Of a DNA stretch of 64,000 nucleotides, positions 1 through 64,000 are shown one piece after another. Both the position numbers and the translations under genes were made by a program. A model generated the notes under the pieces. The model saw only the letters and a program-made list of their open reading frames with translations, was not told the origin of the DNA and did no database searches. Positions within the stretch are counted from its first letter, which is position 1, and each line of letters opens with the position of its first letter. The stretch lies in the NCBI RefSeq assembly GCF_003334315.1, contig NZ_QOWR01000009.1; one strand, 5' to 3'. Source of the stretch: Escherichia coli. GTDB taxonomy: Bacteria > Pseudomonadota > Gammaproteobacteria > Enterobacterales > Enterobacteriaceae.

Positions 1-518
1 CAGAGAAGATAACACATCACCTGATTGCACTGAGTTATCTGTCAGTTTCAGGTATTTTGCTTTAAACGGAATAGCATATTGACCTTCCGCTGTTTTATAA
101 CTCTCAATGTTAAAAGGTGCAGAAACATCCAGGACATCGCTGTTATCACCTAAATAGAGATAGTAACCCACGGTATCGTTGCTACTGGCTATCGCCTTAT
201 CGTTACCGGTTATTTTATCGTTGGTAATCAACGAGAGTTTTACACCAGCAACTTCTTTCGGGCAGCTAATTTTTAACATGCTGCTGGTTACACCGACTGC
301 ATCATCATAGGTAGAATATTTAGCTTTACCTTCAAAGACACTGGTTGGTACAGTCGGCATATTAATACTTACTGAATCACCACCCGCTTCGAATTTACAC
401 GGAGATTCTGCAATATTCCCCTTAATAGTTAATGTTCCGGTATCAACGTCTGCAGCAAATACTCCAGCGCTCATAAAAAAAGAAGAAAAGACAGCGGCAG
501 CAATAATTGAACGTTTCA
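1..518 (-). CDS. yehD: Fimbrial subunit-like protein, partial (C-terminal end cut by window start)
   Basis: Reverse-strand ATG at 516-518 (CAT on + strand); translation MKRSIIAAAVFSSFFMSAGVFAADVDTGTLTIKGNIAESPCKF... has a signal peptide and fimbrial-subunit character; not in ORF track because it runs off the window. Confidence 0.75.
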
Positions 519-743
519 TAATATGTTCCTTAATAAAATTTATTTTTGGTTGTTAAGAGTCTGTATCTCTTGGAAACAAATTTCTCACATCAAAAAAGTT
601 GCCGCAATGTAAACACATTGTTTTATTGATTTAAAAAAAATTAACAATTGCAATATAAATACAACAAATATTTAAGAGTATTAACTATTTATCGCATCTA
701 TCAATTAATGTAGATTTATGTAAATGGTATTGTTGATATCAAT

Positions 744-780
744 AAAAAAGCCGAAATCATTTATATAAATGATTTCGGCT
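744..780 (-). terminator. Intrinsic terminator downstream of yehE
   Basis: Inverted repeat agccgaaatcat / atgatttcggct (749-780) followed on the minus strand by a T-run (A-run 744-749 on +). Confidence 0.55.
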
Positions 781-811
781 TTCTAAATGCAATTAAAATC
801 AGGTTGCCAAA

Positions 812-1093
812 TTAATCGTAGCGATTTAACACGATTCGACGTTTGCTATCGCTACCTGCAACAACCACTTCTGTCGTTACACCTTTGACGGGCGAAGAAA
901 ACAGATGACGGGTGTCAACATTATACGTTAACTGACCACAATGCTGTTGAGGTTGACCATTAACCATAGCCATACTGCATGTTGGGGGACTGATCCTGCC
1001 ATTAATCGCTAATGTGGCAGTCTCTGAAGAGAATGCGGGAGAAGCCAATCCATAGGCAAGAAAAATAATTCCTGACAGCCAATACTTATTCAT
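812..1093 (-). CDS. yehE: Small secreted protein YehE-like (93 aa)
   Basis: ORF track 812..1093 (-), 93 aa, N-terminal signal peptide; position between fimbrial gene and apbC matches E. coli yehE. Confidence 0.75.
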   Translation of the reverse strand: MNKYWLSGIIFLAYGLASPAFSSETATLAINGRISPPTCSMAMVNGQPQQHCGQLTYNVDTRHLFSSPVKGVTTEVVVAGSDSKRRIVLNRYD

Positions 1094-1282
1094 TGAACGT
1101 TATCCCTGTAGTAAAGGTTATGCCTGGATAGAATGAGTGCATAACAAACTATAGCTGTACATCCACTACACAGCCACGAAGGATGATAATGAAGCATTGC
1201 CTGTATGATCAATCGACTTTGTAGAGTTTCGGACGAAGGTCCGCAGAATATTCGCAGTATTAAATAAGTGTTCATTAATGCG

Positions 1283-1325
1283 GCAAAAACTAATACACCG
1301 CATCAATGTAACATCTCTGCGGTGT
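1283..1325 (-). terminator. Putative terminator downstream of apbC
   Basis: 7-bp inverted repeat acaccgc ... gcggtgt (1295-1301 / 1319-1325) followed on minus strand by T-rich tract; long loop so only moderate. Confidence 0.35.
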
Positions 1326-1355
1326 ATGAAGAATAACCAGAATGGTTAATAGGCG

Positions 1356-2465
1356 TTAGACCGCGCGGAAGGAAATCTCGCCTGGAATGACTTCACCCTG
1401 CCAGTAGAGCTGAGCTGCAACGCGGTCAGCCAGCTGGCGGTAGATAGCGGTAAATTCGCTCTCCGGACGGCTGATAACCGTTGGCGTACCTTTATCGAGA
1501 TCCTCACGTAAGGAGATGTGTAACGGCATCTGCCCCAGCAGCTGTGTATGGTATTTTTCAGCCAGTTTCTCTGCACCACCGGTACCGAAAATCGGTTCAT
1601 GGTGACCACAGTTACTGCAAATATGCACACTCATGTTCTCGACAATACCGAGCACCGGAACCTCGACTTTCTCGAACATCACAATGCCTTTTTTCGCATC
1701 GATCAGCGCGATGTCCTGCGGGGTGGTGACCACGACTGCACCGGTTACTGGAATGTTTTGCGCCAGCGTCAATTGAATGTCACCGGTGCCTGGCGGCATA
1801 TCAAGCACCAGATAGTCGAGATCCGGCCACAAGGTTTCCTGCAACATCTGCATTAACGCCTTGCTCGCCATCGGTCCACGCCACACCATCGCATTGTCGT
1901 CAGTGACCAGATAACCAATTGAATTGGTTGCCAGGCCATGAGACATAATCGGTGCCATATGGGTACCGTCCGGCGAAGTTGGACGCTGATTTTCTGCGCC
2001 CAACATTGTTGGGATTGATGGGCCGTAGATATCGGCGTCCAGAATGCCGACTTTCGCCCCTTCTGCCGCCAGCGCCAGTGCCAGGTTTACCGCCGTGGAC
2101 GATTTACCCACGCCGCCTTTACCGGAACTCACCGCGATAATGTTCTTCACACCGTTAATTCCCGGCTGATTCTTCACGCGTTTCAGAGTGGCTATGTTAT
2201 ACGACAGTTTCCAGTCGATAGCTTTCGCCCCGGTGATGCGCAGCAGTTCGGCGCTACATTGCTCTTTTAACTCTTCGAACGCGCTATGCCAGACAAACGG
2301 CATAACCAGTTCCACATGCAACGTGTCGTCCATCCAGGCGACATGGTGCAACGCTTTCAGCGTGGTGAGGTTATGCTTCAGGGTTGGGTGCTGAAAATTG
2401 GCCAGTGTCCCGGCGACCATTGCGCGCAAGGCTTCTGGTGATTTGGCCTGGGATTGTTCGTTCAT
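1356..2465 (-). CDS. apbC: Fe-S cluster carrier ATPase ApbC/Mrp (369 aa)
   Basis: ORF 1356..2495 (-) trimmed to internal Met giving MNEQSQAKSPEALRAMV...; P-loop motif SGKGGVGKS; divergent from metG as in E. coli. Confidence 0.93.
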   Translation of the reverse strand: MNEQSQAKSPEALRAMVAGTLANFQHPTLKHNLTTLKALHHVAWMDDTLHVELVMPFVWHSAFEELKEQCSAELLRITGAKAIDWKLSYNIATLKRVKNQPGINGVKNIIAVSSGKGGVGKSSTAVNLALALAAEGAKVGILDADIYGPSIPTMLGAENQRPTSPDGTHMAPIMSHGLATNSIGYLVTDDNAMVWRGPMASKALMQMLQETLWPDLDYLVLDMPPGTGDIQLTLAQNIPVTGAVVVTTPQDIALIDAKKGIVMFEKVEVPVLGIVENMSVHICSNCGHHEPIFGTGGAEKLAEKYHTQLLGQMPLHISLREDLDKGTPTVISRPESEFTAIYRQLADRVAAQLYWQGEVIPGEISFRAV

Positions 2466-2596
2466 CCCGACTCCTTTTTTGTATAGATAAACCATCAGCT
2501 GATAGTTTACCTGAAGAATATAGAGAAGTACTTACTTAACATTTTCCCATTTGGTACTATCTAACCCCTTTTCACTATTAAGAAGTAATGCCTACT

Positions 2597-4630
2597 ATGA
2601 CTCAAGTCGCGAAGAAAATTCTGGTGACGTGCGCACTGCCGTACGCTAACGGCTCAATCCACCTCGGCCATATGCTGGAGCACATCCAGGCTGATGTCTG
2701 GGTCCGTTACCAGCGAATGCGCGGCCACGAGGTCAACTTCATCTGCGCCGACGATGCCCACGGTACACCGATCATGCTGAAAGCTCAGCAGCTTGGTATC
2801 ACCCCGGAGCAGATGATTGGCGAAATGAGTCAGGAGCATCAGACTGATTTCGCAGGCTTTAACATCAGCTATGACAACTATCACTCGACGCACAGCGAAG
2901 AGAACCGCCAGTTGTCAGAACTTATCTACTCTCGCCTGAAAGAGAACGGTTTTATTAAAAACCGCACCATCTCTCAGCTGTACGATCCGGAAAAAGGCAT
3001 GTTCCTGCCGGACCGTTTTGTGAAAGGCACCTGCCCGAAATGTAAATCCCCGGATCAATACGGCGATAACTGCGAAGTCTGCGGCGCGACCTACAGCCCG
3101 ACTGAATTGATCGAGCCGAAATCGGTGGTTTCTGGCGCTACGCCGGTAATGCGTGATTCTGAACACTTCTTCTTTGATCTGCCCTCTTTCAGCGAAATGT
3201 TGCAGGCATGGACCCGCAGCGGTGCGTTGCAGGAGCAGGTGGCAAATAAAATGCAGGAGTGGTTTGAATCCGGCCTGCAACAGTGGGATATCTCCCGCGA
3301 CGCGCCATACTTTGGTTTTGAAATTCCGAACGCGCCGGGCAAATATTTCTACGTCTGGCTGGACGCACCGATTGGCTACATGGGTTCTTTCAAGAATCTG
3401 TGCGACAAGCGCGGCGACAGCGTAAGCTTCGATGAATACTGGAAGAAAGACTCCACCGCCGAACTGTACCACTTCATCGGTAAAGATATCGTTTACTTCC
3501 ACAGCCTGTTCTGGCCTGCCATGCTGGAAGGCAGCAACTTCCGCAAGCCGACCAACCTGTTTGTTCATGGCTATGTGACGGTGAACGGCGCGAAGATGTC
3601 CAAGTCTCGCGGCACCTTTATTAAAGCCAGCACCTGGCTGAATCATTTTGACGCTGACAGCCTGCGTTACTACTACACTGCGAAACTCTCTTCGCGCATT
3701 GATGATATCGATCTCAACCTGGAGGATTTCGTTCAGCGCGTGAATGCCGATATCGTTAACAAAGTGGTTAACCTGGCCTCCCGTAACGCGGGCTTTATCA
3801 ACAAACGTTTTGACGGCGTGCTGGCAAACGAACTGGCTGACCCGCAGTTGTACAAAACCTTCACTGATGCCGCTGAAGTGATTGGTGAAGCGTGGGAAAG
3901 CCGTGAATTTGGTAAAGCTGTGCGCGAAATCATGGCGCTGGCTGATCTGGCTAACCGCTATGTCGATGAACAGGCTCCGTGGGTAGTCGCAAAACAGGAA
4001 GGTCGCGATGCTGACCTGCAGGCGATTTGCTCAATGGGCATCAACCTGTTCCGCGTGCTGATGACTTACCTGAAGCCGGTACTGCCGAAACTGACCGAGC
4101 GTGCAGAAGCCTTCCTCAATACGGAACTGACCTGGGATGGTATCCAGCAACCGCTGCTGGGCCACAAAGTGAATCCGTTCAAGGCGCTGTATAACCGCAT
4201 CGATATGAAACAGGTTGAAGCTCTGGTGGAAGCCTCTAAAGAAGAAGTGAAAGCAGCTGCCGCGCCAGTTACTGGCCCACTGGCAGATGATCCGATTCAG
4301 GAAACCATCACCTTTGACGACTTCGCCAAAGTTGACCTGCGCGTAGCGCTGATCGAAAACGCAGAGTTTGTTGAAGGTTCTGACAAACTGCTGCGCCTGA
4401 CACTGGATCTCGGCGGTGAAAAACGCAATGTCTTCTCCGGTATTCGTTCTGCCTACCCGGATCCGCAGGCACTGATTGGTCGTCACACCATTATGGTGGC
4501 TAACCTGGCACCACGTAAAATGCGCTTTGGAATCTCCGAAGGCATGGTGATGGCTGCCGGTCCAGGCGGGAAAGATATCTTCCTGCTAAGCCCGGATGCT
4601 GGTGCTAAACCGGGTCATCAGGTGAAATAA
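2597..4630 (+). CDS. metG: Methionyl-tRNA synthetase (677 aa)
   Basis: ORF 2588..4630 trimmed to [29 protein letters not shown] (HIGH-type motif HLGH), KMSKS motif present (AKMSKSRG). Confidence 0.97.
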
Positions 4631-4639
4631 TCCCCCTTC

Positions 4640-4670
4640 AAGGCGCTGCATCGACAGCGCCTTTTCTTTA
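4640..4670 (+). terminator. Intrinsic terminator after metG
   Basis: Hairpin aaggcgctg-catcga-cagcgcctt at 4640-4663 followed by ttttcttt. Confidence 0.65.
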
Positions 4671-4770
4671 TAAATTCCTAAAGTTGTTTTCTTGCGATTT
4701 TGTCTCTCTCTAACCCGCATAAATACTGGTAGCATCTGCATTCAACTGGATAAAATTACAGGGATGCAGA

Positions 4771-7700
4771 ATGAGACACTTTATCTATCAGGACGAAAAA
4801 TCACATAAATTCTGGGCGGTGGAGCAACAGGGAAACGAGTTGCATATCAGTTGGGGAAAAGTTGGCACCAAAGGGCAAAGTCAGATAAAAAGTTTTTCAG
4901 ATGCTGCGGCAGCGGAAAAAGCGGAACTTAAGCTGATTGCGGAGAAGGTGAAGAAGGGGTATGTGGAGCAAGCGAAGGATAATTCTTTGCAACCTTCCCA
5001 AACGGTAACGGGCTCTCTCAAGGTAGCGGACTTATCCACCATTATTCAGGAACAACCCTCTTTCGTAGCAGAAACCCGTGCGCCTGACAAAAATACAGAT
5101 GCTGTTTTACCGTGGCTGGCGAAAGATATTGCTGTCGTTTTTCCGCCCGAAGTTGTACACACCACGTTAAGTCATCGCCGCTTTCCCGGAGTTCCTGTTC
5201 AGCAAGCAGACAAATTGACCCAATTACGTCGCTTAGCCTGTAGTGTGTCGCAACGGGATAATAAAACAGCCACATTTGACTTCAGCGCCTGTTCTTTAGA
5301 ATGGCAAAACACCGTCGCCCAGGCGATCAGTCAGATCGACGGCCTGAAAACAACACAGTTACCATCACCAGTAATGGCTGTACTCACGGCACTTGAAATG
5401 AAATGCACAAGATATAAAGTGCGTGAGGATGTTATGGATCAGATCGTCCAGGAAGGCGGTCTGGAATATGCTACTGATGTAATAATACACCTTCAACAGA
5501 TTGATATTGAATGGGATTATGCGAATAATGTCATTATTATTCTGCCGTCTGGCATTGCACCTAGCTACTTGGAGCAATATTCCAGATTTGAATTACGCCT
5601 ACGTAAACATTTATCACTGACGGAAGAGTCTCTCTGGCAAAAATGTGCACAAAAACTTATTGCCGCAATTCCACATATTCCAGAATGGCGGCAACCATTA
5701 ATTGCTTTGTTATTACCCGAAAAACCAGAAATTGCACATGAAATTGCCCAGCGTCTACTGGGGCAAAAAAAATTACCCTCGCTTGAGTGGTTAAAAATAG
5801 TGGCGACTGATGAGCACATTCTTGCCTCATTAGAAAAATATCACGAACCATATGCCATTTTTGATGATTACTATTGTGGTGCGATATGGTCAGCCACCGT
5901 ATTACAGGAGCAAGGTGTTGCAGCCCTGCCCCGATTTGCTCCCTATGCCGCAAGTGACTACTGCGCCGATGTGTTGCGTCATATCAATCATCCGTTCGCA
6001 TTGACACTGCTTATACGTGTAGCCGGGCAAACTAAACGCTGTCACGATCGGATGACGAAAGCCATTGCTGCGTTCCCACATGCAGCAATGGCGGCACTGA
6101 CGGAACTTCTTGGGCAAAAAGAAGAGAACAGTTGGCGCATTATGCTAATGACAATGCTTATCTCACAACCAGCACTGGCAGAACAGGTCATTCCCTGGCT
6201 CTCGACACCCGCAGTTGCCGTACTGAAATCATGCCAGCAACAACTGACACAGCCCTCAAACCATGCCAGCGCCGATCTACTGCCAGCCGTAGTAGTCTCC
6301 CCTCCCTGGCTTTCGAAAAAGAAAAAATCGCCGATTCCGGTGCTGGATTTAGCGCCATTAGGCATTGAGCCAATCTGTTATCTGACAGAAGAAATCAGTA
6401 ATCAACTTTTGGCGAAATATATCTGGTATTCAAAACACATCACGGTTAGCCATGAAGAAAGTACTACCAACCTGTTGGCAAGGATGGGTTTTCAACGACG
6501 GATCGCTGGTACATATATTAAAGCTCCCGAAGCGGTAGTTGAGGCATGGCTAAATGAAGATTATTCAACCTTACTAAGTGAATTTAAGGTGTTTCATTCA
6601 CCTACCGGGCATTATTGGCAGTTGGGGATTTTGACAACATTGCCGCTGGAGAAAGCAGTAAAAGCATGGAATGCCCTTACCCTATCTCCACATACCGATA
6701 CCGAATACTCCATGTTACATTTTGGACTCAAAGGGTTACCTGGGTTAGTAAACTCACTTGCACGCTATCCACAAGAAGCCTTGCCCATCACGAATTACTT
6801 CGCAGCGAGTGAGCTGGCTCCTGCCGTCGCCCGTGCCTTCAACAAACTGAAAACGCTACGCGAAAACGCCCGTAGCTGGCTGTTGAAATACCCGGAACAT
6901 GCCCTTACCGGCCTGCTGCCTGCGGCGCTCGGCAAAGCCGGTGAAGCACAGGATAACGCCCGCGCTGCCTTGCGTATGCTTACCGAAAACGGTCATCAGC
7001 CATTACTGCAAGAAATCGCCCGACGTTATAACCAGCCGGAAGTAACCGATGCGGTGAACGCTCTGCTTGCGCTCGATCCCTTAGATAATCACCCGACAAA
7101 AATCCCCACTCTTCCGGCCTTTTATCAGCCATCGCTCTGGACGCGCCCGGTATTAAAAGCAAATGCCCAATCACTGCCAGATAGCGCCCTCCTCCACCTC
7201 GGTGAAATGCTCCGCTTCCCTCAGGAAGAGGCTCTGTATCCGGGATTATTGCAGGTGAAAGACGTCTGTTCCGCCGACTCACTGGCGGGATTTGCCTGGG
7301 ATCTGTTTACCGCCTGGCAGACCGCTGGCGCGCCGTCGAAAGAGAGTTGGGCGTTCACTGCGTTAGGCGTTCTCGGTAACGATGACACCGCCCGCAAACT
7401 GACGCCATTAATACGCGCCTGGCCTGGTGAATCCCAGCATAAACGCGCCACCGTTGGGTTGGATATTCTCGCTGCTATCGGTAGTGATATCGCCCTTATG
7501 CAGCTTAACGGCATCGCCCAGAAACTGAAATTCAAAGCATTACAGGAGCGGGCAAAAGAAAAAATTGCCGACATTGCCGAGAGCCGCGAACTCACGGTGG
7601 CGGAGCTTGAAGATCGGTTAGCACCGGATCTCGGTCTGGATGATAACGGTTCGCTGCTGCTGGATTTTGGCCCACGGCAGTTCACCGTCAGCTTTGATGA

Positions 7701-8565
7701 AACCTTAAAACCGTTTGTGCGTGATGTTTCCGGCAGCCGCCTGAAGGACCTGCCCAAACCGAACAAAAGCGATGATGAAACGCGGGCGAACGATGCGGTT
7801 AACCGCTACAAATTGCTGAAAAAAGATGCGCGTACCATCGCCGCCCAGCAGGTAGCAAGGCTGGAATCCGCCATGTGCCTGCGCCGCCGCTGGTCGCTGG
7901 AAAACTTCCAGCTCTTCCTGGTTGAGCATCCGCTGGTTCGTCACTTAACCCGCCGTCTGATTTGGGGCGTTTATAGCGCCGAAAACCAGCTACTGGCTTG
8001 CTTTCGCGTAGCAGAAGATAACAGCTCCAGCACCGCTGACGATGATCTTTTCACCCTGCCGGAAGGCGATATCTCTATCGGCACTCCTCACGTTCTGGAA
8101 ATATCACCAACGGATGCTGCCGCCTTTGGTCAGCTTTTTGCCGACTACGAACTGCTACCACCGTTCCGCCAGCTCGACCGTAACAGCTACGCCCTGACAG
8201 AAGCCGAGCGCAATGCCAGTGAACTGACCCGCTGGGCAGGCAGAAAATGCCCGAGTGGTCGGGTCATGGGGCTGGCGAATAAAGGCTGGATAAAGGGCGA
8301 ACCACAGGATGGAGGCTGGATCGGATGGATGATCAAACCTTTGGGTCGCTGGTCGTTAATCATGGAAATCGATGAAGGCTTTGCGGTAGGCATGTCGCCA
8401 GCCGAACTCAGCGCTGAGCAGCTCTTAAGCAAGCTGTGGCTATGGGAAGGCAAAGCAGAAAGATATGGCTGGGGGAGTAATTCAACACAGGAAGCGCAGT
8501 TCTCCGTAATCGATGCCATCACCGCCAGCGAGCTAATTAACGATATTGAAGCCCTGTTTGAATAA
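4771..8565 (+). CDS. yehH: Large MolR-like protein with N-terminal WGR domain (1264 aa), intact
   Basis: Single uninterrupted ORF; N-terminus MRHFIYQDEKSHKFWAVEQQGNELHISWGKVGTKGQ shows the W-G-K/R signature of WGR domains; remainder paralogous to downstream YehI. Confidence 0.85.
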   Translation: MRHFIYQDEKSHKFWAVEQQGNELHISWGKVGTKGQSQIKSFSDAAAAEKAELKLIAEKVKKGYVEQAKDNSLQPSQTVTGSLKVADLSTIIQEQPSFVAETRAPDKNTDAVLPWLAKDIAVVFPPEVVHTTLSHRRFPGVPVQQADKLTQLRRLACSVSQRDNKTATFDFSACSLEWQNTVAQAISQIDGLKTTQLPSPVMAVLTALEMKCTRYKVREDVMDQIVQEGGLEYATDVIIHLQQIDIEWDYANNVIIILPSGIAPSYLEQYSRFELRLRKHLSLTEESLWQKCAQKLIAAIPHIPEWRQPLIALLLPEKPEIAHEIAQRLLGQKKLPSLEWLKIVATDEHILASLEKYHEPYAIFDDYYCGAIWSATVLQEQGVAALPRFAPYAASDYCADVLRHINHPFALTLLIRVAGQTKRCHDRMTKAIAAFPHAAMAALTELLGQKEENSWRIMLMTMLISQPALAEQVIPWLSTPAVAVLKSCQQQLTQPSNHASADLLPAVVVSPPWLSKKKKSPIPVLDLAPLGIEPICYLTEEISNQLLAKYIWYSKHITVSHEESTTNLLARMGFQRRIAGTYIKAPEAVVEAWLNEDYSTLLSEFKVFHSPTGHYWQLGILTTLPLEKAVKAWNALTLSPHTDTEYSMLHFGLKGLPGLVNSLARYPQEALPITNYFAASELAPAVARAFNKLKTLRENARSWLLKYPEHALTGLLPAALGKAGEAQDNARAALRMLTENGHQPLLQEIARRYNQPEVTDAVNALLALDPLDNHPTKIPTLPAFYQPSLWTRPVLKANAQSLPDSALLHLGEMLRFPQEEALYPGLLQVKDVCSADSLAGFAWDLFTAWQTAGAPSKESWAFTALGVLGNDDTARKLTPLIRAWPGESQHKRATVGLDILAAIGSDIALMQLNGIAQKLKFKALQERAKEKIADIAESRELTVAELEDRLAPDLGLDDNGSLLLDFGPRQFTVSFDETLKPFVRDVSGSRLKDLPKPNKSDDETRANDAVNRYKLLKKDARTIAAQQVARLESAMCLRRRWSLENFQLFLVEHPLVRHLTRRLIWGVYSAENQLLACFRVAEDNSSSTADDDLFTLPEGDISIGTPHVLEISPTDAAAFGQLFADYELLPPFRQLDRNSYALTEAERNASELTRWAGRKCPSGRVMGLANKGWIKGEPQDGGWIGWMIKPLGRWSLIMEIDEGFAVGMSPAELSAEQLLSKLWLWEGKAERYGWGSNSTQEAQFSVIDAITASELINDIEALFE

Positions 8566-8574
8566 GGAAAGAGC

Positions 8575-11500
8575 ATGGACAAGGAATTACCGTGGCTGGC
8601 GGATAACGCCCAACTGGAACTGAAATATAAAAAAGGCAAAACGCCGCTCAGTCATCGTCGCTGGCCGGGCGAACCAGTGTCCGTTATCACTGGAAGTCTC
8701 ATCCAGACATTGGGTGATGAATTGCTACAAAAAGCTGAGAAGAAAAAAAACATTGTCTGGCGTTATGAGAATTTTTCACTGGAGTGGCAGTCCGCCATCA
8801 CGCAGGCCATCAACTTGATCGGCGAACACAAACCCTCAATCCCGGACCGGACAATGGCGGCGCTAGCCTGTATCGCGCAAAATGACAGCCAACAGTTGCT
8901 CGACGAAATCGTCCAACAAGAGGGGCTGGAATATGCGACTGAGGTGGTGATTGCACGCCAGTTTATTGCGCGGTGTTATGAGAGTGATCCTCTGGTAGTG
9001 ACATTGCAGTATCAGGACGAGGATTATGGCTATGGTTATCGCTCAGAAACCTATAACGAATTCGATCTCCGACTGCGTAAGCATCTCTCTCTGGCAGAGG
9101 AAAGCTGCTGGCAGCGTTGCGCCGACAAACTCATTGCCGCACTACCAGGAATAACCAAAGTTCGCCGCCCTTTTATTGCGCTGATCCTCCCGGAAAAACC
9201 AGAAATAGCCAATGAGTTGGTAGGCCTTGAATGCCCGCGAACTCATTTTCATTCTAAGGAGTGGTTAAAAGTTGTTGCTAATGACCCCACAGCGGTGAGA
9301 AAACTCGAACACTACTGGAGCCAGGATATATTTAGCGATCGAGAAGCCAGCTACATGTCGCATGAAAACCACTTCGGCTACGCGGCCTGCGCCGCCCTTT
9401 TGCGCGAACAAGGACTGGCAGCCATTCCGCGCCTCGCGATGTATGCCCATAAAGAAGATTGCGGCAGTCTGCTGGTACAAATTAACCATCCGCAAGTCAT
9501 CCGCACCTTGCTACTGGTGGCTGATAAAAACAAACCCAGCCTGCAACGTGTAGCTAAATACCATAAAAACTTCCCCCATGCGACGCTCGCCGCACTGGCA
9601 GAACTGCTGGCGTTAACAGAACCACCAGCCCGCCCTGGTTATCCAATCATCGAAGACAAAAAGCTGCCTGCACAGCAAAAAGCACGCGATGAATACTGGC
9701 GTACGCTGTTACAAACGCTGATGGCATCGCAGCCACAACTGGCAGCAGAAGTGATGCCGTGGTTAAGTACTCAACCCCAGTCAGTGCTGAAGAGTTATTT
9801 ATCGGCACCGCCCAAACCGGTTATTGATGGCACCGATAACAGCAATCTGCCAGAAATCCTCGTTTCACCACCGTGGCGTAGTAAGAAAAAAATGACAGCT
9901 CCACGTCTTGATTTGGCACCGCTCGAATTAACTCCGCAAGTTTACTGGCAACCAGGCGAACAAGAGAGGCTTGCCGCCACTGAGCCTGCCCGTTATTTCA
10001 GCACGGAATCTCTTGCGCAACGCATGGAACAAAAAAGTGGACGAGTTGTATTACAGGAACTGGGTTTTGGGGATGATGTATGGCTGTTTCTGAATTATAT
10101 ACTCCCCGGAAAACTGGATGCTGCACGCAATTCACTCTTTGTTCAGTGGCATTACTACCAGGGGCGGGTTGAAGAGATCCTGAATGGCTGGAACTCCCCG
10201 GAAGCACAATTAGCAGAACAGGCGCTCCGCAGCGGTCACATAGAAGCGTTAATTAACATATGGGAAAATGACAACTACTCACATTATCGTCCGGAAAAGA
10301 GTGTCTGGAACCTGTATTTATTGGCACAGTTGCCGCGTGAGATGGCTTTGACCTTCTGGCTGCGTATCAATGAGAAAAAGCATCTGTTCGCGGGTGAGGA
10401 CTATTTTCTCAGTATCCTCGGATTGGATGCGCTACCAGGTCTGCTGTTGGCTTTTTCACATCGTCCAAAAGAAACATTTCCGTTAATTTTAAATTTTGGC
10501 GCAACAGAACTGGCGCTGCCTGTTGCCCACGTCTGGCGACGTTTCGCGGCGCAGCGTGATCTGGCTCGCCAGTGGATTTTACAATGGCCGGAACATACGG
10601 CTAGTGCACTTATCCCTCTTGTCTTTACCAAACCCAGCGATAATAGCGAAGCCGCATTACTTGCCCTGCGTTTACTGTACGAACAGGGACATGGCGAATT
10701 GCTACAAACCGTGGCAAACCGCTGGCAGCGTACAGATGTATGGTCTGCCCTGGAGCAGTTGCTTAAACAGGGTCCAATGGACATTTACCCGGCACGCATT
10801 CCAAAAGCCCCTGATTTCTGGCATCCGCAAATGTGGTCCAGGCCGCGCCTTATCACTAATAATCAAACTGTTACCAATGACGCTCTGGAAATTATCGGCG
10901 AAATGCTGCGCTTTACCCAGGGGGGACGTTTTTATAGCGGGCTGGAACAACTGAAAACGTTCTGCCAGCCACAAACGCTGACAGCTTTTGCCTGGGATCT
11001 CTTCACTGCGTGGCAACAAGCTGGTGCCCCCGCAAAAGACAACTGGGCATTTCTGGCGTTAAGTCTCTTTGGTGACGAAAGCACGGCACGGGATCTGACG
11101 ACACAGATCCTCGCCTGGCCACAAGAAGGCAAATCTGCCCGTGCTGTCAGCGGCCTGAACATCCTTACCCTGATGAATAATGATATGGCGCTGATACAGC
11201 TGCATCATATATCGCAACGGGCTAAATCCCGCCCCTTACGTGATAACGCGGCGGAATTTCTTCAGGTGGTCGCAGAAAATCGCGGGCTAAGCCAGGAAGA
11301 GCTAGCGGACAGATTAGTCCCAACCCTGGGCCTTGATGATCCGCAGGCGTTGAGTTTTGATTTTGGTCCCCGGCAGTTTACCGTTCGCTTCGATGAAAAT
11401 CTCAACCCGGTTATCTTTGATCAGCAAAACGTTCGCCAGAAAAGCGTTCCCCGTTTGCGCGCCGATGACGATCAACTGAAAGCGCCCGAGGCACTGGCCC

Positions 11501-12207
11501 GACTAAAAGGGCTAAAAAAAGATGCTACTCAGGTGAGCAAAAACCTGCTCCCGCGTCTTGAAACGGCCCTACGTACCACCCGACGCTGGTCGCTGGCAGA
11601 TTTTCATTCTCTGTTTGTTAATCATCCCTTTACCCGTCTGGTTACCCAGCGATTAATATGGGGGGTTTATCCGGCAAATGAACCGCGTTGTTTACTCAAA
11701 GCCTTTCGTGTGGCCGCAGAGGGGGAGTTCTGCAATGCGCAAGATGAGCCAATTGACCTGCCTGCGGACGCTCTGATTGGCATTGCCCACCCGTTAGAAA
11801 TGACAGCAGAAATGCGCAGTGAATTTGCACAGCTTTTTGCCGATTACGAAATTATGCCGCCTTTTCGCCAGTTGTCGCGCCGCACGGTGCTGCTCACACC
11901 TGACGAGTCAACCAGTAACAGCCTGACTCGCTGGGAAGGTAAATCCGCTACCGTTGGGCAACTTATGGGAATGCGATACAAAGGCTGGGAGTCAGGCTAT
12001 GAGGACGCATTTGTCTATAACCTGGGTGAGTACCGGCTGGTCCTTAAGTTTTCACCCGGTTTTAACCACTACAATGTTGATAGCAAAGCGCTAATGAGCT
12101 TCCGTTCTCTTCGAGTGTACCGTGACAATAAATCCGTCACTTTTGCCGAACTTGATGTGTTTGATTTGAGTGAGGCGTTAAGCGCACCTGACGTCATTTT
12201 CCATTAA
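8575..12207 (+). CDS. yehI: Large uncharacterised protein YehI (1210 aa), paralogue of YehH lacking the WGR N-terminus
   Basis: ORF 8575..12207, 1210 aa; extensive colinear similarity with YehH (e.g. DLRLRKHLSLAEES..., SPPWRSKKK, FAWDLFTAWQQAGAP, FDFGPRQFTV, FAQLFADYEIMPPFRQL). Confidence 0.85.
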   Translation: MDKELPWLADNAQLELKYKKGKTPLSHRRWPGEPVSVITGSLIQTLGDELLQKAEKKKNIVWRYENFSLEWQSAITQAINLIGEHKPSIPDRTMAALACIAQNDSQQLLDEIVQQEGLEYATEVVIARQFIARCYESDPLVVTLQYQDEDYGYGYRSETYNEFDLRLRKHLSLAEESCWQRCADKLIAALPGITKVRRPFIALILPEKPEIANELVGLECPRTHFHSKEWLKVVANDPTAVRKLEHYWSQDIFSDREASYMSHENHFGYAACAALLREQGLAAIPRLAMYAHKEDCGSLLVQINHPQVIRTLLLVADKNKPSLQRVAKYHKNFPHATLAALAELLALTEPPARPGYPIIEDKKLPAQQKARDEYWRTLLQTLMASQPQLAAEVMPWLSTQPQSVLKSYLSAPPKPVIDGTDNSNLPEILVSPPWRSKKKMTAPRLDLAPLELTPQVYWQPGEQERLAATEPARYFSTESLAQRMEQKSGRVVLQELGFGDDVWLFLNYILPGKLDAARNSLFVQWHYYQGRVEEILNGWNSPEAQLAEQALRSGHIEALINIWENDNYSHYRPEKSVWNLYLLAQLPREMALTFWLRINEKKHLFAGEDYFLSILGLDALPGLLLAFSHRPKETFPLILNFGATELALPVAHVWRRFAAQRDLARQWILQWPEHTASALIPLVFTKPSDNSEAALLALRLLYEQGHGELLQTVANRWQRTDVWSALEQLLKQGPMDIYPARIPKAPDFWHPQMWSRPRLITNNQTVTNDALEIIGEMLRFTQGGRFYSGLEQLKTFCQPQTLTAFAWDLFTAWQQAGAPAKDNWAFLALSLFGDESTARDLTTQILAWPQEGKSARAVSGLNILTLMNNDMALIQLHHISQRAKSRPLRDNAAEFLQVVAENRGLSQEELADRLVPTLGLDDPQALSFDFGPRQFTVRFDENLNPVIFDQQNVRQKSVPRLRADDDQLKAPEALARLKGLKKDATQVSKNLLPRLETALRTTRRWSLADFHSLFVNHPFTRLVTQRLIWGVYPANEPRCLLKAFRVAAEGEFCNAQDEPIDLPADALIGIAHPLEMTAEMRSEFAQLFADYEIMPPFRQLSRRTVLLTPDESTSNSLTRWEGKSATVGQLMGMRYKGWESGYEDAFVYNLGEYRLVLKFSPGFNHYNVDSKALMSFRSLRVYRDNKSVTFAELDVFDLSEALSAPDVIFH

Positions 12208-12267
12208 AACACAGCGGGCAGTGATGCAACTGCCCGTTATCAACACGACTTACCAGCGGGGAAAGCG

Positions 12268-12585
12268 ATGATCGTGCAAAAAGAGCTGGTTGCTATTTAC
12301 GATTATGAGGTCCCTGTACCTGAAGATCCGTTTTCCTTCAGACTTGAGATCCATAAATGCTCTGAATTATTTACAGGTTCCGTCTATCGACTGGAGCGAT
12401 TCCGGCTACGTCCAACATTTCATCAACGTGATCGAGAAGATGCTGACCCGCTAATAAATGATGCGTTGATTTATATAAGAGATGAGTGTATTGATGAGCG
12501 GAAATTACGAGGTGAATCACCTGAAACTGTAATAGCAATTTTTAATCGTGAACTACAGAATATATTCAACCAAGAAATAGAATAA
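12268..12585 (+). CDS. yehK: Small uncharacterised protein YehK (105 aa)
   Basis: ORF 12268..12585 preceded by RBS-like gggaaagcg; AT-richer than flanking genes. Confidence 0.65.
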   Translation: MIVQKELVAIYDYEVPVPEDPFSFRLEIHKCSELFTGSVYRLERFRLRPTFHQRDREDADPLINDALIYIRDECIDERKLRGESPETVIAIFNRELQNIFNQEIE

Positions 12586-12662
12586 TATACTCTAAATAAT
12601 TCAAATTGGTCCGATCCGGCGCACCGTCCCAATGGCCTGGATTATAAATCTCATTATCTTAA

Positions 12663-12691
12663 TTGCAACGGGGTCCAGCCGTGGTTATAAT
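12663..12691 (+). promoter_or_regulatory. Near-consensus sigma70-type promoter (TTGCAA - 17 bp - TATAAT)
   Basis: -35 ttgcaa 12663-12668, 17-bp spacer, perfect -10 tataat 12686-12691. Confidence 0.4.
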
Positions 12692-12756
12692 TCGTTCGTT
12701 GGAACACGATGTTGCACAGGCTGTGGTGTTAGGCCTGAAAATAGTAAATAAAAGAA

Positions 12757-12781
12757 CCTGCCTCACCAGCAGGTTTTTTTA
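12757..12781 (+). terminator. Intrinsic terminator in yehK-yehL intergenic region
   Basis: Stem cctgc / gcagg with loop ctcacca (12757-12773) followed by 8 T (12774-12781). Confidence 0.5.
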
Positions 12782-12891
12782 TTTACTGTGATCTGCTTTC
12801 CAGATATTTTTCGCTCAAACAACTAATGCGCCAAACATTTATTGCGCGTAAAATATCGTTTATTTCATTAATACATTTCAGGGATGAATAT

Positions 12892-13979
12892 ATGTCACCG
12901 CAGAATAATCATCTGCAGCGTCCGCCTGCTGCTGTGTTATACGCCGATGAACTGGCAAAATTAAAACAAAATGATAACGCACCTTGCCCGCCCGGTTGGC
13001 AGTTAAGTTTGCCTGCGGCCCGTGCTTTTATCCTTGGCGACGAAGCGCAAAATATCAGCCGTAAAGTGGTGATTAGCCCCTCCGCTGTCGAACGTATGTT
13101 AGTCACTCTTGCTACCGGCCGCGGTTTGATGTTGGTGGGGGAACCGGGTACCGCAAAATCTCTTCTTTCTGAATTACTGGCAACCGCTATTAGCGGCGAT
13201 GCCGGGTTAACCATCCAGGGCGGGGCATCTACCACCGAAGATCAAATCAAGTATGGCTGGAACTACGCCCTGCTTATCAATCATGGTCCGTCAACGGAAG
13301 CGCTGGTCCCTGCCCCGCTTTATCAGGGAATGCGCGACGGCAAAATCGTCCGTTTCGAAGAGATAACGCGTACACCGCTGGAAGTGCAGGACTGTCTGTT
13401 AGGTATGCTTTCTGACAGGGTGATGACGGTGCCGGAACTCACTGGTGAAGCCAGTCAGCTCTATGCGCGAGAAGGCTTTAATATTATTGCCACTGCCAAT
13501 ACCCGCGATCGCGGCGTCAATGAAATGAGTGCTGCGCTAAAGCGTCGCTTCGATTTTGAAACGGTTTTTCCGATTATGGATTTCGCCCAGGAGTTGGAAC
13601 TGGTCGCCAGTGCTTCGGCGCGTTTGCTGGCCCATAGCGGTATTCCGCATAAAGTGCCTGACGCGGTACTGGAATTACTGGTCCGCACCTTCCGCGATCT
13701 GCGTGCCAACGGCGAAAAGAAAACGTCAATGGATACACTGACAGCGATTATGTCCACCGCTGAAGCCGTGAACGTGCCCATGCTGTGGGCGTCCGCGCCT
13801 GGTTTTTAGCGAATCGCGCGGGGGAGCCTGCCGACCTGGTGGAATGTATTGCCGGAACCATCGTCAAAGATAACGAAGAAGATCGCGCGCGTCTGCGCCG
13901 TTACTTCGAACAGCGTGTCGCCACACATAAAGAAGCTCACTGGCAGGCTTATTATCAAGCCCGCCACCGCCTGCCGTGA
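12892..13979 (+). pseudogene. yehL: MoxR-type AAA+ ATPase YehL, disrupted by apparent 1-nt deletion (frame A ends at TAG 13807-13809; remainder continues in -1 frame to 13979)
   Basis: ORF 12826..13809 trimmed to MSPQNNH at 12892; Walker A LVGEPGTAKS (~13138-13161). The -1 frame is open from 13764 to TGA 13977-13979; joined length equals 362 codons, matching my recollection of K-12 YehL. T5 run at 13803-13807 is the likely indel site. Confidence 0.6.
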
Positions 13980-13989
13980 GGAAAGATGC

Positions 13990-16269
13990 ATGAGCGAGCC
14001 GTTAATTGTCGGCATCCGGCATCATAGTCCGGCCTGCGCCCGGCTGGTGAAATCGTTAATCGAAAGCCAGCGGCCACGATACGTGTTGATTGAAGGCCCG
14101 GCTGATTTTAATGACCGGGTAGACGAACTGTTTTTAGCCCACCAGCTTCCGGTAGCTATTTACAGTTATTGCCAGTATCAGGACGGTGCAGCCCCCGGGC
14201 GTGGTGCCTGGACGCCATTTGCTGAATTTTCGCCGGAGTGGCAGGCGCTACAAGCCGCACGTCGCATTCAGGCACAAACTTACTTCATCGATTTGCCTTG
14301 CTGGGCGCAGAGTGAAGAAGAGGACGATTCGCCTGATACGCAAGATGAAAGCCAGGCCTTACTGCTGCGTGCCACCCGCATGGATAACAGCGATACCCTG
14401 TGGGATCACTTGTTCGAAGATGAAAGCCAGCAAACTGCATTACCCTCTGCGCTGGCGCACTATTTTGCCCAACTGCGGGGCGACGCCTCCGGCGATGCGC
14501 TCAATCGTCAGCGCGAAGCCTTTATGGCCCGCTGGATTGGATGGGCGATGCAGCAAAATAATGGCGACGTGTTAGTTGTCTGCGGTGGCTGGCACGCTCC
14601 GGCACTGGCAAAGATGTGGCGCGAATGCCCTCAGAAAATTAACAAGCCAGAATTGCCCTCGCTGGCAGATGCCGTTACAGGTTGTTATCTCACACCCTAC
14701 AGTGAAAAGCGCCTTGATGTGCTGGCAGGATACCTTTCAGGAATGCCTGCCCCGGTATGGCAAAACTGGTGCTGGCAGTGGGGCTTGCAGAAGGCCGGTG
14801 AACAACTGCTAAAAACTATCCTTACCCGTTTGCGCCAGCACAAATTGCCCGCTTCTACCGCGGATATGGCTGCCGCTCATCTGCATGCGATGGCGCTGGC
14901 ACAGTTGCGCGGTCATACACTACCGTTACGCACTGACTGGCTGGATGCCATAGCAGGCTCGCTGATTAAAGAAGCCCTGAACGCGCCGTTGCCGTGGAGC
15001 TATCGCGGCGTTATTCATCCCGATACCGATCCGATTCTGCTAACGTTGATAGACACATTAGCGGGTGACGGATTCGGTAAACTTGCCCCTTCTACGCCAC
15101 AACCGCCTCTGCCAAAAGATGTCACCTGCGAACTGGAACGTACCGCAATCTCCCTTCCGGCGGAGCTTACCTTAAATCGCTTTACCCCCGATGGGCTGGC
15201 GCAAAGTCAGGTGTTACATCGGCTGGCAATACTGGAGATCCCTGGGATTGTACGCCAGCAGGGAAGTACACTGACACTTGCAGGCAACGGTGAAGAACGC
15301 TGGAAATTAACCCGCCCGCTTAGCCAGCATGCGGCATTGATTGAGGCCGCCTGTTTTGGTGCCACACTCTAGGAAGCCGCACGCAATAAATTAGAAGCCG
15401 ATATGCTGGACGCGGGCGGAATCGGCAGTATCACCACATGTCTTAGCCAGGAGGCGTTAGCGGGTCTGGCGTCCTTCAGTCAACAATTACTGGAGCAACT
15501 CACACTATTAATCGCCCAGGAAAATCAATTTGCCGAAATGGGCCAGGCGCTGGAAGTGCTTTATGCCTTATGGCGGCTGGATGAAATTAGCGGTATGCAA
15601 GGCGCGCAGATATTACAAACGACGTTATGCGCGACTATCGATCGCACGCTGTGGCTGTGTGAATCTAACGGCAGACCGGATGAAAAGGAGTTTCACGCTC
15701 ACCTGCATAGCTGGCAAGCGCTTTGCCATATTCTGCGCGATCTACATAGCGGCGTTAATTTACCCGGCGTTTCTCTTTCTGCGGCGGTAGCCTTACTGGA
15801 GCGACGCAGTCAGGCAATTCATGCCCCGGCGCTGGATCGCGGCGCGGCTCTTGGCGCACTAATGCGTCTGGAACATCCCAACGCCAGTGCCGAAGCGGCG
15901 CTGACGATGCTGGCGCAGTTATCCCCGGCACAATCTGGTGAGGCGCTGCACGGTTTGCTGGCGCTGGCCCGCCATCAACTGGCCTGTCAGCCGGCATTTA
16001 TCGCCGGTTTCAGCAGTCATTTAAATCAACTGAGTGAAGCCGATTTTATTAACGCCCTGCCCGATTTACGCGCGGCGATGGCCTGGCTACCACCACGAGA
16101 ACGCGGGACGCTGGCGCATCAGGTGCTTGAGCATTATCAACTGGCGCAACTTCCCGTTTCGGCGCTGCAAATGCCGTTGCATTGTCCACCACAGGCCATT
16201 GCACATCATCAACAACTCGAACAGCAGGCACTGGCATCGCTGCAAAACTGGGGAGTTTTCCATGTCTGA
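13990..16269 (+). pseudogene. yehM: Large uncharacterised protein YehM with in-frame amber codon (TAG 15370-15372); two ORF halves 13990..15372 and 15373..16269 in the same frame
   Basis: ORFs 13849..15372 and 15403..16269 are in the same reading frame separated only by TAG; read-through length 759 codons equals my recollection of K-12 YehM. Start at MSEPLIVGIRHHSP (13990). Confidence 0.6.
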
Positions 16270-17398
16270 ACTGAACGATCTTCTGACCACCCGTGAGCTA
16301 CAACGCTGGCGATTAATTCTTGGCGAAGCGGCAGAAACGACGCTTTGTGGGCTGGATGACAACGCCCGGCAGATAGACCACGCGCTGGAGTGGCTGTATG
16401 GGCGCGATCCTGAACGGCTCCAGCGTGGTGAACGTTCCGGTGGATTAGGTGGCTCAAATCTCACCACCCCTGAGTGGATCAACAGTATTCACACGCTGTT
16501 TCCGCAGCAGGTGATTGAGCGGCTGGAAAGCGATGCCGTGCTGCGCTACGGCATTGAAGATGTGGTGACGAATCTCGACGTGCTGGAACGTATGCAGCCT
16601 TCTGAAAGCCTGCTACGCGCTGTTTTGCACACCAAACATCTGATGAACCCCGAAGTACTGGCTGCCGCCCGCCGGATAGTGTGCCAGGTTGTTGAAGAAA
16701 TTATGGCTCGACTGGCAAAGGAAGTTCGTCAGGCTTTTTCTGGTGTCCGCGATCGCCGTCGCCGTTCATTTATTCCACTGGCGCGAAACTTTGATTTCAA
16801 AAGTACTCTGCGCGCCAACCTGCAACACTGGCACCCGCAACACGGCAAGTTGTATATCGAATCCCCCCGCTTTAACAGCCGCATTAAACGCCAAAGCGAA
16901 CAATGGCAACTGGTCTTACTGGTTGATCAAAGCGGATCGATGGTCGATTCGGTGATCCACTCTGCGGTGATGGCGGCCTGTTTGTGGCAGTTACCCGGCA
17001 TTCGTACCCATCTGGTGGCGTTTGACACAAGCGTCGTTGATCTCACGGCAGACGTTGCCGATCCGGTAGAGTTATTAATGAAAGTACAGTTGGGCGGCGG
17101 GACCAATATCGCCAGTGCCGTGGAGTATGGTCGGCAACTTATTGAACAACCAGCGAAAAGCGTCATTATCCTCGTGAGCGATTTTTACGAAGGGGGTTCA
17201 TCATCATTACTGACGCATCAGGTGAAAAAGTGTGTCCAGAGCGGCATCAAAGTGCTGGGACTGGCAGCGCTCGATAGCACCGCAACACCTTGCTATGACC
17301 GCGATACGGCCCAGGCGCTGGTTAATGTCGGCGCACAAATAGCCGCCATGACGCCGGGCGAGCTGGCATCATGGCTTGCGGAGAATCTTCAGTCATGA
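16262..17398 (+). CDS. yehP: von Willebrand factor A (vWA) domain protein YehP (378 aa)
   Basis: ORF trimmed to MSELNDLLTTRELQRW at 16262 (ATG 8 nt upstream of the yehM stop); MIDAS-like motif DQSGS (~16925-16939). Confidence 0.88.
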   Translation: MSELNDLLTTRELQRWRLILGEAAETTLCGLDDNARQIDHALEWLYGRDPERLQRGERSGGLGGSNLTTPEWINSIHTLFPQQVIERLESDAVLRYGIEDVVTNLDVLERMQPSESLLRAVLHTKHLMNPEVLAAARRIVCQVVEEIMARLAKEVRQAFSGVRDRRRRSFIPLARNFDFKSTLRANLQHWHPQHGKLYIESPRFNSRIKRQSEQWQLVLLVDQSGSMVDSVIHSAVMAACLWQLPGIRTHLVAFDTSVVDLTADVADPVELLMKVQLGGGTNIASAVEYGRQLIEQPAKSVIILVSDFYEGGSSSLLTHQVKKCVQSGIKVLGLAALDSTATPCYDRDTAQALVNVGAQIAAMTPGELASWLAENLQS

Positions 17399-19395
17399 AT
17401 TCACTACGTCCGGAATTATTAGAACTGACACCGCAGGCCCTGACGGCGTTAAGCAATGCCGGTTTTGTTAAGCGCAGTCTTAAGGAACTGGAAAATGGCA
17501 ACGTCCCGGAGATCAGCCATGAGAACGACGCTTTAATCGCCACCTTCAGTGACGGTGTCCGTACCCAGCTGGCGAACGGCCAGGCACTGAAAGAGGCTCA
17601 GTGCAGTTGCGGGGCCAACGGTATGTGCCGTCATCGCGTGATGCTGGTGTTAAGTTATCAACGACTTTGTGCCACCACTCAGTCTACGGAAAAAGAAGAA
17701 GAGTGGGATCCGGCAATCTGGCTGGAAGAACTGGCTACCCTTCCCGATGCTACCCGCAAACGCGCACAGGCGCTGGTCGCTAAAGGCATCACCATTGAGT
17801 TGTTCTGTGCGCCGGGTGAAATTCCCTCTGCCCGCTTACCGATGAGCGATGTGCGTTTTTATTCCCGCAGCAGTATTCGTTTCGCCCGTTGTGATTGTAT
17901 TGAAGGCACACTTTGCGAACATGTCGTACTGGCGGTACAGGCCTTCGTCGAGGCCAAAGCGCAGCAAGCAGAATTTAACCATTTAATCTGGCAGATGCGC
18001 AGCGAACACGTCACATCATCTGACGATCCGTTTGCCAGCGAAGAAGGCAACGCGTGTCGTCAATATGTTCAGCAATTAAGCCAGACATTATGGCTTGGCG
18101 GCATCAGCCAGCCGCTCATCCATTACGAGGCAGCATTCAACCGCGCATTGCAGGCGGCAGAGACCTGCAACTGGCGCTGGGTGAGTGAATCGCTACGGCA
18201 ACTGCGCGCCAGCGTTGATGCCTTCCACGCCCGCGCCAGCCACTATAATGCCGGAGAATGCTTACATCAGCTTGCGGCATTAAACAGTCGATTAAATTGC
18301 GCACAAGAGATGGCCCGGCGCGACAGTATTGGTGAAGTTCCTCCTGTGCCGTGGCGCACGGTCGTTGGCTCTGGCATTGCCGGAGAAGCAAAGCTTGATC
18401 ATCTGCGGCTGGTGTCTTTAGGTATGCGTTGCTGGCAGGATATTGAGCATTATGGTTTACGCATCTGGTTTACCGATCCCGACACCGGCAGTATTTTGCA
18501 CCTTTCGCGCAGTTGGCCGCGAAGTGAACAGGAAAACTCACCGGCAGCTACGCGTCGGCTGTTTAGTTTTCAGGCTGGCGCACTGGCGGGCGGGCAAATT
18601 GTTTCACAAGCAGCAAAACGCAGTGCCGATGGCGAGCTGCTGTTAGCTACCCGCAACCGCTTAAGCAGCGTTGTGCCGCTGTCGCCTGATGCCTGGCAAA
18701 TGTTGAGCGCGCCGTTACGCCAGCCGGGCATTGTGGCTTTGCGGGAATATTTACGCCAGCGTCCCCCCGCCTGCATACGGCCTCTTAATCAGGTCGATAA
18801 CTTATTTATTCTGCCGGTCGCTGAGTGTATTTCGCTCGGTTGGGACAGCAGCCGCCAGACGCTGGATGCGCAGGTCATTAGCGGCGAAGGGGAAGATAAT
18901 GTGCTGACGTTATCATTACCAGCCTCAGCCAGCGCACCTTATGCCGTTGAACGCATGGCGGTGCTTTTGCAACAAACAGACGACCCCGTGTGTCTGGTTT
19001 CTGGCTTTGTCAGTTTTGTTGAAGGGCAATTGACACTGGAACCACGGGTGATGATGACAAAAACCCGTGCCTGGGCGCTGGACGCAGAAACTACGCCTGT
19101 GGCACCGCTACCTTCTGCCAGCGTTTTGCCTGTGCCGTCTACTGCTCATCAGTTGCTGATACGCTGCCAGGCGTTACTTATTCAACTGCTCCATAACGGC
19201 TGGCGCTATCAGGAACAGAGTGCTATTGGTCAGGCAGAGTTGCTGGCGAATGACCTCACCGCGGTGGGTTTTTATCGGCTGGCACATGTGTTGGGACAAT
19301 TTCGTAATACAGAAAGCGAGGCACGGGTAGAAGCAATGAATAACGGTGTTTTGCTTTGCGAACAATTATTCCCCATGCTTCAGCAACAAGGATGA
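17395..19395 (+). CDS. yehQ: SWIM zinc-finger protein YehQ
   Basis: ORF trimmed to MNSLRPELLEL at 17395 (ATGA overlap with yehP stop); two CxCx5CxH motifs: CSCGANGMCRH and CDCIEGTLCEH. Confidence 0.85.
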   Translation: MNSLRPELLELTPQALTALSNAGFVKRSLKELENGNVPEISHENDALIATFSDGVRTQLANGQALKEAQCSCGANGMCRHRVMLVLSYQRLCATTQSTEKEEEWDPAIWLEELATLPDATRKRAQALVAKGITIELFCAPGEIPSARLPMSDVRFYSRSSIRFARCDCIEGTLCEHVVLAVQAFVEAKAQQAEFNHLIWQMRSEHVTSSDDPFASEEGNACRQYVQQLSQTLWLGGISQPLIHYEAAFNRALQAAETCNWRWVSESLRQLRASVDAFHARASHYNAGECLHQLAALNSRLNCAQEMARRDSIGEVPPVPWRTVVGSGIAGEAKLDHLRLVSLGMRCWQDIEHYGLRIWFTDPDTGSILHLSRSWPRSEQENSPAATRRLFSFQAGALAGGQIVSQAAKRSADGELLLATRNRLSSVVPLSPDAWQMLSAPLRQPGIVALREYLRQRPPACIRPLNQVDNLFILPVAECISLGWDSSRQTLDAQVISGEGEDNVLTLSLPASASAPYAVERMAVLLQQTDDPVCLVSGFVSFVEGQLTLEPRVMMTKTRAWALDAETTPVAPLPSASVLPVPSTAHQLLIRCQALLIQLLHNGWRYQEQSAIGQAELLANDLTAVGFYRLAHVLGQFRNTESEARVEAMNNGVLLCEQLFPMLQQQG

Positions 19396-19519
19396 AATAG
19401 TGCTTTTTACTAAGAGTTCTACTCCAGTTCCGGACTGCTCACGCCACGGTATTAGGCATATCCTATATAGCCCCTGGTGAGAGTCACCAGTTCCTTGATT
19501 AAATAAAATGGAGTTTTAC

Positions 19520-30479: not shown

Positions 30480-32195
30480 ATGTCTTCCATGACAACAACT
30501 GATAATAAAGCCTTTTTGAATGAACTTGCTCGTCTGGTGGGTTCTTCACACCTGCTCACCGATCCCGCAAAAACGGCCCGCTATCGCAAGGGCTTCCGTT
30601 CTGGTCAGGGCGACGCGCTGGCTGTCGTTTTCCCTGGCTCACTACTAGAATTGTGGCGGGTGCTGAAAGCCTGCGTCACCGCCGACAAAATTATTCTGAT
30701 GCAGGCCGCCAATACAGGCCTGACCGAAGGATCGACGCCAAACGGTAACGATTATGATCGCGATGTCGTTATCATCAGCACCCTGCGTCTCGACAAGCTG
30801 CACGTTCTTGGCAAGGGCGAACAGGTGCTGGCCTATCCGGGCACCACGCTCTATTCGCTGGAAAAAGCCCTCAAACCGCTGGGACGCGAACCGCACTCAG
30901 TGATTGGATCATCGTGTATAGGCGCATCGGTCATCGGCGGTATTTGTAACAACTCCGGCGGCTCGCTGGTGCAACGTGGCCCGGCGTATACCGAAATGTC
31001 GTTATTCGCGCGTATAAATGAAGACGGCAAACTGACGCTGGTGAACCATCTGGGGATTGATCTGGGCGAAACGCCGGAGCAGATCCTTAGCAAGCTGGAT
31101 GATGATCGCATCAAAGATGACGATGTGCGTCACGATGGTCGTCACGCCCACGATTATGACTATGTCCACCGCGTTCGTGATATTGAAGCCGACACGCCCG
31201 CACGTTATAACGCCGATCCTGATCGGTTATTTGAATCTTCTGGTTGCGCCGGGAAGCTGGCGGTCTTTGCAGTACGTCTTGATACCTTCGAAGCGGAAAA
31301 AAATCAGCAGGTGTTTTATATCGGCACCAACCAGCCGGAAGTGCTGACCGAAATCCGCCGTCATATTCTGGCTAACTTCGAAAATCTGCCGGTTGCCGGG
31401 GAATATATGCACCGGGATATCTACGATATTGCGGAAAAATACGGCAAAGACACCTTCCTGATGATTGATAAGTTAGGCACCGACAAGATGCCGTTCTTCT
31501 TTAATCTCAAGGGACGCACCGATGCGATGCTGGAGAAAGTGAAATTCTTCCGTCCGCATTTTACTGACCGTGCGATGCAAAAATTCGGTCACCTGTTCCC
31601 CAGCCATTTACCGCCGCGCATGAAAAACTGGCGCGATAAATACGAGCATCATCTGCTGTTAAAAATGGCGGGCGATGGCGTGGGCGAAGCCAAATCGTGG
31701 CTGGTGGATTATTTCAAACAGGCCGAAGGCGATTTCTTTGTCTGTACGCCGGAGGAAGGCAGCAAAGCGTTTTTACACCGTTTCGCCGCTGCGGGCGCAG
31801 CAATTCGTTATCAGGCGGTGCATTCCGATGAAGTCGAAGACATTCTGGCGTTGGATATCGCTCTGCGGCGTAACGACACCGAGTGGTATGAGCATTTACC
31901 GCCGGAGATCGACAGCCAGCTGGTGCACAAGCTCTATTACGGCCATTTTATGTGCTATGTCTTCCATCAGGATTACATAGTGAAAAAAGGCGTGGATGTG
32001 CATGCGTTAAAAGAACAGATGCTGGAACTGCTACAGCAGCGCGGCGCGCAGTACCCTGCCGAGCATAACGTCGGTCATTTGTATAAAGCACCGGAGACGT
32101 TGCAGAAGTTCTATCGCGAGAACGATCCGACCAACAGCATGAATCCGGGGATCGGTAAAACCAGTAAACGGAAAAACTGGCAGGAAGTGGAGTAA
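30480..32195 (+). CDS. dld: FAD-dependent D-lactate dehydrogenase Dld (571 aa)
   Basis: ORF trimmed to MSSMTTTDNKAFLNELARLVGS. Confidence 0.95.
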   Translation: MSSMTTTDNKAFLNELARLVGSSHLLTDPAKTARYRKGFRSGQGDALAVVFPGSLLELWRVLKACVTADKIILMQAANTGLTEGSTPNGNDYDRDVVIISTLRLDKLHVLGKGEQVLAYPGTTLYSLEKALKPLGREPHSVIGSSCIGASVIGGICNNSGGSLVQRGPAYTEMSLFARINEDGKLTLVNHLGIDLGETPEQILSKLDDDRIKDDDVRHDGRHAHDYDYVHRVRDIEADTPARYNADPDRLFESSGCAGKLAVFAVRLDTFEAEKNQQVFYIGTNQPEVLTEIRRHILANFENLPVAGEYMHRDIYDIAEKYGKDTFLMIDKLGTDKMPFFFNLKGRTDAMLEKVKFFRPHFTDRAMQKFGHLFPSHLPPRMKNWRDKYEHHLLLKMAGDGVGEAKSWLVDYFKQAEGDFFVCTPEEGSKAFLHRFAAAGAAIRYQAVHSDEVEDILALDIALRRNDTEWYEHLPPEIDSQLVHKLYYGHFMCYVFHQDYIVKKGVDVHALKEQMLELLQQRGAQYPAEHNVGHLYKAPETLQKFYRENDPTNSMNPGIGKTSKRKNWQEVE

Positions 32196-32211
32196 AAATT
32201 ACGGATGGCAG

Positions 32212-32235
32212 AGTATCGCCATCCGAATTCACTTA
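32212..32235. terminator. Hairpin between convergent dld and pbpG
   Basis: 8-bp stem cggatggc / gccatccg with 8-nt loop; T-run on the minus-strand side. Confidence 0.4.
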
Positions 32236-33165
32236 ATCGTTCTGTGCCGTCTGCCCCGCCGCCGCCATTTGGGCGGCTTTTTGTTTTTTATAGCTCAACG
32301 CTGCTGCCGGCACAGGCATCACTTTACCGGTTTCAATCCAGGTACGCAGGCGGCTGGCATCGGCAAAATGGGTATATTTGCCAAACGCGTCCATCACTAC
32401 CAGCGCCACCGGTTTATTATTGATAACCGTACGCATCACCAGACAATGGCCCGCCGCATTGGTAAAGCCGGTTTTGGTTAACTGAATATTCCAGTTATCG
32501 CGATACACCAGATGATTAGTATTGCGGAACGGCAGCGTATACGTCGGATTAGAGAAGGTTGCCATATCTTCCCGGGTAGTACTTAACTGCCCGATCAACG
32601 GATATTGTTTGCTGGCAATGAGCAGTTTGGTTAAGTCACGGGCAGTTGAAACGTTATGCACCGACAATCCGGTAGGTTCAACAAAGCGCGTGTTGTTCAT
32701 TCCGAGCGATTTCGCTTTCGCATTCATTGCCTTAATAAAGGCTTTGTAACCACCGGGATAATGGTGCGCAAGGCTTGCCGCCGCGCGGTTTTCTGAAGAC
32801 ATCAGCGCCAGCAACAGCATATCTTTACGGCTGATTTCGCTATTCAGTCGTACGCGCGAATAGACCCCTTTCATCTCCGGCGTCTGGCTGATATCCACTT
32901 TTAGTTTTTCATCCAGCGGCAGTCGTGCATCCAGCACAACCATCGCGGTCATTAATTTGCTGATAGACGCAATCGGACGCACCAGATCCGGGTGGTTCGA
33001 ATAGATCACTTTGTTGGTATTCAGATCAACAATCATCGCGCTACCGGAGGCAATTTCCGGTTGTGAAGTGGTGGTAGCGGCTGCCGTTTTCGCAACGGCC
33101 TGCGGTGCAAAAGGCACAGCCAGCATCAGGGCCAGGCTAAATAAAGAAACTCGAAATTTCGGCAT
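32233..33165 (-). CDS. pbpG: D-alanyl-D-alanine endopeptidase PBP7 (310 aa)
   Basis: ORF trimmed to [25 protein letters not shown]. Confidence 0.92.
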
Positions 33166-33338
33166 GATGAGCATTCAGATAGTGGTTCACGCGCACGGGT
33201 TGCGCACCGCCGGAGTAAGGATTTACTGAGGCTAGCGACGCCATCATAACGAGCAAAAAGTGCGATCGTCAAAGGAGAATCGTGAGGAAATGCTGCATTG
33301 CTGACATTTACGCCAGCAATGCAACGTCAAAGAACTTT

Positions 33339-33926
33339 CTAGAACAAACGATAACCGTAGCCCCATAGTATAACGGTTAGGGCGAGCAGCACTTCCAGTA
33401 CCAGCACGCCAATCGCCAGCGTCGAACTAGAGAAGCTAAGGCCTTCCTCTTTGTTGATATTCAGGAAGCTCGGAATACCAAGGTAAAGCAGGTAGCCGGT
33501 GTAAAACAGCGCCACCGTGCCGACCAGCGCACACAACCAGACCAGTGGATAAAGCGCCACCAGACCGCTTAAAAACAGCGGAGTTGCAACGTAGCCCGCG
33601 AAGACCATGCAGTGCGCAAGTGACGGACGCTGCGGATAATTACGCGCCATCCACCAGATGACCCGCCCCATCACCGCGACCCCAGCCAGCATAACGCCGT
33701 AAAACAAGACAGCCAGCGCCAGTCCGGTAAACCAGGATAACTTCAGGATAGTGCCATCGCCAAAATTCCAGCCAATCTGTGTAGTGCCAATGAAGGCGCA
33801 AATCACCGGAATCGCCGCCATCAGCAAAACGTGGTGGGTGTAATGGTGAGAAATCGTTTCGTTTTCGCGATTAATCACCTGCATTTCACGATCGGGATGG
33901 GAAAACAGTCCCCAGACATGGCTCAT
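33339..33926 (-). CDS. yohC: Inner membrane protein YohC (195 aa)
   Basis: ORF trimmed to MSHVWGLFSHPDREMQ. Confidence 0.82.
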   Translation of the reverse strand: MSHVWGLFSHPDREMQVINRENETISHHYTHHVLLMAAIPVICAFIGTTQIGWNFGDGTILKLSWFTGLALAVLFYGVMLAGVAVMGRVIWWMARNYPQRPSLAHCMVFAGYVATPLFLSGLVALYPLVWLCALVGTVALFYTGYLLYLGIPSFLNINKEEGLSFSSSTLAIGVLVLEVLLALTVILWGYGYRLF

Positions 33927-34095
33927 ACCGCCCCCTTGTTGTGAGTTCATGAACCTGACAGTTCAAGTATAAGTCAGCTTGTGATTATTTTTTGTTCGCC
34001 CATGTAATTTTCACTGTCTGATGAACGTCCTTTTTCAGCGTGAATGATTCACAGGGTGTATGCTTACTGGCAACCAAAGGGAGACAGACTGGCCT

Positions 34096-34674
34096 ATGGA
34101 TCTCAATACACTTATCTCACAATATGGTTATGCCGCGCTGGTGATCGGTAGCCTGGCGGAAGGTGAAACCGTGACTTTGCTGGGAGGCGTTGCGGCGCAT
34201 CAGGGGCTATTAAAGTTCCCGCTGGTGGTACTTTCTGTGGCGCTTGGCGGCATGATTGGCGACCAGGTGCTCTATCTGTGCGGGCGGCGGTTTGGCGGCA
34301 AGCTGTTACGCCGTTTCTCGAAACATCAGGATAAAATTGAGCGGGCGCAGAAACTTATCCAACGCCATCCGTATCTGTTTGTCATTGGTACGCGCTTTAT
34401 GTATGGCTTTCGGGTGATTGGCCCGACGCTGATTGGTGCCAGCCAGCTGCCGCCGAAAATCTTTCTGCCGCTGAATATTCTCGGCGCATTTGCCTGGGCG
34501 TTGATTTTTACCACTATTGGTTACGCTGGTGGTCAGGTGATTGCGCCGTGGTTGCACAATCTCGACCAGCATTTGAAGCACTGGGTCTGGTTGATTCTGG
34601 TCGTGGTTCTGGTGGTGGGCGTGCGCTGGTGGCTGAAACGACGCGGGAAGAAAAAGCCGGATCATCAGGCGTAA
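34096..34674 (+). CDS. yohD: DedA-family inner membrane protein YohD (192 aa)
   Basis: ORF trimmed to MDLNTLISQYGYAAL. Confidence 0.85.
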   Translation: MDLNTLISQYGYAALVIGSLAEGETVTLLGGVAAHQGLLKFPLVVLSVALGGMIGDQVLYLCGRRFGGKLLRRFSKHQDKIERAQKLIQRHPYLFVIGTRFMYGFRVIGPTLIGASQLPPKIFLPLNILGAFAWALIFTTIGYAGGQVIAPWLHNLDQHLKHWVWLILVVVLVVGVRWWLKRRGKKKPDHQA

Positions 34675-34803
34675 AACCATTGCCCTGGATAAGGCGTTCG
34701 CGCCGCATCCGACATCCGGAGTACCATGCCTGATACGACGCTTGTGCGTCTTTTCATGCCGACCAAAATATTACCCAATGAAATATCCACGCACCTCACT
34801 GCG

Positions 34804-35565
34804 CTATTCTGGGTTGAACTGTGGATTCGCCAACATAAAGCCGCCATCCACTATCAACGACTGCCCGGTGGTGTAATTTGCGCCCTCCGAACAAAGCCAC
34901 ACCACCAGGCTGGCAATCTCATGCGTTGCGCCAAAACGCCGCAAGGGAATCGAAGGCTCCGCGTCGGGCTTCACGTCGCTGTCATCCATGCCATTCATTG
35001 GCGTGGCGATCGCCCCAGGCGCGACTGCGTTCACCAAAATCTTATGCCTGACCAGCTCCAGCGCCATCGCTTTGGTTAACCCACCGAGCGCATGTTTAGC
35101 GGCTGTGTAGGCGCTGGCATCCGGCAGCGGCGTATGTTCATGTACCGACGTAATGTTGATGATGCGACCGCCCTGCCCTTGTTTCACCATCTGACGAGCC
35201 GCAATTTGCGAGCATAAGAATGCACCATCGACATCAACGGTAAAAATCTTGCGCCACTCATCAAAAGCCATATCAAGAAACGGCGCTTTGGTCATTGCAC
35301 CCGCATTATTCACCAGCACATCAATGCGCCCCAGCCGTTGAATGAGTTTCTCCAGCGCCAGTGCCCCTTCTGGTAGATTGCCGAGATCCAGCTGCACGAT
35401 CTCCGCACGTACGCCGTGGCTAACTACCTCACGCGCGGTATCTTTTGCCCCTTCTTCATCTGAGTGCCAGGTAATACCAATATCAAACCCCTGCTGCGCC
35501 AGTAATAACGCGCACTCTTTGCCGATCCCCGAATCGGAGGCGGTAATAATCGCAACCTGTGCCAT
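34804..35565 (-). CDS. yohF: Short-chain dehydrogenase/reductase YohF (253 aa)
   Basis: MAQVAIITASDSGIGK (Rossmann TGxxxGxG-like). Confidence 0.87.
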   Translation of the reverse strand: MAQVAIITASDSGIGKECALLLAQQGFDIGITWHSDEEGAKDTAREVVSHGVRAEIVQLDLGNLPEGALALEKLIQRLGRIDVLVNNAGAMTKAPFLDMAFDEWRKIFTVDVDGAFLCSQIAARQMVKQGQGGRIINITSVHEHTPLPDASAYTAAKHALGGLTKAMALELVRHKILVNAVAPGAIATPMNGMDDSDVKPDAEPSIPLRRFGATHEIASLVVWLCSEGANYTTGQSLIVDGGFMLANPQFNPE

Positions 35566-35617
35566 CGAGTTCTCCACTTAACGCTGAATAAACGTTAAGT
35601 ATAGAAGGCGCATATCA

Positions 35618-37054
35618 TCAGCGTTTGTAACCCCCGCCCAACGCACCAGTGAGTTGAATGGAGGCATCCAGCCACTGCCCTTGCAATAACAGGCCATTGG
35701 CCCGCTCACGCAGCGCGGGGATTCTGGCTTCGCTGACGCGGGAACCAGCAATGATGCCCGCGTTAAAGCGCGCCTGCGCAAGACCTACCACACGCAAGGC
35801 ATCGCGCTCAATTTGCGCCTGATGCTGGTTTTTCTCCGCCAGTGTCTGAACCTGACTGGCTGCCCGCGCCACGTCATTCACCGCTTCAACCACCGCTTTG
35901 TTGTAGCTGGCGATAGACAAGTTGCTTTCGGCTTTTGCGATATCGAGATTGGCGTTAAGACGACCACTATCGAAAATGGGTAGCGTCAGGCCTGCCGTAA
36001 CGCCCATTTGCTGCGCGGAATGACGGAACAGATCGCTTAAGTGCAACGCATCCTGTTGCAGGAAGGCCATCAGGTTGATGTCAGGATAAAATGCCGCTTT
36101 TGCCGCATCAATGGTGCTTAGCGATGACTCAACGTACCAGTGCGCCGCCTGCAAATCTGCCCGCCGGGCCAGTAAGGAGTACCCCAGTTCATCAGGAAGC
36201 TGGCTTGCCACTTTCGGCAACGCGACCGGTTTAAGCTTCAATGACTTTGTCTGGTTATTTGTAAGTGCGCTTAACCGTGCCTCAATAATTTTCATTTTCC
36301 CCGCGACATCGTTGAGCTGCTGCCGGGTTTTGCTGGCATTAATATCGGTTTCCACACCTTCAACTGAAGAAGTAATCCCGTTCTGATATAGCTGGCGATC
36401 GGTCGCGATAATGGTGTTCTGCTCTTTTTCTATTTGCTGCAAGACCGTGTTTAACGCCGCCTGGGTTTGCCACTCCCAGTACAGGCGGGCTACGCTGCCA
36501 GCCAGCAATTGGCGGGTTTGCTCGCGTTCCGCCGCCCGTGCTTTAACCGTACCCAGGCGGGCAGTAACCTCCGCCCGATTCTTTCCCCAGATATCGAGAT
36601 GCCAGCCCGCCGTTAAGCCAAAAGTACCGTTGGTGTACCACGGGCCGGTCGTACCTGCGGCCGGATCGTTCAGAGCAAACGGCCCCATTAAGCCTTCTGC
36701 CGACATTTTTTGCCGCTCCATATCCGCCGAAAAGTCGATCTGCGGACCATCCTGAGTGGCAACTGCCTTCGCCTGGGCTTCAGCTAGCTGAATGCGCTGT
36801 TCAGCCACCTGCATATCCGGTGCGTTCTGTAGTGCATTGTTAATTAAGGAAGTGAGTTGATTATCGTGATACTCCAGCCACCATTGGCTGTCTGGCCAAC
36901 CATTTTTCAGCGCCGTGGGTAATGCGGTGTCAACTTGTGCAGCGGGCGTTTGCTGGCTTAACGCCTGGCGGGTTTCATGCATAGGCGCACACCCGGCCAG
37001 CATCAGTAACAGCGGAAAACAGGCGATGGCTGGATAAAAGGAATCACGATTCAT
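35618..37054 (-). CDS. mdtQ: Outer-membrane efflux lipoprotein MdtQ (478 aa), intact
   Basis: ORF trimmed to MNRDSFYPAIACFPLLLMLAGCAP (lipobox). Confidence 0.8.
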   Translation of the reverse strand: MNRDSFYPAIACFPLLLMLAGCAPMHETRQALSQQTPAAQVDTALPTALKNGWPDSQWWLEYHDNQLTSLINNALQNAPDMQVAEQRIQLAEAQAKAVATQDGPQIDFSADMERQKMSAEGLMGPFALNDPAAGTTGPWYTNGTFGLTAGWHLDIWGKNRAEVTARLGTVKARAAEREQTRQLLAGSVARLYWEWQTQAALNTVLQQIEKEQNTIIATDRQLYQNGITSSVEGVETDINASKTRQQLNDVAGKMKIIEARLSALTNNQTKSLKLKPVALPKVASQLPDELGYSLLARRADLQAAHWYVESSLSTIDAAKAAFYPDINLMAFLQQDALHLSDLFRHSAQQMGVTAGLTLPIFDSGRLNANLDIAKAESNLSIASYNKAVVEAVNDVARAASQVQTLAEKNQHQAQIERDALRVVGLAQARFNAGIIAGSRVSEARIPALRERANGLLLQGQWLDASIQLTGALGGGYKR

Positions 37055-37277
37055 GGGGGAATAATCAGGTAAGAAAAGGTGCGCGGAGATTACCGTGTGT
37101 TGCGATATATTTTTTAGTTTCGCGTGGCAATACATCAGTGGCAATAAAACGACATATCCAGAAAAATATACACTAAGTGAATGATATCTTCCGATTTATC
37201 TTAATCGTTTATGGATAACGGCAAAGGGCTTCGTTTTTTCCTATACTTATTCAGCACTCACAAATAAAGGAACGCCA

Positions 37278-37361
37278 ATGAAAATTATACTCTGGGCTGT
37301 ATTGATTATTTTCCTGATTGGGCTACTGGTGGTGACTGGCGTATTTAAGATGATATTTTAA
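37278..37361 (+). CDS. yohP: Small membrane protein YohP (27 aa)
   Basis: RBS aaggaacgcc then ATG; MKIILWAVLIIFLIGLLVVTGVFKMIF; too short for ORF track. Confidence 0.55.
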   Translation: MKIILWAVLIIFLIGLLVVTGVFKMIF

Positions 37362-37446
37362 AATTAATTAATGTCATCAGGTCCGAAAATAACGAGAATA
37401 TTTCAGTCTCTCATCCTGTTGCGCTCCTGTCATGTGCATTGCTTCA

Positions 37447-37700
37447 TATAATCACTGGCGCAAGGAGCGCGCAGGGGGCGGCCAATCGCCGCCGCCCCCT
37501 GCACCCCCGGGCTCTGGCGAACAAAATCGCCGCTGCGCGGTGCCCTCGACTTATCCCTTACGGCTACCGGGTCGGGCGCGAGGTAACATCCCTGTAAAAC
37601 GCGCCCTCAGCCCACATCCATGTGGGCTGCCCCGGCCTTCAGGGAACGCCTCGGCAATTTTGACGCCACCAAACAACCGTGCGGCCTATTGATAAAGAGC
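37447..37700. other. GC-rich structured intergenic island with two perfect hairpins (possible boxC-like repeat or structured RNA)
   Basis: Inverted repeat gcagggggcggc-caatc-gccgccgccccctgc (37471-37502) and cagcccacat-cc-atgtgggctg (37608-37629) inside a strongly GC-rich stretch flanked by AT-rich DNA. Confidence 0.4.
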
Positions 37701-37733
37701 TAACACATTGTCAAAAAACATCACTATGGTTTT

Positions 37734-38681
37734 TTAGAGTTTCTCGATATCAATTGCCTGAATAGCCCTTGCAATATCAGGGGAATTATTCAACACCCGA
37801 ACATGCTGAAATAATTCCGTTGCTTCATCGTATTCTTTACGCAAATAACTCAACCACTGTTTAATCCGCGCAACGTGATATAACCCGGTATCGCCCTGCT
37901 TTTCCAGACGGGTATATTTTTGCAGCAAAGCAACCACCTCCGGCCACGGCATTCGCGGTTCGTTATATTTTACCACCCGGCTCAGGTTGGGAATATTGAG
38001 CGCCCCGCGACCAATCATCACTGCGTCGCAGCCGCTGATCGCCATGCATTGTTGCGCGCTCTGCCAGTCCCAGATTTCACCGTTGGCAATCACCGGAATA
38101 TTCAGCCGCTGGCGAATATCGCCAATCGCCTGCCAGTCAATATGCTCCGCGCGGTAACCCTGCTCTTTCGTCCGCCCATGCACCACCAGCTCCGTAGCAC
38201 CAGCCTGTTGAACCGCATCGGCGATTTCAAATTTCTTCTCACCGCTGTCCCAGCCCAGACGCACTTTCACGCTGACGGGCAAATGCGCCGGTACAGCTTC
38301 ACGCATCGCTTTTGCACCCTGGTAGATGAGTTCAGGATCTTTGAGTAACGTCGCCCCGCCGCCGCTACCGTTAACCGTTTTCGACGGGCAGCCGCAATTG
38401 AGATCCACGCCCCAGGAACCTAACTCCACCGCACGGGCGGCGTTCTCTGCCAGCCATTGTGGGAACTGACCTAACAACTGCACGCGCACCAGCGTACCAG
38501 ATGGTGTCCGGCTGGCGTTTTGTAGCTCAGGGCAAATGCGATGAAAGACTTTTACCGGCAGCAGTTGATCCACCACGCGGACAAACTCGGTGATGCACAG
38601 ATCGTAGTCGTTAACTTCGGTCAGCAATTCACGCACCAGAGAGTCAAGCACTCCCTCCATCGGTGCCAGTAACACACGCAT
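37734..38681 (-). CDS. dusC: tRNA-dihydrouridine synthase C (315 aa)
   Basis: ORF trimmed to [19 protein letters not shown]. Confidence 0.92.
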
Positions 38682-38883
38682 ATCATCACCCGCAAAAAAA
38701 TGAGGCGCTATGTTAGCGCCTATGGTCAGCGGATTAAAGGTCTGCAAAGAGGGATTGCTGCAAACTGCAATCCCTCTCTATGCTTGATGTATGCCTGAGT
38801 TCGCTGCGCATTGCGTAATGCCGGGGAGCGAAAAAATAAGCGCTGATTTCTTAATGTGATCGGTAGCACGTTTTACGAATTAA

Positions 38884-40010
<1,127 letters not shown>

Positions 40011-40139
40011 AATTTGCGATGCGTCGCGCATTTTTGATGTATGTTTCACGCGTTGCATAATTAATGAGATTCAGATCACATATAAAGCCACAACGGGTTC
40101 GTAAACTGTTATCCCATTACATGATTATGAGGCAACGCC

Positions 40140-42135
<1,996 letters not shown>

Positions 42136-42328
42136 TATTCCCCTCTCCAGTTAATTATTGAGAATAATTATTACTTCACCTGATAAGCTGCGGATATCAC
42201 ATTCCTAACCGCAGCTATTTGTGAATCTTTTCACAGTTTAAATTCCCCCGCACGCTTAGCCTTAATATCAGTACATTATTATTTACTAAACGCTCGCCTT
42301 AATTACCTATAGCATTAAGGAAGATCAC

Positions 42329-43567
42329 ATGCCGCAACAAAATTATCTGGATGAACTCACTCCGGCTTTTACGTCTTTACTGGCGATTAAAGAAGCCTCT
42401 CGCTGTTTATTATGTCACGACGCTCCCTGTAGTCAGGCTTGCCCGGCACAGACCGATCCGGGGAAATTTATTCGCTCAATCTACTTTCGTAATTTTAAAG
42501 GCGCTGCCGAGACAATTCGCGAAAATAATGCCCTCGGTGCCGTTTGTGCCAGAGTGTGCCCGACGGAGAAATTATGCCAAAGCGGTTGTACCCGTGCCGG
42601 TGTTGATGCTCCCATTGATATCGGCCGCTTACAGCGTTTTGTTACTGATTTTGAACAACAAACCGGAATGGAAATTTATCAGCCCGGTACTAAAACGCTC
42701 GGCAAAGTCGCGATTATTGGCGCAGGTCCTGCCGGATTGCAGGCCAGTGTGACACTGACAAACCAGGGTTATGACGTCACGATTTATGAGAAAGAAGCGC
42801 ACCCCGGTGGCTGGTTGCGTAACGGTATTCCGCAATTCCGGTTACCGCAATCAGTGCTGGATGCAGAGATCGCCCGTATTGAAAAAATGGGCGTGACCAT
42901 TAAGTGCAACAACGAAGTCGGTAACACACTCACCCTTGAGCAGCTGAAAGCAGAAAACCGCGCGGTACTGGTCACCGTGGGGTTATCAAGCGGTTCCGGG
43001 CTACCGCTGTTTGAGCATAGTGACGTTGAGATTGCCGTCGACTTCTTGCAACGTGCACGACAGGCGCAAGGCGATATCAGCATTCCACAAAGCGCATTAA
43101 TTATCGGCGGCGGTGATGTCGCGATGGACGTAGCCAGCACGCTGAAAGTTCTCGGCTGTCAGGCGGTAACTTGCGTAGCGCGTGAAGAGTTAGATGAGTT
43201 TCCGGCAAGCGAAAAAGAGTTTACCAGCGCCCGGGAGCTGGGCGTTTCGATCATCGATGGATTCACGCCAGTAGCCGTGGAAGGCAATAAAGTCACGTTT
43301 AAGCATGTACGGTTATCGGGCGAACTGACGATGGCGGCAGATAAAATTATTCTCGCCGTCGGTCAGCATGCCAGACTAGATGCCTTTGCGGAGTTAGAGC
43401 CGCAGCGTAACACCATCAAAACACAAAATTACCAGACCCGCGACCCGCAAGTCTTTGCTGCTGGCGATATTGTTGAGGGTGACAAAACCGTGGTCTATGC
43501 CGTGAAAACCGGGAAAGAAACCGCCGAGGCGATTCATCACTATTTAGAGGGAGCTTGCTCATGTTAA
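42329..43567 (+). CDS. preT: NAD-dependent dihydropyrimidine dehydrogenase subunit PreT (412 aa)
   Basis: Fe-S cysteine cluster plus FAD/NAD GxGxxG (IIGAGPAG). Confidence 0.92.
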
Positions 43568-44796
43568 CGAAAGATCTTTCGATTACTTTTTGCGGCGTGA
43601 AGTTTCCCAACCCGTTCTGCCTCTCTTCTTCGCCGGTAGGCAACTGCTATGAGATGTGTGCCAAAGCCTACGACACAGGTTGGGGCGGTGTGGTGTTTAA
43701 AACGATCGGCTTTTTTATCGCCAACGAAGTCTCGCCGCGTTTTGATCATCTGGTGAAAGAAGATACCGGTTTTATCGGCTTCAAAAATATGGAGCAGATT
43801 GCTGAACATCCGTTGGAAGAGAATCTGGCCGCCCTGCGTCGGCTGAAGGAAGATTACCCGGACAAAGTATTGATCGCTTCGATCATGGGGGAAAATGAGC
43901 AGCAATGGGAGGAGCTGGCGCGCCTGGTGCAAGAAGCTGGCGCGGATATGATCGAGTGTAACTTCTCCTGTCCGCAAATGACTTCTCATGCGATGGGTAG
44001 CGATGTCGGGCAAAGCCCGGAGCTGGTAGAAAAATATTGTCGGGCAGTGAAACGGGGTTCCACGCTGCCAATGCTGGCGAAGATGACGCCGAATATCGGT
44101 GATATGTGCGAAGTGGCGCTGGCGGCGAAGCGCGGCGGCGCAGATGGCATTGCGGCGATTAACACCGTTAAATCCATCACCAATATCGATCTTAATCAGA
44201 AAATCGGTATGCCGATCGTTAACGGAAAATCGAGTATTTCCGGATATTCCGGTAAAGCGGTAAAACCGATCGCCCTGCGCTTCATTCAGCAAATGCGCAC
44301 CCATCCAGAACTGCGCGATTTCCCAATCAGCGGTATCGGCGGCATTGAAACCTGGGAGGATGCGGCTGAGTTTTTATTGCTCGGCGCAGCAACGTTACAG
44401 GTGACCACCGGCATCATGCAGTACGGGTATCGGATAGTGGAAGATATGGCAAGCGGGTTGTCGCATTATCTCGCCGATCAGGGATTTGATTCGCTGCAGG
44501 AGATGGTAGGTCTGGCGAATAACAATATTGTCCCGGCGGAAGATTTAGACCGCAGTTATATTGTCTATCCCCGTATCAATCTTGATAAATGTGTTGGCTG
44601 TGGACGCTGTTATATTTCCTGTTACGACGGCGGTCACCAGGCGATGGAATGGAGCGAGAAAACCCGCACACCGCATTGTAATACCGAGAAATGTGTGGGT
44701 TGTCTGCTTTGTGGTCACGTCTGCCCGGTGGGTTGTATTGAGCTCGGGGAAGTGAAGTTTAAGAAAGGCGAGAAAGAACACCCGGTAACGTTGTAA
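43561..44796 (+). CDS. preA: NAD-dependent dihydropyrimidine dehydrogenase subunit PreA (411 aa)
   Basis: ORF trimmed to ATG at 43561 ([10 protein letters not shown]...); C-terminal 4Fe-4S ferredoxin motifs CVGCGRC, CVGCLLC. Confidence 0.92.
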
Positions 44797-44805
44797 AACC
44801 AGAGA

Positions 44806-44985
44806 CGCATCCGGCATTTGGTTCCTGTCGCCGGATGCGGCTTGAACGCCTTATCCGGCCTACAAAACCATACAAATCAGTATGTTGAGCTTATTGTAGG
44901 CCGGATAAAACGCGCCAGCGTTGCATCCGGCATTTGGCTCCTGTTGCCGGATGCGGCGTGAACGCCTTATCCGGCCTACAAAACC
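44806..44985. repeat. BIME (cluster of REP units, two ~65-bp direct copies plus inverted copy)
   Basis: gcatccggcatttgg(t/c)tcctgt(c/t)gccggatgcggc(t/g)tgaacgccttatccggcctacaaaacc occurs twice (44806-44870, 44921-44985) with an inverted REP between. Confidence 0.75.
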
Positions 44986-45038
44986 ACACAGATCATGATG
45001 TTATGTGCGTTTATGACCGAATGCGGACCACATTCACA

Positions 45039-46049
45039 TCATTTCTTACGCGCGTATTTCAGTGAATCCAGCGCTACGGCGAAGATAATAATCGCCCCTT
45101 TGATGATATACTGCCAGTATGGGTTTACGCCGATATACGTCAGGCCATAGTTGATGACGGTAAAAATAATTACCCCGGTCACCACGCCAATCACCGTCCC
45201 CACACCGCCGCTGAACGATACACCGCCTACCACGCACGCCGCGATAGCATCCAGCTCATACATAAAGCCGAGGTTGTTGGTGGCAGAGCCGATACGTCCG
45301 GCTTCTAACATCCCGCCAAAGGCATAGAACACGCCAGACAACGCGTAGATCATCAGCAGGTTCAGGCCGACGTTGACACCAGATACTTTTGCCGCTTCCG
45401 GGTTACCGCCAATGGCAAAAATGTTCTTACCGAAGCGGGTTTTGTTCCACAACACCCAGACGAACGCCACCGCAATCAACGCGTAGAAGGTGATGTAAGA
45501 GAGACGGAAACTCCCCAGCGCGACAAAGCCCTGAGCAAAGGTAGAGAAGCCACTGTCAAAACCAGAAATTGGCGACGCCCCGACAAAGTCGTAATAGAGC
45601 GAGTTGATGCCATAGACGATGATCATCGTGCCGAGCGTGGTAATGAACGGCGTCACGTTGAGATAAGCGATAATCAGACCGTTGATCAAACCGATCACCG
45701 CACCAATGGCACAGACAATCAGAATAACCAGCGCAATCGGCATCGTCGCCATTTCCGGGAACACTTTGTTGGCGTTATCCATGGACTGCAATAATGTCGC
45801 AGCCACCACTGCCGCCAGCCCTACCTGACGACCAGCAGAAAGATCGGTCCCCTGGGTGACAATTAACCCTGCCACACCGAGCGCGATAATAATACGCACC
45901 GATGACTGGGTGAGAATATTACTTAAGTTCAACAGACTTAAAAATGTTGGGTCCTGGAAAATAATAATCGCCAGCAAAACTAAAAGAACGACGTAAATAC
46001 CGCCCTCTTTCAGGTAAGTAAGAAAACTTTTCTTATTTAACGCACTCAT
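45039..46049 (-). CDS. mglC: Galactose/methyl-galactoside ABC transporter permease MglC (336 aa)
   Basis: ORF track 45039..46049 (-). Confidence 0.95.
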   Translation of the reverse strand: MSALNKKSFLTYLKEGGIYVVLLVLLAIIIFQDPTFLSLLNLSNILTQSSVRIIIALGVAGLIVTQGTDLSAGRQVGLAAVVAATLLQSMDNANKVFPEMATMPIALVILIVCAIGAVIGLINGLIIAYLNVTPFITTLGTMIIVYGINSLYYDFVGASPISGFDSGFSTFAQGFVALGSFRLSYITFYALIAVAFVWVLWNKTRFGKNIFAIGGNPEAAKVSGVNVGLNLLMIYALSGVFYAFGGMLEAGRIGSATNNLGFMYELDAIAACVVGGVSFSGGVGTVIGVVTGVIIFTVINYGLTYIGVNPYWQYIIKGAIIIFAVALDSLKYARKK

Positions 46050-46064
46050 GGGAAGCCCCTAATC

Positions 46065-47585
46065 TTAAAGGTGCAAAGACGCAAGACGCAGAATTTCGTT
46101 TTGCGTTGTTGTTTTTGTATCGACAATTCCGGAAACGAGACCATTGCTCATGACCAGAATACGGTCTGTTATCCCTAACAACTCAGGCATTTCAGAGGAG
46201 ATAATAATAATCCCCTTGCCTTTCTTCGCCAGTTCGGCAATTAACTGATAAATTTCAAACTTCGCCCCGACATCAATACCGCGCGTCGGTTCATCGAGCA
46301 TTAATATTTCTGGTTGCGTTAGTAGCCAGCGACCAATAATCACCTTTTGCTGATTACCACCGGAGAGCGAACCAATTTGCGTCCGATGACCCGGCGTTTT
46401 TACCCGCATCGAATCAATCACCCACTGGGTATCGCTTTTCATCCGCGAGTTATCCAGTAAACCAACTTTATTTTTGTAGTTGCGAATATTGGAAATTAAC
46501 GAGTTAAAACCAATATCCAGATAGGCATAAATTCCCGTTGAGCGGCGCTCCTCAGTTACCAGTGCAAATCCATGGTTTATGGCTTCGTTGGCATTATGGT
46601 TATTGATCTGTTTGCCGTGCAACGTTATGGTGCCAGCCGATTTCTCGCGAATACCAAATAACGTCTCAACAATATCGGTACGTTTCGCCCCCACCAGACC
46701 GGCAATACCGAGGATCTCCCCTTTATGCAGATCAAACGAGACATCGCGAATCGACGGCTGGCGCAGTGACGTCAGGTTACGTACCTCGAGGATGACTTCG
46801 CCCGGTTTGTTTTCTTTGTCAGGGAAACGCTGGTTAAGAGAACGCCCAACCATCATGGCGATGATCTTGTCCATCGTCAGTCCTGCCAGCGGTTCGGTGG
46901 CGATCCACTGACCGTCGCGCAATACGGTAACTTCATCACATAACTGGAAGATTTCTTCCATTTTATGCGAGATATAAACAATACCGCAGCCGCGCTCTTT
47001 TAATTTACGAATAATAGTGAACAGATGATTGACCTCTTTTTCGGTTAACGAAGAAGTCGGTTCATCCATAATCACAATTTTCGCGTTATAGGAAAACGCT
47101 TTGGCGATTTCGATCATCTGCATTTGCGAAACGGATAATGTGCCGACGCGCGCACGCGGATCGATATCAATATCCAGTTCGTCAAAAATCGCTTTGGTTT
47201 CGCGGTACATTTTGTCCTGATCGACAAACATGCCTTTGGTGGGATATCGCCCCAGCCACATGTTATCCATCACCGAACGTTGTAATACCAGGTTTAACTC
47301 CTGGTGTACCATCGAAATACCATTTTCCAGGGCTTCTTTTGCAGAATGGAAATCGATCTCTTTACCCTGGAATAAAATGGTGCCGGAGTCTTTTTGATAA
47401 ATACCAAACAGGCATTTTAATAATGTCGATTTTCCTGCACCGTTTTCCCCCATTAATGCATGGATAGAATGTGGCCGGACTTTTAAATTAACGTTATCAA
47501 GTGCCTTAACACCAGGAAAGGACTTGTTGATACCGCTCATTTCCAACAAGTATTCCCCGGAGGACGGAGTCGTTGAGCTGACCAT
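46065..47585 (-). CDS. mglA: Galactose ABC transporter ATP-binding protein MglA (506 aa)
   Basis: Two ABC cassettes (GENGAGKST; LSGGNQQKV). Confidence 0.95.
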
Positions 47586-47645
47586 ATAATTTTACCTTGT
47601 TGGCCATACAATAAGGGCGCAGTAATAGACTGCGCCCAATCAGTC

Positions 47646-48644
47646 TTATTTCTTGCTGAATTCAGCCAGGTTGTCTTTATCTACGCCAACATAAGGTACG
47701 CGGACCACTTTGTTGTCGATTTTCCAGTTGGTGCCATCAGCCGCACCTTTACCATCGGCCAGGTTTTTCGCCAGATCAAAGGTCGCTTTCGCCTGGTTGT
47801 TAGCATCGTTCAGTACGGTGCCCGCCAGTGCACCGGATTTCACCAGCGCCAGCGCTTCTGGCAGCGCATCGACGCCAAACACCGGAATGCTGGACTTGTT
47901 GTGTGCTTTCAGCGCTTCAACCGCGCCCATTGCCATCGCATCGTTGTTGGCGATAACCACTTCGATTTTGTTGGCGTTCGGGCCAGACAGCCAGGCGTCC
48001 ATCTTATCTTTCGCCTGAGCGGTGTCCCACATTGCGGTATCTAACTGTAACTGTTCAGTTTTGATGCCTTTATCGTTCAATTCTTTAATCACGTAAGTGG
48101 TACGTGCTTCTGCATCCGGATGGCCCGGTTCACCTTTCAGCAGTACGAACTGAATCTGACCGTCTTTGTTCAGATCCCAACCCTGATTCGCCGCCCAGTG
48201 TTTAGCAATCAAATCGCCTTGAATAATGCCGGACTCTTTGGAGTCAGTGCCAACGTAGTAGGCTTTGTCGTAGCTATCCAGCGCCTTACGAGACGGTTCT
48301 TTGTTGAAGAAAACCACCGGCACGTTTTGCCCACGCGCTTTCTCAATCACCGTACCCGCAGCTGCCGGGTCAACCAGGTTGATTGCCAGTGCCTTCACCC
48401 CTTTCGCCAGCAATACGTCGATCTGATCGTTCTGCTTGGACTGGTCATTCTGAGAATCATTCATCAGCAGCTGAACATCTGGCGCGGCTTTCGCATCTTG
48501 CTCAATAGCCTTGCGCACTACAGACATAAAGTTATCGTCGTACTTATAGATTGTTACACCAATGCGAGTATCAGCAGCGTGTGCAGCGGCACCGAATAAC
48601 ATGCTGGCCATCACAGCAGACAGGGTTAACACCTTCTTATTCAT
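47646..48644 (-). CDS. mglB: Periplasmic galactose/glucose-binding protein MglB (332 aa)
   Basis: ORF track 47646..48644 (-), signal peptide. Confidence 0.95.
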
Positions 48645-48893
48645 GGTATCTCCGGTTTTTCTTATGCAGGGTAGTGCTTGAGATAAATGCTCGGCGGGGC
48701 AGTAGAGTTAATGAAGTGTTACTGAACGCCGAAGCTCACTTTTTAAAATTCGTTCTTCCATGCCCGGTAACGCTCCAGAAAACGGCTTTAATTGTTGTTA
48801 TGACGCTGTTACCTCGGCAAAAGTGATTATTCACTGTTACATACGGGTTACAACGTTAAAACGGTGCAATCATAGCTATCACATTGTTAAGAT

Positions 48894-48909
48894 ACTGTGA
48901 AATCACTCA
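48894..48909. promoter_or_regulatory. Consensus CRP site (TGTGA-N6-TCACA) in mgl/galS intergenic region, with adjacent gal-operator-like half
   Basis: tgtgaaatcactcaca 48894-48909; followed by gattgaaagcggttacat. Confidence 0.45.
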
Positions 48910-48923
48910 CAGATTGAAAGCGG

Positions 48924-49964
48924 TTACATCGCCTGATTTGTTGAGTTAGTGATCGCCGCCGCATTCTGGCGTGTTGCGACAGAATGGCGACGCACTAACG
49001 TCGGCATAAAACAGTGGCTGGCACGAGGATCAATATTGCCTGCTGCCCCCTGCAAGGCCAGTTCGGTGGCTAATTTCGCCATTGAAGCAATGGGATAACG
49101 CACGGTCGTTAATTGCGGGTCGGTGTAACGGGCGATGGGAATATCATCGAAACCGATGATTGAGAGATGTAACGGAATCGCAATGCCATTATCTTTTAAT
49201 GCTGTCAGTGCGCCAGCGGCCATATTGTCGTTATAAGCAAATACAGCGGTAAGTTGTAGATTGCGCCCCAGCAGTTCAACCATCGCCGCCTCACCGCCCG
49301 GCATGTCCGGCGTACCAGCGCCAATCCAGCTTTCCGGCGGAATAATATCCTGCTCTTTCAACGCACTCATCCAGCCTGCTTTACGCATGGCGTCATCTTC
49401 AATGCCGTGGCTGGAAGAAAGATAACCAATACGTTGATGACCGTTATTCAGCAACATGCGCGTCGCCATTCGGGCACCGCTGAGATTATCCAGGCAAACG
49501 CAACGATGGGCGTACCCCGGCACAACGCGGTTGATTAACACCATACCGGGAATGTTATCCATAAATTGCGCCAGTTCATCGTCACTCAATGCTTTTGAGT
49601 GAACAATCAACGCATTACAACGCTGGCGAATTAACACCTCAATGGCGTGACGCTCTTTTTCCGCTTCATGATAGCTATTGCCGATTAGCACGTATTTCTG
49701 ATGCTGCTGAGCGACCAGATCCACCGCTTTTACCAGCGCGCCGAAAAACGCATCAGAAACGTCCATCACCACCACGCCAATGGTGTCGCTAACCTGAGTT
49801 GCCAGCGCCTGGGCATTGGCGTTTGGCCGATAATCCAGCTCACTCACGGCTTTCATTACTGCTTCACGCGTGTCGGCACTGACCAGCGTGCTGTTATTGA
49901 GCACCCGGGAAACCGTTGCCACAGAGACGCCAGCCTGACGCGCTACATCACGAATGGTGATCAT
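48924..49964 (-). CDS. galS: LacI/GalR-family repressor GalS (346 aa)
   Basis: ORF trimmed to [24 protein letters not shown] (HTH). Confidence 0.92.
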
Positions 49965-50040
49965 ATTCACTACCTGTTATGAGATTGCAGTAAATGACTG
50001 CTTGCTGGCGGCTATTTTGTCAGCACTGAATACAGGACTT

Positions 50041-50076
50041 CGTGAATCGAGTCACAGCAATGGAAACGGTTACAGC
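50041..50076. promoter_or_regulatory. Putative CRP-like site and gal operator upstream of galS
   Basis: cgtgaatcgagtcaca (CRP-like) followed by gcaatggaaacggttacagc (palindromic operator-like). Confidence 0.3.
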
Positions 50077-50105
50077 CGTTTTGTTAACGAATGTGATCCA
50101 GATCG

Positions 50106-51263
50106 TTATCTTGATGTTTTAGATATTGCCGGTCCGGCAGCACGCAAAGTTAACTGACGCCAGAGCCATTCCACCGGCCCCTGGCGGAAGTAACGCAGCC
50201 AGATAACAGAGAAGAGGATATTCGCCAGCCATACCGGAATAACAAACGCCAGCAGCTCCAGGCGGTCAAAATGCATAAACAAACCGAGGTGGTAAAAAAG
50301 CGTGGTACAAATCAGCGTTTGCAATAGATAGTTGGTCAGCGCCATCCGTCCGACGCAGGCGATCGCAAGCACCAGCTTAAAGCGGCTCAATTGCGGCCAG
50401 AAGCCATAAAACAGCGACGCATAGCCAATCGCCTGAAACGGCGCACTCAGTTCCCGCGGCATTTGAAGTAAGAAGGCACACCAGCGATACGCCCAGTCCA
50501 GCTGCCATTGCAGGGCGATGGCAGGAAGGTTAATGGTCACCCCAATCGCCACCAGCACAAAACCAGTACGACGATAGTGACGTAAGCTGAACTGCCCTTT
50601 CAGCCAGCCGCTGCGCATCAGCGCCGCACCAATGAGCATCATCCCTGCCAGTTGCCAGCCATACTGTGCGCCCAGTGCCAGTAAACTGTTGCCAACACCA
50701 TCGGCACGATTACTGATCGCTTCAACGCCGCCGTGAAGCTTCCAGTATTTTTCATACAAAATAGCCGATGCATCCGGCGTCCAGGCGCGGCTGGTCTGGC
50801 TGTCGGAAATCAGCCCCAATAACAGCAAAACGCCAAGCCCCACCAGATAAAGCATGACGCCTGTATTAAACAGGCTTTTTACCGATGGCGCATCGCGCAC
50901 CAGCCGCCAGCAGATTAAGCCCACCAGCCCGTAAGCCAGCAAAATATCGCCGTCCCAGAACAATAAACCGTGAATAAAGCCCAACAAGACTAACAGCGTT
51001 AACCGCGACTGGATCCAGCGTCTGCCACGGGGCAGCAACATTTGCAGGCCCGCACCAAACAGTAGCGCAAAAAGCGTGAGGAATTTCACCTGGCCGATGA
51101 GATCAAGAAATGCCCAAGTCCATGCATCCCGCGGCGTAATAGCACCGTACCAGGCGGGATTGAGATAAGCCGCCTTTGGTAGCCCAAAGGCGCTGATGTT
51201 TAATAGCAGGATCCCCAGAATGGCGACGCCGCGAACAAAATCGAGCGTGACGTTGCGCTCCAT
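50106..51263 (-). CDS. yeiB: Inner membrane protein YeiB (385 aa)
   Basis: ORF track 50106..51263 (-). Confidence 0.85.
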   Translation of the reverse strand: MERNVTLDFVRGVAILGILLLNISAFGLPKAAYLNPAWYGAITPRDAWTWAFLDLIGQVKFLTLFALLFGAGLQMLLPRGRRWIQSRLTLLVLLGFIHGLLFWDGDILLAYGLVGLICWRLVRDAPSVKSLFNTGVMLYLVGLGVLLLLGLISDSQTSRAWTPDASAILYEKYWKLHGGVEAISNRADGVGNSLLALGAQYGWQLAGMMLIGAALMRSGWLKGQFSLRHYRRTGFVLVAIGVTINLPAIALQWQLDWAYRWCAFLLQMPRELSAPFQAIGYASLFYGFWPQLSRFKLVLAIACVGRMALTNYLLQTLICTTLFYHLGLFMHFDRLELLAFVIPVWLANILFSVIWLRYFRQGPVEWLWRQLTLRAAGPAISKTSR

Positions 51264-51279
51264 GGTTCCTGCCTTTTAA

Positions 51280-51948
51280 TCAGTTGTGATGACGCACAGC
51301 GCGCAGAAACTCGTGGCGCGTATTCTGACTGGATTTGAACAATCCACCAAGAGAGGTCGTTGTCGTGGCACTGGTTGCATCGCGGATGCCACGCGCCTTC
51401 ACGCAGTAATGCACCGCGTCGATCGAGACAGCCACGTTATTGGTGCCCAGCAGCGTTTGTAGCGCAATAAGAATTTGCTGCGTCAGACGTTCCTGCACCT
51501 GCGGACGCTGGGCAAAGAACTGCACAATGCGGTTAATTTTTGACAGACCGATCACCGAATCTTTCGGGATATAGGCCACCGTCGCTTTGCCATCGATGGT
51601 AACAAAATGGTGTTCACAGGTGCTGGTCAGAGTGATATCGCGCACGGTGACCATTTCATCGACCTTCATTTTGTTTTCAATGAGGGTGATTTTCGGGAAA
51701 TTGGCGTAATCCAGACCGGAGAAAATTTCATCGACATACATTTTAGCGATGCGATGCGGCGTTTCCATCAAACTGTCATCAGCCAGGTCGAGATTCAGCA
51801 GCTGCATGATTTCGGTCATATGACCAGCAATAAGGCTTTTGCGCGTTTCGTTATCCATTTCATGCACGGGCGGGCGCAGCGGTGTTTCCAGTCCTCGCGC
51901 AACTAACGCTTCATGAACCAGGGCCGCTTCTTTACTGAGTGATGGCAT
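51280..51948 (-). CDS. folE: GTP cyclohydrolase I FolE (222 aa)
   Basis: [24 protein letters not shown]...; motif CEHH. Confidence 0.95.
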
Positions 51949-52172
51949 TTATGATTTCTCCTGCAGGTGTGACGCCTCCGCCCTGCGTGGGGGCAAAGTT
52001 ATTAAGCTGATTTACAGCCTGATTATTGTGCGTGAGGCGGCGCACATAATCCAGTATTCACAGCGATAATTATTGTAATTGCCGCTGCCTTTCATCAGCA
52101 GATGTTAAAACATCGTTATGCAAATACGGAAGTGAAAGTTACTCACAGCACATTGAATAAACGGTATGATGA

Positions 52173-53042
<870 letters not shown>

Positions 53043-53048
53043 AAGTCC

Positions 53049-53064
53049 GCCCGGTTCGCCGGGC
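53049..53064. terminator. Short hairpin between convergent yeiG and cirA
   Basis: gcccgg-ttcg-ccgggc; weak T tracts. Confidence 0.3.
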
Positions 53065-53073
53065 ATCTTCTCA

Positions 53074-55065
53074 TCAGAAGCGATAATCCACTGCCATAAA
53101 GTAACGACGTCCGTCTTCGTTATAGCTGTAGTCGTCACGACTGAGATCCTTGTCGCCAAGGTTCAGCACGCCTGCGCGCAGTTTGACGTCTTTAGTCACC
53201 TGCCAGGCCGCGCCGGTATTCCAGATGGTATAACCGCCCGGTGTTTTAGCCGTCGCGCTGTCGGCGCGTTTCTGCCCGGTATAGTGCCCAGAAACATAGA
53301 ATGACCAGTCTTCCAGCGCCAGCGGTTTCCAGTCCAGCGTACCGTTAGCAGTATGGAACGGCAGATCGGATAGCGGTTTGTTTTCGCCGTTGCTGACATC
53401 ACGACCATCGTTGTAGGTGTAGTTGATCGACAGTTTCCATTCATCGTTGAACGGAATTTTCAGTTCGGTTTCCACGCCCTGAATACGAGCTTTGTTAACG
53501 TTGTAGTAGCTAAATACCGGTATGCGCCGTCCGTTAGCGCCCGTCTCAAAACCAACAAAGTTTTGGTAGCCCGGTGCAGCGTTGACGTCAGACGTACGGC
53601 TGATGCTGATACGATCTTTCACATCGTTACGGAAAACGGTAACGCTGGATTCAACCCCTTCCAGCCAGCCTTCTTCACCCATGTAGTAAAGCCCCAGCTC
53701 CCAACTTTCGCTGGTTTCTGGTTTCAGATCCGGGCTACCCACAATCTTACATGCGCCACGGCAGGAATTGCTCGTCCAGTCAGGGCTAAGTTGCAACAGA
53801 GAAGGTGCTTTAAATGCCGTCGCCCAGCCCCCTTTCACCGTTACGGTGTCGGTGGCGTTATAAACCAGGTAGGCACGCGGACTCCAGTGTTCACCGTAGG
53901 TTTCATGATCGTCCATACGTACGCCGGTCGTCAGCGCCAGCGGCTCGAAGATCCGCCATTCATCTTCCACAAACAGCGCGTACTGGCTGGCAGACGTTTT
54001 GGAGCTGGTTCCCCCGGTCAGGTTCACCGCATCGCTAAGTTTGTCGTGACGCCATTCACCGCCAACCGTGAGAAACTGATTAATCGCCGTCAGCGGCAAC
54101 GTGTATTTGCCGTCGACCGTATTGCTTTCGGAAGTTATCGGGCTGCTGTTGCCAGGGTTTTTGTTCTCGACTTTCTCACCGTAGTATTTCAGTTCGCTGG
54201 TGCCGTAATCCCAACGCCCATTATGGCTGACGGAGTAGTTCTGGCGTTCCAGGCGGTTTTTGTCCAGCGAGTCGGAATCACGATCCTGACGGTCGAAACC
54301 GTATCCGGCAGTAAAATCGTGATTTTGATTCGGTGTCCAGGCAAATTCGACATTGCCGTCGCGGCTGGAGAATCCTTCAATACGCGGCGTTTCTCCGGTA
54401 TCGGTGGTCGTTGAGTTTTGCGGGTCATCCTTTTCACGTTTTGCCAGGCTGCCGTAAGCTTTCATTCCCAGCACGCCGTCAATTAATGGTCCGCTGGTAA
54501 AGAACTGACCGTTATAGGTATCACCGCGATCGCGATGTTCCTGAACGGTGGTATCGACGGTAACGGTGCCCGACCATTTCTGACCGATTTTTTTGGTGAT
54601 GATATTCACTACACCGCCGAGCGCATCGGAACCGTACAGCGACGACATCGGGCCACGGACCACTTCAATACGTTCGATGGAATCGACCGGGATCCAGTTC
54701 AGATCGAAATCATTGTGGCGGAAGACGGCATTGCGGGAGTTAACGCGTTTACCGTCGACAAGAATCAGGGTGTAGCTGCTGTCCAGACCACGAATACTAA
54801 CGCCCTTACGGTTATCCCCTTCGTTCGTCAGTTGTACGCCAGGCACTTCTTTGAGGACATCCTTCAGATTCTGTACCGGTTTTCGCTGCAGGTCTTCCTG
54901 GGTAATGACGCTGATACTGGCGGGTGCATCTTTAAGGTTTTGTTCAACGGAAGATGCAGTGACAACCATCGTTTCGCCATCATCATCGACCGCTAACACA
55001 GGCCATGCACAAGAAATAGCGGACAAACACAGCCCGACCCGTACGAAAGGGTTCAACCTAAACAT
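53074..55065 (-). CDS. cirA: TonB-dependent catecholate siderophore/colicin I receptor CirA (663 aa)
   Basis: Signal peptide, TonB box region, C-terminal ...YRF. Confidence 0.95.
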
Positions 55066-55234
55066 TCCATATCTCCATGAGGTAACTACGAAAATAAAAT
55101 GGGTTATCGCTCACATCTTCTTCACGTCCCCTTGCGTACGGCAGCATCGCGGTGGACTTATTTGTATGCAGGTGATCATCCCAGAAAGCCGGACCAGCCT
55201 CTGATTTGTCAGCCTTTTTTGATTGCGGCGTAAC

Positions 55235-55259
55235 GATAATGCAAACGATAACAATTATC
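55235..55259. promoter_or_regulatory. Fur-box-like sequence upstream of cirA
   Basis: gataatgcaaacgataacaattatc resembles the GATAAT-rich Fur consensus. Confidence 0.4.
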
Positions 55260-55311
55260 AATCCAAATGTTAAATTTTATATCCGCATGATTTGTCAGGG
55301 AAATGGAATTG

Positions 55312-55336
55312 AAAAAGCCCTCTCGGTTGAGAGGGC
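55312..55336 (-). terminator. Intrinsic terminator after lysP
   Basis: Hairpin gccctctc-ggtt-gagagggc (55317-55336) with T-run on minus strand (aaaaa 55312-55316 on +). Confidence 0.65.
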
Positions 55337-55357
55337 TTAGCAAGGAAGGGAGGAAAC

Positions 55358-56827
55358 TTATTTCTTATCGTTCTGCGGGAACTTCATTTCGCTGTAGCGT
55401 ACGAAGTGAGTTCCTTTAATCAGCTTGTAGCCGAACCAAATAATCAGGAACAGCGGGATACCAATATACGTTGCCGCTACGCCGCCCCAGTCAATAGTAT
55501 CTTTCAGGAACGCTTCGTAGTTCTGGCCCAAAGTGATAATCAGACACAGAATGAATGCGAAGATCGGCCCCAATGGGAAGAAACCTGAACGGTACGGCAG
55601 ATCGTTAATGTCGTGTCCCTGCAATACGTAACCGCGACGGAAGCGATAGTGGCTAATGGCAATCCCCAGCCAGGCGATAAAACCCGTCATCCCGGAGGTA
55701 TTCAGCAGCCACAGGTATACCGTCTGGTTGCCAAACATGGAGGTCAGGAAGCACAGACCGGCAATCACCGTCGTCGCATACAGCGCATTACGCGGCACGC
55801 CACCACGCGACAGTTTAGCGAAAATGCGCGGCGCTTTACCGTCACACGCCAGGGTGTACAGCATACGAGTAGACGCATACATACCGGAGTTACCGGCTGA
55901 CAGCACCGCCGTCAGAATAACTGCGTTCATCACCGCCGCCGCAGAGAGCAGACCCGCGTGCTGGAACACCAGGGTGAACGGACTAACGCTGATGTCTTTA
56001 ACATCGTTACGCAGCAGGCTCGGATCGGTGTACGGAATAATGAGGCTGATAATCAGGATCGCGAACACATAGAACAACAGGATTCGCCAGAACACCTGAC
56101 GTACCGCGCGTGGAATGTTTTTCGCCGGATCTTCGGACTCGCCTGCAGCAATACCGATCAGCTCGGTTCCCTGGAAAGAGAAGCCGACAATCATAGCTAC
56201 GCCGATCATCGCCGCAAAACCACCAGCAAACGGCGCTTCGCCGATTGTCCAGTTGCTCCAGCCCGCAGGCTGCGCGCCTTTGAAGATACCGATAATCATC
56301 AGCACGCCAACGATGATAAAGACAATAACTGTCGTGACTTTGATCAGTGAGAACCAGTATTCCGCTTCACCAAAGCCACGAACTGAGATGTAGTTCAGCA
56401 GGAAGATAACGCCGAGGAACAACGCACTCCAGATCCAGCCCGGTGTATCCGGGAACCACCAGCTCATGACCAGCTGAGCTGCAACCAGGTCAACGGCGAT
56501 AGTCACCGCCCAGTTGTACCAGTAGTTCCAGCCCAGCGCGAAGCCAAAGCCTTCTTCAACATAGTTCTGACCGTAAGTGGCAAACGAACCGGAAACCGGC
56601 ATATATGCAGCCAGTTCACCGAGACTGGTCATCAGGAAGTAAACCATCAGGCCAATCAACATATACGAGAGCAATGCCCCGCCCGGACCTGCCTGAGAAA
56701 TCGTTGCGCCAGAGGCAACAAAAAGACCTGTACCGATGGAACCGCCAATGGCAATCATCGTCAGGTGACGCGCCTTTAATTCACGGCGTAAGCCCGGCGC
56801 TTCTGTGGTTTTAGTTTCGGAAACCAT
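55358..56827 (-). CDS. lysP: Lysine-specific permease LysP (489 aa)
   Basis: APC-family amino acid permease. Confidence 0.95.
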   Translation of the reverse strand: MVSETKTTEAPGLRRELKARHLTMIAIGGSIGTGLFVASGATISQAGPGGALLSYMLIGLMVYFLMTSLGELAAYMPVSGSFATYGQNYVEEGFGFALGWNYWYNWAVTIAVDLVAAQLVMSWWFPDTPGWIWSALFLGVIFLLNYISVRGFGEAEYWFSLIKVTTVIVFIIVGVLMIIGIFKGAQPAGWSNWTIGEAPFAGGFAAMIGVAMIVGFSFQGTELIGIAAGESEDPAKNIPRAVRQVFWRILLFYVFAILIISLIIPYTDPSLLRNDVKDISVSPFTLVFQHAGLLSAAAVMNAVILTAVLSAGNSGMYASTRMLYTLACDGKAPRIFAKLSRGGVPRNALYATTVIAGLCFLTSMFGNQTVYLWLLNTSGMTGFIAWLGIAISHYRFRRGYVLQGHDINDLPYRSGFFPLGPIFAFILCLIITLGQNYEAFLKDTIDWGGVAATYIGIPLFLIIWFGYKLIKGTHFVRYSEMKFPQNDKK

Positions 56828-57031
56828 ACAAAAATGCTATCCATCTAAAAAATGAGGCGCGATTGTAGCAGACGATTGGCAATCCTTCCGGCAGAAATAC
56901 ACGGTTATAAGACACCTTCATGATCGCCCAGGGATTATAAGTAAAGCAGCCAATCTCTTTTCTGGCGAATGCATGCTGAAGGCGCTGCGTCACGAAATCG
57001 ACACAGCACCAGCATGTTCTTGTACAGCAAC

Positions 57032-64000: not shown

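Follow-up and report, generated by a model that had tools for sequence, protein, structure and literature searches.

The giant proteins YehH and YehI belong to a conserved five-component system, which combines one or more WGR–DUF4132 genes with yehL, yehM, yehP, and yehQ, coding, respectively, for a MoxR-type AAA+ ATPase, a DUF5682 protein, a VWA protein with a MIDAS site, and a SWIM protein. On the best reading, the giants are induced by DNA damage and serve, tethered to nucleic acid, as adaptors or sensors within a MoxR–VWA remodeller. Stated in full, with YehH and YehI as interchangeable variable subunits of a conserved ATP-dependent machine that is induced by damage and acts by remodelling, this explanation has, in our estimate, nearly an even chance of being correct.

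In the analyzed window (the whole stretch of 64 kb of Escherichia coli DNA), the chromosomal gene order is metG-yehH-yehI-yehK-yehL-yehM-yehP-yehQ, with the following features:

4640..4663, + strand: terminator-like hairpin of metG (9-bp stem with 6 G-C pairs, then a T-rich tail)
4744-4763, no strand assigned: LexA (SOS) box AACTGGATAAAATTACAGGG, with 7 nt between its end and the yehH start codon
4771..8565, + strand: yehH (molR), 1264 aa, with WGR, alpha-solenoid, and DUF4132
8575..12207, + strand: yehI, 1210 aa, WGR-less paralogue, starting 9 nt past the yehH stop
12268..12585, + strand: yehK, 105-aa orphan of low G+C
12705..12780, + strand: OrzO-P-type antitoxin sRNA with terminator (RF02083, 99.9 bits; gathering score, 60)
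12892..13809, + strand: yehL, MoxR AAA+ (AAA_5)
13990..16269, + strand: yehM, DUF5682
16262..17398, + strand: yehP, VWA_CoxE/VWA_2 (Pfam), with a complete MIDAS motif (DQSGS ... GGGT ... SDF)
17395..19395, + strand: yehQ, weak SWIM zinc-finger match (E 0.0013)

The coordinates and sizes of yehH, yehI, and yehK are exactly those of the original prediction. The metG hairpin separates metG from the promoter region of yehH. The chromosomal site, between metG and yehR, is fixed, with a match in all 5426 of 5426 complete E. coli genomes. The system itself is often broken. In K-12, the lesions are in molR, a pseudogene there, and in yehQ, which has an internal stop; in the window yehH is intact and yehQ whole, and the lesions are in yehL and yehM. 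Window yehL has lost 1 nt between 13775 and 13776, leaving 305 codons vs 362 (a 61-mer spanning this lesion has an exact match in 0/5426 complete genomes), and yehM has an in-frame TAG (amber) at 15370-15372, where L002 has CAG. Hence, the MoxR module predicted downstream of the giants is present, but damaged in this window. IS and transposon insertions interrupt the system in other E. coli strains (see also PMC9334617). Such frequent breakage argues against an important housekeeping repair role.

The paralogy of YehH and YehI proposed earlier is borne out by BLASTP (676 bits, E = 0, 441/1184 identities, 37%), with YehI residue 2 paired with YehH residue 110, the predicted point of entry. The blocks expected to be shared, LRLRKHLSL.EES.WQ.CA.KLIAA, SPPW.SKKK, FAWDLFTAWQ.AGAP, FDFGPRQFTV, and LFADYE..PPFRQL, are all seen in the alignment. 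Three parts make up a giant protein: WGR at the head, which YehI has lost; an extended alpha-solenoid; and a conserved C-terminal module, some 600 residues in length, with the DUF4132 alpha/beta domain at its end. In YehH, these parts are laid out as follows:

4786..4977, + strand: WGR domain, residues 6-69 (PF05406)
5098..6870, + strand: hypervariable N-terminal solenoid, approximately residues 110-700, of low G+C (0.45-0.50)
6871..8562, + strand: C-terminal module conserved family-wide, with a helical part and an alpha/beta domain

As predicted, WGR is found in YehH alone: the Pfam match (E 5.3e-18, 65.3 bits) covers model positions 9-77 of 79, and YehI has none. Residues 2-70 also match the WGR of PDB 2ra8 (E 2.4e-17), and the W-G-K/R-V-G motif reads SWGKVG. 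DUF4132 (PF13569) is matched over the full length of the profile at YehH residues 988-1173 (nt 7732-8289, E 9.7e-50), and is the sole Pfam domain of YehI (nt 11434-11988, E 4.7e-47). The AlphaFold model of YehI (pLDDT 89.7, pTM 0.83) is an alpha-solenoid followed by a distinctive C-terminal alpha/beta domain, and structure searches with it revealed no enzyme fold. Neither Pfam scans nor structure searches revealed an effector or enzyme domain in YehH, YehI, YehM, or YehQ. The sensing/effector arrangement suggested earlier is, therefore, hypothetical; its functional link to the ATPase module has gained strong support from the shared cluster.

The DUF4132 family comprises 5722 representatives at 50% clustering, its conserved part corresponding to approximately YehI residues 540-1140, and its consensus architecture opens with WGR. 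WGR is present in 86 of the 104 full-length copies; copies lacking it are essentially confined to arrays and are secondary derivatives. Thus, the pair originally conceived, a sensor with a WGR-less paralogue, does not represent the ancestral state; family members typically bear WGR and are encoded singly or in tandem, in up to many copies.

YehH resembles the eukaryotic DNA-break sensors PARP1-3 in its significant WGR profile match with the SWGKVG motif; it differs from them in having no PARP catalytic, zinc-finger, or BRCT domains and in that WGR heads a solenoid scaffold. Nucleic-acid binding by the YehH WGR, comparable to that of PARP1-3 at DNA ends or nicks, is a prediction; no bacterial WGR domain is known to bind nucleic acid, which counts against the remodeller reading. 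A PARP enzyme was considered and rejected, since YehH has no ADP-ribosyltransferase catalytic domain in Pfam, and structure searches yielded no such fold. A WGR head followed by a repeat scaffold is also seen in Bacteroides fragilis Q64V53 (PDB 2ra8) and Leptospira LIC_11051 and LIC_12901, the latter also having DUF4132 (PMC11674859); however, the repeats there are LRR, not alpha-solenoid, and most of these proteins lack DUF4132.

Co-occurrence of DUF4132 genes with yehLMPQ, proposed earlier as a check, was observed both in number and across taxa. Among 73 loci, DUF4132 genes are adjoined by YehL in 52, YehM in 50, YehP in 49, and YehQ in 48; nearly all loci without the module either lie on contigs that are cut or belong to the arrays and solo copies of Massilia. 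The cluster is conserved in Proteobacteria, Actinomycetota, and Bacillota; the order of its genes varies, and a stop codon often overlaps the next start. Streptomyces, Agrobacterium (order L-M-DUF4132-P-Q), and Bacillus all have the five genes, with 4-nt overlaps. No other conserved neighbour of the cluster was found; in other genomes its neighbours are ordinary metabolic genes. The ATPase and MIDAS motifs are intact. In YehL, GEPGTAKS (Walker A), VRFEE (Walker B-like), ATAN (sensor 1), and KRRF (arginine pair) are at least 90% conserved (n=52); in YehP, DQSGS, GGGT, and SDF are conserved (n=49 sequences). The "YehL subfamily" of MoxR ATPases has YehL as its type member (PMC3893208); the closest solved relatives of YehL are midasin AAA domains (E 7e-10). 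The resemblance to Midasin/Rea1 lies in the combination of an AAA_5 ATPase and a MIDAS domain with HEAT-type scaffolds; however, Midasin is one eukaryotic giant, whereas the yeh parts are separate bacterial proteins, and the relation is one of domain families only, with no known ribosome link.

The yeh system is similar to the MoxR–VWA pairs RavA-ViaA, NorQ-NorD, CbbQ-CbbO, and CoxD-CoxE in that an AAA_5 MoxR gene lies beside a VWA gene with intact MIDAS in an operon-like cluster. By analogy, the giants might be clients that carry the activity, with YehLMPQ as a dedicated chaperone folding, assembling, or cofactor-loading the WGR–DUF4132 proteins, as other MoxR–VWA pairs do for enzyme partners. 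Characterised MoxR proteins are described as maturation factors for specific complexes (PMC3893208), synteny is strict, one module accompanying one or many giants, and VWA_CoxE, which YehP matches, is named for a protein that acts in maturation. Still, we regard this as distinctly unlikely: no fold for catalysis or cofactor binding was seen in the giants, AlphaFold modelled YehI with confidence in the absence of partners, and the most conserved surface is the helical and alpha/beta module, of an interaction type. Unlike the known pairs, the yeh system adds DUF5682, a SWIM protein, and one to many WGR–solenoid–DUF4132 giants; no enzyme client is encoded near the yeh genes, and the giant partner is polymorphic and of variable copy number.

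The historical annotation makes YehH a regulator of molybdate metabolism, MolR. VWA_CoxE relatives act on a molybdenum enzyme, which may be counted in its favour. The name and the database description trace to a 1990 genetic study, as far as the passages citing it in PMC4245954 and PMC3950696 tell. This role is highly improbable, as YehH has only WGR and DUF4132 in Pfam, with no DNA-binding or regulator domain, and the model shows a scaffold of solenoid type; K-12, in whose background classical genetics was done, has molR only as a pseudogene; the conserved neighbourhood in the 73 loci contains no molybdenum genes; and Deinococcus molybdenum genes did not shift together with the WGR and DUF4132 genes (PMC8533742).

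Evidence for damage control comes from the region before yehH. The box AACTGGATAAAATTACAGGG is the top CTG-N10-CAG 20-mer of the 64-kb window, with 13/20 matches to TACTGTATATATATACAGTA and a spacer that is 9/10 A/T. The three-copy strain L005 has the identical sequence, and a box before yehH is conserved in other Escherichia and in Klebsiella oxytoca (retained in L006, L008, and K. oxytoca L009). PMC6590174 (Table 1) counts molR among the LexA genes whose SOS box is known, and the RegulonDB data quoted in PMC4576408 place it in the SOS regulon; from these two lists, yehH is putatively induced in a LexA-dependent manner. Other lineages show similar control by local regulators. Deinococcus radiodurans DRA0166 (DUF4132) and DR2173 (WGR), of the DdrO/IrrE radiation-desiccation regulon, have DdrO sites and an IrrE-dependent rise after mitomycin C (PMC8533742); unlike in YehH, the two domains are on separate proteins. 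The Streptomyces operon has the sole match in 19.4 kb to TGTCRG-N10-TANNNT, the PafBC-type consensus (PMC8635444), 36 nt 5' of the start codon, at an expected number of 0.046. No LexA-type box was found upstream of the operon in Erwinia, Serratia, and betaproteobacterial loci, and no PafBC-type motif in Nonomuraea; thus, damage control is recurrent, not universal. Scanning of the window revealed no LexA-like box for yehLMPQ in E. coli; as these genes also lie behind a terminator, the two halves of the system are not obviously co-induced there.

The N-terminal solenoid is the variable part, both between paralogues and between strains. The YehH solenoid has only 38-80% amino-acid identity with the positional orthologue in E. 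coli R2. Synonymous sites in this region are saturated between E. coli alleles, with pS 0.47-0.86 and dN/dS 0.14-0.30, vs pS 0.11-0.31 in the C-terminal module; dN/dS is below 0.35 in every segment compared. The allelic classes are deep within one species and have sharp recombination breakpoints; the solenoid allele found here is carried by 3387 of the 5426 genomes. The number of giant genes ranges from one to at least 7: E. coli has 2 or 3, Massilia from 5 to at least 7 in tandem, and one protein (P0118) is a YehH/YehI chimera. With their deep allelic polymorphism and tandem arrays, the giants look more like a repertoire for recognition than like a repair factor. This hypervariability within E. 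coli, as well as the status of yehH (molR) as a known LexA/SOS gene, had been missed by the original prediction.

A remodeller with variable adaptor subunits could operate as follows. Upon DNA damage, LexA would leave the box before yehH, and yehH-yehI would be expressed. The WGR head, possibly with the SWIM protein, would bring the solenoid to nucleic acid or to a complex of nucleic acid and protein, the partner being chosen by the variable solenoid; the C-terminal module would then dock on YehP, at its MIDAS site, and on the ring of YehL, and the bound complex would be remodelled or extracted at the expense of ATP. Two steps here are inferred: that DUF4132 docks on the module, and that the output is remodelling. 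Among the papers found, none reports a phenotype from experiments on a yeh gene, a point against this scheme.

The same variability raises the possibility, less probable than the remodeller, of SOS-triggered surveillance or defence against phages and mobile elements, where the polymorphic solenoids would be a sensor repertoire for foreign proteins or nucleic acids, and MoxR–VWA an NTP-dependent switch or executor. This is reasoned by analogy with vWA-MoxR ternary systems: vWA-MoxR-VMAP systems are described as conflict systems (PMC10910872), and in both cases a third protein, large and variable, accompanies MoxR and vWA, which makes a comparable NTPase-controlled sensor logic possible. However, the third protein of the yeh system is WGR–solenoid–DUF4132; no VMAP or effector-associated domains were found by Pfam in YehH, YehI, YehM, and YehQ, nor any nuclease, TIR, protease, or pore effector, and PADLOC-DB 2.0 contains 0 families for the nine proteins from YehH to YehR. 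The deep allelic classes with their breakpoints, the copy numbers, the chimera, the frequent pseudogenes and insertions, and the remnant of a type I toxin-antitoxin within the locus (see below) agree with defence; Rhodococcus plasmid copies adjoin RES-Xre and Wadjet genes, and SOS doubles as a prophage-induction signal. At the same time, the site is fixed, there is no conserved defence neighbour, the low dN/dS throughout speaks against defence, and the system is rare on plasmids (30/72,556 records) and absent from phage (0/50,697 records). Rather unlikely, in our view, is the broader proposal of a widespread, so far unnamed surveillance system tied to the DNA-damage response, where LexA, DdrO, and PafBC would switch on a polymorphic set of WGR-headed solenoid sensors that detect foreign or damaged nucleoprotein complexes and pass these on to a MoxR–VWA–SWIM–DUF5682 motor for ATP-driven disassembly. 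Were surveillance the function, the system would resemble an immune one but do without any classical toxic effector.

YehK, originally counted as a component, is outside the conserved system. It is present in 3 of the 73 loci, all Escherichia; its 74 matches are all from Escherichia/Shigella, many of them truncated, and the gene is frameshifted in three-copy strains. The claim that the giants and yehK lie immediately upstream of the MoxR module is right as to gene order, but a spacer of 306 nt lies between yehK and yehL and holds an independent gene for an sRNA, which has a promoter-like site (12663-12691) and a terminator of its own. A zor-orz type I toxin-antitoxin locus consists of an Orz antitoxin sRNA and a gene for the 29-aa Zor toxin (PMC2887945); no Zor-like toxin ORF was found in the 306-nt spacer, and the sRNA is an orphan antitoxin, not part of a zor-orz locus.

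The region at 4500–13000 is 100% identical to E. coli 2017.03.02CC and 99.8% identical to K-12 (megablast), and follows the chromosomal order metG–yehH(molR)–yehI–yehK–yehL of E. coli. The ORF listing agrees exactly with the original prediction of ORFs of 1264, 1210, and 105 aa, and a LexA box precedes the first of them:

4744–4763, LexA (SOS) box AACTGGATAAAATTACAGGG, its end 7 nt before the yehH ATG
4771–8565, plus strand, yehH (molR), 1264 aa
8575–12207, plus strand, yehI, 1210 aa
12268–12585, plus strand, yehK, 105 aa

The two giant proteins, YehH and YehI, had been proposed to be paralogues, with YehI starting at about residue 110 of YehH and only YehH carrying a WGR domain. All of this is borne out: the BLASTP alignment (676 bits, E = 0) shows 37% identity over 1184 columns, contains all sequence blocks named as shared, and pairs YehI residue 2 with YehH residue 110, while the Pfam domains of YehH are WGR (E 5.3e-18) and DUF4132 (E 9.7e-50), YehI having DUF4132 alone (E 4.7e-47). 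Precomputed Pfam annotation of identical loci assigns AAA_5 to yehL, DUF5682 to yehM, VWA_CoxE/VWA_2 to yehP, and a faint SWIM match to yehQ. Few uncharacterised E. coli genes are as large as these giants. One of them, molR, has stood on SOS lists for 25 years with no function assigned and with the misleading name of a "molybdate regulator", a label to which the sequence gives no support.

A phmmer scan of 1.84 billion representatives puts 5722 sequences in the family, 2200 of them at E ≤ 1e-30. Most members have 1100–1300 aa, and their common part corresponds to YehI residues about 540–1140; the consensus of an 87-sequence alignment starts with the WGR domain. A one-genome-per-species scan gave 73 loci, from Enterobacterales, Burkholderiales, and Xanthomonadales as well as from single contigs (delta-proteobacterial, Holophagales, and other); we then queried the six-frame ORFs of these loci with YehL, YehM, YehP, YehQ, and YehK of E. 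coli. The expected co-occurrence of yehHI with yehLMPQ is observed: YehL is found in 52 loci, YehM in 50, YehP in 49, and YehQ in 48, the YehL matches reaching E ~1e-170 even for Burkholderiales. Where the module is missing, the locus is a cut contig, the interior of a long Massilia array, or an additional solo copy in Massilia. In annotated records, the gene order is DUF4132–AAA–DUF5682–VWA–(YehQ-like) in Streptomyces, AAA–DUF5682–DUF4132–VWA–SWIM in Agrobacterium vitis, and DUF4132–AAA–DUF5682–VWA–SWIM in Bacillus mycoides, with 4-nt overlaps of adjacent genes in these clusters. No further conserved neighbour or possible effector recurs in the 73 loci beyond within-genus synteny. Since the same five genes are seen across lineages with no other recurrent neighbour, the giants, YehL, YehM, YehP, and YehQ form a single self-contained five-component system, and the cluster, as one MoxR–VWA machine, is conserved in Proteobacteria, Actinomycetota, and Bacillota alike.

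YehK, which had been counted as a part of the arrangement, is outside the system. It is found in 3 of the 73 loci, all from Escherichia; a search of 5.8 billion clusters gives 74 relatives, many of them truncated and none from outside Escherichia/Shigella, and some E. coli strains, including AGR6128 and R2, have a frameshift in the gene.

Two other neighbourhoods were seen among the compared contigs. A metagenome contig (L079, 6883–12213) encodes a 1776-aa family member with a histidine kinase (HisKA/HATPase_c) fused N-terminally to WGR–DUF4132, with a response regulator upstream and a MoxR gene downstream. In an unrelated contig (L080, 9103–15022), a gene for an ApbC/Mrp-like ParA-family ATPase lies directly 5' of a 1673-aa DUF4132 gene; E. 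coli apbC (1356–2495) is two genes upstream of yehH, and the parallel may be a coincidence.

The box AACTGGATAAAATTACAGGG is the top CTG-N10-CAG site within the 64-kb window. It is identical before the first giant copy in three-copy strains and is kept in E. whittamii, another Escherichia species, and K. oxytoca. In published lists, molR counts as LexA-regulated, with a known SOS box (PMC6590174), and belongs to the LexA regulon per RegulonDB (PMC4576408); its promoter is activated by BglJ–RcsB and shows no repression by H-NS (PMC3950696). In Deinococcus radiodurans, DRA0166 (DUF4132) and DR2173 (WGR) have DdrO sites and accumulate in an IrrE-dependent manner after mitomycin C (PMC8533742). 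In Streptomyces, the PafBC motif tGTCgg(N10)tA(N3)T (consensus from PMC8635444) is located 36 nt before the operon start codon on the correct strand, being the sole match in 19.4 kb at a chance expectation of 0.046 matches. Streptomyces alone is positive here, with no PafBC-type motif found for Nonomuraea, Embleya, or Rhodococcus. Beyond Escherichia/Klebsiella, no LexA box was found upstream of the operon in the proteobacterial loci searched; nor was there an exact Cheo box in Bacillus, Streptomyces, or Rhodococcus, or the alphaproteobacterial GAAC-N7-GAAC in Agrobacterium. The tie to damage regulons is hence recurrent and independent, though not universal.

Two candidate LexA sites were rejected. 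The recurrent CTGGGAAGTGGAGCAG is coding sequence, for FWEVEQ of the WGR domain, and GAAACGTATGTTCG, a one-mismatch Cheo (LexA/DinR) box on a Bacillus mycoides plasmid (L084, ~6705–6720), is by itself a chance event of about 1 in 10. The latter adjoins a −35/−10-like pair, ~150 nt 5' of the DUF4132 operon.

The giants vary in both number and sequence. A third giant gene is present upstream in 1629 of 5426 complete E. coli genomes (about 30%), and the variable region of the window yehH is found at ≥80% coverage in 3387 of the 5426. Strains AGR6128 and R2 carry three tandem giants of 1266, 1253, and 1210 aa. Compared with its positional orthologue in R2, the window YehH is 94–98% identical over the last ~560 residues and only 38–80% identical over residues 100–700; pS in the first 700 codons is 0.47–0.86, near saturation, and then falls abruptly to 0.11–0.31, with pS = 0.175 for the adjacent metG. 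Positive selection as the source of this variability is rejected, as yehH dN/dS is 0.05–0.30 in 100-codon windows with estimable dS, all values being below 0.35. Saturated pS together with low dN/dS argues that the variability is, judging by these alignments, that of old allele classes joined by recombination, not of demonstrable recent positive selection. One E. coli strain encodes a 1246-aa chimera (P0118) that starts as YehH, for ~840 residues, and changes over to the C-terminus of YehI at the conserved FAWDLFTAWQ block; this points to an unequal crossover between tandem paralogues.

Longer arrays are seen in Massilia spp. (L017, L029, L046, L058, L061, L069), where 5 to at least 7 tandem WGR–DUF4132 giants occupy over 20 kb before a single yehLMPQ-like module, with solo copies elsewhere in the same genomes. 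Every array shows its strongest conservation in the WGR head and the 65–80% region and diverges most in the 10–50% region. Of 104 full-length copies, 86 have WGR; copies that lack it, like YehI, are essentially confined to loci where a WGR-bearing copy is also present. A YehI-like protein of Intestinirhabdus (P0114) has WGR; judging from it, the domain was lost by YehI.

In the family alignment, column conservation is 0.12–0.43 up to YehI residue ~610 and 0.45–0.73 from 611 to the end, peaking at 811–960. The AlphaFold2 model of YehI 11–1210, built from the 87-sequence alignment, is confident (pLDDT 89.7, pTM 0.83): helical repeats run as far as residue ~905, an alpha/beta domain comes after them, and no catalytic fold is seen. 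Among 49–52 partner sequences, YehL keeps the motifs GEPGTAKS, VRFEE, ATAN, and KRRF, and YehP keeps a complete MIDAS motif (DQSGS, GGGT, SDF). An invariant acidic loop (LP...DD, YehI ~958–966) is a candidate ligand of the MIDAS site. By sequence, YehL is nearest to midasin AAA domains among solved structures; YehH matches only 2ra8 in PDB, through WGR, and nothing there matches the DUF4132 profile, YehM, YehQ, or YehK. NCBIfam yields just the WGR portion of a Leptospira model and weak AAA/VWA matches far under the cut-off.

On the best-supported reading, YehH and YehI are solenoid subunits with a WGR head, inducible by DNA damage; the variable N-terminal half of the giants would pick a partner, and the conserved C-terminal module would couple to the YehL/YehP ATPase–MIDAS pair together with YehM and YehQ. 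By analogy with PARP WGR domains, MoxR–VWA pairs, and midasin, the WGR domain would bind nucleic acid, and the module might remodel the bound complex. The cluster is rated as akin to MoxR–VWA systems. Earlier records cover the genes and their domains, the naming of the MoxR subfamily, and molR as an SOS gene; in the literature searched, where only four papers mention DUF4132 and none gives an account of the system, we found no description of the five-component cluster as a unit or of its cross-phylum conservation, nor of the solenoid architecture, the polymorphic N-terminal repertoire, or the repeated capture by differing DNA-damage regulators. A five-component MoxR–VWA machine, polymorphic N-terminal solenoids of variable copy number, and own damage regulators in distant phyla together make a testable system.

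The chief alternative is a system triggered by SOS and directed against mobile elements, with which the polymorphism of the giants and their tandem arrays agree, as do Rhodococcus plasmid copies adjoining RES–Xre and Wadjet genes; however, the locus has a fixed chromosomal site, with a match in 5426/5426 E. coli genomes, and is nearly absent from plasmids and phages. Frequent decay of components and a toxin–antitoxin remnant within the locus also fit such a system, but PADLOC models match 0 of 9 proteins and no effector domain was found. On the Rhodococcus plasmids, a solo or disrupted DUF4132 gene without the module stands in a defence-island-like context, beside a RES-domain toxin pair (L085) or by a Wadjet JetABCD-like cluster and a GIY-YIG nuclease (L089). 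PHROGs phrog_20839, phrog_36602, phrog_28101, and phrog_36295 give near-perfect matches to YehI, YehH, and YehK (of up to 1707 bits); because tblastn in 50,697 phage records returns nothing, these are probably chromosomal E. coli genes captured by prophage prediction, and the matches are not counted as evidence for a phage origin.

Apparent decay is seen in the window itself. Its yehH is intact, and its yehL has lost one G at 13775/13776 (GTGGCC to GTGCC) relative to three compared loci (L001–L003); the stop that results, at 13807–13809, ends the gene at codon 305 of 362, so that 57 conserved C-terminal residues are lacking. In yehM there is an in-frame TAG at 15370–15372, shared with the draft assemblies L001 and L003 and replaced by CAG in L002. 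Exact 61-mers of the yehL deletion and the yehM TAG occur in 0 of 5426 complete E. coli genomes. The source strain has a dead module, unless the yehL deletion is a sequencing error. In K-12 MG1655 (L086), molR has a frameshift and an internal stop (7772–11567), and yehQ an internal stop (20398–22398). Studies of K-12 would thus show nothing of the system, as molR and yehQ are pseudogenes there, with other genes broken elsewhere, including the window source. The synthetic growth defect of ΔmolR1 ΔlepA (PMC4245954) is set aside as evidence, since molR is a K-12 pseudogene and adjacent to metG. Different E. coli lineages have different broken components of one system, and in some (H15, H21; ST131 sublineage L1a, PMC9334617) IS1, IS421, or the resistance transposon TnMB1860 (blaCTX-M-15) is inserted in DUF4132 genes.

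An OrzO-P-type antitoxin sRNA (RF02083, 99.9 bits) is encoded within the 306-nt yehK–yehL spacer, at 12663–12785. Its sigma-70-like promoter reads TTGCAA-17-TATAAT, and it has a terminator hairpin; it is an orphan, as no ORF for the 29-aa Zor toxin is present in the spacer. The zor–orz loci have been reported at the yehK–yehL site for O157 and stated to be missing from MG1655 (PMC2887945).

Follow-up and report, generated by a model that had tools for sequence, protein, structure and literature searches.

The yeh locus of Escherichia coli raises the question of why different lineages carry different broken genes at one place in the chromosome. In the stretch of DNA analysed here (64,000 nucleotides, called the window below), yehL and yehM are broken and the molR-like gene is intact. 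The sequence-only reading gave the opposite state for K-12. It proposed that lineages differ in which component of the locus they have disabled, as would be expected for a costly or auto-toxic conflict system whose parts are tolerated only when the system is incomplete.

The gene layout was derived from the open reading frames of the window and from comparison with the intact orthologues of strain CUPF12, and it is shown in Table 1. WP_001215617.1, the intact protein of CUPF12, has the same sequence as the molR-like protein, whose gene is orthologous to the yehF/yehH (molR) pseudogene of K-12. YehI differs from its CUPF12 counterpart by one amino acid. The locus lies between metG and yehR, and this position was fixed in all genomes sampled.

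Table 1. Features of the yeh locus, with positions counted from the first nucleotide of the window.
Feature	Position	Strand	State and remarks
molR-like gene, WGR + DUF4132	4771..8565	+	one ORF, intact, 1264 aa
yehI, DUF4132 paralogue without WGR domain	8575..12207	+	intact, 1210 aa; Pfam DUF4132
yehK, small protein	12268..12585	+	intact, 105 aa
OrzO-P-type antitoxin sRNA gene, orphan	12705..12780	+	yehK-yehL spacer; Rfam RF02083
yehL pseudogene, MoxR-type AAA+ ATPase (AAA_5)	12892..13979	+	1-bp deletion at 13776
yehM pseudogene, DUF5682	13990..16269	+	759 codons; amber Q461* at 15370-15372
yehP, vWA protein (VWA_CoxE / VWA_2)	16262..17398	+	intact, 378 aa
yehQ, two SWIM zinc fingers	17395..19395	+	intact, 666 aa

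The complete genome closest to the window is that of CUPF12 (NZ_CP182159.1); its PGAP annotation has all yeh genes intact. The two sequences differ at 14 positions in 21 kb (99.9% identical), and two of these 14 differences destroy genes. In yehL, a GG pair is short of one G at position 13776, the frame is lost after codon 295, and the shifted frame runs into a stop at 13807-13809. That is, the product has 305 residues as compared to 362 in the intact protein, and the last 67 residues of the ATPase are missing. In yehM, a change of C to T at 15370 turns codon 461 from CAG into TAG, and gene callers report the gene as two pieces, one of 460 aa and one of 288 aa (the latter at 15403-16269). The comparison with CUPF12 confirmed that yehL and yehM are broken in the window.

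Each of the two lesions was absent from all 5,426 complete RefSeq E. coli genomes. Independent E. coli assemblies contained the 460-aa YehM fragment on at least 27 contigs (44 index blocks), and an SRA-derived contig (L026) was 100% identical to window positions 10990-18372 with both lesions present. Because both were found in independent assemblies, they are not artefacts, and sequencing error was ruled out as their cause. The two lesions occurred together in L026 and in 15 similar places; the relatives L027-L030 had the yehM stop with yehL intact. Since some members of the lineage have the yehM stop with an intact yehL, the decay after the first lesion was sequential: the yehM amber mutation arose first, and the yehL deletion followed in a sub-lineage. 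The result for the window itself is ordinary, that is, two lineage-private pseudogenes.

An IS1 end at 63548-64000 led us to consider a Shigella origin, under which the decay would be genome-wide. This origin was set aside, since 49 of the 51 genes compared in the window are intact (the exceptions are yehL and yehM), there is a single IS, and the matching proteins are named E. coli.

In the MG1655 annotation, yehF is a CDS, yehH is a pseudogene, and yehL and yehM are intact, so the K-12 state was given correctly in the sequence-only reading. The molR gene of K-12 has two lesions, namely L275* (TTA to TGA, equivalent to window position 5594) and a +G frameshift at codon 949 (equivalent to 7616). 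In addition, yehQ of K-12 is truncated by E615* (equivalent to 19237), which the sequence-only reading did not include. K-12 is thus a natural multiple mutant, and K-12 genetics therefore cannot reveal the function of the yeh system. Intact alleles for a functional study are those of CUPF12, O104:H4 2011C-3493 and KFu014.

We surveyed 24 complete genomes, taken at even steps through a similarity ranking of a clonally biased collection. A lesion was defined as a PGAP flag in the molR-like gene, yehI, yehK, yehL, yehM, yehP or yehQ. The lesions of the window and of K-12, six yehM lesions, and those of USMARC-51408, PSJ-16 and the O111:H8 molR gene were verified at the level of DNA or translation; the others are PGAP flags. 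The yehM lesions were located by DNA alignment.

At least one lesion was present in 17 of the 24 genomes (71%; 95% interval 49-87%, with phylogeny ignored), and every yeh gene was intact in the other seven, O104:H4 among them. Some of the fully intact loci are only 93-95% identical to the window. About 24 distinct events were counted in roughly 15 kb. At least 11 of them are nonsense mutations, and deletions and one IS1-associated loss of the whole locus are also among them, whereas in about 30 kb of flanks almost no lesion events were seen. For 10 genomes, long flanks were compared as well: pseudogenes made up 14 of the 74 yeh genes but 1 of about 286 genes in the flanks (Fisher p = 1e-9), which include the yehABCD fimbrial operon. 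The six yehM lesions are at six different sites, and the number of lesions per gene is roughly proportional to gene length (chi-square p = 0.35). These results show that the yeh cluster is a hot spot of independent loss-of-function mutations, and the proposal that different lineages have knocked out different components holds for the surveyed genomes.

Exact-match counts gave 706 genomes for molR L275* (about 13% of complete genomes), 351-352 for the K-12-specific lesions, 299 for O157 yehM Q510*, 215 for yehM S224*, and 38 for one yehM frameshift. Because the exact matches span 38 to 706 genomes, the lesions mark clades and are not assembly noise. Among the individual flags, a few frameshifts could be assembly errors, for example the yehI homopolymer frameshift of USMARC-51408 (A8 to A7), and the yehK 'frameshift' common to SCU-306, 2020S05-235 and Nissle 1917 may be a lineage allele. 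In the library searched, no description of this yeh pseudogene pattern or of a yeh function was found; the matches were limited to papers on regulation, on how MoxR proteins are classified, and on a deletion in Shigella sonnei.

The intact copies show a different side of the locus. For the single pair of intact loci compared (CUPF12 and KFu014), dN/dS was 0.046 for yehL, 0.075 for yehP, 0.079 for yehQ, 0.12 for yehM, 0.15 for yehK, 0.19 for yehI, and 0.27 for molR. By these values, the intact yeh genes are under purifying selection. The two DUF4132 paralogues evolve fastest in the locus (0.19-0.27); the number of such paralogues is two or three in E. coli and one elsewhere. A cassette of WGR-DUF4132, AAA_5, DUF5682, VWA_CoxE and SWIM-like genes is syntenic in Serratia fonticola and Variovorax. 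Because this five-gene cassette is syntenic there, we assign the molR-like gene to the same system as yehLMPQ. In contrast, yehK lies outside the cassette that is conserved beyond Enterobacteriaceae and is absent from that of Serratia. E. fergusonii, E. albertii, E. marmotae and E. ruysiae carry the locus as well. Among Gamma- and Betaproteobacteria, the cassette occurs patchily. Member counts of protein clusters were used qualitatively, and they cannot be converted to genome frequencies. As to expression, the repression of yehL and yehM is relieved in an hns/stpA mutant (PMC3686432), and the molR promoter requires BglJ-RcsB (PMC3950696). Expression of the yeh genes is low or conditional.

We therefore think, with a probability of roughly 0.7, that the yeh cluster has decayed in the window, recently and step by step, and that the cluster is a conserved, conditionally dispensable system that has been lost repeatedly. 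The system is built around the MoxR-type AAA+ ATPase YehL and its vWA partner YehP, alongside YehM (DUF5682), YehQ (double-SWIM) and the WGR/DUF4132 proteins. In K-12, the route of loss began with molR L275*, and the molR frameshift and yehQ E615* followed. The routes of O157:H7, O111:H8, strain 042 and others were different again. Because there have been many independent loss histories, the lesions that a genome has depend on which gene happened to be hit first and on later decay. We infer that the system has been under long-term purifying selection, yet that to be without it is neutral or slightly beneficial for many lineages or in many niches; null alleles would therefore arise repeatedly and could spread with successful clones.

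The pattern resembles the way in which cryptic or dispensable loci of E. coli and Shigella, the molR (yehF/yehH) locus of K-12 among them, become pseudogenes in particular lineages, where nonsense, frameshift, deletion and IS events also differ among lineages. For example, a deletion of roughly 7 kb removes yehL and yehM in Shigella sonnei lineages 2 and 3 (PMC12795559). Unlike ordinary pseudogenisation, however, the yeh locus combines an unusual density of lesions with clear purifying selection on intact copies. This combination of long-term selection with pervasive recent independent knock-outs suggests a function that is valuable somewhere and dispensable or costly elsewhere, and it makes the yeh locus a good candidate for tests of antagonistic pleiotropy within the core genome. 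The data are compatible both with neutral loss where selection is relaxed and with positively selected loss; that is, the excess over the fimbrial operon and the large null clades fit a cost equally well.

The domains of the proteins were examined for clues to such a function. Residues 2-78 of the molR-like protein, at its N-terminus, match WGR-containing entries. This protein is 91% and 44% identical to 'WGR and DUF4132' paralogues 2 and 1 of EC21Z-151, respectively, and 37% identical to YehI. The YehL fragment of the window matches Pfam AAA_5; YehL also matches midasin AAA modules and the GvpN/MadB models, and the intact orthologue has the Walker A motif GEPGTAKS and a Walker B-like motif, hhhFEE. 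YehP matches VWA_CoxE and VWA_2. The SWIM matches of YehQ lie at residues 56-88 and 160-183, with invariant residues C70/C72/C78/H80 and C166/C168/C174/H176. In a PDB sequence search, YehM and YehQ had no match, the molR-like protein matched through its WGR domain only, and YehL matched midasin AAA modules. A scan of NCBIfam gave weak domain-level matches only.

By fold matches, the N-terminal domain of YehM has a TraB/ChaN/HopBA1/erythromycin-esterase-like alpha/beta fold, which we take to belong to the TIKI/TraB/ChaN/erythromycin-esterase superfamily. In sequence and Pfam searches, YehM matched DUF5682 only, and no sequence match to this superfamily was found. Unlike members of the superfamily, YehM has its domain fused to a long HEAT-like helical region. 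Three invariant residues, H11, E35 and H202, are shared by 32 homologues, and from these we infer that YehM may be catalytically competent.

YehL has given its name to one of seven MoxR subfamilies (PMC3893208). As in the MoxR AAA+/vWA pairs RavA-ViaA, NorQ-NorD, CbbQ-CbbO and CoxD-CoxE, YehL is of the AAA_5/MoxR type and YehP of the VWA_CoxE type, and yehL lies two genes upstream of yehP in one co-directional cluster, an arrangement that is also found in Serratia and Variovorax. By analogy, the YehL-YehP pair may remodel or activate a partner protein. Unlike the characterised pairs, however, the partners in the yeh cluster are DUF5682, double-SWIM and WGR-DUF4132 proteins and not matured enzyme complexes.

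The alternative that survives best is that the cluster is a costly, undescribed conflict system, directed for example against phages or mobile elements, whose complete form is tolerated and whose loss is selected when the threat is absent. In such a scheme, a MoxR-vWA switch would gate the putative YehM hydrolase, and the WGR, SWIM and DUF4132 proteins would be sensors. We regard this as possible, though unlikely. It is favoured by the excess of lesions even over the adjacent fimbrial operon, by null alleles in clades of 200-700 genomes, by the variable number and fast evolution of the DUF4132 paralogues, by the patchy distribution of the cassette, by the esterase-like fold of YehM with its invariant His/Glu/His, and by a type I toxin-antitoxin locus within the cluster in many strains. 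Furthermore, MoxR-vWA pairs gate proposed ternary conflict systems (Kaur, Burroughs, Iyer and Aravind 2020; PMC7159879), which resemble the yeh cluster in having a MoxR-vWA core accompanied by other large conserved proteins, in occurring patchily among taxa, and in the fast evolution of their accessory components.

Against this, YehP has only vWA domains and no fused C-terminal effector, and Pfam, in libraries without a VMAP model, gave only DUF5682, SWIM, WGR and DUF4132 as further domains, with no STAND, FtsH or beta-propeller third component such as the described ternary systems have. E. coli is also not a multicellular bacterium, and 'Yeh' occurs nowhere in the text of PMC7159879. In a scan of PADLOC-DB v2 HMMs at E <= 0.01, none of the seven proteins matched a family. 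The cluster was not found to be carried on mobile elements or variable islands, and its chromosomal position is fixed across the genus. Homologues of YehM were found on 38 of 72,556 plasmids, mostly non-mobilizable, and 50,697 phage records gave one weak partial match (27% identity). A more specific version, in which yeh would be a fixed conflict or stress-response system with YehM controlled by YehL-YehP, sensing by the WGR/DUF4132 and SWIM proteins, and nulls selected by its cost, seems to us somewhat less probable again. If it were true, K-12 would be a natural null, which would explain the absence of a known function.

The idea that the system is auto-toxic and tolerated only with at least one broken component predicts reciprocal, mutually exclusive knock-outs. 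It agrees with the strong enrichment of yeh lesions over the flanks and with the breakage of different genes in different lineages (yehL and yehM in the window, molR and yehQ in K-12). However, these same two examples are among the 10 of 19 broken loci in which two or more yeh genes are hit, so the disruption is not mutually exclusive, and no gene is preferentially hit. Because 7 of the 24 sampled genomes and CUPF12 have every gene intact, the complete system is tolerated, and the intact copies are kept by selection (dN/dS 0.05-0.27). Toxicity unless incomplete is thus not supported, and we consider this explanation very improbable.

Errors of sequencing or assembly, or a hot spot of mutation at this place, can hardly account for the lesions: some PGAP frameshifts do lie in homopolymers, as in yehI of USMARC-51408, but both window lesions recur in independent assemblies, many events are deletions of several bases, deletions associated with an IS, or nonsense mutations that affect different codons, whole clades share lesions, and no other gene of the window is broken. 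For the window and for the other lesions that were verified, this explanation is refuted.

The yehK-yehL spacer holds a further element. The orphan OrzO-P sRNA of the window scores 99.9 bits with RF02083, as compared to a gathering score of 60; no ZorO/P toxin gene lies beside it, and there is no room for one. At the corresponding position, O104:H4 has two complete zor-orz units, and the place where zor lies in that strain falls inside yehK, which is intact in the window.

The yeh cluster occupies a chromosomal position in the window (order yehE-apbC-metG-[yeh cluster]-yehR ... rihB), and every one of the 5,426 complete RefSeq E. coli genomes was matched by a 13-kb query. The best match among them was CUPF12 (NZ_CP182159.1), in which the DUF4132 gene, yehI, yehK, yehL, yehM, yehP and yehQ are each intact according to PGAP. 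Compared base by base, the two sequences differ at 14 positions over the first 21 kb and at 23 over the following 43 kb, and only two of these differences disrupt a gene. These are the lesions of yehL and yehM shown in the table, and both genes are split in the ORF map. The other genes compared were all intact (49/49), and the molR-like protein was identical in the two sequences. Thus the sequence-only reading was correct in observing an intact molR-like gene beside broken yehL and yehM. The window itself is an ordinary result, that is, two pseudogenes.

Features of the window and of the compared loci (window positions unless a locus is named)
Feature	Position	Strand	Detail
molR-like gene	4771-8565		single frame, 1264 aa
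molR-like gene compared in KFu014	L025 27201-30989
match to SRA-derived contig (L026)	10990-18372		100% identity
OrzO-P-type antitoxin sRNA	12705-12780	+	full length; Rfam RF02083, 99.9 bits
yehL lesion	13776		GG pair minus one G; frameshift after codon 295; product 305 aa vs 362
YehM N-terminal domain	13990-14700		residues ~1-240
yehM lesion	15370		C->T; codon 461 CAG -> TAG
mdtQ	35618-37054	-	478 codons
end of IS1 element	63548-64000		identified by eye
K-12 molR stop			L275*, TTA->TGA
K-12 molR frameshift	codon 949		+G
K-12 yehQ stop	19237 / L004 16942		E615*, GAG->TAG; 52 residues lost
KTa005, locus absent	L024 12001-12822		molR-like-to-yehR interval absent; single IS1 between metG and yehS
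third DUF4132 paralogue	L015 12180-15977
third DUF4132 paralogue	L018 13990-17787
third DUF4132 paralogue	L020 12183-15980
third DUF4132 paralogue	L023 8225-12034
two complete zor-orz units, O104:H4	L022 27925-28943

Exact 71-bp probes centred on the two lesions had no match in the 5,426 complete genomes. The exact 460-aa YehM fragment was found in 44 index blocks and at least 27 contigs, which are E. coli by NCBI name, and the SRA-derived contig reproduces the window across both lesions. Relatives with this fragment carry yehL either at full length (362 aa, in loci L027-L030) or in the 305-aa form (L026 and 15 similar places), indicating that the yehM stop arose first and the yehL frameshift followed in a sub-lineage. 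Both lesions are real and private, and they arose one after the other.

The sequence-only reading gave K-12 a broken molR/yehH with intact yehL and yehM, and both the MG1655 annotation and the alignment of K-12 to the window (99.66% identity) agree with it. In the annotation yehF is a CDS, yehH a pseudogene, and yehI, yehK, yehL, yehM and yehP are intact. The alignment gave the three K-12 lesions in the table, of which yehQ E615* lies in a gene that RefSeq annotates as a normal CDS. Exact probes found molR L275* in 706 genomes, among them isolates of natural origin (humans, cattle, mink, water); the molR frameshift (352 genomes) and yehQ E615* (about 351) were found in K-12 derivatives. The K-12 locus has therefore undergone stepwise decay as well, and K-12 is a natural null for the yeh cluster, which together with the species-level pattern is of moderate interest.

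We then read the PGAP flags of 24 genomes, which were taken at roughly even steps through the 'spread' ranking of the whole-locus search and chosen before their status was known. Seven were fully intact (CUWW10, MB22, 23CRST032, 23CRST025, KFu014, 2020CK-00188 and O104:H4 2011C-3493) and 17 were broken (71%, 95% CI 49-87%; 62% without the cases affecting yehK only). The lesions were molR L275* plus a yehI frameshift in USMARC-51408; a molR stop in WG5::PA2 and PSJ-16 (verified as L275* in PSJ-16); a yehP frameshift in OkiPb01700; a yehM frameshift in 1919D3; a yehI stop in ACN001 and AR144.2; a yehQ frameshift and stop in O104:H21; a yehL frameshift and yehM S224* in EC21Z-151; a yehK frameshift and a 7-bp yehM deletion in SCU-306; a yehK frameshift and nothing else in 2020S05-235 and Nissle 1917; a yehI frameshift and yehL stop in 042; a yehI-to-yehM deletion and W262* in UID2309220007; two broken DUF4132 paralogues and yehM Q510* in strain 133, whose locus is of the O157:H7 type; and molR S465* and a yehQ frameshift in O111:H8. 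KTa005 is without the entire locus, so growth does not require the cluster.

The six yehM lesions lie at six different sites. In addition, three yehM lesions mark clades of 299 (Q510*, O157:H7 included), 215 and 38 genomes. Counted by distinct site and gene, the independent events number about 24 across 26 genomes, and their distribution over the genes agrees with gene length (chi-square p = 0.35). For 10 genomes we also had flanking sequence of 9-20 kb, including the yehABCD fimbrial operon; with prophage CDS left out of the flanks, pseudogenes made up 14/74 yeh CDS but 1/~286 flanking CDS (Fisher p = 1e-9). These results show that the yeh locus is a species-wide hot spot of loss of function. 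We found no description of this pattern, or of K-12 as a natural null, in the searchable literature.

Intact copies of the locus are common, functional and under constraint. For one pair of intact loci (CUPF12 and KFu014), the Nei-Gojobori dN/dS values were 0.046 for yehL, 0.075 for yehP, 0.079 for yehQ, 0.12 for yehM, 0.15 for yehK, 0.19 for yehI and 0.27 for the molR-like gene; the pooled pN/pS was 0.21 for yeh and 0.042 for 17 flanking genes. The null alleles must be mostly young, because a dS of ~0.15 over 14 kb would give unconstrained sequence many stops. The dS of the molR-like gene was unusually high (0.31; neighbours about 0.1-0.2). The cause could be an exchange between DUF4132 paralogues, by recombination or gene conversion, or the two genes may be only partly orthologous.

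Pfam and NCBIfam assign WGR and DUF4132 domains to the molR-like protein, DUF4132 to YehI, AAA_5 to YehL, DUF5682 to YehM, VWA_CoxE/VWA_2 to YehP and two SWIM fingers to YehQ. Serratia fonticola and Variovorax share the order WGR-DUF4132 / AAA_5 / DUF5682 / vWA / SWIM-like, in unrelated neighbourhoods and with YehM identities of 46-48%. The molR-like gene thus belongs with yehLMPQ, and the yeh genes form one conserved cassette, with homologues across Escherichia species, Klebsiella, Erwinia, Serratia, Massilia and others. The N-terminal domain of YehM, whose family is listed as of unknown function, has a predicted fold of the TraB/ChaN/HopBA1/erythromycin-esterase-like kind, in which His11, Glu35 and His202 are invariant, and this suggests that YehM is a hydrolase; the YehQ model was uninformative. 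YehL gives its name to one of seven MoxR subfamilies, with no function known for it (PMC3893208). yehL and yehM are repressed by H-NS/StpA (PMC3686432), and the molR promoter is activated by BglJ-RcsB (PMC3950696).

We infer that the system is conditionally dispensable and that, for many lineages, losing it is neutral to beneficial. A first lesion would fall at a random position, and the remaining yeh genes would then decay neutrally. It is also possible that loss is actively selected, the system being costly. The architecture and the evolutionary pattern would possibly fit a conflict system, but several features of membership in such systems are absent. PADLOC gave no match for the yeh proteins, and no close solved structure was found for them; homologues are rare on plasmids, and in phages there was one weak partial match only. 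As for the sequence-only reading of reciprocal inactivation, its proposal that lineages break different components stands; toleration only when incomplete is ruled out by intact loci, both in near-identical relatives of the window and in loci 93-95% identical to it, and mutual exclusivity by the 10 of 19 broken loci in which at least two yeh genes are lesioned.

The sampled loci carry two or three DUF4132 paralogues, and the molR-like gene of the window is paralogue 2. The third, of ~1265 aa, lies between metG and the molR-like orthologue in six sampled loci, and is 44% identical to the molR-like protein with a nearly identical WGR N-terminus. The window, K-12 and the other closer relatives have only two paralogues, and distant genera have one.

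No zor toxin gene adjoins the OrzO-P-type sRNA, which lies in the yehK-yehL spacer and appears to be an orphan antitoxin, the remnant of a deletion. The same spacer holds the complete zor-orz type I toxin-antitoxin units in O104:H4, and it is ~1 kb longer in several other sampled loci. mdtQ is intact in the window and in CUPF12, and is presumably a pseudogene in K-12. The similarity between the window and CUPF12 stops at 63547, and the sequence beyond reads as the end of an IS1 element whose insertion site is between yeiL and rihB; yeiL of CUPF12 is a pseudogene with an internal stop.

Follow-up and report, generated by a model that had tools for sequence, protein, structure and literature searches.

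The gene yehK of Escherichia coli K-12 has no assigned function or domain and essentially no literature. Its 105-codon open reading frame lies between the large gene yehI and the ATPase gene yehL, which raises the question of whether its product works with these neighbours, belongs to some other system, or is a genuine gene product at all. A literature search found no paper that ties YehK to Rhs or to any function, and in earlier work on the locus the region was treated as the 'yehI-yehL intergenic region' (PMC2887945). The question was addressed in a 64,000-nucleotide stretch of E. coli contig NZ_QOWR01000009.1 (assembly GCF_003334315.1), called the window here, to which all coordinates refer. 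In the window, yehK occupies positions 12268 to 12585 on the plus strand, and its translation is 100% identical to the RefSeq 'protein YehK' WP_000636925.1.

Composition and conservation of yehK

A reading made from the sequence alone had described yehK as AT-richer than its neighbours, and calculation bears this out. Its GC content is 0.387, compared with 0.502 to 0.556 for the surrounding yeh genes (yehH 0.502, yehI 0.508, yehL 0.542, yehQ 0.543, yehP 0.544, yehM 0.556) and a per-gene mean of 0.514 (sd 0.044) across the window. Only the 84-nt yohP is lower in total GC, and at third codon positions yehK is at the bottom of the 51 window genes (GC3 0.283, z = -4.0). Among 1,401 sliding 318-nt windows of coding sequence from the other genes, not one is as low in GC. 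Of 47 genes, yehK also has the lowest leave-one-out codon-usage index, 0.514 where the mean is 0.691 (z = -3.8). By GC and by codon usage, yehK is clearly distinguishable from the genes around it.

The gene has a GC content of 0.38 to 0.40 in every Escherichia species examined, including E. coli, E. albertii, E. marmotae and a lineage at 68% identity. The composition shift is therefore real but old. Recent horizontal transfer of yehK was considered and rejected, since the same position and the same low GC are seen in E. albertii, E. marmotae and E. coli.

yehK is a real coding gene, as the open frame, the identity to WP_000636925.1, substitution rates, homologues and an AlphaFold2 model all indicate. 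In all interspecies Escherichia pairs dN/dS is 0.16 to 0.22 at dS values of 0.6 to 1.4, which points to long-term purifying selection; a neutral 105-codon frame with 28% GC3 would have gained stop codons at such divergence. The expected codon-position periodicity, GC1 > GC2 > GC3, is present (0.575/0.302/0.283). The yehK region was found in 5,189 of 5,426 complete E. coli genomes, and the open frame is at least 95 aa long in 24 of 28 metagenomic Escherichia loci. In E. coli, E. albertii, E. marmotae and the 68%-identity lineage, yehK occupies one fixed site, lying between yehI and yehL and sharing their strand. The C-terminal end of the protein is variable, and a few lineages carry truncated or frameshifted copies: P0031 and L041-L043 encode 96 aa, L048 encodes 39 aa, and P0060 and P0062 are also shortened or broken.

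Between E. coli and E. albertii, yehK (dN 0.154, dS 0.936) evolves at nearly the same rates as yehI (dN 0.153, dS 0.928), unlike yehL and yehP, which evolve slowly. Such near-identical rates would also fit a link between YehK and YehI.

The AT-rich islet and the yeh cluster

The low GC does not end with the open frame. It continues through the 306-nt spacer between yehK and yehL (GC 0.389), so that the composition profile and per-gene GC values define a whole tract of about 39% GC at approximately 12260 to 12890, between the yehI stop at 12207 and the yehL start at 12892. This islet contains yehK and a remnant of a zor-orz locus, and can thus be seen as two toxin-related elements side by side. 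A few bases before the yehK ATG is a putative Shine-Dalgarno-like sequence, GGGGAAAG (12258 to 12265, plus strand). The 60-nt spacer between yehI and yehK holds a G+C-rich 8-bp hairpin, CGGGCAGT / ACTGCCCG (12215 to 12236), with a terminator-like score on the minus strand only.

The zor-orz remnant is represented by an orphan orzP antitoxin small-RNA gene of the OrzPmg type at 12705 to 12780 on the plus strand, matched over its full length by Rfam RF02083 (99.9 bits, E 7.5e-16). It is inside the islet beside yehK and outside the yehK open frame. OrzPmg has been published from orz-only strains (PMC11264685). A divergent pair of predicted promoters is found at 12641 to 12691, made up of an orzP promoter, TTGCAA-17-TATAAT, on the plus strand (12663-12691) and a remnant zorP promoter on the minus strand (12668-12641). 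Compared with the O157-type spacer, the window is without the segment that carries zorO, orzO and zorP (3507-4433 of L002), and the junction is at approximately 12600-12604. yehK and zor-orz, both low in GC, are side by side in every Escherichia species examined, and at this site both are confined to Escherichia/Shigella, according to our homologue search and, for zor-orz, PMC3919570.

On either side of the islet are the genes of the yeh cluster. Upstream is yehI (8575 to 12207, plus strand), which encodes a DUF4132 protein, and downstream is yehL (12892 to 13979, plus strand), which encodes a MoxR-type AAA_5 ATPase and is frameshifted in the window by a 1-nt deletion at about 13775. Five-gene DUF4132/AAA/DUF5682/vWA/SWIM clusters without a YehK-like gene are found on plasmids of Streptomyces sp. 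NBC_00597 (L051), with overlapping DUF4132 and AAA genes, and Sinorhizobium sp. RAC02 (L050), where the DUF4132 gene is placed after DUF5682. yehK accompanies yehHI and yehLMPQ across Escherichia, and the cluster exists without it elsewhere. yehHI and yehLMPQ are one ancestral five-gene cluster that is interrupted in Escherichia by the AT-rich islet; yehK should therefore not be counted as part of the cluster in functional studies. The gene is also intact where members of the cluster are pseudogenes, as yehL and yehM are in this window and yehH and yehQ are in K-12-like strains.

The sequence-only reading had suggested that the shift in composition may mark independent acquisition and had placed yehK next to a defence or conflict system. 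The acquisition stands in so far as yehK and zor-orz form an insertion into an otherwise contiguous cluster, but it is ancient, and the low GC is no sign of recent transfer. As for defence, a search of PADLOC-DB v2 at E <= 0.01 recognised none of the seven proteins YehH, I, K, L, M, P and Q. A scan of IMG/VR viral contigs turned up no relative and thus gives no hint of a phage origin for yehK.

Distant homologues of YehK and their Rhs context

The YehK protein is indeed small and acidic, as had been proposed from its sequence: 105 aa, pI 4.8, 22 D/E residues against 14 K/R, GRAVY -0.48, and no signal peptide. It has no match in NCBIfam or in a phmmer search of PDB sequences, and neither YehK nor any of 32 family members has a match in Pfam. 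Its AFDB50 matches are all small uncharacterised proteins, some of which carry the labels DUF5064, DUF3081 or WYL (E 5e-5 to 2e-3).

A word-indexed search returned YehK from Escherichia/Shigella only, as would a genus-restricted orphan gene, and this was overturned by an exhaustive profile search. When a profile built from Escherichia sequences only was compared with 1.84 billion representative proteins, 52 matches were obtained, approximately 35 of them full-length (100-134 aa), including proteins of unrelated bacteria. The family consensus is FxFRLE[IV]...YR[LI]xPTFPQ...DDALxYVxD, and E. coli YehK keeps all seven of the nearly invariant positions (R25, E27, R46, P49, F51, D65, D72). The same profile matched P0086 at E 1.4e-9 in the search of 1.84 billion proteins, and in hhalign it matched P0086 with 98.6% probability (E 8e-16) and P0122 with 95.9% (E 6e-9); the homology therefore holds without a diverse alignment. 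The closest homologue is the protein of locus L049, with 45% identity (BLASTP E 2e-32), and E. coli YehK shares 24-45% identity with the members of the family that are linked to Rhs.

With a shallow Escherichia-only alignment, the AlphaFold2 model of YehK has a pLDDT of 40. With the diverse family alignment this rises to 91 (pTM 0.80), and the predicted fold has four antiparallel beta-strands (6-15, 22-31, 34-47, 64-71) followed by a C-terminal helix (85-100).

The context of the homologues was studied in a small sample of 11 non-Escherichia loci, mostly metagenomic contigs, nine reached from YehK and two from the Rhs tip described below. An Rhs toxin gene is upstream of the YehK homologue in six of the nine, and directly before it in three. 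One of these three has a 1746-aa Rhs 14 nt upstream (L013) and in another the homologue comes after the final part of an Rhs gene with the tip (L012). The third (L049) has the order vgrG (TIGR03361, 596 bits), full RHS core (NF041261, 2022 bits), its immunity gene, an orphan Rhs tip and then the YehK homologue. In L017, a 3009-aa Rhs is upstream, farther off or separated by small genes, and in L015 and L018 the YehK homologue is one of an array of small genes that come after the Rhs. In addition, P0139 is a fragment of RHS repeats fused to a YehK-like part. No Rhs is present in three of the 11 loci, L010, L011 and L019. In L011 a DUF4265 gene precedes the homologue, and in L019 the homologue follows a gene for a CCA-adding enzyme. 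None of the 11 has a DUF4132, AAA_5, DUF5682 or vWA neighbour.

A Cys-rich tip of about 60 aa (alignment A6) is common to five loci, being fused to Rhs in L012, L013, L049 and L053 and standing alone in L052. Its motif is C-x2-S-C-N-[VI] ... A-C-x2-A-K-R-x-A-T-Q-x-A-P-x-G-x-Y-x-R-H-C-x-C-x-C, for which Pfam, NCBIfam and the PDB have no match; the tip of L017 is weakly similar (probability 62%). The domain thus forms the C-terminal end of Rhs proteins that have a link to type VI secretion, and it also occurs as a separate protein with a Sec signal peptide. When the search was started from the tip, a YehK-family gene was present 8-9 nt downstream in both loci examined. In L052 it is 9 nt after the stand-alone tip with its signal peptide (hhalign probability 99%, E 2e-18) and its own product has no signal peptide; in L053, it is 8 nt after the Rhs with the tip on a Thiodictyon plasmid (97%, E 1.6e-11). 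This Thiodictyon island also has a gene with the annotation 'MafI family immunity protein'.

In Rhs systems, the immunity slot is on the same strand and directly after the variable C-terminal tip that lies beyond the DPxGL motif of the Rhs core. YehK homologues occupy this slot in L012, L013, L049, L053 and L052, so that one immunity-type family is paired with one tip family across two delivery contexts, Rhs-fused and stand-alone with a Sec signal. GC was measured in five Rhs loci, and in each the YehK-like gene falls below both the Rhs core and the whole locus (0.28 against 0.60 in L049). The low GC of E. coli yehK matches these other Rhs tip/immunity modules; it characterises the YehK gene family, as it does Rhs tip/immunity modules in general, and is no mark of recent transfer.

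E. coli itself has the YehK-type gene without the tip. The gene upstream of yehK is yehI, which has neither Rhs repeats nor a toxin tip, and there is therefore no cognate toxin in that position. A tblastn search of the whole window with the Cys-rich tip and the orphan Rhs fragment of L049 gave only noise (E >= 0.6). In a DNA search of 5,426 E. coli genomes, neither the tip nor an L049-type tip/immunity pair was detected, so the presumed target of YehK was not seen in E. coli at the DNA level.

YehK as a candidate orphan immunity protein

The position of the homologues in the Rhs immunity slot, together with the existence of the cluster without YehK, makes an orphan Rhs-type immunity protein the best reading of YehK, 'orphan' because no cognate toxin is found upstream, in the window or in E. 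coli genomes. It seems reasonably probable that YehK is such an orphan, belonging to a family of small cytoplasmic immunity-type proteins that had no name before, and still protects against a toxin delivered by competitors. On the evidence of sequence and gene order, the Cys-rich tip would be the toxin, family members would neutralise it, and E. coli YehK would still do so. yehK and zor-orz would have been inserted together between yehI and yehL before Escherichia diversified. By analogy with characterised Rhs toxin/RhsI pairs, a family member would bind the toxin domain one-to-one in the cytoplasm and block it. In Escherichia the putative toxin partner is absent, and yehK has been kept intact by purifying selection, most likely for the protection it may give against the toxins of competitors. 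The specificity of immunity proteins is usually narrow. Given 24-45% identity to the Rhs-linked members, E. coli YehK may recognise no existing toxin any more. yehK is outside any rhs locus or immunity array, which is unusual for an orphan immunity gene.

It had also been proposed from the sequence that YehK could be an adaptor, immunity protein or regulator of a neighbouring system. The immunity type is supported by the Rhs slot of the homologues; the connection to the neighbouring system is not, as the homologues lack DUF4132 and MoxR neighbours. An accessory subunit of the YehH/YehI (WGR-DUF4132) and YehLMPQ system, whether adaptor, regulator or inhibitor and perhaps with an immunity-type fold recruited in Escherichia, would fit the site fixed in four Escherichia lineages, the 60-nt spacer after yehI, and dN and dS values that are close to those of yehI and unlike those of the slow yehL and yehP. 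YehK does not co-occur with the cluster outside Escherichia, though: the Streptomyces and Sinorhizobium clusters do without it, with the DUF4132 and AAA genes overlapping in Streptomyces, and no non-Escherichia relative has neighbours of the cluster. With yehK intact beside cluster pseudogenes as well, this role is unlikely. One form of it, in which an Rhs-immunity fold was fixed genus-wide and was taken on by the fast-evolving YehI as a functional partner, acting for instance to inhibit the MoxR-vWA module or as its sensor bait, would explain the site right after yehI, the dN and dS values matching those of yehI and the retention far from rhs loci. It is an improbable reading; if true, an interbacterial immunity protein would have become a component of a different, uncharacterised ATPase-vWA system.

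That YehK is a functionless, decaying relic of an immunity gene, which persists through short time or by hitch-hiking with its neighbours, is suggested by the missing toxin, the variable C-terminal end with its few broken copies, and the decay of the surrounding cluster itself in several lineages. The dN/dS values at such dS, the retention of every family-invariant residue and the intact state of most copies make it rather unlikely all the same. A role as a component of the zor-orz locus is very improbable, for all the adjacency, low GC and shared restriction to Escherichia/Shigella at this site. YehK is neither a small hydrophobic toxin peptide nor an antisense small RNA to the 5' UTR of one; yehK is constant in number while zor-orz ranges between an orz-only remnant and several copies (PMC11264685); ZorO, a 29-aa membrane peptide under small-RNA control, needs no protein partner (PMC3919570); and in the loci examined outside Escherichia no zor gene was called beside a YehK relative. 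A chance open frame in an AT-rich spacer could be suspected from the absence of Pfam, NCBIfam, PDB and PADLOC matches, the atypical codon usage and the former 'intergenic' label. This is effectively refuted by a dN/dS well under 1, the codon-position periodicity, the full-length homologues in unrelated bacteria and the confident model obtained from the family alignment.

For this K-12 gene there is now a concrete hypothesis, that of an orphan immunity protein against a newly delineated Cys-rich Rhs tip. Two families absent from Pfam and NCBIfam are also brought to light, the YehK-type immunity family and a putative toxin domain of about 60 aa that is both Rhs-borne and stand-alone secreted. 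The YehK homologues resemble the partners in known Rhs toxin/immunity pairs in being small cytoplasmic proteins of about 100-130 aa, in being encoded 8-14 nt after the Rhs tip or slightly overlapping it on the same strand, in having genes lower in GC than the Rhs core, and in occurring in an orphan tip-plus-immunity cassette behind a full vgrG-rhs-rhsI unit (L049). They differ in that YehK has no detectable sequence kinship to named immunity families (no Pfam or NCBIfam match), the cognate tip is a new, very small Cys-rich domain, and E. coli yehK has no Rhs gene upstream.

MafB and MafI are secreted polymorphic toxins and their cytoplasmic immunity proteins. The L052 arrangement, a stand-alone tip with a Sec signal followed by a signal-less YehK-family gene, is predicted to be the same kind of pairing, but is unrelated in sequence to MafB or MafI. 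The zor-orz systems (ZorO/OrzO, ZorP/OrzP; OrzPmg) are small toxin-related elements and the immediate neighbours of yehK in the islet, with the same restriction to Escherichia/Shigella. They differ in their small-RNA-repressed 29-aa membrane toxin, whereas YehK is a soluble acidic protein with relatives unlinked to zor.

Orphan immunity proteins against the Rhs toxins of other strains are an established phenomenon, for example Serratia SMDB11_2280 (PMC10539506). Orphan immunity arrays of the Bacteroidales, from Ross et al. as cited there, and the orphan immunity genes of bioRxiv 10.1101/2025.05.03.651265 are further cases. Like these, yehK is an immunity-type gene kept without its toxin, for which protection against the toxins of other strains is proposed, as has been shown in those cases. 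The known orphans are usually found on mobile elements or in arrays behind an rhs or T6SS locus, and differ from strain to strain, whereas yehK stands singly at one core-genome position that is constant throughout the genus, inside an unrelated cluster, and its protective role is proposed by analogy. An active E. coli YehK would represent acquired interbacterial defence that is encoded in the core genome across the genus.

AT-rich composition and coding status of yehK

The window spans the E. coli chromosome from yehE to rihB and carries yehK at 12268-12585 on the + strand, the product being 100% identical to RefSeq WP_000636925.1 'protein YehK'. The gene follows two DUF4132 genes, yehH (4771-8565) and yehI (8575-12207), and a 306-nt spacer separates it from yehL (12892-13979; AAA_5 ATPase), which is followed by yehM (13990-16269; DUF5682), yehP (16262-17398; vWA) and yehQ (17395-19395; SWIM). 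The region has been handled in the literature as 'yehI-yehL intergenic' (PMC2887945), and a SNP in the yehK/yehL intergenic stretch is on record (PMC6881287). The 60-nt yehI-yehK spacer contains a G+C-rich 8-bp hairpin (12215-12236) with a terminator-like score on the minus strand only, where there is no obvious transcript needing termination.

The sequence-only reading had described yehK as AT-richer than its neighbours, and it is so far beyond chance. Its GC of 0.387 and GC3 of 0.283 compare with 0.50-0.56 and 0.50-0.57 in the six cluster neighbours. The GC3 is the minimum among 51 window genes (z = -4.0), no sliding 318-nt coding window among 1,401 taken from the other genes reaches its AT content, and by a leave-one-out codon-usage index yehK is at the bottom of 47 genes (z = -3.8). 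The yehK-yehL spacer is also low (GC 0.389), therefore the low-GC tract covers approximately 12260-12890. The protein is acidic, as had been claimed, with a pI of 4.8. Low GC (0.35-0.44) is also present in yehR (19520-19981), yehE (812-1093), yeiS (41896-42135) and yohP (37278-37361), none of which is down to the GC3 of yehK; AT content is generally higher in the small accessory genes of the window than in long housekeeping genes.

Sequence comparison indicates that yehK is a real gene. Among E. coli, E. albertii, E. marmotae and a further lineage with 68% protein identity, dN/dS is 0.16-0.22 at dS 0.6-1.4. The GC1/GC2/GC3 pattern is that of a typical coding sequence, an ORF of at least 95 aa is present in 24 of 28 metagenomic Escherichia loci, and the region is found in 5,189 of 5,426 complete E. 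coli genomes. Such purifying selection over the long term speaks for continued use of the gene. Constraint is far stronger on yehL and yehP (dN/dS 0.02-0.06) than on yehK.

The yeh cluster and its islet

Using tblastn with YehM, yeh-like clusters were located outside Escherichia. On a plasmid of Streptomyces sp. NBC_00597 (NZ_CP107758.1; L051, 4194-15070), DUF4132, AAA, DUF5682, vWA and a SWIM-position gene lie in a row, with the DUF4132 stop overlapping the AAA start. The order on a plasmid of Sinorhizobium sp. RAC02 (NZ_CP016451.1; L050, 7872-18360) is AAA, DUF5682, DUF4132, vWA, SWIM. As a tight operon, DUF4132/AAA_5/DUF5682/vWA/SWIM is conserved in Actinomycetota and Alphaproteobacteria, on a plasmid in each case, and a YehK-like gene is absent from both of these plasmid clusters. 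No Yeh protein of the E. coli cluster matches PADLOC defence models.

[quoted passage not shown] E. albertii has three DUF4132 paralogues, the one corresponding to yehH also carrying a WGR domain, then yehK, a 29-aa zor gene and yehL. This order is the same as in E. coli, therefore the islet is older than the divergence of the genus. The suspected independent acquisition of yehK is thus borne out, but as an event of long ago.

Three DUF4132 paralogues precede yehK in E. albertii (L005, 1-7941) and E. marmotae (L009, 1-7948), and two in the window; in this E. marmotae locus the gene at the yehI position is split into two calls and the middle paralogue has only 1010 aa, shorter than the others, so both may be disrupted. 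The yehK-yehL spacer carries at 12705-12780 (+) a full-length orphan gene for the OrzP antitoxin small RNA (Rfam RF02083, 99.9 bits), with its own promoter and a divergent zorP promoter remnant at 12641-12691. The window is without the zorO, orzO and zorP of O157-type strains (L002, 3507-4433), the deletion junction being at about 12600-12604; this 'orz-only' state is already known as OrzPmg (PMC11264685). The window yehL has a frameshift from a 1-nt deletion at about 13775 and yehM a CAG-to-TAG nonsense change at codon 461 (15370-15372), with yehH and yehQ intact. K-12-like strains are the opposite, with yehH frameshifted and an internal stop in yehQ; lineages therefore inactivate different cluster genes, and yehK stays intact. 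Against NZ_CP062855.1, a strain 100% identical at the yehK region, most of the 51 genes are 96-100% identical and yehQ is 95.7%. A sugar kinase gene (59995-61083; 80.5%, with indels) and nupX (61190-62440; 94.9%) are lower, suggesting that this end of the window carries a divergent or recombined allele.

A family linked to putative Rhs toxin tips

YehK has no match in Pfam, NCBIfam, PADLOC or PDB sequences, and a word-indexed homologue search gave matches from Escherichia and Shigella alone. An exhaustive search of 1.84 billion representative proteins with a profile built from 14 Escherichia sequences gave 52 matches, from which two repeat-protein artefacts were removed; approximately 35 are full-length (100-134 aa), from unrelated sources, at E 7e-29 to 1e-3. 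Common motifs are FxFRLE[IV], [VI][YF]RxExYR[LI]xPTFPQ and DDALxYVxD, and E. coli YehK retains all seven of the nearly invariant positions. By hhalign the Escherichia-only profile matches the Rhs-linked members P0086 (98.6%, E 8e-16) and P0122 (95.9%, E 6e-9), so the homology of the Escherichia proteins to Rhs-linked members stands. With the 32-sequence family alignment the AlphaFold2 pLDDT rises from 40 (shallow alignment) to 91 (pTM 0.80), the model having four antiparallel strands and a C-terminal helix. It has no significant match among solved structures, and its AFDB50 matches are other small uncharacterised proteins only. Tandem double YehK-like domains occur in proteins of 210-260 aa (P0080, P0114, P0115 at L017 10001-10675, P0117, P0125 and P0134).

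A same-strand Rhs gene is upstream of the YehK homologue in six of nine non-Escherichia loci, a small and mostly metagenomic sample. A 1746-aa RHS/YD-shell protein ends 14 nt before the homologue in L013/L014; in L012 an Rhs gene end (core motif ...RIDPEGL) and Cys-rich tip precede it. In L017 a 3009-aa Rhs is upstream of a tandem double homologue, in L015/L016 a 1613-aa Rhs is followed by a 209-aa ORF and then the homologue, and in L018 a 1679-aa Rhs precedes a small-gene array containing it. The most telling is L049, a textbook vgrG-rhs locus: VgrG (TIGR03361, 596 bits), a full PAAR-Rhs (NF041261 'RHS element core protein' equivalog, 2022 bits) with its 100-aa immunity gene, an orphan Rhs C-terminal fragment (344 aa) and, directly after this, a 103-aa protein with 45% identity to E. 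coli YehK (BLASTP E 2e-32). In P0139 an RHS-repeat fragment is fused to a YehK-like C-terminal part. No Rhs was seen near the homologue in L010, L011 (both contigs of 2 kb or less) and L019; it lies downstream of a DUF4265 gene in L011 and after a CCA-adding enzyme gene in L019.

One domain of approximately 60 residues is the upstream tip, the variable C-terminal part and putative toxin, in L012 (40-414), L013 (about 9780-9986) and L049 (9790-9997). Their alignment (A6) has the motif C-T-A-S-C-N-V ... G ... G ... E-A-C-x2-A-K-R-x-A-T-Q-S-A-P-R-G-x-Y-x-R-H-C-Q-C-S-C, within a broader consensus CxxSCN[VI] ... ACxxAKRxATQxAPxGxYxRHCxCxC. The L017 tip is weakly similar, and those of L015 and L018 differ. 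This Cys-rich tip has no Pfam, NCBIfam or PDB match and is probably a new toxin domain. A search from it gave 26 small proteins (tip proteins are P0176-P0201), several stand-alone with clear Sec signal peptides, so the domain has two forms, Rhs C-terminal tip and stand-alone secreted protein. Both tip loci examined that had not been reached via YehK have a YehK-family gene immediately downstream: in L052 a stand-alone secreted tip (6001-6273), a 9-nt gap and a 107-aa ORF (hhalign against the YehK family, probability 99%, E 2e-18), and on a Candidatus Thiodictyon syntrophicum plasmid (L053) an Rhs with tip (about 6000-6201), an 8-nt gap and a 116-aa ORF (97%, E 1.6e-11), in an island that also has a MafI-family immunity gene. 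Such linkage, seen from both directions and across delivery scaffolds, is characteristic of a polymorphic toxin paired with its immunity protein.

The classic view of Rhs architecture is a GC-rich core with an AT-rich extension, and the low GC of YehK-like genes agrees with the known contrast between the core and tip or downstream modules. GC was measured in five Rhs loci, and in every one the YehK-like gene lies below the Rhs core (0.28 against 0.60 in L049, 0.45 against 0.62 in L013, 0.51 against 0.66 in L017, 0.42 against 0.51 in L015, 0.47 against 0.61 in L018) and below the locus as a whole. The full Rhs of L049 has its own tip and immunity gene at GC 0.38-0.39. Dissociated tips have been delimited by GC peaks (Jackson et al., PMC2935791). 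In all Escherichia species examined yehK has a GC of 0.38-0.40, therefore its composition is family-inherited and is no sign of a recent transfer.

Possible roles: orphan immunity or recruitment

YehK very probably belongs to an immunity-type family that is linked to toxin tips. If its members act as characterised RhsI proteins do on their Rhs toxins, they would block the Cys-rich tip by binding to it in the cytoplasm. E. coli has the immunity-type gene alone; the window contains no tip and no Rhs remnant, and a DNA search of 5,426 E. coli genomes found no L049-type tip or immunity sequence. Its best-supported use would be orphan immunity when other bacteria deliver this toxin, a situation that has been shown experimentally in Serratia with an Rhs NADase (PMC10539506). 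Whether E. coli YehK still works as immunity is evenly balanced, and its specificity is uncertain at 24-45% identity to the Rhs-linked members. The chief alternative is recruitment of YehK into the YehI/MoxR-vWA system, for which the sole arguments are the fixed position of yehK and an evolutionary rate equal to that of yehI (E. coli against E. albertii, dN 0.154 and 0.153, dS 0.936 and 0.928). Family membership combined with orphan immunity against the tip toxin is the best explanation and a reasonably probable one.

An adaptor, immunity protein or regulator had been suggested beside the neighbouring system; the Rhs context of the relatives favours the immunity type, but the system would be that of an Rhs toxin and not the adjacent cluster. 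This would correct the reading of the yeh cluster, give the uncharacterised K-12 gene yehK a testable function, and define a putative toxin/immunity pair outside current annotation, the Cys-rich tip and the YehK family. The YehK family would in practice be a new one, although Rhs-type immunity as such is well known.

What the first reader, a model, noticed from the sequence alone, without database searches (positions are those of the whole stretch)
12663..12781. Near-consensus promoter followed ~70 nt later by an intrinsic terminator between yehK and yehL: candidate small RNA or attenuator leader
TTGCAA-17 bp-TATAAT (12663-12691) is close to the sigma70 consensus. About 65 nt downstream lies a hairpin plus T8 terminator (12757-12781), still more than 100 nt upstream of the yehL start. 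This could produce a roughly 80-nt transcript (unannotated sRNA) or be a terminator-containing leader controlling read-through into yehLMPQ. The putative transcript contains a tiny ORF (ATG TTG CAC AGG CTG TGG TGT TAG, MLHRLWC), which could be a leader peptide or chance.
Basis: seen in the sequence. Interest (0 to 1): 0.55.

Follow-up and report, generated by a model that had tools for sequence, protein, structure and literature searches.

The report
Known orphan antitoxin small RNA OrzP
The promoter-plus-terminator unit between yehK and yehL is the already described 84-nt small RNA OrzP, the antitoxin half of the E. coli zorP-orzP toxin-antitoxin pair, left on its own in K-12-type strains after a deletion removed the toxin gene.

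Summary
TTGCAA-17-TATAAT lies at 12663-12691, followed by a stable hairpin and U-run ending at 12781. The unit is a real small-RNA gene, but it is not new. Rfam family RF02083 (OrzO-P antitoxin) matches 12705-12780 at 99.9 bits against a threshold of 60. From the -35 box to past the terminator the sequence is identical to the orzP copy next to yehL in E. coli O157:H7.

O157:H7 carries yehK-[zorO/orzO]-[zorP/orzP]-yehL in a 1240-bp spacer. This window has a 306-bp spacer that keeps only orzP, the divergent zorP promoter and about 30 nt of the zorP 5'UTR. The 29-aa toxin ORF and the OrzP pairing site are absent.

Roughly a third of complete E. coli genomes share this orz-only state. Published work (mSystems 2024) found it, detected the RNA in MG1655 by northern blot with a deletion control, and named it OrzPmg. 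Term-seq places a 3' end exactly at window 12781.

The attenuator and leader-peptide alternatives are not supported: there is no competing antiterminator, and the stop codon of the tiny ORF is not conserved. What the orphan RNA does without its toxin is still unknown. Verdict: real, correctly read as an sRNA, already known, low interest.

The parts
12698..12781 (+). orzP small-RNA gene (OrzP, called OrzPmg in K-12), 84 nt, from the inferred +1 to the mapped 3' end
   Evidence: Rfam RF02083 matches 12705-12780 at 99.9 bits against a gathering score of 60, over model positions 1-76 of 76. The sequence is identical to the O157:H7 copy next to yehL and to MG1655. Term-seq places a 3' end at MG1655 2204485, which is window 12781. 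A northern blot in MG1655 is reported in PMC11264685. The 5' end is inferred from the -10 box and from where complementarity to zorP begins; I did not map it.
12698..12717 (+). 5' target-recognition (seed) region of OrzP, GUUGGAACACGAUGUUGCAC, containing the V1 triplet ACG that marks the P type
   Evidence: In O157:H7 this stretch pairs with the zorP 5'UTR about 72-92 nt upstream of the zorP AUG, with a duplex energy of -39.0 kcal/mol. V1 is ACG in OrzP and GAA in OrzO (Wen 2014, PMC3919570).
12663..12691 (+). orzP sigma-70 promoter: -35 TTGCAA at 12663-12668, 17-bp spacer, -10 TATAAT at 12686-12691
   Evidence: Found. It is identical in all orzP copies aligned. In orz-only loci the -35 is conserved in 99.7% and the -10 in 98.9% (PMC11264685 Table 3).
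12749..12781 (+). Intrinsic terminator of orzP: core stem at 12755-12761 and 12769-12775, extended by A-U pairs, with U7 at 12774-12780
   Evidence: Folds. Columns invariant across all Orz copies. Term-seq 3' end at 12781.
12641..12668 (-). Orphaned zorP promoter: -10 TATAAT at 12646..12641, 16-bp spacer, sharing the palindromic -35 TTGCAA at 12668..12663 with orzP
   Evidence: Found. It aligns with the zorO and zorP promoters of O157:H7. In orz-only loci the zor -10 is conserved in 100%.
12603..12634 (-). Remnant of the first ~30 nt of the zorP 5'UTR, ending at the deletion junction that joins it to sequence just downstream of the yehK stop
   Evidence: Alignments. PMC11264685 reports 27-29 nt retained in more than 99% of orz-only genomes. 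The exact ends are approximate because the zorP +1 was not mapped here.

Best explanation
The unit is the orzP gene. A constitutive-type sigma-70 promoter (12663-12691) starts an 84-nt RNA at about 12698, and an intrinsic terminator ends it at 12781.

[quoted passage not shown] For the sister pair zorO-orzO it has been shown that this pairing covers the region needed for translation and that repression requires RNase III but not Hfq.

In this K-12-type genome a deletion removed zorO-orzO, the zorP ORF and the OrzP pairing site. What remains is orzP, the zorP promoter and about 30 nt of the zorP leader. OrzP is therefore an expressed orphan antitoxin with no cognate target in cis.

Shown: the identity, the architecture, the absence of toxin and target from the window, and the 3' end and expression (from the literature).

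Inferred: the exact +1, and that the pairing mechanism established for OrzO also applies to OrzP. Its present function, if any, is unknown. The simplest reading is a harmless relic that persists because losing a toxin is tolerated while losing an antitoxin first is not.
For: - Family match: Rfam OrzO-P at 99.9 bits, full length.
- Identity: the sequence is identical from the -35 box through the terminator to the yehL-proximal copy in O157:H7 and to MG1655. The V1 triplet is ACG, the P type.
- Synteny: Orz matches lie between yehK and yehL in O157:H7, ECONIH2, SF-468, E. whittamii and two unnamed Escherichia species. Every one of these also has a 29-aa Zor ORF.
- Toxin absent from the window: the best tblastn hit is 26 bits, against 79 bits in the controls.
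- Pairing site absent from the window: the only match to the seed is the gene's own opposite strand. The seed duplex with the remnant transcript is -21.4 kcal/mol, weaker than the background mean of -25.3 and far from the -39.0 obtained with zorP.
- Population: 5235 of 5426 complete E. coli genomes hold the orz-bearing spacer but only 3398 hold zor.
- Literature: orz-only strains and the OrzPmg northern with a deletion control (PMC11264685); Term-seq 3' ends at window 12781 and 12742 (PMC7815308); ~85-nt sRNAs with primer-extension-mapped starts in EDL933 (PMC2887945); repression that requires RNase III and does not require Hfq (PMC3919570).
Against: Nothing contradicts the identity. The gaps are these.

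- I could not read a transcription-start table. The Thomason 2015 paper is not held, so the +1 at 12698 is inferred.
- Repression by pairing was demonstrated for OrzO-zorO and not directly for OrzP-zorP.
- The strong conservation of the promoter and the RNA in orz-only strains, and zero to two substitutions in the four orz-only loci I compared, could mean it is more than a relic. The sample has no statistical power either way.
Confidence: 0.94

Rival explanations
1. Terminator-containing leader (attenuator) of yehLMPQ. Transcription from the 12663-12691 promoter is mostly stopped at 12781, and regulated read-through sets yehL expression.
For: The terminator lies on the same strand, 111 nt upstream of the yehL ATG. 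The consensus scan found no promoter-like site between 12782 and 12892. Adams 2021 lists both 3' ends in its 'upstream ORF' class, at -111 and -150 from yehL. There are weak, sub-threshold Rfam hits to Thr_leader (26.2 bits against 55) and Trp_leader (22.3 against 41).
Against: There is no alternative structure. In the nascent RNA up to 12768 the 5' arm of the terminator is unpaired. Forbidding the terminator gains only a marginal fold (-11.8 against -11.6 kcal/mol). The core terminator pairs have probability of at least 0.97. The leader-type Rfam hits only reflect the A-rich hairpin and U-run. The same unit sits between zorO and zorP in O157:H7, where no operon follows it. The RNA accumulates as a discrete sRNA. 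Passive leak-through into yehL is not excluded.
Confidence: 0.05
2. The orphan OrzP is kept by selection for a toxin-independent job. It might regulate other mRNAs in trans through its 5' seed, or give immunity against a re-acquired zorP toxin gene.
For: The promoter and transcribed region are almost invariant in about 1800 orz-only genomes. The RNA is still made in MG1655. In four orz-only loci the seed is unchanged, and the only two substitutions in the RNA fall in a predicted hairpin loop. The authors of PMC11264685 raise this idea themselves.
Against: No target is known. No site in the 64-kb window pairs better than background. E. coli diversity is so low over 84 nt that conservation proves little. 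Lab strains descend from very few isolates. The uniform 27-29-nt remnant suggests a single deletion that spread, which would by itself explain the uniformity.
Confidence: 0.22
3. The transcript is a tiny mRNA for the 7-aa peptide MLHRLWC (12709-12732), acting as a leader peptide or micro-protein.
For: The ATG and an in-frame stop exist.
Against: The ATG lies 11 nt from the +1 with no clear Shine-Dalgarno sequence and sits inside the pairing seed. Among Orz copies the reading frame is 5, 7 or 9 codons long or runs past the RNA end. One orz-only strain has TAG changed to TGG.
Confidence: 0.01

Closest known systems
OrzP (sRNA-2) of E. coli O157:H7 EDL933, and OrzPmg of E. coli K-12 MG1655
   Same: Same RNA sequence, promoter, terminator and position immediately upstream of yehL. 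MG1655 differs from the window by a single base, at 12624 outside the RNA.
   Different: In EDL933 the cognate toxin gene zorP lies divergently upstream. Here, as in MG1655, it is deleted.
OrzO, antitoxin of zorO (Rfam RF02083 covers both)
   Same: Same family, same terminator and overall architecture, 5'-end seed, divergent arrangement. Pairing to the toxin 5'UTR is Hfq-independent and RNase III-dependent.
   Different: The V1 triplet is GAA rather than ACG, the central segment differs, and the RNA is 82 nt rather than 84. OrzP does not repress zorO.
IstR-1/tisB and OhsC/shoB type I systems
   Same: The antitoxin sRNA is encoded divergently from the toxin, not overlapping it, and pairs through its 5' end with a long toxin 5'UTR.
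   Different: The sequences are unrelated. Those loci are intact in K-12. Only two ohsC-only strains are reported, against about 30% orz-only.

Membership tests
Rfam RF02083 OrzO-P antitoxin sRNA | Covariance-model score at or above the curated gathering score (60 bits) over the full model | tested here: met
   99.9 bits, model positions 1-76 of 76, E = 5.6e-17. It is the only such hit in the 64-kb window.
Rfam RF02083 OrzO-P antitoxin sRNA | Own sigma-70 promoter and intrinsic terminator giving an RNA of about 80-85 nt | tested here: met
   Promoter. Terminator. The length from the inferred +1 to the Term-seq 3' end is 84 nt. An ~85-nt band is reported in EDL933 and a northern in MG1655.
Rfam RF02083 OrzO-P antitoxin sRNA | Position in the yehK-yehL spacer of Escherichia | tested here: met
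   An exact 24-mer from the terminator was found in only three species representatives, all Escherichia.
OrzP subtype (as opposed to OrzO) | V1 triplet ACG in the seed, and sequence identity to the zorP-linked copy | tested here: met
   The seed GUUGGAACACGAUGUUGCAC is identical to O157:H7 copy 2, whose neighbouring toxin is the T3S variant ZorP. The V1 definition comes from PMC3919570.
Complete type I toxin-antitoxin module (zor-orz) | Divergently encoded 29-aa hydrophobic Zor toxin ORF | tested here: not met
   No Zor-like ORF anywhere in the window: the best tblastn hit is 26 bits inside other genes, against 79 bits in the positive controls. The spacer is 306 bp, against 703-1240 bp in zor-bearing strains.
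Complete type I toxin-antitoxin module (zor-orz) | At least 15 continuous or 17 discontinuous nucleotides of complementarity between the sRNA 5' end and a toxin mRNA 5'UTR | tested here: not met
   Within the window the only match is the gene's own opposite strand. The remnant minus-strand transcript pairs no better than background. The rest of this strain's genome was not available to me.
Transcription attenuator / leader (Thr, Trp, Phe leader type) | Antiterminator structure mutually exclusive with the terminator | tested here: not met
   the 5' arm of the terminator is unpaired in the nascent RNA, and no stable alternative forms when the terminator is forbidden.
Transcription attenuator / leader (Thr, Trp, Phe leader type) | Conserved leader peptide ORF, and a family score above threshold | tested here: not met
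   The ORF length is not conserved. Thr_leader scores 26.2 against 55, Trp_leader 22.3 against 41, and Phe_leader 19.1 against 55.
Hfq-dependent trans-acting sRNA | Hfq binding and Hfq-dependent regulation of distant targets | not testable with these tools
   OrzO represses zorO without Hfq (PMC3919570). The RIL-seq supplements were not held.

The most novel reading that the evidence does not exclude
The orphan OrzP is not a relic. Either it is kept because its 5' seed now regulates other transcripts, or because it immunises orz-only strains against re-acquisition of zorP. Alongside this, the orphaned zorP promoter, which shares its -35 hexamer with orzP, may now produce an antisense RNA across the 3' end of yehK.
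Probability: 0.2. Interest if true: 0.5.

Novelty: already known. Interest (0 to 1): 0.12.

Why it matters
For this scan it matters little. The element is a curated Rfam family, and the orphan K-12 copy was described and shown to be expressed in 2024. The case does show that reading sequence alone found the ends of a real sRNA gene correctly, and one that RefSeq annotation still omits.

The open biological question is what an expressed type I antitoxin does in the third of E. coli strains that lack its toxin, laboratory K-12 among them. The published authors have already posed it.

Tried and rejected
- **Transcription-start data.** The Thomason 2015 dRNA-seq paper is not held. The Cappable-seq supplements contain no entry for this region. 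The +1 therefore remains inferred.
- **RIL-seq partners of the yehK-yehL spacer.** No supplements are held.
- **Minus-strand 3' ends from the orphaned zorP promoter.** The Adams 2021 tables list none at MG1655 2203900-2204399 or 2204500-2204599.
- **Selection test on the orphan RNA.** Only four divergent orz-only loci were compared, with 0-2 changes in the RNA. That is too few for any conclusion.
- **Genome-wide trans-target prediction.** Not possible: only the 64-kb window is held, and short seeds fall below the usable BLAST E-values in the 28-Gb collection.
- **Minus-strand Rfam OrzO-P hit at 12750-12860 (25.2 bits).** Rejected, because it only reflects the bidirectional shape of the terminator hairpin.
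- **Weak tblastn hits to ZorO (for example 25763-25713, 26.5 bits).** Rejected as hydrophobic segments at other positions in the window, a third of the control score.

Full report
**Observation**

The window is the E. coli yehI-yehK-yehL-yehM region. It is 100% identical over the spacer to an O20:H12 isolate and differs from K-12 at one base.

- TTGCAA at 12663-12668, a 17-bp spacer, and TATAAT at 12686-12691, matching 10 of 12 consensus positions.
- A hairpin with core stem 12755-12761 and 12769-12775, followed by seven T (12774-12780), then A at 12781.
- The 8-codon reading frame at 12709-12732.

The T-run is 7, not 8. By itself the promoter match is no more than shuffles give: 3 sites against 3.1 expected. 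The 88-nt stretch folds better than shuffles, with z = -3.6. The terminator pairs have probability of at least 0.97.

**Identity**

A covariance-model scan gives a full-length match to Rfam RF02083, the OrzO-P RNA antitoxin family. The match covers 12705-12780 on the plus strand at 99.9 bits against a gathering score of 60, with E = 5.6e-17. It is the only such match in the 64-kb window.

OrzO and OrzP are the sRNA antitoxins of the duplicated type I toxin-antitoxin locus zorO-orzO / zorP-orzP. That locus was discovered between yehI and yehL of E. coli O157:H7 EDL933. There, ~85-nt sRNAs were seen on northern blots and their starts were mapped by primer extension (PMC2887945).

**Comparison with complete loci**

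The yehK-yehL spacer varies in length between strains:

| Strain | Spacer length |
|---|---|
| O157:H7 (L001) | 1240 bp |
| SF-468 | 779 bp |
| ECONIH2 | 703 bp |
| K-12 and this window | 306 bp |

L001 has two Orz matches on the plus strand. Upstream of each, on the minus strand, lies a 29-aa ORF. These are MDTLTQKLTVLIAVLELLVALLRLIDLLK (ZorO) and its T3S variant (ZorP).

From the -35 box to beyond the terminator, the window is identical to the yehL-proximal copy of L001. Its seed carries the V1 triplet ACG, which distinguishes OrzP from OrzO, whose triplet is GAA (PMC3919570). The element is therefore orzP.

**What is missing**

To the left of the promoter, homology to the zor loci continues through the minus-strand -10 (TATAAT at 12646..12641) and about 30 nt of zor 5'UTR. 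It then stops at a junction with sequence just downstream of the yehK stop codon.

- No Zor-like ORF exists anywhere in the window. The best tblastn hit is 26 bits, against 79 bits in the controls.
- The only sequence complementary to the OrzP seed is the gene's own opposite strand.
- The seed duplex with zorP mRNA is -39.0 kcal/mol, at the expected place about 72-92 nt upstream of the AUG. With the remnant minus-strand transcript it is -21.4, weaker than the window background mean of -25.3.

So this is an antitoxin gene without its toxin and without its target site.

**Polarity of the change and frequency**

An exact 24-mer of the terminator was found in three species representatives: E. whittamii and two unnamed Escherichia species. 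All three have one or two complete zor-orz pairs between yehK and yehL. The orz-only state is therefore derived by deletion.

Among 5426 complete E. coli genomes, 5235 hold the orz-bearing spacer but only 3398 hold the zor gene and leader. About 1837 genomes, or 34%, are thus orz-only.

**Already published**

PMC11264685 (mSystems 2024) reports the following:

- About 30% of E. coli genomes are orz-only.
- More than 99% of these keep 27-29 nt of the zor 5'UTR, and 96% are of the orzP type.
- The MG1655 sequence is 100% identical to EDL933 OrzP.
- The RNA is detected by northern blot in MG1655 and lost in a deletion strain. The authors named it OrzPmg.

Adams et al. 2021 Term-seq tables list plus-strand 'orphan' 3' ends at MG1655 2204485 and 2204446. 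A 2025 paper lists orzP among the MG1655 sRNAs. The RefSeq records, including NC_000913.3, carry no feature there. That is why the element looked unannotated.

**Mechanism**

For OrzO-zorO the following was shown (PMC3919570; PMC11264685):

- The sRNA's 5' end pairs with 18 nt of the toxin 5'UTR.
- Either 15 continuous or 17 discontinuous pairs are enough for repression.
- Repression needs RNase III and does not need Hfq.
- The paired region overlaps the stretch exposed after processing of the UTR, which is required for efficient translation.

That the same mechanism holds for OrzP-zorP is an inference from sequence. In this genome nothing remains for OrzP to act on in cis. The default reading is a tolerated relic, since toxin loss is harmless while antitoxin loss is not. 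A retained or new function is possible but untested.

**Rivals**

- Attenuator: no antiterminator competes with the terminator. The leader-family Rfam hits are far below threshold. The same unit also occurs between zorO and zorP, where no operon follows it. Passive leak into yehL cannot be excluded, because no promoter-like site was found in the 111-nt spacer.
- Leader peptide: the frame is 5, 7 or 9 codons long, or unterminated, in different Orz copies. One orz-only strain changes the stop to TGG.

**Verdict**

It is a known family member and a known orphan copy. Interest is low. The only open question is the function of the orphan antitoxin, which is already posed in the literature.

Noticed in passing
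window 12663-12668 (both strands): The palindromic hexamer TTGCAA serves as the -35 box of both divergent promoters, orzP on the plus strand and the zorP remnant on the minus strand. The two promoters overlap completely at -35, so toxin and antitoxin initiation may exclude each other.
   Followed up: partly
window 12634 down to about 12215, minus strand: The orphaned but intact zorP promoter now points antisense into the 3' end of yehK. The next minus-strand terminator-like hairpin is at 12236..12215. A ~400-nt yehK antisense RNA is therefore possible. No minus-strand 3' end is listed there in the Adams 2021 tables, and start-site data could not be consulted.
   Followed up: partly
L001 about 2113-2140, compared with window 12586-12603: O157:H7 has a GGGGGAA...TTCCCCC bidirectional terminator just after yehK (the zorO 3' end). 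The K-12-type deletion removed it, so the orzP terminator is the first terminator downstream of yehI-yehK in this window.
   Followed up: no
window 12742 (MG1655 2204446, plus strand): There is a second Term-seq 3' end inside OrzP, in the A/U-rich linker. It would give a ~45-nt 5' fragment carrying the seed and the first hairpin. It is probably a processing or decay product.
   Followed up: no
L001, L003, L004, L010, L011 (yehI, yehK, yehM): The neighbouring yeh genes are annotated as pseudogenes in several strains. yehI is frameshifted or has an internal stop, yehK is frameshifted in the two single-copy zor-orz strains, and yehM has an internal stop or frameshift.
   Followed up: no
L009 (strain MLI110), equivalent to window 12724 and 12731: This orz-only variant has two substitutions, both in the loop of the predicted central hairpin. 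One converts the stop of the tiny ORF to TGG. The same variant bases occur in the E. whittamii orzP-like copy.
   Followed up: partly
window 44899-44976 (-) and 33170-33250 (-): There are two other Rfam matches above threshold: naRNA4 (REP-derived nucleoid-associated RNA, 88.3 bits) and the Peptidase-S11 RNA motif (72.8 bits).
   Followed up: no

Follow-up and report, generated by a model that had tools for sequence, protein, structure and literature searches.

The window analyzed here is a 64,000-nt stretch of Escherichia coli DNA (GCF_003334315.1 NZ_QOWR01000009.1), and the segment under study, positions 12,892 to 19,395, carries the four genes yehL, yehM, yehP, and yehQ. Together with the features found upstream, they are arranged as follows.

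4746..4761, + strand: LexA (SOS) box CTGGATAAAATTACAG, found by pattern search, 10 nt upstream of the molR ATG
4771..8565, + strand: molR (yehH), encoding a WGR + DUF4132 protein of 1264 aa; intact in the window; fifth component of the module
8575..12207, + strand: yehI, encoding a DUF4132 paralogue of MolR without WGR, 1210 aa
12268..12585, + strand: yehK, 105 aa, an Escherichia-specific insert between yehI and yehL, outside the conserved module
12892..13979, + strand: yehL, MoxR-type AAA+ ATPase of the YehL subfamily; pseudogene in the window
13990..16269, + strand: yehM, DUF5682 protein; pseudogene in the window
16262..17398, + strand: yehP, CoxE-type vWA protein with a complete MIDAS motif; intact
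17395..19395, + strand: yehQ, SWIM zinc-finger protein with a predicted central tandem OB-like fold; intact in the window

The initial annotation had delimited the last four genes correctly (yehL ATG at 12892, yehM ATG at 13990, yehP at 16262-17398, and yehQ at 17395-19395), including the 10-nt gap between yehL and yehM (13980-13989), the 8-nt overlap of yehM and yehP (16262-16269), and the ATGA overlap of yehP and yehQ (17395-17398). These three junctions are identical to the RefSeq annotation in K-12 and ECCHD184, and gene calls in Serratia, Variovorax, and Klebsiella also keep the genes closely coupled. The four genes are real, but they do not form four intact open reading frames in the window, a point that the initial annotation did not state. 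A 1-bp deletion of one G in yehL (GTGGCC>GTGCC at 13775/6) falls after the AAA+ core and ends the frame at 13809, the true C terminus running on in another frame to 13979. In yehM, a CAG>TAG change at 15370-15372 (codon 461 of 759) leaves a frame of 13990-15372 and, beyond it, a remnant whose end is at 16269. With yehL frameshifted and yehM truncated by a stop, the window copy is unable to work as encoded.

We found no complete RefSeq E. coli genome that has these two lesions. Different ones occur in K-12, O157 86-24, ST131 strain 131, and B-JRPT-4119, and altogether five of the seven E. coli alleles inspected carry at least one inactivating lesion, each different, whereas strain CFSAN051542 has an intact allele; in K-12, molR is a pseudogene and yehQ has an internal stop, and in ST131 L1a the locus is disrupted by a transposon. 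Truncated YehM proteins form large sequence clusters, which are far smaller than those of full-length YehM (14,594 and 4,681 members). The window copy exemplifies a decay that has struck the locus repeatedly and independently in E. coli. Some frameshifts in assemblies may be sequencing errors.

The E. coli locus might accordingly be viewed as a silenced, decaying relic without current function, its conservation elsewhere reflecting a role in soil or multicellular bacteria. The lesions in five of seven alleles and the disruption in the successful ST131 clone fit such a decay, as do the silencing of yehLM by H-NS and of the locus by H-NS/StpA, its deletion from Shigella sonnei lineages 2 and 3, and its removal from the reduced-genome strain DGF-298. 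Nevertheless, we consider this explanation unlikely: the locus is retained at at least 80% coverage in 5203 of 5426 complete E. coli genomes, which makes it nearly core, full-length YehM clusters far outnumber truncated ones, the LexA box is common to E. coli and Klebsiella, and sequencing errors may account for part of the frameshifts.

We analyzed the sequences of the encoded proteins, and profile-HMM searches upheld the assignment of a MoxR-type AAA+ ATPase, a vWA protein with a MIDAS motif, and, with weak scores, a SWIM protein, with the signature motifs at the expected places (GEPGTAKS at YehL residue 83, DQSGS at YehP residue 222, and CSCGANGMCRH and CDCIEGTLCEH at YehQ residues 70 and 166). 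YehL matches Pfam AAA_5 at 2.6e-34 and bpMoxR at only 0.0024, and the closest solved sequence relatives of its AAA_5 module are the AAA_5 modules of midasin (E value, 7e-10). At least 98% of 85 sequences keep its Walker A, Walker B, sensor 1, and arginine-finger motifs (GEPGTAKS, RFEEITR, ATANTRDRG, and ALKRRF). YehP belongs to VWA_CoxE (3.2e-72; VWA_2, 5e-8), and the ligand residues of its MIDAS motif (DQSGS...GGGT...SDFYEG) are conserved in at least 98% of 81 sequences. The protein has a constant size of 371 to 394 aa in 81 loci, where we found no variable effector domain fused to it, the only fusions seen being with DUF5682.

YehM corresponds to DUF5682 (Pfam, 3e-98), a family of which we found no mention in the searchable literature. 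The initial annotation had left its fold as unknown; the structure model now gives an N-terminal TraB/ChaN/EreA-like domain (approximately residues 1 to 240) followed by a helical-repeat scaffold. The core alpha/beta domain of the model is structurally similar to the superfamily comprising TraB/PrgY/GumN, ChaN, EreA, TIKI, and HopBA1, from which YehM differs by the fusion of this domain to a 500-residue helical scaffold. No sequence match to the superfamily was obtained in Pfam, where only DUF5682 was hit, or in a PDB profile search. All of 62 sequences share residues H11, E35, H51, E83, D101, and H202, and the His/Glu residues among them may correspond to the catalytic motifs of the TraB/ChaN superfamily. 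ChaN binds heme and is not an enzyme, so that a hydrolase activity of YehM is put forward from the conserved His/Glu residues and this putative motif equivalence.

YehQ had been described as a double-SWIM protein. Both motifs are present in the E. coli protein, but only the first is a feature of the family: its signature is invariant in 34/34 relatives, whereas the zinc ligands of the second are kept in about 17 of the 34. The Pfam SWIM scores are weak (1.3e-3 and 0.21 in E. coli, and at or below 1e-3 in only 3/34 members). According to the structure model, YehQ combines SWIM with a tandem OB fold, and this central region resembles RPA70 DBD-A/B, POT1, CST, the HIN domain, and baculovirus LEF-3, with weak scores; the OB region gave no Foldseek match at an E value of ≤1e-3 and has no sequence similarity to RPA, POT1, CST, HIN, or LEF-3. 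SWIM and OB folds are also able to mediate protein contacts.

We then looked into the conservation of the four genes as a unit. Their co-conservation, a check proposed with the initial annotation, was borne out across phyla: among 69 loci with enough flanking sequence, from Proteobacteria, Actinomycetota, Myxococcota, and Acidobacteriota, the order (WGR-)DUF4132 (one to five genes), YehL, YehM, YehP, YehQ is kept in 66, far beyond chance. The conserved unit is, however, not limited to four genes, since it reaches upstream to the WGR/DUF4132 genes, which are molR and yehI in E. coli. A DUF4132 gene lies upstream of yehL in almost all loci, with 1 to 5 paralogues per locus, WGR is present in 53/79 loci, and a YehP-type vWA gene is found two genes downstream of YehL in 81 loci. 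Natural fusions of DUF5682 to VWA_CoxE, located between AAA_5 and YehQ-like genes, occur in two independent contexts. We counted these YehM-YehP fusions, the tight coupling, and the order in 66/69 loci as evidence for one module. yehLMPQ is the 3' four-fifths of an uncharacterized five-family ATPase machine that extends from E. coli to actinomycetes.

Some genomes harbor tandem second modules. No further neighbor is conserved, with no neighbor family recurring beyond genus level in 80 loci, and no transmembrane-like segment was found; the module is cytosolic and self-contained. E. coli YehL shares 63 to 76% identity with its actinomycete and myxobacterial orthologues, and YehP shares 56 to 70%. 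This similarity, the conserved ATPase and MIDAS motifs, and the relationship of YehL to midasin, a remodeler, speak for an active machine. The locus is syntenic in E. coli and Klebsiella, essentially absent from phages (one weak match), and rare on plasmids (39 of 72,556 records). In most E. coli genomes, it adjoins the zor-orz type I toxin-antitoxin locus, and its GC content of 55 to 56% exceeds that of the intergenic region upstream (about 42%).

Concerning the upstream genes, residues 2 to 70 of MolR match PDB entry 2ra8 (2.4e-17), and its orthologues contain the Pfam domains WGR and DUF4132. BLASTP aligned YehH with YehI at 37% identity over 1184 aa, starting from YehH residue 110. yehK was seen only in E. 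coli and in an E. whittamii locus (L007), the gene pattern DDKLMPQ occurring once in the locus set; Klebsiella lacks it and has a yehI-yehL spacing of 78 nt. The LexA box sits upstream of molR, not of yehL, and molR is in a list of genes with a known SOS box (PMC6590174). A LexA box is also present in a Klebsiella locus (L006), at -25, and none was found in the Serratia, Variovorax, Xanthomonadales, and actinomycete loci examined; as only Escherichia and Klebsiella have the box, SOS control does not characterize the family as a whole. WGR has been described as a DNA-binding domain in MolR-like proteins (PMC7824862), and mitomycin C treatment of Deinococcus induces, via DdrO/IrrE, one protein with DUF4132 and one with WGR. 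The WGR domain, the predicted OB region of YehQ, the invariant first SWIM motif, the LexA box, and the induction in Deinococcus together suggest a link of the module to DNA.

The MoxR proteins characterized to date help specific complexes to mature (PMC3893208). The module might likewise serve as a dedicated chaperone for the maturation of an enzyme, supplying it with a metal or cofactor as CoxD-CoxE (Mo/Cu CO dehydrogenase), NorQ-NorD, and CbbQ-CbbO do. Besides this precedent, the best Pfam family of YehP (VWA_CoxE), the weak matches of YehL to GvpN and other MoxR relatives, and the old name of molR, "molybdate metabolism regulator," which came from a molybdate-utilization phenotype according to a reference cited in PMC7824862, are in line with such a role. 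We regard it as highly improbable. No client enzyme gene is conserved beside the module in 80 loci, unlike in the cox, nor, and cbb clusters, and the domains found in the conserved partners (WGR, SWIM, and OB) are of the DNA type, not the cofactor-handling type. Moreover, an essential molybdate role is hard to square with molR being a pseudogene in K-12, and the molybdenum genes of Deinococcus do not covary with its WGR and DUF4132 genes.

The module could also constitute an NTP-dependent defense against phages and mobile elements, in which WGR, SWIM, and OB would sense invading DNA ends or single-stranded DNA (ssDNA), the DUF4132 paralogues would be diversified sensors, and the MoxR-vWA pair would trigger an output that is toxic or protective, such as the YehM hydrolase. 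A MoxR-vWA core with extra components recalls the conflict systems of Kaur et al., and the variable number of DUF4132 genes (1 to 5), the tandem second modules, H-NS silencing, a GC content above that of the surroundings, the adjacent zor-orz locus in most E. coli genomes, and recurrent independent inactivation, as expected of a costly system, are all compatible with defense. The same holds for the spread of the module, which is patchy across phyla while YehL remains highly similar between them, a combination that suggests horizontal transfer. Yet no PADLOC-DB 2.0 family matched YehH, -I, -K, -L, -M, -P, or -Q at an E value of ≤0.01, the paper on ternary systems (Kaur et al. 2020) does not cover the module, and neither its architecture nor its protein sizes vary, swapped effector domains being absent. 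In addition, defense-type or mobile neighbors do not recur, the locus behaves as a nearly core, syntenic element of E. coli and Klebsiella, and it is met only once, weakly, in phages and in few plasmid records. With no PADLOC-DB matches and no variable effectors, the defense or conflict function put forward in the initial annotation gained no direct support, and we find it rather doubtful, although somewhat less so than the relic.

We tentatively favor a DNA-associated MoxR-vWA machine for remodeling or processing, while rating its chances at a little below even. The data show the module and what it consists of, the conserved catalytic motifs, the fold similarities, the LexA box, and the lesions; from these we infer how the proteins may assemble, bind DNA, act on a client, and serve the cell. 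YehL would form a MoxR-type AAA+ ring, with YehP as its vWA/MIDAS adaptor, gripping an acidic residue or peptide of the client. Bound to YehP, YehM would combine a helical scaffold with a TraB/ChaN/TIKI-like His/Glu hydrolase domain, which may process the client. YehQ, by means of SWIM and its tandem OB fold, and MolR, by means of WGR, would recruit the complex to DNA, for instance to ssDNA, ends, or breaks. The DUF4132 proteins would act as its dedicated clients or sensors. In E. coli and Klebsiella, whose upstream gene is under LexA control, damaged DNA or newly arising ssDNA would bring the machine into action, and it would spend ATP on remodeling or processing a protein complex bound to DNA. 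The frequent pseudogenes, H-NS silencing, and GC contrast are explained no less well by a dispensable system gained through horizontal transfer than by a function in repair.

A bolder version, which we hold to be possible but not probable, is an undescribed, phylum-spanning DNA-sensing system in which a MoxR-vWA motor, guided by SWIM-OB and WGR to ssDNA or DNA ends, drives a TraB/TIKI-like hydrolase. If true, it would represent either a new immunity against invading DNA or a new SOS-linked pathway that clears protein-DNA complexes. MoxR-vWA pairs are common and few have known clients, and YehL gives its name to a MoxR subfamily with no function assigned so far. In agreement with the initial annotation, we found no function assigned to the yeh genes in the searchable literature, where they appear only in lists, one H-NS study, and one frameshift-prediction paper. 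Our analysis defines the full five-family unit, provides predicted folds for two "unknown" proteins, and ties the module to DNA through WGR, SWIM-OB, and LexA, so that decades-old E. coli y-genes now become a testable system. As K-12 has no functional molR and yehQ and the operon is silenced by H-NS, work in K-12 may have missed a phenotype; the strain of the window lacks functional yehL and yehM.

Among known systems, RavA-ViaA resembles YehL-YehP in having a MoxR AAA+ ATPase beside a vWA/MIDAS cofactor in one operon. RavA-ViaA comprises two genes and has links to Nuo and LdcI; the yeh module has, in addition to such a pair, three obligatory families (DUF5682, SWIM-OB, and WGR-DUF4132). RavA and YehL are the two MoxR proteins of K-12 (PMC3893208), and RavA belongs to its own subfamily, not to that of YehL. 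CoxD-CoxE, NorQ-NorD, and CbbQ-CbbO share the MoxR and vWA core, YehP itself being in Pfam VWA_CoxE, but adjoin the genes of their client enzymes, whereas the yeh module has no such conserved neighbor and its extra partners look like DNA-binding proteins. The "ternary" systems of vWA-MoxR with VMAP, iSTAND, beta-propeller, or FtsH components (Kaur, Burroughs, Iyer, and Aravind 2020) likewise build on a MoxR-vWA core with added components and, like the yeh module, favor actinomycetes, myxobacteria, and other complex bacteria. The yeh module contains none of these third components, its partners being DUF5682, SWIM-OB, and WGR-DUF4132; the highly variable vWA-fused effector domains of the ternary systems are missing from YehP, and SWIM, WGR, YehL, and YehP are not mentioned in that study. 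Midasin (Rea1) shares the pairing of ATPase and MIDAS, with the MIDAS domain within the same protein. Its AAA_5 ring, coupled to this domain, pulls factors off a nucleoprotein particle. Midasin is one giant eukaryotic polypeptide with six AAA modules, whereas the ATPase and MIDAS of the yeh module are separate bacterial proteins.

Relative to K-12 and phylogroup A strains, the window locus is 99.9% identical over this region of the E. coli chromosome, with its genes laid out as follows.

Genes and features of the yeh region in the window
metG, + strand, the upstream-most gene of the region named
4771-8565, + strand, molR/yehH, an intact ORF of 1264 codons
8575-12207, + strand, yehI
12268-12585, + strand, yehK
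between yehK and yehL, + strand region, AT-rich intergenic region with 42% GC
ATG at 12892, + strand, yehL, followed by a 10-nt gap before yehM
start at 13990, + strand, yehM, with an 8-nt overlap with yehP at 16262-16269
start at 16262, + strand, yehP, with an ATGA overlap with yehQ at 17395-17398
stop at 19395, + strand, yehQ, intact, with G at 19237
after yehQ, + strand, yehR
next, divergent, yehS-btsR-btsS, then mlrA
23161-23892, mlrA, intact in the window

The initial annotation had placed yehL, yehM, yehP, and yehQ correctly: the same gap and overlaps were recovered, and all the motifs quoted for their products were found in the sequences. GC content steps sharply from 42 to 46% over yehK and the spacer (window 12000-13000) to 53 to 56% over yehLMPQ (13000-19000; 55 to 56% in the four genes themselves), as would fit distinct histories of acquisition as well as the reported binding of H-NS in the intergenic region; expression of yehL and yehM rises in hns/stpA mutants.

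The four proteins matched the Pfam families AAA_5 (YehL, 2.6e-34), DUF5682 (YehM, 3e-98), VWA_CoxE (YehP, 3.2e-72), and SWIM (YehQ, two weak matches), and the domains of YehH and YehI were taken from precomputed Pfam annotation of orthologues. In alignments of 81 to 85 relatives, the Walker A, Walker B (RFEEITR), sensor-1, and arginine-finger motifs of YehL and the MIDAS residues of YehP (within DQSGS...GGGT...SDF) are kept in at least 98% of the sequences, which together with the Pfam matches bears out the assignment of a MoxR-type ATPase and a vWA protein with a MIDAS. YehQ had been described as a double-SWIM protein; its first signature is invariant, but roughly half of the family lacks the second. 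The N-terminal domain of YehM contains seven invariant residues (R10, H11, E35, H51, E83, D101, and H202), which resemble the His/Glu motifs of the TraB/TIKI/erythromycin-esterase superfamily. This likeness makes the domain a putative hydrolase. PDB sequence and profile searches with YehM and YehQ returned no relatives, an NCBIfam scan gave matches to GvpN, MadB, and cobaltochelatase alone, all below threshold, and no membrane-like segment was present in the YehL, YehM, YehP, or YehQ sequences. Just 3' of the GGGT MIDAS threonine motif, at codon 287 of yehP (window 17120-17135), lies an exact 16-nt cassette, GTGGAGTATGGTCGGC, predicted in 2009 with FSscan as a hotspot of +1 ribosomal frameshifting; the +1 frameshift was demonstrated with a yehP-egfp fusion (PMC2790909).

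We then surveyed the distribution of the module with YehM as the marker, scanning one genome per GTDB species. At least 555 of the 600 pattern matches listed were YehM relatives, and 80 loci were returned from Enterobacterales, Burkholderiales, Xanthomonadales, many actinomycete genera, Myxococcota, and an acidobacterial MAG. Iterative local searches with the E. coli proteins as queries, run on the ORFs from these loci, revealed the order DUF4132 (1 to 5 copies)-YehL-YehM-YehP-YehQ in 66 of the 69 loci with enough flank. The proposal that yehLMPQ is a co-conserved unit thus holds for gene order, but the unit is larger, with one or more DUF4132 genes preceding yehL. Independent gene calls with precomputed Pfam domains gave the same arrangement in Serratia, Variovorax, and Klebsiella, where neighbouring genes again overlap or lie apart by a few bases. 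In 53/79 loci, an N-terminal WGR domain is found on one or more of the DUF4132 proteins. The WGR-DUF4132 protein of E. coli is encoded by molR, and yehI is a molR paralogue that lacks WGR (37% identity over 1184 residues). Both yehK and the AT-rich spacer are insertions specific to Escherichia; in Klebsiella, 78 nt separate yehI from yehL.

Neither a sixth conserved gene nor a client enzyme was found in the module flanks, where no family recurs beyond genus-level synteny, so the module is self-contained and set in unrelated contexts in different genera. The lack of a linked client enzyme makes a role in cofactor maturation, as for CoxDE, unlikely. Identity of the E. coli proteins to those of actinomycetes or myxobacteria is 63 to 76% for YehL and 56 to 70% for YehP, versus 37 to 48% for YehM, 26 to 37% for YehQ, and 30 to 46% for the DUF4132 proteins, which points to tight constraint on the motor-adaptor pair and faster evolution of its partners. 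Gene fusions between DUF5682 and VWA_CoxE, found in at least two unrelated contexts and each located between an AAA_5 gene and a YehQ-like gene, argue for YehM and YehP acting as physical partners. In one genome (GCA_022841245.1, locus L091, 7001-17543), a complete module with such a fused gene is directly followed by a second AAA_5 and DUF5682 module, upstream of which a 501-aa protein and a HEAT_2 protein take the place of DUF4132; this second module suggests that interchangeable helical-repeat partners exist.

A LexA box, CTGGATAAAATTACAG, is located 10 nt upstream of molR, which appears in a list of genes with a known SOS box, and the box upstream of the module is conserved in Klebsiella. 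No LexA or actinobacterial SOS box was found upstream of the first DUF4132 gene in any other lineage checked, and we rejected universal control of the module by DNA damage, since beyond E. coli the box was seen in Klebsiella only. In Deinococcus, one DUF4132 protein and one WGR protein are induced by mitomycin C via DdrO/IrrE.

The yehLMPQ copy in the window is genetically dead. Alignment to K-12 and ECCHD184 revealed that yehL lacks one G (GTGGCC to GTGCC at 13775/6), the shifted frame stopping at 13809, and that yehM carries CAG to TAG at 15370-15372. No complete RefSeq E. coli genome has this pair of lesions, so they are either specific to this genome or errors of sequencing. In contrast, the window has intact copies of molR and yehQ, which are pseudogenes in K-12, so that the two strains lost different components of one module. 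Of the 5426 complete E. coli genomes, 5203 carry the locus at a coverage of at least 80%, and five of seven alleles inspected contain an inactivating lesion, each at a different place.

State of the locus in seven E. coli alleles
K-12 ER2796: molR pseudogene (frameshift with internal stop) and yehQ pseudogene (internal stop, T where window 19237 is G)
O157 86-24: molR pseudogene; internal stop in yehM
ST131 strain 131: frameshifts in yehP and yehK
B-JRPT-4119: frameshift in yehI
window strain: yehL frameshift and yehM stop
CFSAN051542: no lesion, entire locus intact
ECCHD184: no lesion in yehK-yehQ, yehI not flagged; the stretch examined excludes molR

Large clusters of truncated YehM in public data, the resistance transposon that interrupts the DUF4132 region in a successful ST131 sublineage, and the deletion of yehL and yehM in Shigella sonnei lineages 2 and 3 also point to decay of the locus.

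The spacer between yehK and yehL contains, at window 12705-12780 (+ strand), a sequence that matches the Rfam model of the OrzO-P type I antitoxin sRNA strongly (99.9 bits versus a gathering score of 60); its sigma-70-like promoter maps to 12663-12691 and its terminator hairpin to 12755-12775. Since a search of the opposite strand yielded no zorO or ZorO-like toxin ORF, the sRNA seems to be an orphan antitoxin within the short (0.3 kb) spacer of the K-12 type; in O157, the spacer (1.2 kb) holds a full zor-orz locus. Immediately downstream of the yeh-bts cluster of O157:H7 86-24 (locus L089, 18668-23205), a lambdoid prophage with tail fibre, Lom, and gpJ genes interrupts mlrA.

Every protein of the locus, including YehK, obtained huge scores against PHROGs (phrog_30700, 33984, 31592, 29006, 20839, 36602, and 36295). 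We discounted a phage origin, since the matches span the full length at near-identity, the YehM families break off at residue 509 and resume at 517, as expected from an interrupted E. coli yehM, and tblastn of YehM against 50,697 phage genomes gave one weak match. These families are most likely E. coli chromosomal genes captured by over-extended prophage boundaries, which is plausible because the O157 prophage sits at mlrA, and they call for caution about contamination in PHROG-based annotation. The single YehM match (MT835988.1, 11208-12770; 27% identity over residues 1 to 515) lies in a 14-kb contig from human faeces that carries no annotation and is labelled "Bacteriophage sp."; the match could stem from a bacterial fragment wrongly filed as phage or from a distantly related DUF5682 of viral origin.

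The initial annotation likened the genes to conflict or defence modules. Signatures of horizontal transfer, silencing, recurrent loss, paralogue expansion, and tandem modules would suit such a role, but we consider it less probable than the reading below, given that a PADLOC scan gave 0 matches, that variable effectors are lacking, that no mobile or defence neighbours recur in the flanks, and that the module hardly occurs in phages or plasmids and is near-core in E. coli. We favor, tentatively, an ATP-driven machine placed on DNA that would remodel or process a protein client, since the MoxR-vWA anatomy is combined with two partners bearing DNA-associated domains (WGR; SWIM and OB) and one bearing an enzyme-like domain. 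The DUF4132 proteins would be the most likely candidate client, and in enterobacteria the SOS response would control when the machine is used.

As a cluster of four genes, the locus is not new, since the yeh genes have long been annotated and YehL gives its name to a MoxR subfamily. In the literature searched, no paper assigned a function, in agreement with the earlier claim, defined the five-family unit, or described DUF5682. We rate the module as being of solid, not exceptional, interest and place it among the MoxR-vWA systems: it shares the anatomy of MoxR-vWA remodellers and adds three dedicated partners.

Follow-up and report, generated by a model that had tools for sequence, protein, structure and literature searches.

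A probable loss-of-function frameshift in yehL, through loss of one G at codon 295/296, in an Escherichia coli lineage carrying a yehM nonsense mutation

Here, we report that the MoxR-family gene yehL of an Escherichia coli strain has a lone G in place of the GG pair at the boundary of codons 295 and 296, so that its reading frame closes after 305 instead of 362 amino acids. The gene lies in a stretch of 64,000 nucleotides of contig NZ_QOWR01000009.1, which we call the window and whose positions are used throughout. The deletion is very probably a genuine loss-of-function frameshift, private to one strain or clone, in an operon that had already been disabled. The features of the disrupted gene are the following:

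12892-13809, plus strand: truncated yehL, 305 aa and not 362, made of native residues 1-295, 10 out-of-frame residues and TAG (ORF list, translation)
13776-13777, plus strand: deletion junction, with one G left of the GG of intact alleles (GTGGCCC to GTGCCC), at the codon 295/296 boundary
13777-13806, plus strand: ten out-of-frame codons, PMLWASAPGF in place of native AHAVGVRAWF (translations)
13803-13807, plus strand: T5 run, the same in intact alleles; T4 only in alleles of other strains (L012-L015)
13807-13809, plus strand: premature TAG, out of frame in the intact gene (frame/stop map)
13810-13979, plus strand: stranded 3' end of yehL, native codons 306-362 one base back, with codon 306 at 13806-13808 and the stop TGA at 13977-13979

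Translation of yehL starts at the ATG at 12892 and its frame closes at the TAG at 13807-13809 after ...AEAVNVPMLWASAPGF. The frame one base back contains a TGA at 13761-13763, is open from 13764 to the TGA at 13977-13979 and encodes ...AHAVGVRAWFLANRAG...HRLP; translated over 13764-13979, it gives residues 296-362 of K-12 YehL. The first-pass annotation of this DNA had described both frames, with the stop following MLWASAPGF and the distal TGA 10 nt ahead of the yehM ATG at 13990, and the ORF list, the translation and the frame map bear this description out. It had also joined the two frames to 362 codons, the length it gave for K-12 YehL; the K-12 protein indeed has 362 residues, and 305 + 57 = 362.

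The alignment to K-12 yehL that had been suggested at that stage revealed the expected one-base loss, but at 13776. Over 13700-13990, the sole difference between the window and both K-12 MG1655 and strain 720632 is one missing G, in a GTGGCCC motif whose GG pair occupies 2205480/81 in K-12. The second G is present in BUCT2930 and in all four sister assemblies. Viewed by codon, the lost base is either the third of codon 295 or the first of codon 296. A single missing base accounts for the break, as had been proposed: one G restored in silico yields a protein with 0 amino-acid differences from BUCT2930 YehL, and intact yehL measures 1089 nt or 362 aa in K-12, strain 720632 and BUCT2930. Since the lesion emerges from direct comparison with reference sequences and not from a statistical pattern, chance is not at issue. 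The site originally favoured for the deletion, the T5 run at 13803-13807, has to be given up, however, as it reads TTTTT in the window, in K-12 and in 720632 alike, and the base lost is a G of the GG pair 27 nt upstream. The idea was a reasonable one, because other strains, with a different haplotype, have indeed gone from T5 to T4 in this run.

Native residues 296-362 (67 aa) are gone from the window product, and translation from the yehL start no longer reaches the stranded C-terminal codons. We considered separate expression of this fragment from the in-frame GTG at 13785, which is unlikely since no Shine-Dalgarno-like sequence was found ahead of that codon.

How widespread is the deletion? 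A deletion-specific 49-mer centred on the junction occurred in 0 of 5,426 complete RefSeq E. coli genomes, and the matching GG 50-mer, used as a control, in 4,980 of the 5,426. None of these genomes thus offered an identical reference allele with a normal 305-aa protein, an eventuality that the first-pass annotation had kept in view. A large protein collection of about 15 billion sequences lists the exact 305-aa product from two Logan contigs. A 64-aa downstream ORF (P0001) was considered as a further sighting of the allele and rejected, as both of its contigs are artefacts: one begins with a Nextera adapter at the yehL site, and in the other this place is taken up by the N's of a scaffold gap. 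In contig L018 (Logan SRR32115418_64065), positions 1-19 are the Nextera transposase adapter AGATGTGTATAAGAGACAG, and the spurious 64-aa gene call resulted from it.

The genes that follow yehL stand in the same order in K-12 and in the window, yehI-yehK-yehL-yehM-yehP-yehQ, and the first of them carries a lesion of its own:

13990-15372, plus strand: 5' part of yehM, ending at Q461* (CAG to TAG, 15370-15372), 460 aa and not 759 (codon comparison with K-12)
15373-16269, plus strand: untranslated remainder of yehM, with a leftover 288-aa ORF at 15403-16269 (ORF list)
16262-17398, plus strand: yehP, VWA protein, frame intact (ORF list, Pfam VWA_CoxE/VWA_2)
17395-19395, plus strand: yehQ, SWIM protein, frame intact (ORF list, Pfam SWIM)

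The gene calls for yehM on Logan and NCBI contigs are likewise 460 + 288 aa, and the BUCT2930 annotation of yehP and yehQ agrees with the window, shifted by one base. The nonsense mutation, on which the first-pass description of the yehL break is silent, provides the context for that break. It is found well beyond this strain: Q461* is also present in L007-L011, and the 460-aa product was returned from 44 assembly-index blocks, from which 24 contigs were read. The junction of the Q461* allele was matched by none of the complete RefSeq genomes. BUCT2930, the nearest complete genome found, shows 13 differences from the window in 25 kb and carries an intact yehL (362 aa) as well as an intact yehM (759 aa).

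Which of the two mutations came first can be read from the carriers of Q461*. Four that were read (SRR30285751, GCA_025412885.1, GCA_015675075.1 and ERR972103) combine the yehM nonsense mutation with the GG pair and a 362-aa YehL. As these relatives are still intact in yehL, the disrupted gene is the derived state; and because they keep GG, the yehM mutation predates the yehL deletion. The nonsense mutation thus marks the lineage, and the deletion is a later event in one strain or clone. Where the operon is intact, yehL ends at a stop that overlaps a GAGGAAAG element, 10 nt ahead of the yehM start. With the stop about 180 nt early, translational coupling to yehM should be abolished.

YehL gives its name to one of seven MoxR subfamilies, and its function is not known (PMC3893208). 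The only Pfam domain found on the full-length protein is AAA_5 at residues 79-220 (E = 1.9e-33), and the Walker A motif GEPGTAKS is kept in the 305-aa product. The closest solved relatives of YehL are the AAA cores of midasin, McrB and 2r44, which align over the core only. NCBIfam returned only sub-threshold matches to GvpN and MadB ATPase for YehL, and nothing for YehM, YehP and YehQ. Used as a ruler only, since the score is far below the family cut-off, the GvpN model aligns YehL 68-293 to its positions 13-237 of 262, which suggests that the cut takes away some 25 positions at the end of the canonical AAA+ module, together with a YehL-specific tail. In comparisons of divergent E. coli haplotypes, synonymous changes in the last 67 codons outnumber non-synonymous ones by 10 to 1 and by 5 to 1, and from this synonymous excess we take the tail to be under purifying selection in intact lineages. 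The 305-aa YehL, with its ATPase core retained, is thus likely non-functional. Measured against the traits of the subfamily, as defined in PMC3893208, the window gene has the AAA+ core, of the dynein-related AAA_5 type, and a VWA partner gene nearby (yehP, VWA_CoxE/VWA_2, two genes downstream), but lacks a complete C-terminal region. A single-sequence AlphaFold model of full-length YehL was set aside as unusable (mean pLDDT 36.6, pTM 0.22). At residue 180 (window 13430), Val is found in the window and in all alleles read, except for Gly in K-12 and the K-12-like P0039, so that here K-12 looks like the unusual sequence.

Is a 305-aa YehL peculiar to this deletion? The protein cluster holds several further 305-aa variants, and at least four different one-base losses fall within a zone of about 45 nt. 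The DNA of the P0038 group (L012-L015) has a true T5 to T4 loss, that of P0033 (L016 and L017) has lost one G in going from GGG to GG, and for P0035 the protein sequence implies the loss of a T. According to the frame/stop map, any one-base loss within 13764-13806 leads to the TAG at 13807-13809. The alleles are therefore equal in length by virtue of one out-of-frame TAG common to all, and an equal length of YehL does not give the identity of the mutation. Their different positions and different haplotypes point to independent events, and a broken yehM accompanies yehL on several of these contigs.

On the 5.3-Mb contig L016 (GCA_016586535.1), yehL-yehM is broken at 401-1718 into fragments of 305, 46, 77 and 646 aa, and the yehL tail remains out of frame after repair of one deletion. 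A real GGG to GG loss, which the short-read run SRR1685365 shows as well, may here be overlaid by long-read indel noise.

At large, the window shares 99.76% identity with MG1655 2191704-2255253. Over these 63.5 kb it differs by 148 substitutions and 5 single-base indels, which rules out that it is K-12 or an old version of the K-12 sequence. Of the four indels besides that in yehL, two lie in yehH and mdtQ, both of them pseudogenes in K-12 and intact in the window, and two in intergenic DNA, so that the window does not look indel-noisy. The first of these genes, yehH (WGR + DUF4132, 1264 aa, 4771-8565, plus strand), is intact in the window, and its K-12 pseudogene has an extra G at the place matching window 7616. 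The second, mdtQ (35618-37144, minus strand), has an open frame with one T more than the K-12 pseudogene at 36903. YehQ has 666 aa in the window and in BUCT2930 and 614 aa in K-12, which has TAG where the window has GAG at 19237; the K-12 YehQ is thus itself shortened by a nonsense mutation. The substitutions relative to K-12 are strongly clustered at 2944-4926 (metG-yehF) and 53905-61011 (cirA to yeiI), with near identity elsewhere, a pattern typical of recombination tracts. Colinearity with K-12 stops in the rihB-yeiL intergenic region, and the last ~450 bases of the window (63548-64000) match IS1, which has tens of copies in many genomes and lies beside rihB in only 14 complete genomes.

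Could the strain in truth carry GG and an intact yehL, with a G dropped in base-calling, assembly or polishing? The rarity of the allele, in 0 of 5,426 complete RefSeq genomes and in two contigs only, would fit an error as well as a private mutation, and single-base indels are the usual error of long-read assemblies, of which the breaks in GCA_016586535.1 look like an example. However, the Logan assembly of run SRR3824135, which is k-mer-based, is 100% identical to window 2892-23809 (20,918 bases), deletion included, a confirmation that is not fully independent insofar as this run may be the same strain and possibly the read set of the window's own genome. As a short-read assembly thus reproduces the deletion, an artefact of the assembler or of polishing is unlikely. 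Furthermore, the site is a GG pair and not a long homopolymer, the four remaining indels against K-12 lie in K-12 pseudogenes or intergenic DNA, and no scattered indel noise is seen in the window genes. The neighbouring yehM lesion is moreover a base substitution common to many assemblies, which argues for a genuine decay of the yehL-yehM operon that is under way. Taken together, we consider a sequencing or assembly error quite improbable. Still less credible, to the point of being very improbable indeed, is that the ribosome bridges the two frames by -1 slippage on U UUU UAG, with tRNA-Phe on UUU 13804-13806 and the TAG in the A site, to yield a YehL of 362 aa in which nine residues (296-304) are substituted. 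The T5 run abuts the stop, a back-slip of one base would re-pair perfectly with UUU and resume the native frame from Leu306, and P-site slippage beside stop codons is generally known to occur at low levels. Against this stands that the two-frame layout is confined to this strain or clone: its junction occurs in none of the 5,426 complete genomes, and in sister assemblies and reference genomes the gene reads through in a single frame. Scanned in the mutant zero frame, the overlap zone (13761-13809) contains no X XXY YYZ heptamer, only T GGT TTT TAG; the 93 nt at 13808-13900 fold no better than shuffled sequences (-29.1 kcal/mol; mean of the shuffles -30.8; z = +0.54); and the 20 nt upstream contain no GGAGG-like, that is Shine-Dalgarno-like, stimulator. 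If slippage did occur, it would be an accident, probably of no more than percent frequency, in front of a next operon gene that is already truncated. Programmed frameshifting, which the first-pass annotation had mentioned as its least likely option, is not supported by these sequence features, and the window yehL works as a broken gene, not as a recoding site.

Another way to read the truncation is that it is tolerated or selected, either since the 305-aa YehL still functions or since inactivation of yehL and yehM is advantageous. The AAA+ core and its motifs are kept, the same 45-nt zone shows its at least four one-base losses on different haplotypes, several of them with a broken yehM, and other disruptions are known as well: IS1 lies inside yehL in one complete E. 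coli genome, 207 of the 5,426 have no yehL match, and Shigella sonnei lineages 2 and 3 have both yehL and yehM deleted (PMC12795559). Yet a few independent frameshifts in a non-essential gene among ~15 billion sequences meet the neutral expectation, the uniform 305 aa arises only from the one common out-of-frame TAG, and in intact lineages purifying selection acts on the lost tail, an argument that the tail matters for function. We therefore regard a tolerated or selected truncation as unlikely. A bolder form of the idea would see in the repeated inactivation of yehL and yehM a selection against a costly, H-NS-silenced MoxR-VWA-SWIM module, perhaps of a conflict or defence type; the independent events that can be cited for it are the one-base losses (at least four), the yehM nonsense mutation and frameshifts, the IS1 insertion and the S. 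sonnei deletion. We hold this to be somewhat less probable again. Both genes are up-regulated in hns/stpA mutants (PMC3686432), which implies that they are silenced in wild-type K-12. A PADLOC scan of YehH, YehI, YehK, YehL, YehM, YehP and YehQ gave no matches, so that the PADLOC library lends no support to a known defence system in the yehH-yehQ cluster, and in the literature the term 'yehLMPQ' was found in no paper, nor did any paper cite the run or assembly accessions of the Q461* lineage.

The reading that we prefer, a genuine and private loss-of-function frameshift, also corresponds to the pseudogenising mutation that was among the three options of the first-pass annotation, and it is the one favoured by the evidence. 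A G of the GG pair at codon 295/296 was lost in a lineage in which yehM Q461* was already present. The ribosome would then read 10 codons out of frame and halt at a TAG lying outside the native frame, and the product would keep the AAA+ core (GEPGTAKS, AAA_5 79-220) minus the last 67 residues. The most likely cause would be relaxed selection on a disabled operon, which H-NS silences in K-12 and which wild strains can do without, and the deletion would have been fixed neutrally.

For the annotation of this genome, yehL should be recorded as a pseudogene disrupted by a frameshift, and the lesion placed at 13776 instead of the T run; yehM should be recorded as a gene with an internal stop. The locus offers a clean example of stepwise operon decay, in which a nonsense mutation in a lineage is followed by a frameshift of the neighbouring gene in one clone, and it shows that natural isolates can dispense with the yehLMPQ module. 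Beyond correct annotation, the finding matters little.

Indeed, the yehL frameshift is ordinary gene decay of a well-known kind, as a comparison with related cases illustrates. K-12 yehL (b2119, NP_416623.2), the founder of the YehL subfamily of MoxR AAA+ ATPases, is the same gene at the same locus; it matches the window over nucleotides 13700-13990 but for the one G, and residues 1-295 are identical except for G180V, whereas the K-12 protein has 362 aa and that of the window 305 aa, without native residues 296-362. The other 305-aa alleles resemble the window in their one-base loss, the same ~45-nt zone and the same TAG end, but differ in position and haplotype, and only the P0038 group represents a T-run loss. 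Programmed -1 frameshift sites such as dnaX (A AAA AAG) and IS1 (A AAA AAC) share with the window yehL the overlapping frames and a homopolymer that closes the upstream frame; unlike them, the window has no conserved layout, no tandem slippery heptamer, no stimulatory structure and no Shine-Dalgarno-like element upstream. Further parallels are provided by K-12 itself, where yehH (b4499), mdtQ (b2139) and the shortened yehQ show how a single-base indel or a nonsense mutation disables an accessory gene in one lineage and leaves it intact in relatives. In these three genes the lesion is on the K-12 side and the window strain has the intact copy, while for yehL and yehM the roles are reversed.

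What the first reader, a model, noticed from the sequence alone, without database searches (positions are those of the whole stretch)
15370..15372. In-frame amber (TAG) codon splitting yehM into 460- and 298-codon halves
ORFs 13849..15372 and 15403..16269 share one reading frame and are separated only by TAG at 15370-15372 (...CFGATL * EAARNKLEADMLD...). Read-through length from the MSEPLIVG start is 759 codons, the length I recall for K-12 YehM, so a sense codon (for example TGG, CAG, TAC or TAT) has probably mutated to amber. Together with the yehL lesion, two adjacent genes of the same module are disrupted, which hints at selection against an active system, though sequencing error or suppression cannot be excluded.
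Basis: partly seen in the sequence, partly recalled or inferred. Interest (0 to 1): 0.6.

Follow-up and report, generated by a model that had tools for sequence, protein, structure and literature searches.

The report
Inherited amber stop in yehM
A real, inherited C-to-T mutation at a DNA-methylation hotspot turned glutamine codon 461 of the E. coli gene yehM into a stop codon, making one more ordinary dead gene in a cluster that is broken in many E. coli strains.

Summary
TAG at 15370-15372 interrupts an otherwise full-length yehM (13990-16269, 759 codons) at codon 461. K-12 and every other intact allele examined read CAG (Gln), so the change is C>T at 15370. The ancestral context CTC-CAG-GAA contains CCAGG, a Dcm methylation site, and the mutated base is its inner cytosine. 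This is the classic 5-methylcytosine deamination route to amber codons. The stop is not a sequencing error: the exact 460-aa product is on record from at least 24 contigs from several submitters. One Logan contig (SRR3824135) matches the window base for base over 21 kb. One draft genome differs over 15.5 kb only in having an intact yehL, so the yehL frameshift came after the amber. Other TAG-bearing genomes carry different second lesions, in yehI or yehH. Of 53 window genes checked, only yehL and yehM are broken. Intact yehM and yehP alleles show purifying selection (dN/dS 0.08 and 0.03). Even so, lesions in the yehH-yehQ cluster appear in most sampled complete genomes, including an independent yehL plus yehM double hit. 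The best reading is an ordinary pseudogene followed by stepwise decay. Adaptive loss and suppression remain untested. Interest is low.

The parts
15370..15372 (+). Amber codon TAG replacing Gln461 (CAG) of yehM; C>T at 15370
   Evidence: K-12, BUCT2930, 027_SK3 and EC812A1 all have CAG here. The window, SRR3824135, GCA_004172665, GCA_025412885 and ERR972103 have TAG.
15369..15373 (+). Former Dcm site: ancestral CCAGG, now CTAGG. The mutated base is the inner cytosine, the one Dcm methylates.
   Evidence: Only 7 of 273 possible single-base nonsense changes in yehM are Dcm-site deaminations, and the observed change is one of them.
13990..15372 (+). yehM 5' part: 460 codons plus the new stop. It encodes the N-terminal 60% of a DUF5682 protein.
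   Evidence: exact product P0046, on 27 contigs; Pfam PF18934 hit.
15373..16269 (+). yehM 3' remnant of 298 codons. It contains an ATG-initiated ORF, 15403-16269 (288 aa), with only a weak GAAG Shine-Dalgarno-like element upstream.
   Evidence: exact product P0076 is on 20 contigs.
15452..15452 (+). C>A, Ala488Glu, in the no-longer-translated part of yehM. It is present only in the window/GCA_004172665 sub-lineage, so it is younger than the amber. It lies immediately 3' of another CCAGG.
12892..13979 (+). yehL (AAA_5 / MoxR-type ATPase) with a 1-bp deletion (GTGGCCC to GTGCCC at 13774-13779). The frameshift is at codon 295 of 362, with a premature stop at 13807-13809.
   Evidence: The exact 305-aa product is on only 2 contigs. 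GCA_004172665 is identical to the window over 15.5 kb except for this base.
16262..17398 (+). yehP (vWA protein), intact. Its start overlaps the yehM stop by 8 nt, so it is exposed to polarity and loss of translational coupling.
17395..19395 (+). yehQ (SWIM zinc-finger protein), intact, with the lineage-specific change Ala523Val (C>T at 18962).
4771..12207 (+). yehH (WGR + DUF4132, 4771-8565) and yehI (DUF4132, 8575-12207), both intact here. Lineage-specific changes are 7746 (synonymous) and 10981 (Ala803Thr).

Best explanation
yehM in this strain is a true, vertically inherited nonsense pseudogene. Shown: the first base of Gln codon 461 (CAG) changed C>T, and the allele is carried by a set of natural E. 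coli isolates. Inferred: the change most likely arose by spontaneous deamination of the Dcm-methylated inner cytosine of a CCAGG site that escaped very-short-patch repair. RF1 termination at UAG would then give a 460-residue fragment lacking about 40% of the single DUF5682 domain. About 900 nt of untranslated mRNA upstream of the overlapping yehP start would weaken yehP and yehQ expression through polarity and lost translational coupling. With the module already non-functional, and silenced by H-NS in K-12, the rest of the yehH-yehQ cluster would be free of constraint. Shown: further lesions then accumulated independently in sub-lineages. In the window's own terminal branch this was the 1-bp frameshift in yehL.
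For: C>T at 15370 versus K-12 and three other intact alleles. The ancestral context is CCAGG, with the inner C mutated. The exact 460-aa product is on 27 contigs, is listed in 44 blocks of the collection, and has NCBI, ENA and Logan sources. The SRR3824135 contig is 100% identical to window 3990-25372. GCA_004172665 differs only by an intact yehL. GCA_025412885 and ERR972103 carry TAG but lack the four later substitutions and the yehL deletion. Their second lesions differ: yehI stop at codon 909 in GCA_025412885, and yehH stop at codon 275 plus a frameshift in ERR972103. All 51 other genes checked in the window are intact. DUF5682 spans residues 20-715 as one model. Intact alleles show purifying selection: yehM has 19 synonymous and 5 nonsynonymous differences (dN/dS 0.08), and yehP has 23 and 2 (0.03). 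The lineage-specific changes are 1 synonymous, 3 missense and 1 frameshift (Fisher p = 0.005 against yehM+yehP, 0.046 against all cluster genes). Decay of this cluster is common elsewhere. Examples are K-12 yehH and yehQ (E615*), EC812A1 yehH and yehI, CT29 yehI, G8 yehH, A65EC yehI and yehQ, ARS-C101 yehM, UTAK-12 yehH, and MRSN346647 yehL plus yehM S224*. [quoted passage not shown]
Against: The Dcm mechanism is inferred from sequence context only; neither dcm activity nor methylation in this strain was tested. TAG sits on two haplotype backgrounds. The window and GCA_004172665 share 8846A and 12624C with the TAG-free BUCT2930. GCA_025412885 and ERR972103 share 8846C and 12624A with K-12. So either recombination or a second independent origin is needed, and the evidence does not say which. 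Loss of function of the truncated product, polarity on yehP/yehQ and absence of suppression are all inferred, not measured. The relaxed-constraint statistics rest on five changes. Some pseudogene calls in the sampled genomes could be assembly errors, for example the T9 to T8 run in ARS-C101.
Confidence: 0.85

Rival explanations
1. Adaptive loss. The yehLMPQ module (MoxR-type ATPase, DUF5682, vWA, SWIM) is costly or harmful when active, or when partly active, so inactivating mutations are positively selected. The amber and the yehL frameshift would then be selected hits rather than neutral decay.
For: Two adjacent genes of one operon are the only broken genes among 53 checked. By length, a random second lesion would fall in yehLMPQ with probability about 0.10. 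The only difference from the nearest relative over 15.5 kb is the yehL frameshift. The distant strain MRSN346647 independently carries a yehL 11-bp deletion plus yehM S224*. TAG occurs on two haplotype backgrounds. There are many independent yehM knock-outs.
Against: Intact yehM and yehP alleles are strongly conserved (dN/dS 0.08 and 0.03), so the genes are maintained in many lineages. Second lesions in the TAG haplotypes are spread over yehL, yehI and yehH rather than focused on one partner, and one haplotype has none. A mutational hotspot plus recombination explains the haplotype pattern without selection. The operon is H-NS-silenced in K-12, which would lower both its cost and its benefit. 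No fitness data exist.
Confidence: 0.2
2. The gene is still functional. Either the amber is read through by a suppressor tRNA (a glnV/supE-type suppressor would even restore Gln), or translation restarts at ATG 15403 and the 460-aa and 288-aa fragments work together as a split DUF5682 protein.
For: An in-frame ATG lies 31 nt after the stop, and the 288-aa ORF is intact. Both fragments still hit PF18934. The reading frame downstream has stayed open in all TAG haplotypes examined.
Against: There is no tRNA gene in the window, although the rest of the genome could not be examined. Only a weak GAAG Shine-Dalgarno-like element precedes ATG 15403, and ten residues (462-471) would be lost. DUF5682 is modelled as one continuous domain, and all intact alleles seen are single genes. 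After the amber, a non-conservative A488E change arose in the downstream part, and yehL was frameshifted. That is as expected if the module is no longer under constraint.
Confidence: 0.06
3. Sequencing or assembly error: the true sequence has CAG, and yehM is intact.
For: No complete RefSeq genome has the identical 63-mer. The window's source and read support are unknown.
Against: The exact truncated protein is on record from at least 24 contigs in NCBI, ENA and Logan, from different projects (SRR3824135, ERR972103, GCA_025412885.1, GCA_004172665.1 and others). An independent read-based assembly is identical to the window over 21.4 kb. The change is a substitution outside any homopolymer. The other 51 genes checked have intact frames.
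Confidence: 0.02

Closest known systems
Amber mutational hotspots at Dcm sites (CCAGG to CTAGG) in E. coli lacI (Coulondre, Miller, Farabaugh and Gilbert 1978; cited from my own knowledge, not retrieved here)
   Same: The sequence event is the same: the inner cytosine of CCAGG, in frame as C-CAG-G, changes to T and converts a Gln codon to amber.
   Different: Here it is a natural allele fixed in a wild lineage of a chromosomal gene of unknown function, not a laboratory-selected lacI mutant. Methylation and deamination are inferred, not measured.
K-12 pseudogenes in the same cluster: yehQ (E615*, GAG to TAG) and yehH/molR (frameshift and internal stop)
   Same: Same cluster and same kind of lesion: a single-base amber or a 1-bp indel in an otherwise full-length gene.
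   Different: Different genes and sites. The window has yehH and yehQ intact and yehL and yehM broken, the reverse of K-12.
Other natural yehM knock-out alleles: Q407* (annotated in some genomes as 'putative yehO'), S224* with a yehL 11-bp deletion in MRSN346647, a frameshift at codon 50 in ARS-C101, and an IS5 insertion in HNSQ2209
   Same: These are independent inactivations of the same gene. One strain also has yehL hit in parallel.
   Different: The positions and mutational routes differ. Q407* is in TCAGG, not a Dcm site. S224* is a C>A transversion.
Shigella sonnei lineage 2/3 deletion of about 7 kb that includes yehM and yehL (PMC12795559)
   Same: Loss of the same two genes in a related lineage.
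   Different: It is a deletion associated with IS-rich DNA rather than point lesions.
MoxR AAA+ / vWA partner systems (for example RavA-ViaA, CoxD-CoxE, NorQ-NorD; from my own knowledge)
   Same: YehL hits AAA_5 and is named a MoxR family ATPase in one RefSeq record. YehP hits VWA_CoxE and VWA_2. The two are co-operonic.
   Different: The extra DUF5682 (YehM), SWIM (YehQ) and WGR/DUF4132 (YehH, YehI) partners have no characterised counterpart. No function is known. There is no PADLOC hit, no PDB relative of YehM, and no paper mentioning DUF5682 in the library.

Membership tests
yehM orthologue (DUF5682 family protein), pseudogene allele | Orthologous position between yehL and yehP, with the yehP start overlapping the yehM stop | tested here: met
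   The gene order yehH-yehI-yehK-yehL-yehM-yehP-yehQ-yehR matches K-12 and BUCT2930. The overlap is at 16262-16269.
yehM orthologue (DUF5682 family protein), pseudogene allele | Full-length similarity to the 759-aa YehM and to Pfam DUF5682 | tested here: met
   The sequence is 2280 nt and differs from the common allele at 2 positions, Q461* and A488E. PF18934 covers residues 20-715 with E = 3e-98 in the intact allele.
yehM orthologue (DUF5682 family protein), pseudogene allele | Uninterrupted reading frame, as needed for a functional member | tested here: not met
   There is an internal TAG at codon 461. It is therefore filed as a pseudogene allele, not a functional member.
Dcm-site 5-methylcytosine deamination hotspot mutation | The ancestral sequence is CCWGG and the change is C>T at the inner cytosine | tested here: met
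   The ancestral sequence is ACACTCCAGGAAGCC and the window has ACACTCTAGGAAGCC.
Dcm-site 5-methylcytosine deamination hotspot mutation | The strain has an active Dcm methylase and the site is methylated | not testable with these tools
   The dcm gene lies outside the 64-kb window, and no methylation data are available.
MoxR AAA+ / vWA two-partner module | A MoxR-class AAA+ ATPase gene co-operonic with a vWA-domain protein gene | tested here: met
   YehL hits PF07728 AAA_5. YehP hits PF05762 VWA_CoxE and PF13519 VWA_2. One RefSeq record names YehL 'MoxR family ATPase'. NCBIfam gives only weak sub-threshold hits, to GvpN and MadB.
Known or candidate anti-phage defence system (PADLOC-DB v2) | Any of the seven cluster proteins matches a PADLOC model | tested here: not met
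   All of YehH, I, K, L, M, P and Q gave 0 families at E <= 0.01.
Suppressed amber or programmed read-through | A suppressor tRNA with a CUA anticodon is present in the genome | tested here: inconclusive
   ARAGORN finds no tRNA gene in the window. The rest of the genome is not available.

The most novel reading that the evidence does not exclude
The same Dcm-hotspot amber (Q461*) arose more than once on different haplotype backgrounds. The repeated yehL plus yehM double knock-outs (this lineage and MRSN346647) would then reflect positive selection to silence a costly MoxR-vWA-DUF5682-SWIM module with WGR/DUF4132 partners. That module might be an uncharacterised conflict or defence-like system whose partial forms are harmful.
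Probability: 0.1. Interest if true: 0.45.

Novelty: new member of a known kind. Interest (0 to 1): 0.15.

Why it matters
It matters little by itself. This is one more natural nonsense allele in a non-essential E. coli gene of unknown function. Three modest points of value remain.

1. It is a clean natural example of the textbook Dcm-hotspot route to an amber codon.

2. The nested haplotypes give an ordered record of decay. The amber came first, then different second hits in yehL, yehI or yehH. This supports treating yehH-yehQ as one functional unit.

3. Frequent independent loss alongside strong purifying selection on intact alleles suggests the cluster's benefit is conditional. That could guide anyone trying to assign it a function.

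For annotation, the two ORFs 13990-15372 and 15403-16269 should be merged as one pseudogene rather than called as two hypothetical proteins, as some public records do.

Tried and rejected
**Sequencing error.** Rejected after exact-sequence look-ups and contig retrieval.

**A generally low-quality or hypermutated window.** Rejected. The other 51 genes checked have intact frames, and differences from the nearest genomes are sparse and evenly spread.

**K-12 derivative with a laboratory amber.** Rejected. The window differs from MG1655 at 12 sites in 18 kb and has intact yehH and yehQ, unlike K-12.

**Natural two-gene architecture at this position.** Rejected. All intact alleles seen are single 759-codon genes, and DUF5682 is one continuous model.

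**Known defence system.** No PADLOC hit.

**Solved structure or literature on YehM/DUF5682.** None found. The paper search returned only irrelevant author-name matches.

**Suppressor tRNA in the window.** None found, which is uninformative for the rest of the genome.

**Whether the independent Q407* allele also sits at a Dcm site.** It does not; the context is TCAGG. The hotspot therefore explains this allele only, not yehM nonsense alleles in general.

**Single versus double origin of the TAG.** I could not resolve this. Only two informative sites (8846 and 12624) separate the backgrounds, and both lie upstream of the TAG, in a region with obvious recombination blocks.

Full report
**Observation.** The window has TAG at 15370-15372. 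Translating 13990-16269 in one frame gives 759 codons with a single internal stop at codon 461, in the context ...CFGATL*EAARNKLEADMLD.... The ORF list shows 13849..15372 and 15403..16269 in the same frame. In K-12 MG1655 the orthologous interval is one CDS, yehM, of 2280 nt, annotated 'DUF5682 family protein' and lying between yehL and yehP.

**Ancestral state.** A gapped comparison of the window with 18.3 kb of MG1655 gives 10 substitutions and two 1-bp deletions. One substitution is C>T at 15370, so CAG (Gln461) became TAG. BUCT2930, 027_SK3 and EC812A1 also have CAG. A 63-nt probe centred on the TAG has no identical match in 5,426 complete RefSeq E. coli genomes, and 1,255 records fall in the 95-99% identity band, the best at one mismatch. 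This excludes the allele only on this exact local haplotype. The yehL lesion is loss of one G from GTGGCCC (window 13774-13779). It shifts the frame at codon 295 of 362 and stops translation at 13807-13809. It too has no identical 63-mer in the complete genomes.

**Is it real?** Yes.
- The exact 460-aa N-terminal product is in the 15-billion-protein collection on 27 contigs, with NCBI, ENA and Logan sources (HBV0125923.1, HCO6562690.1, HDD9142398.1).
- The exact 288-aa downstream ORF product is on 20 contigs.
- The window's exact 305-aa YehL frameshift product is on only 2 contigs.
- Contig retrieval lists the 460-aa protein in 44 blocks of the collection, and 24 contigs were read.
- A Logan assembly of run SRR3824135 is identical to window 3990-25372, with both lesions.
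- GCA_004172665.1 differs from the window over 15.5 kb by one base only: it keeps the yehL G.
- GCA_025412885.1 and ERR972103 have the same TAG. They lack the yehL deletion and four substitutions of the window's sub-lineage: 7746 (yehH, synonymous), 10981 (yehI A803T), 15452 (yehM A488E) and 18962 (yehQ A523V).

The order of events is therefore amber first, then those four substitutions, then the yehL frameshift on the terminal branch. Of 53 genes checked across the window, only yehL and yehM are disrupted, which argues against a generally error-prone sequence.

**Mutational mechanism (inferred).** The ancestral context is ACA CTC CAG GAA, which contains CCAGG, a Dcm recognition site. The mutated base is its inner cytosine, giving CTAGG. 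From established knowledge, Dcm methylates that cytosine, and deamination of 5-methylcytosine gives thymine. This is the classic source of amber hotspots in lacI (Coulondre et al. 1978, cited from memory). yehM has 8 CCWGG sites. Only 7 of the 273 possible single-base nonsense changes in the gene are of this type, and the observed change is one of them. Dcm activity and methylation in this strain could not be tested. A hotspot also makes recurrence plausible. That matters because TAG sits on two backgrounds. The window and GCA_004172665 share 8846A and 12624C with the TAG-free BUCT2930. The other two TAG genomes share 8846C and 12624A with K-12. Either one recombination breakpoint between 12624 and 15370 or a second origin would explain this. 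The region upstream shows clear recombination blocks. I could not separate the two explanations.

**Consequence (inferred).** Pfam DUF5682 covers YehM residues 20-715 as one model, so the stop removes about 40% of the domain. The yehP start overlaps the yehM stop (16262-16269). About 900 nt of untranslated message now lie upstream of that start. Polarity and loss of translational coupling on yehP and yehQ are therefore likely. An in-frame ATG at 15403 could allow restart, but it is preceded by only a weak GAAG element. There is no tRNA gene in the window, so suppression cannot be judged. The later non-conservative A488E change in the downstream part and the yehL frameshift fit a module no longer under constraint.

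**Decay or selection?**
- Intact alleles are conserved. Between BUCT2930 and EC812A1, yehM has 19 synonymous and 5 nonsynonymous differences (dN/dS 0.08) and yehP has 23 and 2 (0.03). yehH and yehI are looser, at about 0.3.
- The five changes specific to the window's lineage are 1 synonymous, 3 missense and 1 frameshift. Fisher p is 0.005 against yehM+yehP and 0.046 against all cluster genes, on small numbers.
- Second lesions differ among TAG haplotypes: yehL frameshift (window), yehI stop at codon 909 (GCA_025412885), yehH stop at codon 275 plus a frameshift (ERR972103), and none (GCA_004172665).
- Lesions in this cluster are common in complete genomes sampled down the similarity ranking. 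Only BUCT2930, 027_SK3, AF51 and Z22-7 are fully intact.
  - Lesions in yehH, yehI or yehQ: K-12 has yehH and yehQ (E615*) broken, EC812A1 yehH and yehI, CT29 yehI, G8 yehH (IS421), A65EC yehI and yehQ, and UTAK-12 yehH.
  - Lesions in yehL or yehM: ARS-C101 has a yehM frameshift, and MRSN346647 has a yehL 11-bp deletion plus yehM S224*.
  - Lesions in yehK: four strains, among them Nissle 1917, carry a yehK frameshift.
- Further yehM knock-outs include Q407* (in TCAGG, not a Dcm site) and an IS5 insertion.
[quoted passage not shown] They are deleted in Shigella sonnei lineages 2 and 3 (PMC12795559).

The simplest reading is relaxed or conditional constraint with stepwise decay. Positive selection for loss is possible, and the independent yehL plus yehM double hit in MRSN346647 is suggestive, but it is not demonstrated.

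**What the module is.** YehL hits AAA_5 and is named a MoxR family ATPase in one RefSeq record. YehP hits VWA_CoxE and VWA_2. YehQ hits SWIM faintly. YehH hits WGR and DUF4132, and YehI hits DUF4132. None of the seven proteins matches PADLOC. NCBIfam gives only sub-threshold hits. YehM has no PDB relative, and no paper in the library mentions DUF5682. The module resembles MoxR-vWA partner systems, but its function is unknown.

**Verdict.** The feature is a real, inherited nonsense pseudogene. It was probably generated at a methylation hotspot, in a gene cluster that is often degraded across E. coli. It is a new allele of a well-known kind and of low interest (0.15). The most novel reading not excluded is recurrent, selected silencing of an uncharacterised MoxR-vWA-DUF5682-SWIM module. 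I give it about 0.1 probability.

Noticed in passing
window 63548-64000: The window ends in the first 453 bp of an IS1 element, 66 bp beyond the rihB start codon (rihB is 62540-63481, minus strand). It is 99.8% identical to an IS1B copy that sits at a different place in strain EC812A1. This IS1 explains the roughly 37 matching places per genome in the search.
   Followed up: partly
window 17395-19395 (yehQ) and 4771-8565 (yehH): Both genes are intact here but are pseudogenes in K-12 MG1655. K-12 yehQ has GAG to TAG at codon 615 (window 19237 is G, K-12 has T). K-12 yehH has an extra G relative to the window after window position 7615, and RefSeq flags it as frameshifted with an internal stop. 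The window and K-12 thus carry complementary sets of dead genes in the same cluster.
   Followed up: yes
window 15452: The later C>A change (A488E) lies immediately 3' of a second CCAGG Dcm site (yehM nt 1458-1462). This could be coincidence, or an error of the short repair patch made by very-short-patch repair. Nothing here tests that.
   Followed up: no
L021 (NZ_CP018206.1, strain MRSN346647) 12204-15571: This distantly related strain (about 94.5% identity) independently has both yehL (11-bp deletion) and yehM (S224*, TCG to TAG) disrupted. These are the same gene pair as in the window. It also carries an extra DUF4132 gene upstream of yehH.
   Followed up: partly
L006 and L007 versus window 3990-10800: The TAG-bearing genomes GCA_025412885.1 and ERR972103 differ from the window in dense SNP blocks in the 3' end of metG, yehH and yehI (for example 3994-4600, 8373-8703 and 10497-10782). 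Downstream they are almost identical to the window. This looks like recombination tracts and complicates dating the amber.
   Followed up: partly
L011-L013; proteins P0048 and P0079: A separate natural amber allele of yehM, Q407* (AGT CAG GTG to AGT TAG GTG), splits the gene into 406-aa and 352-aa ORFs. Some public records name the downstream piece 'putative yehO'.
   Followed up: yes
L018-L020, between yehK and yehL (for example L018 7818-9001): Several non-K-12-like strains have about 0.9-1.2 kb between yehK and yehL with no annotated gene. The window and K-12 have about 300 bp there. The content of this extra DNA was not examined.
   Followed up: no
L022-L025 (Nissle 1917, CU532-9, E1, Ecol_656), yehK: All four sampled genomes at about 94% identity to the window have yehK flagged as frameshifted (317 nt instead of 318). 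This looks like a lineage-wide allele rather than independent events.
   Followed up: no

Follow-up and report, generated by a model that had tools for sequence, protein, structure and literature searches.

YehQ of Escherichia coli: two SWIM-type modules and a pair of predicted OB folds in a putative adaptor encoded near the MoxR ATPase YehL

The window analyzed here is a whole stretch of 64,000 nucleotides from an Escherichia coli contig (NZ_QOWR01000009.1, assembly GCF_003334315.1). It contains yehQ together with the upstream genes molR (yehH), yehI, yehL, yehM, and yehP, all in the same orientation (Table 1). The product of yehL has the P-loop GEPGTAKS, and the Pfam family AAA_5 is assigned on yehL homologues; VWA_CoxE and VWA_2 are assigned on homologues of yehP. 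The placement of YehQ in a MoxR-vWA module, made in a preliminary description of this DNA, is thus borne out both by the genes upstream of yehQ and by the AAA_5 and VWA_CoxE assignments in homologous loci. The gene molR, a paralogue of yehI, is a pseudogene in K-12 and is intact in the window. By contrast, yehL and yehM are both disrupted in the window, and YehQ is often found truncated in E. coli and Shigella, so the system may be inactive in this strain.

Table 1. Genes, motifs, and predicted domains at the yehQ locus, in positions of the window
Feature	Start	End	Strand	Residues	Details
molR (yehH)	4771	8565	+	1264 aa	Intact; WGR aa 6-69, DUF4132 aa 988-1173
yehI	8575	12207	+	1210 aa	DUF4132 aa 954-1138
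yehL	12892	13979	+		MoxR-type AAA+ ATPase; 1-nt deletion at 13776 causes a frameshift, with a stop at 13809
yehM	13990	16269	+		DUF5682; nonsense change CAG to TAG at 15370-15372 (Q461*)
yehP	16262	17398	+		VWA protein (CoxE-type); MIDAS motif DQSGS aa 222-226; directly upstream of yehQ
yehQ CDS	17395	19395	+	666 aa + stop	ORF list and translation; RefSeq annotation of the identical K-12 locus
SWIM module 1	17500	17673	+	36-93	Three beta strands, ligand loop, helix; DSSP of AF2 model, Pfam
Zinc-ligand motif 1	17602	17634	+	70-80	CSCGANGMCRH; C70, C72, C78, H80
SWIM module 2	17788	17964	+	132-190	Divergent duplicate of module 1; DSSP, hhalign, weak Pfam SWIM match
Zinc-ligand motif 2	17890	17922	+	166-176	CDCIEGTLCEH; C166, C168, C174, H176
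Helical domain	18040	18327	+	216-311	DSSP H216-235, H242-257, H261-278, H286-311
Predicted OB fold 1	18385	18678	+	331-428	
Predicted OB fold 2	18802	19077	+	470-561	Topology as OB fold 1
C-terminal four-helix bundle	19141	19389	+	583-665	

The start of yehQ at 17395 is that given by RefSeq. The open frame reaches upstream to an ATG at 17371; an alignment of homologues favors 17395, with a conserved N-terminus of the form MxxxRxELLELT. At the junction of the two genes, the yehP stop codon and the yehQ ATG overlap (ATGA). Database entries in which YehP and YehQ are fused (P0007, P0068, P0070, and P0179) were left out of the evidence as probable frameshift read-through or assembly artifacts; read-through would occur at these overlapping codons. 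Matches to YehQ in phages were also rejected as artifacts: one of them is a 79-aa fragment, and the other is chromosomal flank carried along in the record of the VT1-Sakai prophage.

RefSeq already labels yehQ a “SWIM zinc finger family protein”, and UniProt labels the family “SWIM-type domain-containing protein”. The SWIM assignment is therefore already known and adds little by itself, and new detail on this point is limited to the second copy of the motif. YehQ, YehM, YehI, and YehK are without a model in NCBIfam, and the anti-phage defense models of PADLOC-DB gave no match at E ≤ 0.01 for YehQ, YehP, YehM, YehL, YehI, or YehK. Literature searches for yehQ, for yehL/M/P, for DUF4132/DUF5682, and for SWIM with MoxR and vWA returned mostly irrelevant matches; the mentions of yehQ that were found are an entrapment-database hit and a strain list.

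Two Cys3-His motifs lie in the N-terminal third of YehQ. Their ligand spacing is identical (C-x-C-x5-C-x-H), and their first cysteines are 96 residues apart, close to the “about 90 residues” first estimated. The earlier coordinates of motif 1 are exact; motif 2 is present in the yehQ frame as described, at a position one base off the 17889–17921 originally given. In 20,000 shuffles of the YehQ sequence, none contained two matches to C.C.{4,8}C.H and 24 contained one. Furthermore, a search for C.C.{3,12}C.H in the six-frame translation of the window (~128,000 codons) found the two motifs of YehQ and no others. The shuffles and the six-frame uniqueness together indicate that the motifs are not due to chance.

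SWIM (PF04434) is the sole Pfam family that matches YehQ, and it does so at both sites, with no competing family. For module 1, the match spans aa 56–88 and has an i-E of 1.3e-3 (18.6 bits) when all of YehQ is searched, against 2.9e-5 (23.9 bits) when the segment is taken alone; among module 1 segments of the family, 26 of 58 match at E ≤ 1e-3 and 51 of 58 at E ≤ 0.1, and many YehQ homologues carry a precomputed PF04434 match. Module 2 matches weakly, with an i-E of 0.21 (11.6 bits) full-length and 6.1e-3 (16.5 bits) isolated, and across the family its segments reach E ≤ 1e-3 in one case and E ≤ 0.1 in 22 cases out of 57. Aligned directly to one another with hhalign, the two modules match with a probability of 94.7% and an E-value of 6.4e-8 over 53 columns, with the ligands in register. 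This profile-profile match shows the modules to be homologous, though divergent, and points to an internal duplication. The description of both motifs as SWIM-type thus holds, given the PF04434 match, the homology of the modules, and the strand/loop/helix pattern that they share in the structural model (see below); as a Pfam SWIM domain in its own right, however, only module 1 scores well, and module 2 is tied to the family mainly through its alignment to module 1.

Conservation of the ligands was assessed in a family alignment of 117 full-length relatives with 25–49% identity to YehQ. All four ligands of site 1 are retained in 117/117 rows covering the site, and none of 111 further relatives is wholly without a motif. 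The ligands of site 2 are retained in 107–110 of 118 rows (about 91%). In 13 gammaproteobacterial orthologues, with identities down to 48%, all eight ligand residues are invariant. By contrast, of the other 10 cysteines of YehQ, none is conserved in the broad family alignment, as against 91–100% for the ligands; conservation of the cysteines among orthologues, on which the preliminary description had staked its SWIM assignment, is therefore upheld. Where site 2 is lost, it is lost as a set, with all four or three of the four positions replaced. This occurs in a mostly actinobacterial subgroup that makes up 72 of 111 relatives of the protein P0265 and includes many sequences from Streptomyces, Micromonospora, and Actinomadura. 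In this subgroup, the flanks of the site (VRFLVP...LAVWAFR) are still conserved. Joint loss of the ligands with retention of the flanks is what one would expect if the site holds a structural metal, presumably zinc.

The structure of YehQ was modeled with AF2. The model used is alignment-based, with a pLDDT of 94.3 and a pTM of 0.91, the high pTM indicating rigid packing between domains; single-sequence AF2 gave a pLDDT of 40 and was unusable. DSSP applied to the model places strands of module 1 at residues 39–43, 46–50, and 56–60, a bridge at 69–70, and a helix at 79–93. Of the ligands, C70 ends the bridge, C72 lies in the loop, C78 precedes the helix, and H80 is in the first helix turn. Module 2 has strands at 132–137, 145–147, 152–155, and 164–166 and a helix at 175–190, with C166 ending the last strand, C168 in the loop, C174 before the helix, and H176 in its first turn. 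In the model, therefore, the ligands occupy equivalent positions, and the secondary-structure register of the two modules is the same. We take this arrangement, with CxC where a strand ends or in the loop and CxH where the helix begins, to be the SWIM pattern.

The long C-terminal region, originally described as having no obvious motif, is resolved in the model into a helical domain, two OB folds, and a four-helix bundle. Residues G236, W262, R280, and R299 of the helical domain are invariant or near-invariant. The predicted OB folds are five-stranded barrels with the order b1-b2-b3-helix-b4-b5, structurally similar to known OB members; in OB fold 2, strands lie at 470–484, 489–495, 503–509, 532–542, and 545–555, with the helix at 517–526. 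Foldseek aligned the YehQ model to two-OB proteins over 224–266 columns. Its top matches include no SWIM structure, probably because the domain is too small. Sequence profiles identified no OB family in YehQ, and the PDB yielded no sequence relatives, whether searched by phmmer with YehQ itself or with the family profile. Conserved basic and aromatic residues occur in OB fold 1 (R338, R372, W374, and R409), just after it (W434), and in OB fold 2 (W483). Their position in or near the barrels is a hint, only suggestive, of binding to single-stranded DNA or RNA.

The genetic context of yehQ was compared among six loci from alpha-, beta-, and gammaproteobacteria and metagenomes, namely those of E. 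coli, of L002 and L005, and of the Iodobacter, Allorhizobium, and Sinorhizobium plasmids; this is a small sample rather than a census. Genes for a MoxR ATPase (YehL), a DUF5682 protein, a VWA protein, a SWIM protein, and a DUF4132 protein occur together in all six, and in all six the VWA gene directly precedes the SWIM gene. The five-component set has been placed in Actinomycetota, Myxococcota, and Pseudomonadota, and YehQ matches at least 869 sequence clusters at 50% identity, with 800 clusters in the AlphaFold database. YehL is the founding and name-giving member of one of seven MoxR subfamilies, and MoxR ATPases have chaperone-like roles alongside VWA partners (PMC3893208).

We consider it fairly probable that the two modules are structural zinc modules that arose by duplication and that YehQ serves a five-component machine as its recognition or adaptor subunit. 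We infer zinc binding, a structural role for the metal, a complex with YehP and YehL, and a target that the complex recognizes. Each module would consist of a short beta sheet ending in CxC, a five-residue loop, and a CxH that caps the start of a helix, a layout that would let all four ligands coordinate a single zinc ion and so fasten the sheet to the helix. Both would lend rigidity to the first third of a compact, multi-domain protein with the predicted order SWIM, helical linker, SWIM, helical domain, OB fold, OB fold, and four-helix bundle. Because their stop and start codons overlap, YehP and YehQ are most likely made together. The helix at the N-terminus of YehQ (R5–R27), which is conserved, would be one candidate site of contact. 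Given the gene order and the predicted fold, it is plausible, as first proposed, that YehQ is a nucleic-acid or protein recognition or adaptor subunit of the MoxR-vWA module, and it would most likely recognize the target, or act as adaptor, in a machine composed of YehL, YehM, YehP, YehQ, and YehI/MolR. By analogy with other MoxR-VWA pairs, the MoxR ATPase YehL would provide the force for remodeling, with the VWA protein as adaptor. The two predicted OB folds suggest single-stranded nucleic acid as the target; a protein target is equally possible.

A more specific version, which we think unlikely, is that YehQ is a nucleic-acid sensor, with the OB folds binding single-stranded DNA or RNA and the SWIM fingers holding the shape of the protein, and that it acts with MolR/YehI in a response to DNA damage or foreign DNA. 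The leads are few. First, molR has been reported as a member of the LexA regulon. Second, in Deinococcus, depletion of the radiation-response repressor DdrO leads to strong upregulation of genes encoding a WGR protein and a DUF4132 protein. Third, a type I restriction system adjoins one plasmid copy of the five-gene set. The window contains no perfect LexA box (CTGT-N8-ACAG), and sites with one mismatch are not enriched (15 found, 17.6 expected), such that a site upstream of molR is only a lead.

It is less likely still that the SWIM modules themselves contact DNA or RNA, leaving protein-protein contacts to the OB folds and helical bundles. SWIM domains are said to have been proposed originally, by Makarova et al. 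in 2002, to bind DNA or proteins. In YehQ, basic residues flank the histidine of site 1 (C-R-H-R), with R79 and R81 conserved in 97% and 90% of relatives, respectively, and the partner MolR has a WGR domain, described as DNA-binding (PMC7824862). However, the neighbors of the ligands in module 2 are acidic rather than basic (C-D-C ... C-E-H), the OB folds bear a far closer resemblance to dedicated single-stranded DNA binders, and in the one solved case considered, that of ZSWIM8, the SWIM domain organizes protein domains rather than binding nucleic acid (PMC13083262).

A different function, which we regard as quite improbable, is metal handling, in which the Cys3-His sites would hold a metal ion, or hand it on, for the MoxR-VWA module to insert into a client enzyme. 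The models here would be NorQ/NorD, which act on iron in nitric oxide reductase, CoxD/CoxE, which act on copper-molybdenum CO dehydrogenase, and CobS/CobT. YehP belongs to the CoxE-type VWA family PF05762, MoxR-VWA pairs are documented in cofactor insertion (PMC3893208 and PMC9976466), site 1 is never lost in relatives that cover it, and the neighboring molR was named for molybdate utilization (a reference cited in PMC7824862). However, no gene for a metalloenzyme or cofactor is conserved beside the five-gene set in the six contexts, a large subgroup dispenses with site 2 as a metal site while retaining the sequence of the fold around it, and the sole sequence-family match is to SWIM, a structural finger. 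The old molybdate phenotype is itself doubtful, since molR is a pseudogene in K-12. Finally, that motif 2 is a chance or convergent CxCx5CxH in a beta-alpha unit, leaving motif 1 as the only true SWIM finger, would fit its weak Pfam scores but is very improbable and close to refuted, given that its ligand spacing, secondary-structure register, and profile match those of module 1, that its four ligands are about 91% conserved across phyla and lost only as a set, and that no shuffled sequence contained two motifs.

With structural zinc modules in an adaptor subunit as the favored reading, the value of these observations lies in a sharper picture of a widespread gene set: one indispensable predicted zinc finger, a second, duplicated one that has turned zinc-free in a large subgroup, two predicted OB folds in tandem that look like those of proteins binding single-stranded DNA, and a position of yehQ directly after the VWA gene in the contexts examined. 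The YehL system is the last uncharacterized MoxR system of E. coli, and these features of YehQ give experimenters concrete handles.

YehQ can be compared with three groups of known systems. First, it has in common with PF04434 proteins (MuDR transposases, SWI2/SNF2 ATPases, MEKK1, and ZSWIM) the CxCxnCxH pattern, beta strands followed by a helix beginning at CxH, and a profile match in module 1. The zinc-binding SWIM domain of ZSWIM8, residues 172–208 of the cryo-EM structure, has been called the “central organizer” of a protein superdomain (PMC13083262), and by analogy a structural, organizing role is probable in YehQ. Unlike these proteins, YehQ has two copies, the second of which is divergent, falls below the Pfam threshold, and no longer carries the zinc ligands in one subgroup; and unlike in eukaryotic SWIM proteins, the partners of the modules are two OB folds and helical bundles, in an operon with MoxR, VWA, DUF5682, and DUF4132 genes. 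Second, the model resembles in fold the tandem OB binders of single-stranded DNA, namely RPA70 DBD-A/B, Teb1 AB, POT1, CST/Stn1, baculovirus LEF-3, and bacterial SSB, with low whole-protein TM-scores and, at 7–14% identity, undetectable sequence similarity. Unlike in those proteins, the predicted barrels of YehQ are flanked by zinc fingers and helical bundles, and nucleic-acid binding is only putative. Third, yehL/yehP resembles RavA-ViaA, NorQ-NorD, CbbQ-CbbO, and CoxD-CoxE, in which the gene for an AAA_5-type ATPase lies beside that for a VWA protein with an intact MIDAS. The YehL system differs from these pairs in that it has neither a gene for a client enzyme close by nor a reported function, and in that three extra large proteins, a DUF5682 protein, a SWIM-OB protein, and a DUF4132 protein, accompany the pair throughout.

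The two cysteine–histidine motifs of YehQ are both in frame in yehQ and share the spacing C-x-C-x5-C-x-H (see table). When the YehQ sequence was shuffled, one such motif arose in 24 of 20,000 trials and two in none (0/20,000). The pattern C.C.{3,12}C.H, applied to a six-frame translation of the 64-kb window, matched only the two YehQ motifs. Translation of yehQ agrees with the coordinates that the preliminary description had given for the first motif; for the second, the motif itself stood, but its true start is one base later than described.

Positions of yehQ and its motifs, and parts of YehQ in the AlphaFold2 model
Feature	YehQ residues	Window (nt)	Strand	Description
yehQ		17395-19395	+	666 aa
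Motif 1, CSCGANGMCRH	70-80	17602-17634	+	in yehQ frame
Motif 2, CDCIEGTLCEH	166-176	17890-17922	+	in yehQ frame
Module 1	36-93			strands 39-43, 46-50, 56-60 and bridge 69-70, then helix 79-93
Module 2	132-190			strands 132-137, 145-147, 152-155, 164-166, then helix 175-190
Helical domain	216-311			after the fingers
Barrel 1	331-428			b1-b2-b3-helix-b4-b5 order
Barrel 2	470-561			b1-b2-b3-helix-b4-b5 order
Four-helix bundle	583-665			

Both motifs had been described as SWIM-type, and that label is correct: the Pfam SWIM family (PF04434) is the sole family match at either site. Module 1, i.e., the region around the first motif, matched with an i-E of 1.3e-3 (18.6 bits) in full-length YehQ and 2.9e-5 as an isolated segment; the match of module 2 was weak (i-E 0.21, 11.6 bits, and 6.1e-3, respectively). 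Among segments from the family, 51/58 for module 1 matched PF04434 at E ≤ 0.1 and 26/58 at E ≤ 1e-3; for module 2, the counts were 22/57 and 1/57. Profile–profile comparison aligned the two segment sets over 53 columns, ligand to ligand, at a probability of 94.7% (E 6.4e-8); this makes module 2 a diverged copy of module 1. We conclude with high confidence that both motifs are real SWIM-type zinc modules that arose by duplication, with zinc as the predicted metal.

Among 1.84 billion cluster representatives, searched exhaustively with HMMER, 869 were related to YehQ at E ≤ 1e-3; the stricter cutoff of E ≤ 1e-30 left 261. We aligned YehQ with 117 full-length representatives, which are 25–49% identical to it (values from a fuller alignment). 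Conservation of the cysteines among relatives had been proposed as a test of the SWIM assignment. The site 1 ligands (C70, C72, C78, and H80) are kept in 117/117 rows covering the site, and those of site 2 (C166, C168, C174, and H176) in 107–110 of 118 rows, and the alignment shows no conservation of the ten remaining YehQ cysteines. In the ~10 representatives lacking site 2, either the complete ligand set or three of its members are replaced, and the flanks (VRFLVP..., LAVWAFR) are retained. The 111 relatives of one such protein comprise 72 with site 1 alone and 39 with both sites, none lacking both; the named relatives include many Streptomyces, Micromonospora, Actinomadura, and related actinobacteria. 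In these alignments, the site 2 ligands are lost as a unit while the surrounding fold sequence is kept, the pattern expected of a structural metal site. One 857-aa family member, P0147, has additional N-terminal copies of the SWIM-containing segment: BLAST aligns it to YehQ from its residues 3, 127, and 226 onward, covering YehQ residues 5–100, 5–184, and, for the third, on through 5–567. The module is therefore open to further duplication. The helical N-terminus of YehQ (residues 1–33; window 17395–17493) is among the most conserved stretches of the family, with R5, L8, L11, N21, G23, K26, and R27 each conserved at 92–99%; it may serve to dock a partner protein.

An AlphaFold2 model of YehQ built with a 128-sequence alignment had a mean pLDDT of 94.3 and a pTM of 0.91; a single-sequence run was unusable. 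The two modules share a common layout in the model. In each, the first cysteine is at a strand end, the second in a loop, the third one residue ahead of the helix, and the histidine in the first turn of the helix. No sequence family detects the helical domain, barrels, or bundle that follow. A Foldseek search of the PDB ranked tandem OB-fold ssDNA binders at the top: RPA70 DBD-A/B (1jmc_A; probability 0.99, E 1.6e-3, 238 columns), LEF-3, Teb1 AB, RPA, a HIN domain, POT1, and CST. The long C-terminal region had been described as having no obvious motif. Given the predicted barrels, which are of OB type, and their matches, that claim is wrong at the level of the fold.

Genes for an AAA_5 ATPase, a DUF5682 protein, a VWA_CoxE protein, a SWIM protein, and a DUF4132 protein occur together in 6/6 contexts: E. 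coli, the locus of a 48%-identity relative, that of a 26%-identity relative without site 2, and Iodobacter, Allorhizobium, and Sinorhizobium plasmids. The VWA gene is immediately upstream of the SWIM gene in all six, with DUF4132 variable in position. The E. coli yehQ start codon overlaps the stop codon of yehP (ATGA). In YehP the start of the MIDAS motif is intact (DQSGS). YehL carries a MoxR-type P-loop (GEPGTAKS) and is the namesake of one of the seven subfamilies of MoxR proteins, which are believed to work as chaperone-like remodellers alongside VWA partners (PMC3893208). MolR combines a WGR domain (E 5e-18) with DUF4132, and YehI has DUF4132 only. On the mobilizable 77-kb plasmid pl1 of Iodobacter fluviatilis (809–18213), the five-gene set is flanked by insertion sequences and directly adjoins a type I restriction-modification system and a PDDEXK nuclease gene, a defence-island-like setting in this one case; the SWIM gene there is two separate ORFs.

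The window comes from an E. coli or Shigella chromosome. Window 15000–20000 was matched in 5,425/5,426 complete E. coli genomes at ≤99.9% identity, with yehM, yehP, yehQ, and yehR annotated beneath the match. The order in K-12 NCM3722 is molR (pseudogene), yehI, yehK, yehL, yehM, yehP, yehQ, yehR, yehS, btsR, btsS, mlrA. The sole difference between the window and NCM3722 yehQ alleles is T for C at 18962 (codon 523), which replaces alanine with valine in the second predicted OB fold, within its helix. Relative to NCM3722, yehL (12892–13979) lacks one G at 13776 (GTGGCCC to GTGCCC), shifting the frame after ~residue 294 to a stop at 13809 (305 aa vs 362); from its sequence, this MoxR ATPase gene looks inactivated in the window strain. 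In yehM (13990–16269, DUF5682), a change of CAG to TAG at 15370–15372 cuts the 759-codon reading frame short at codon 461; yehP and yehQ, downstream, are intact. Window 13300–15600 had no 100% identical match among the 5,426 genomes. The molR/yehH gene (4771–8565) is an intact 1264-aa ORF in the window (WGR, residues 6–69; DUF4132, residues 988–1173), and RefSeq labels it frameshifted with an internal stop in NCM3722; the two differ at 7616 (1-nt indel) and 7746 (substitution). A LexA-box-like sequence, CTGGATAAAATTACAG (4746–4761), is 10 bases 5′ of the molR ATG. It departs from CTGT-N8-ACAG at one base, and its spacer is AT-rich; the window has no excess of such one-mismatch sites (15 observed vs 17.6 expected). 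molR is stated to be a described member of the LexA regulon (PMC8533742).

Truncated or fused YehQ is common in E. coli/Shigella, with 416-, 501-, and 517-aa forms that have hundreds of member sequences, and YehP–YehQ fusions. Together with H-NS silencing (PMC3686432) and a ~7-kb deletion that includes yehL and yehM and has become fixed in lineages 2 and 3 of S. sonnei (PMC12795559), these forms suggest that the system is not needed in these lineages and is in decay there.

The SWIM label of YehQ is already public, as the RefSeq name “SWIM zinc finger family protein”. In AFDB50, 800 clusters match YehQ at E ≤ 1e-3; among the top matches listed, which include P33353 (“Protein YehQ”), labels are SWIM-type or uncharacterised. 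No paper addressing how YehQ or the yehLMPQ genes function was found. New here are the divergent second SWIM copy, a subgroup version that appears zinc-free, the predicted OB folds, and the invariant VWA–SWIM pairing (6/6 contexts); these details are useful but incremental. By gene order and analogy, YehQ is most likely a recognition or adaptor subunit of the YehL–YehP machine. Three leads, each weak, point to nucleic acid as its target: its OB folds, its WGR-containing partner, and a report that places molR in the LexA regulon. The SWIM modules most likely act, with moderate confidence, as structural clamps inside a rigid multi-domain YehQ. Such a role fits the solved case of ZSWIM8, whose zinc-binding SWIM domain is described as the “central organizer” in a superdomain of that protein (PMC13083262).
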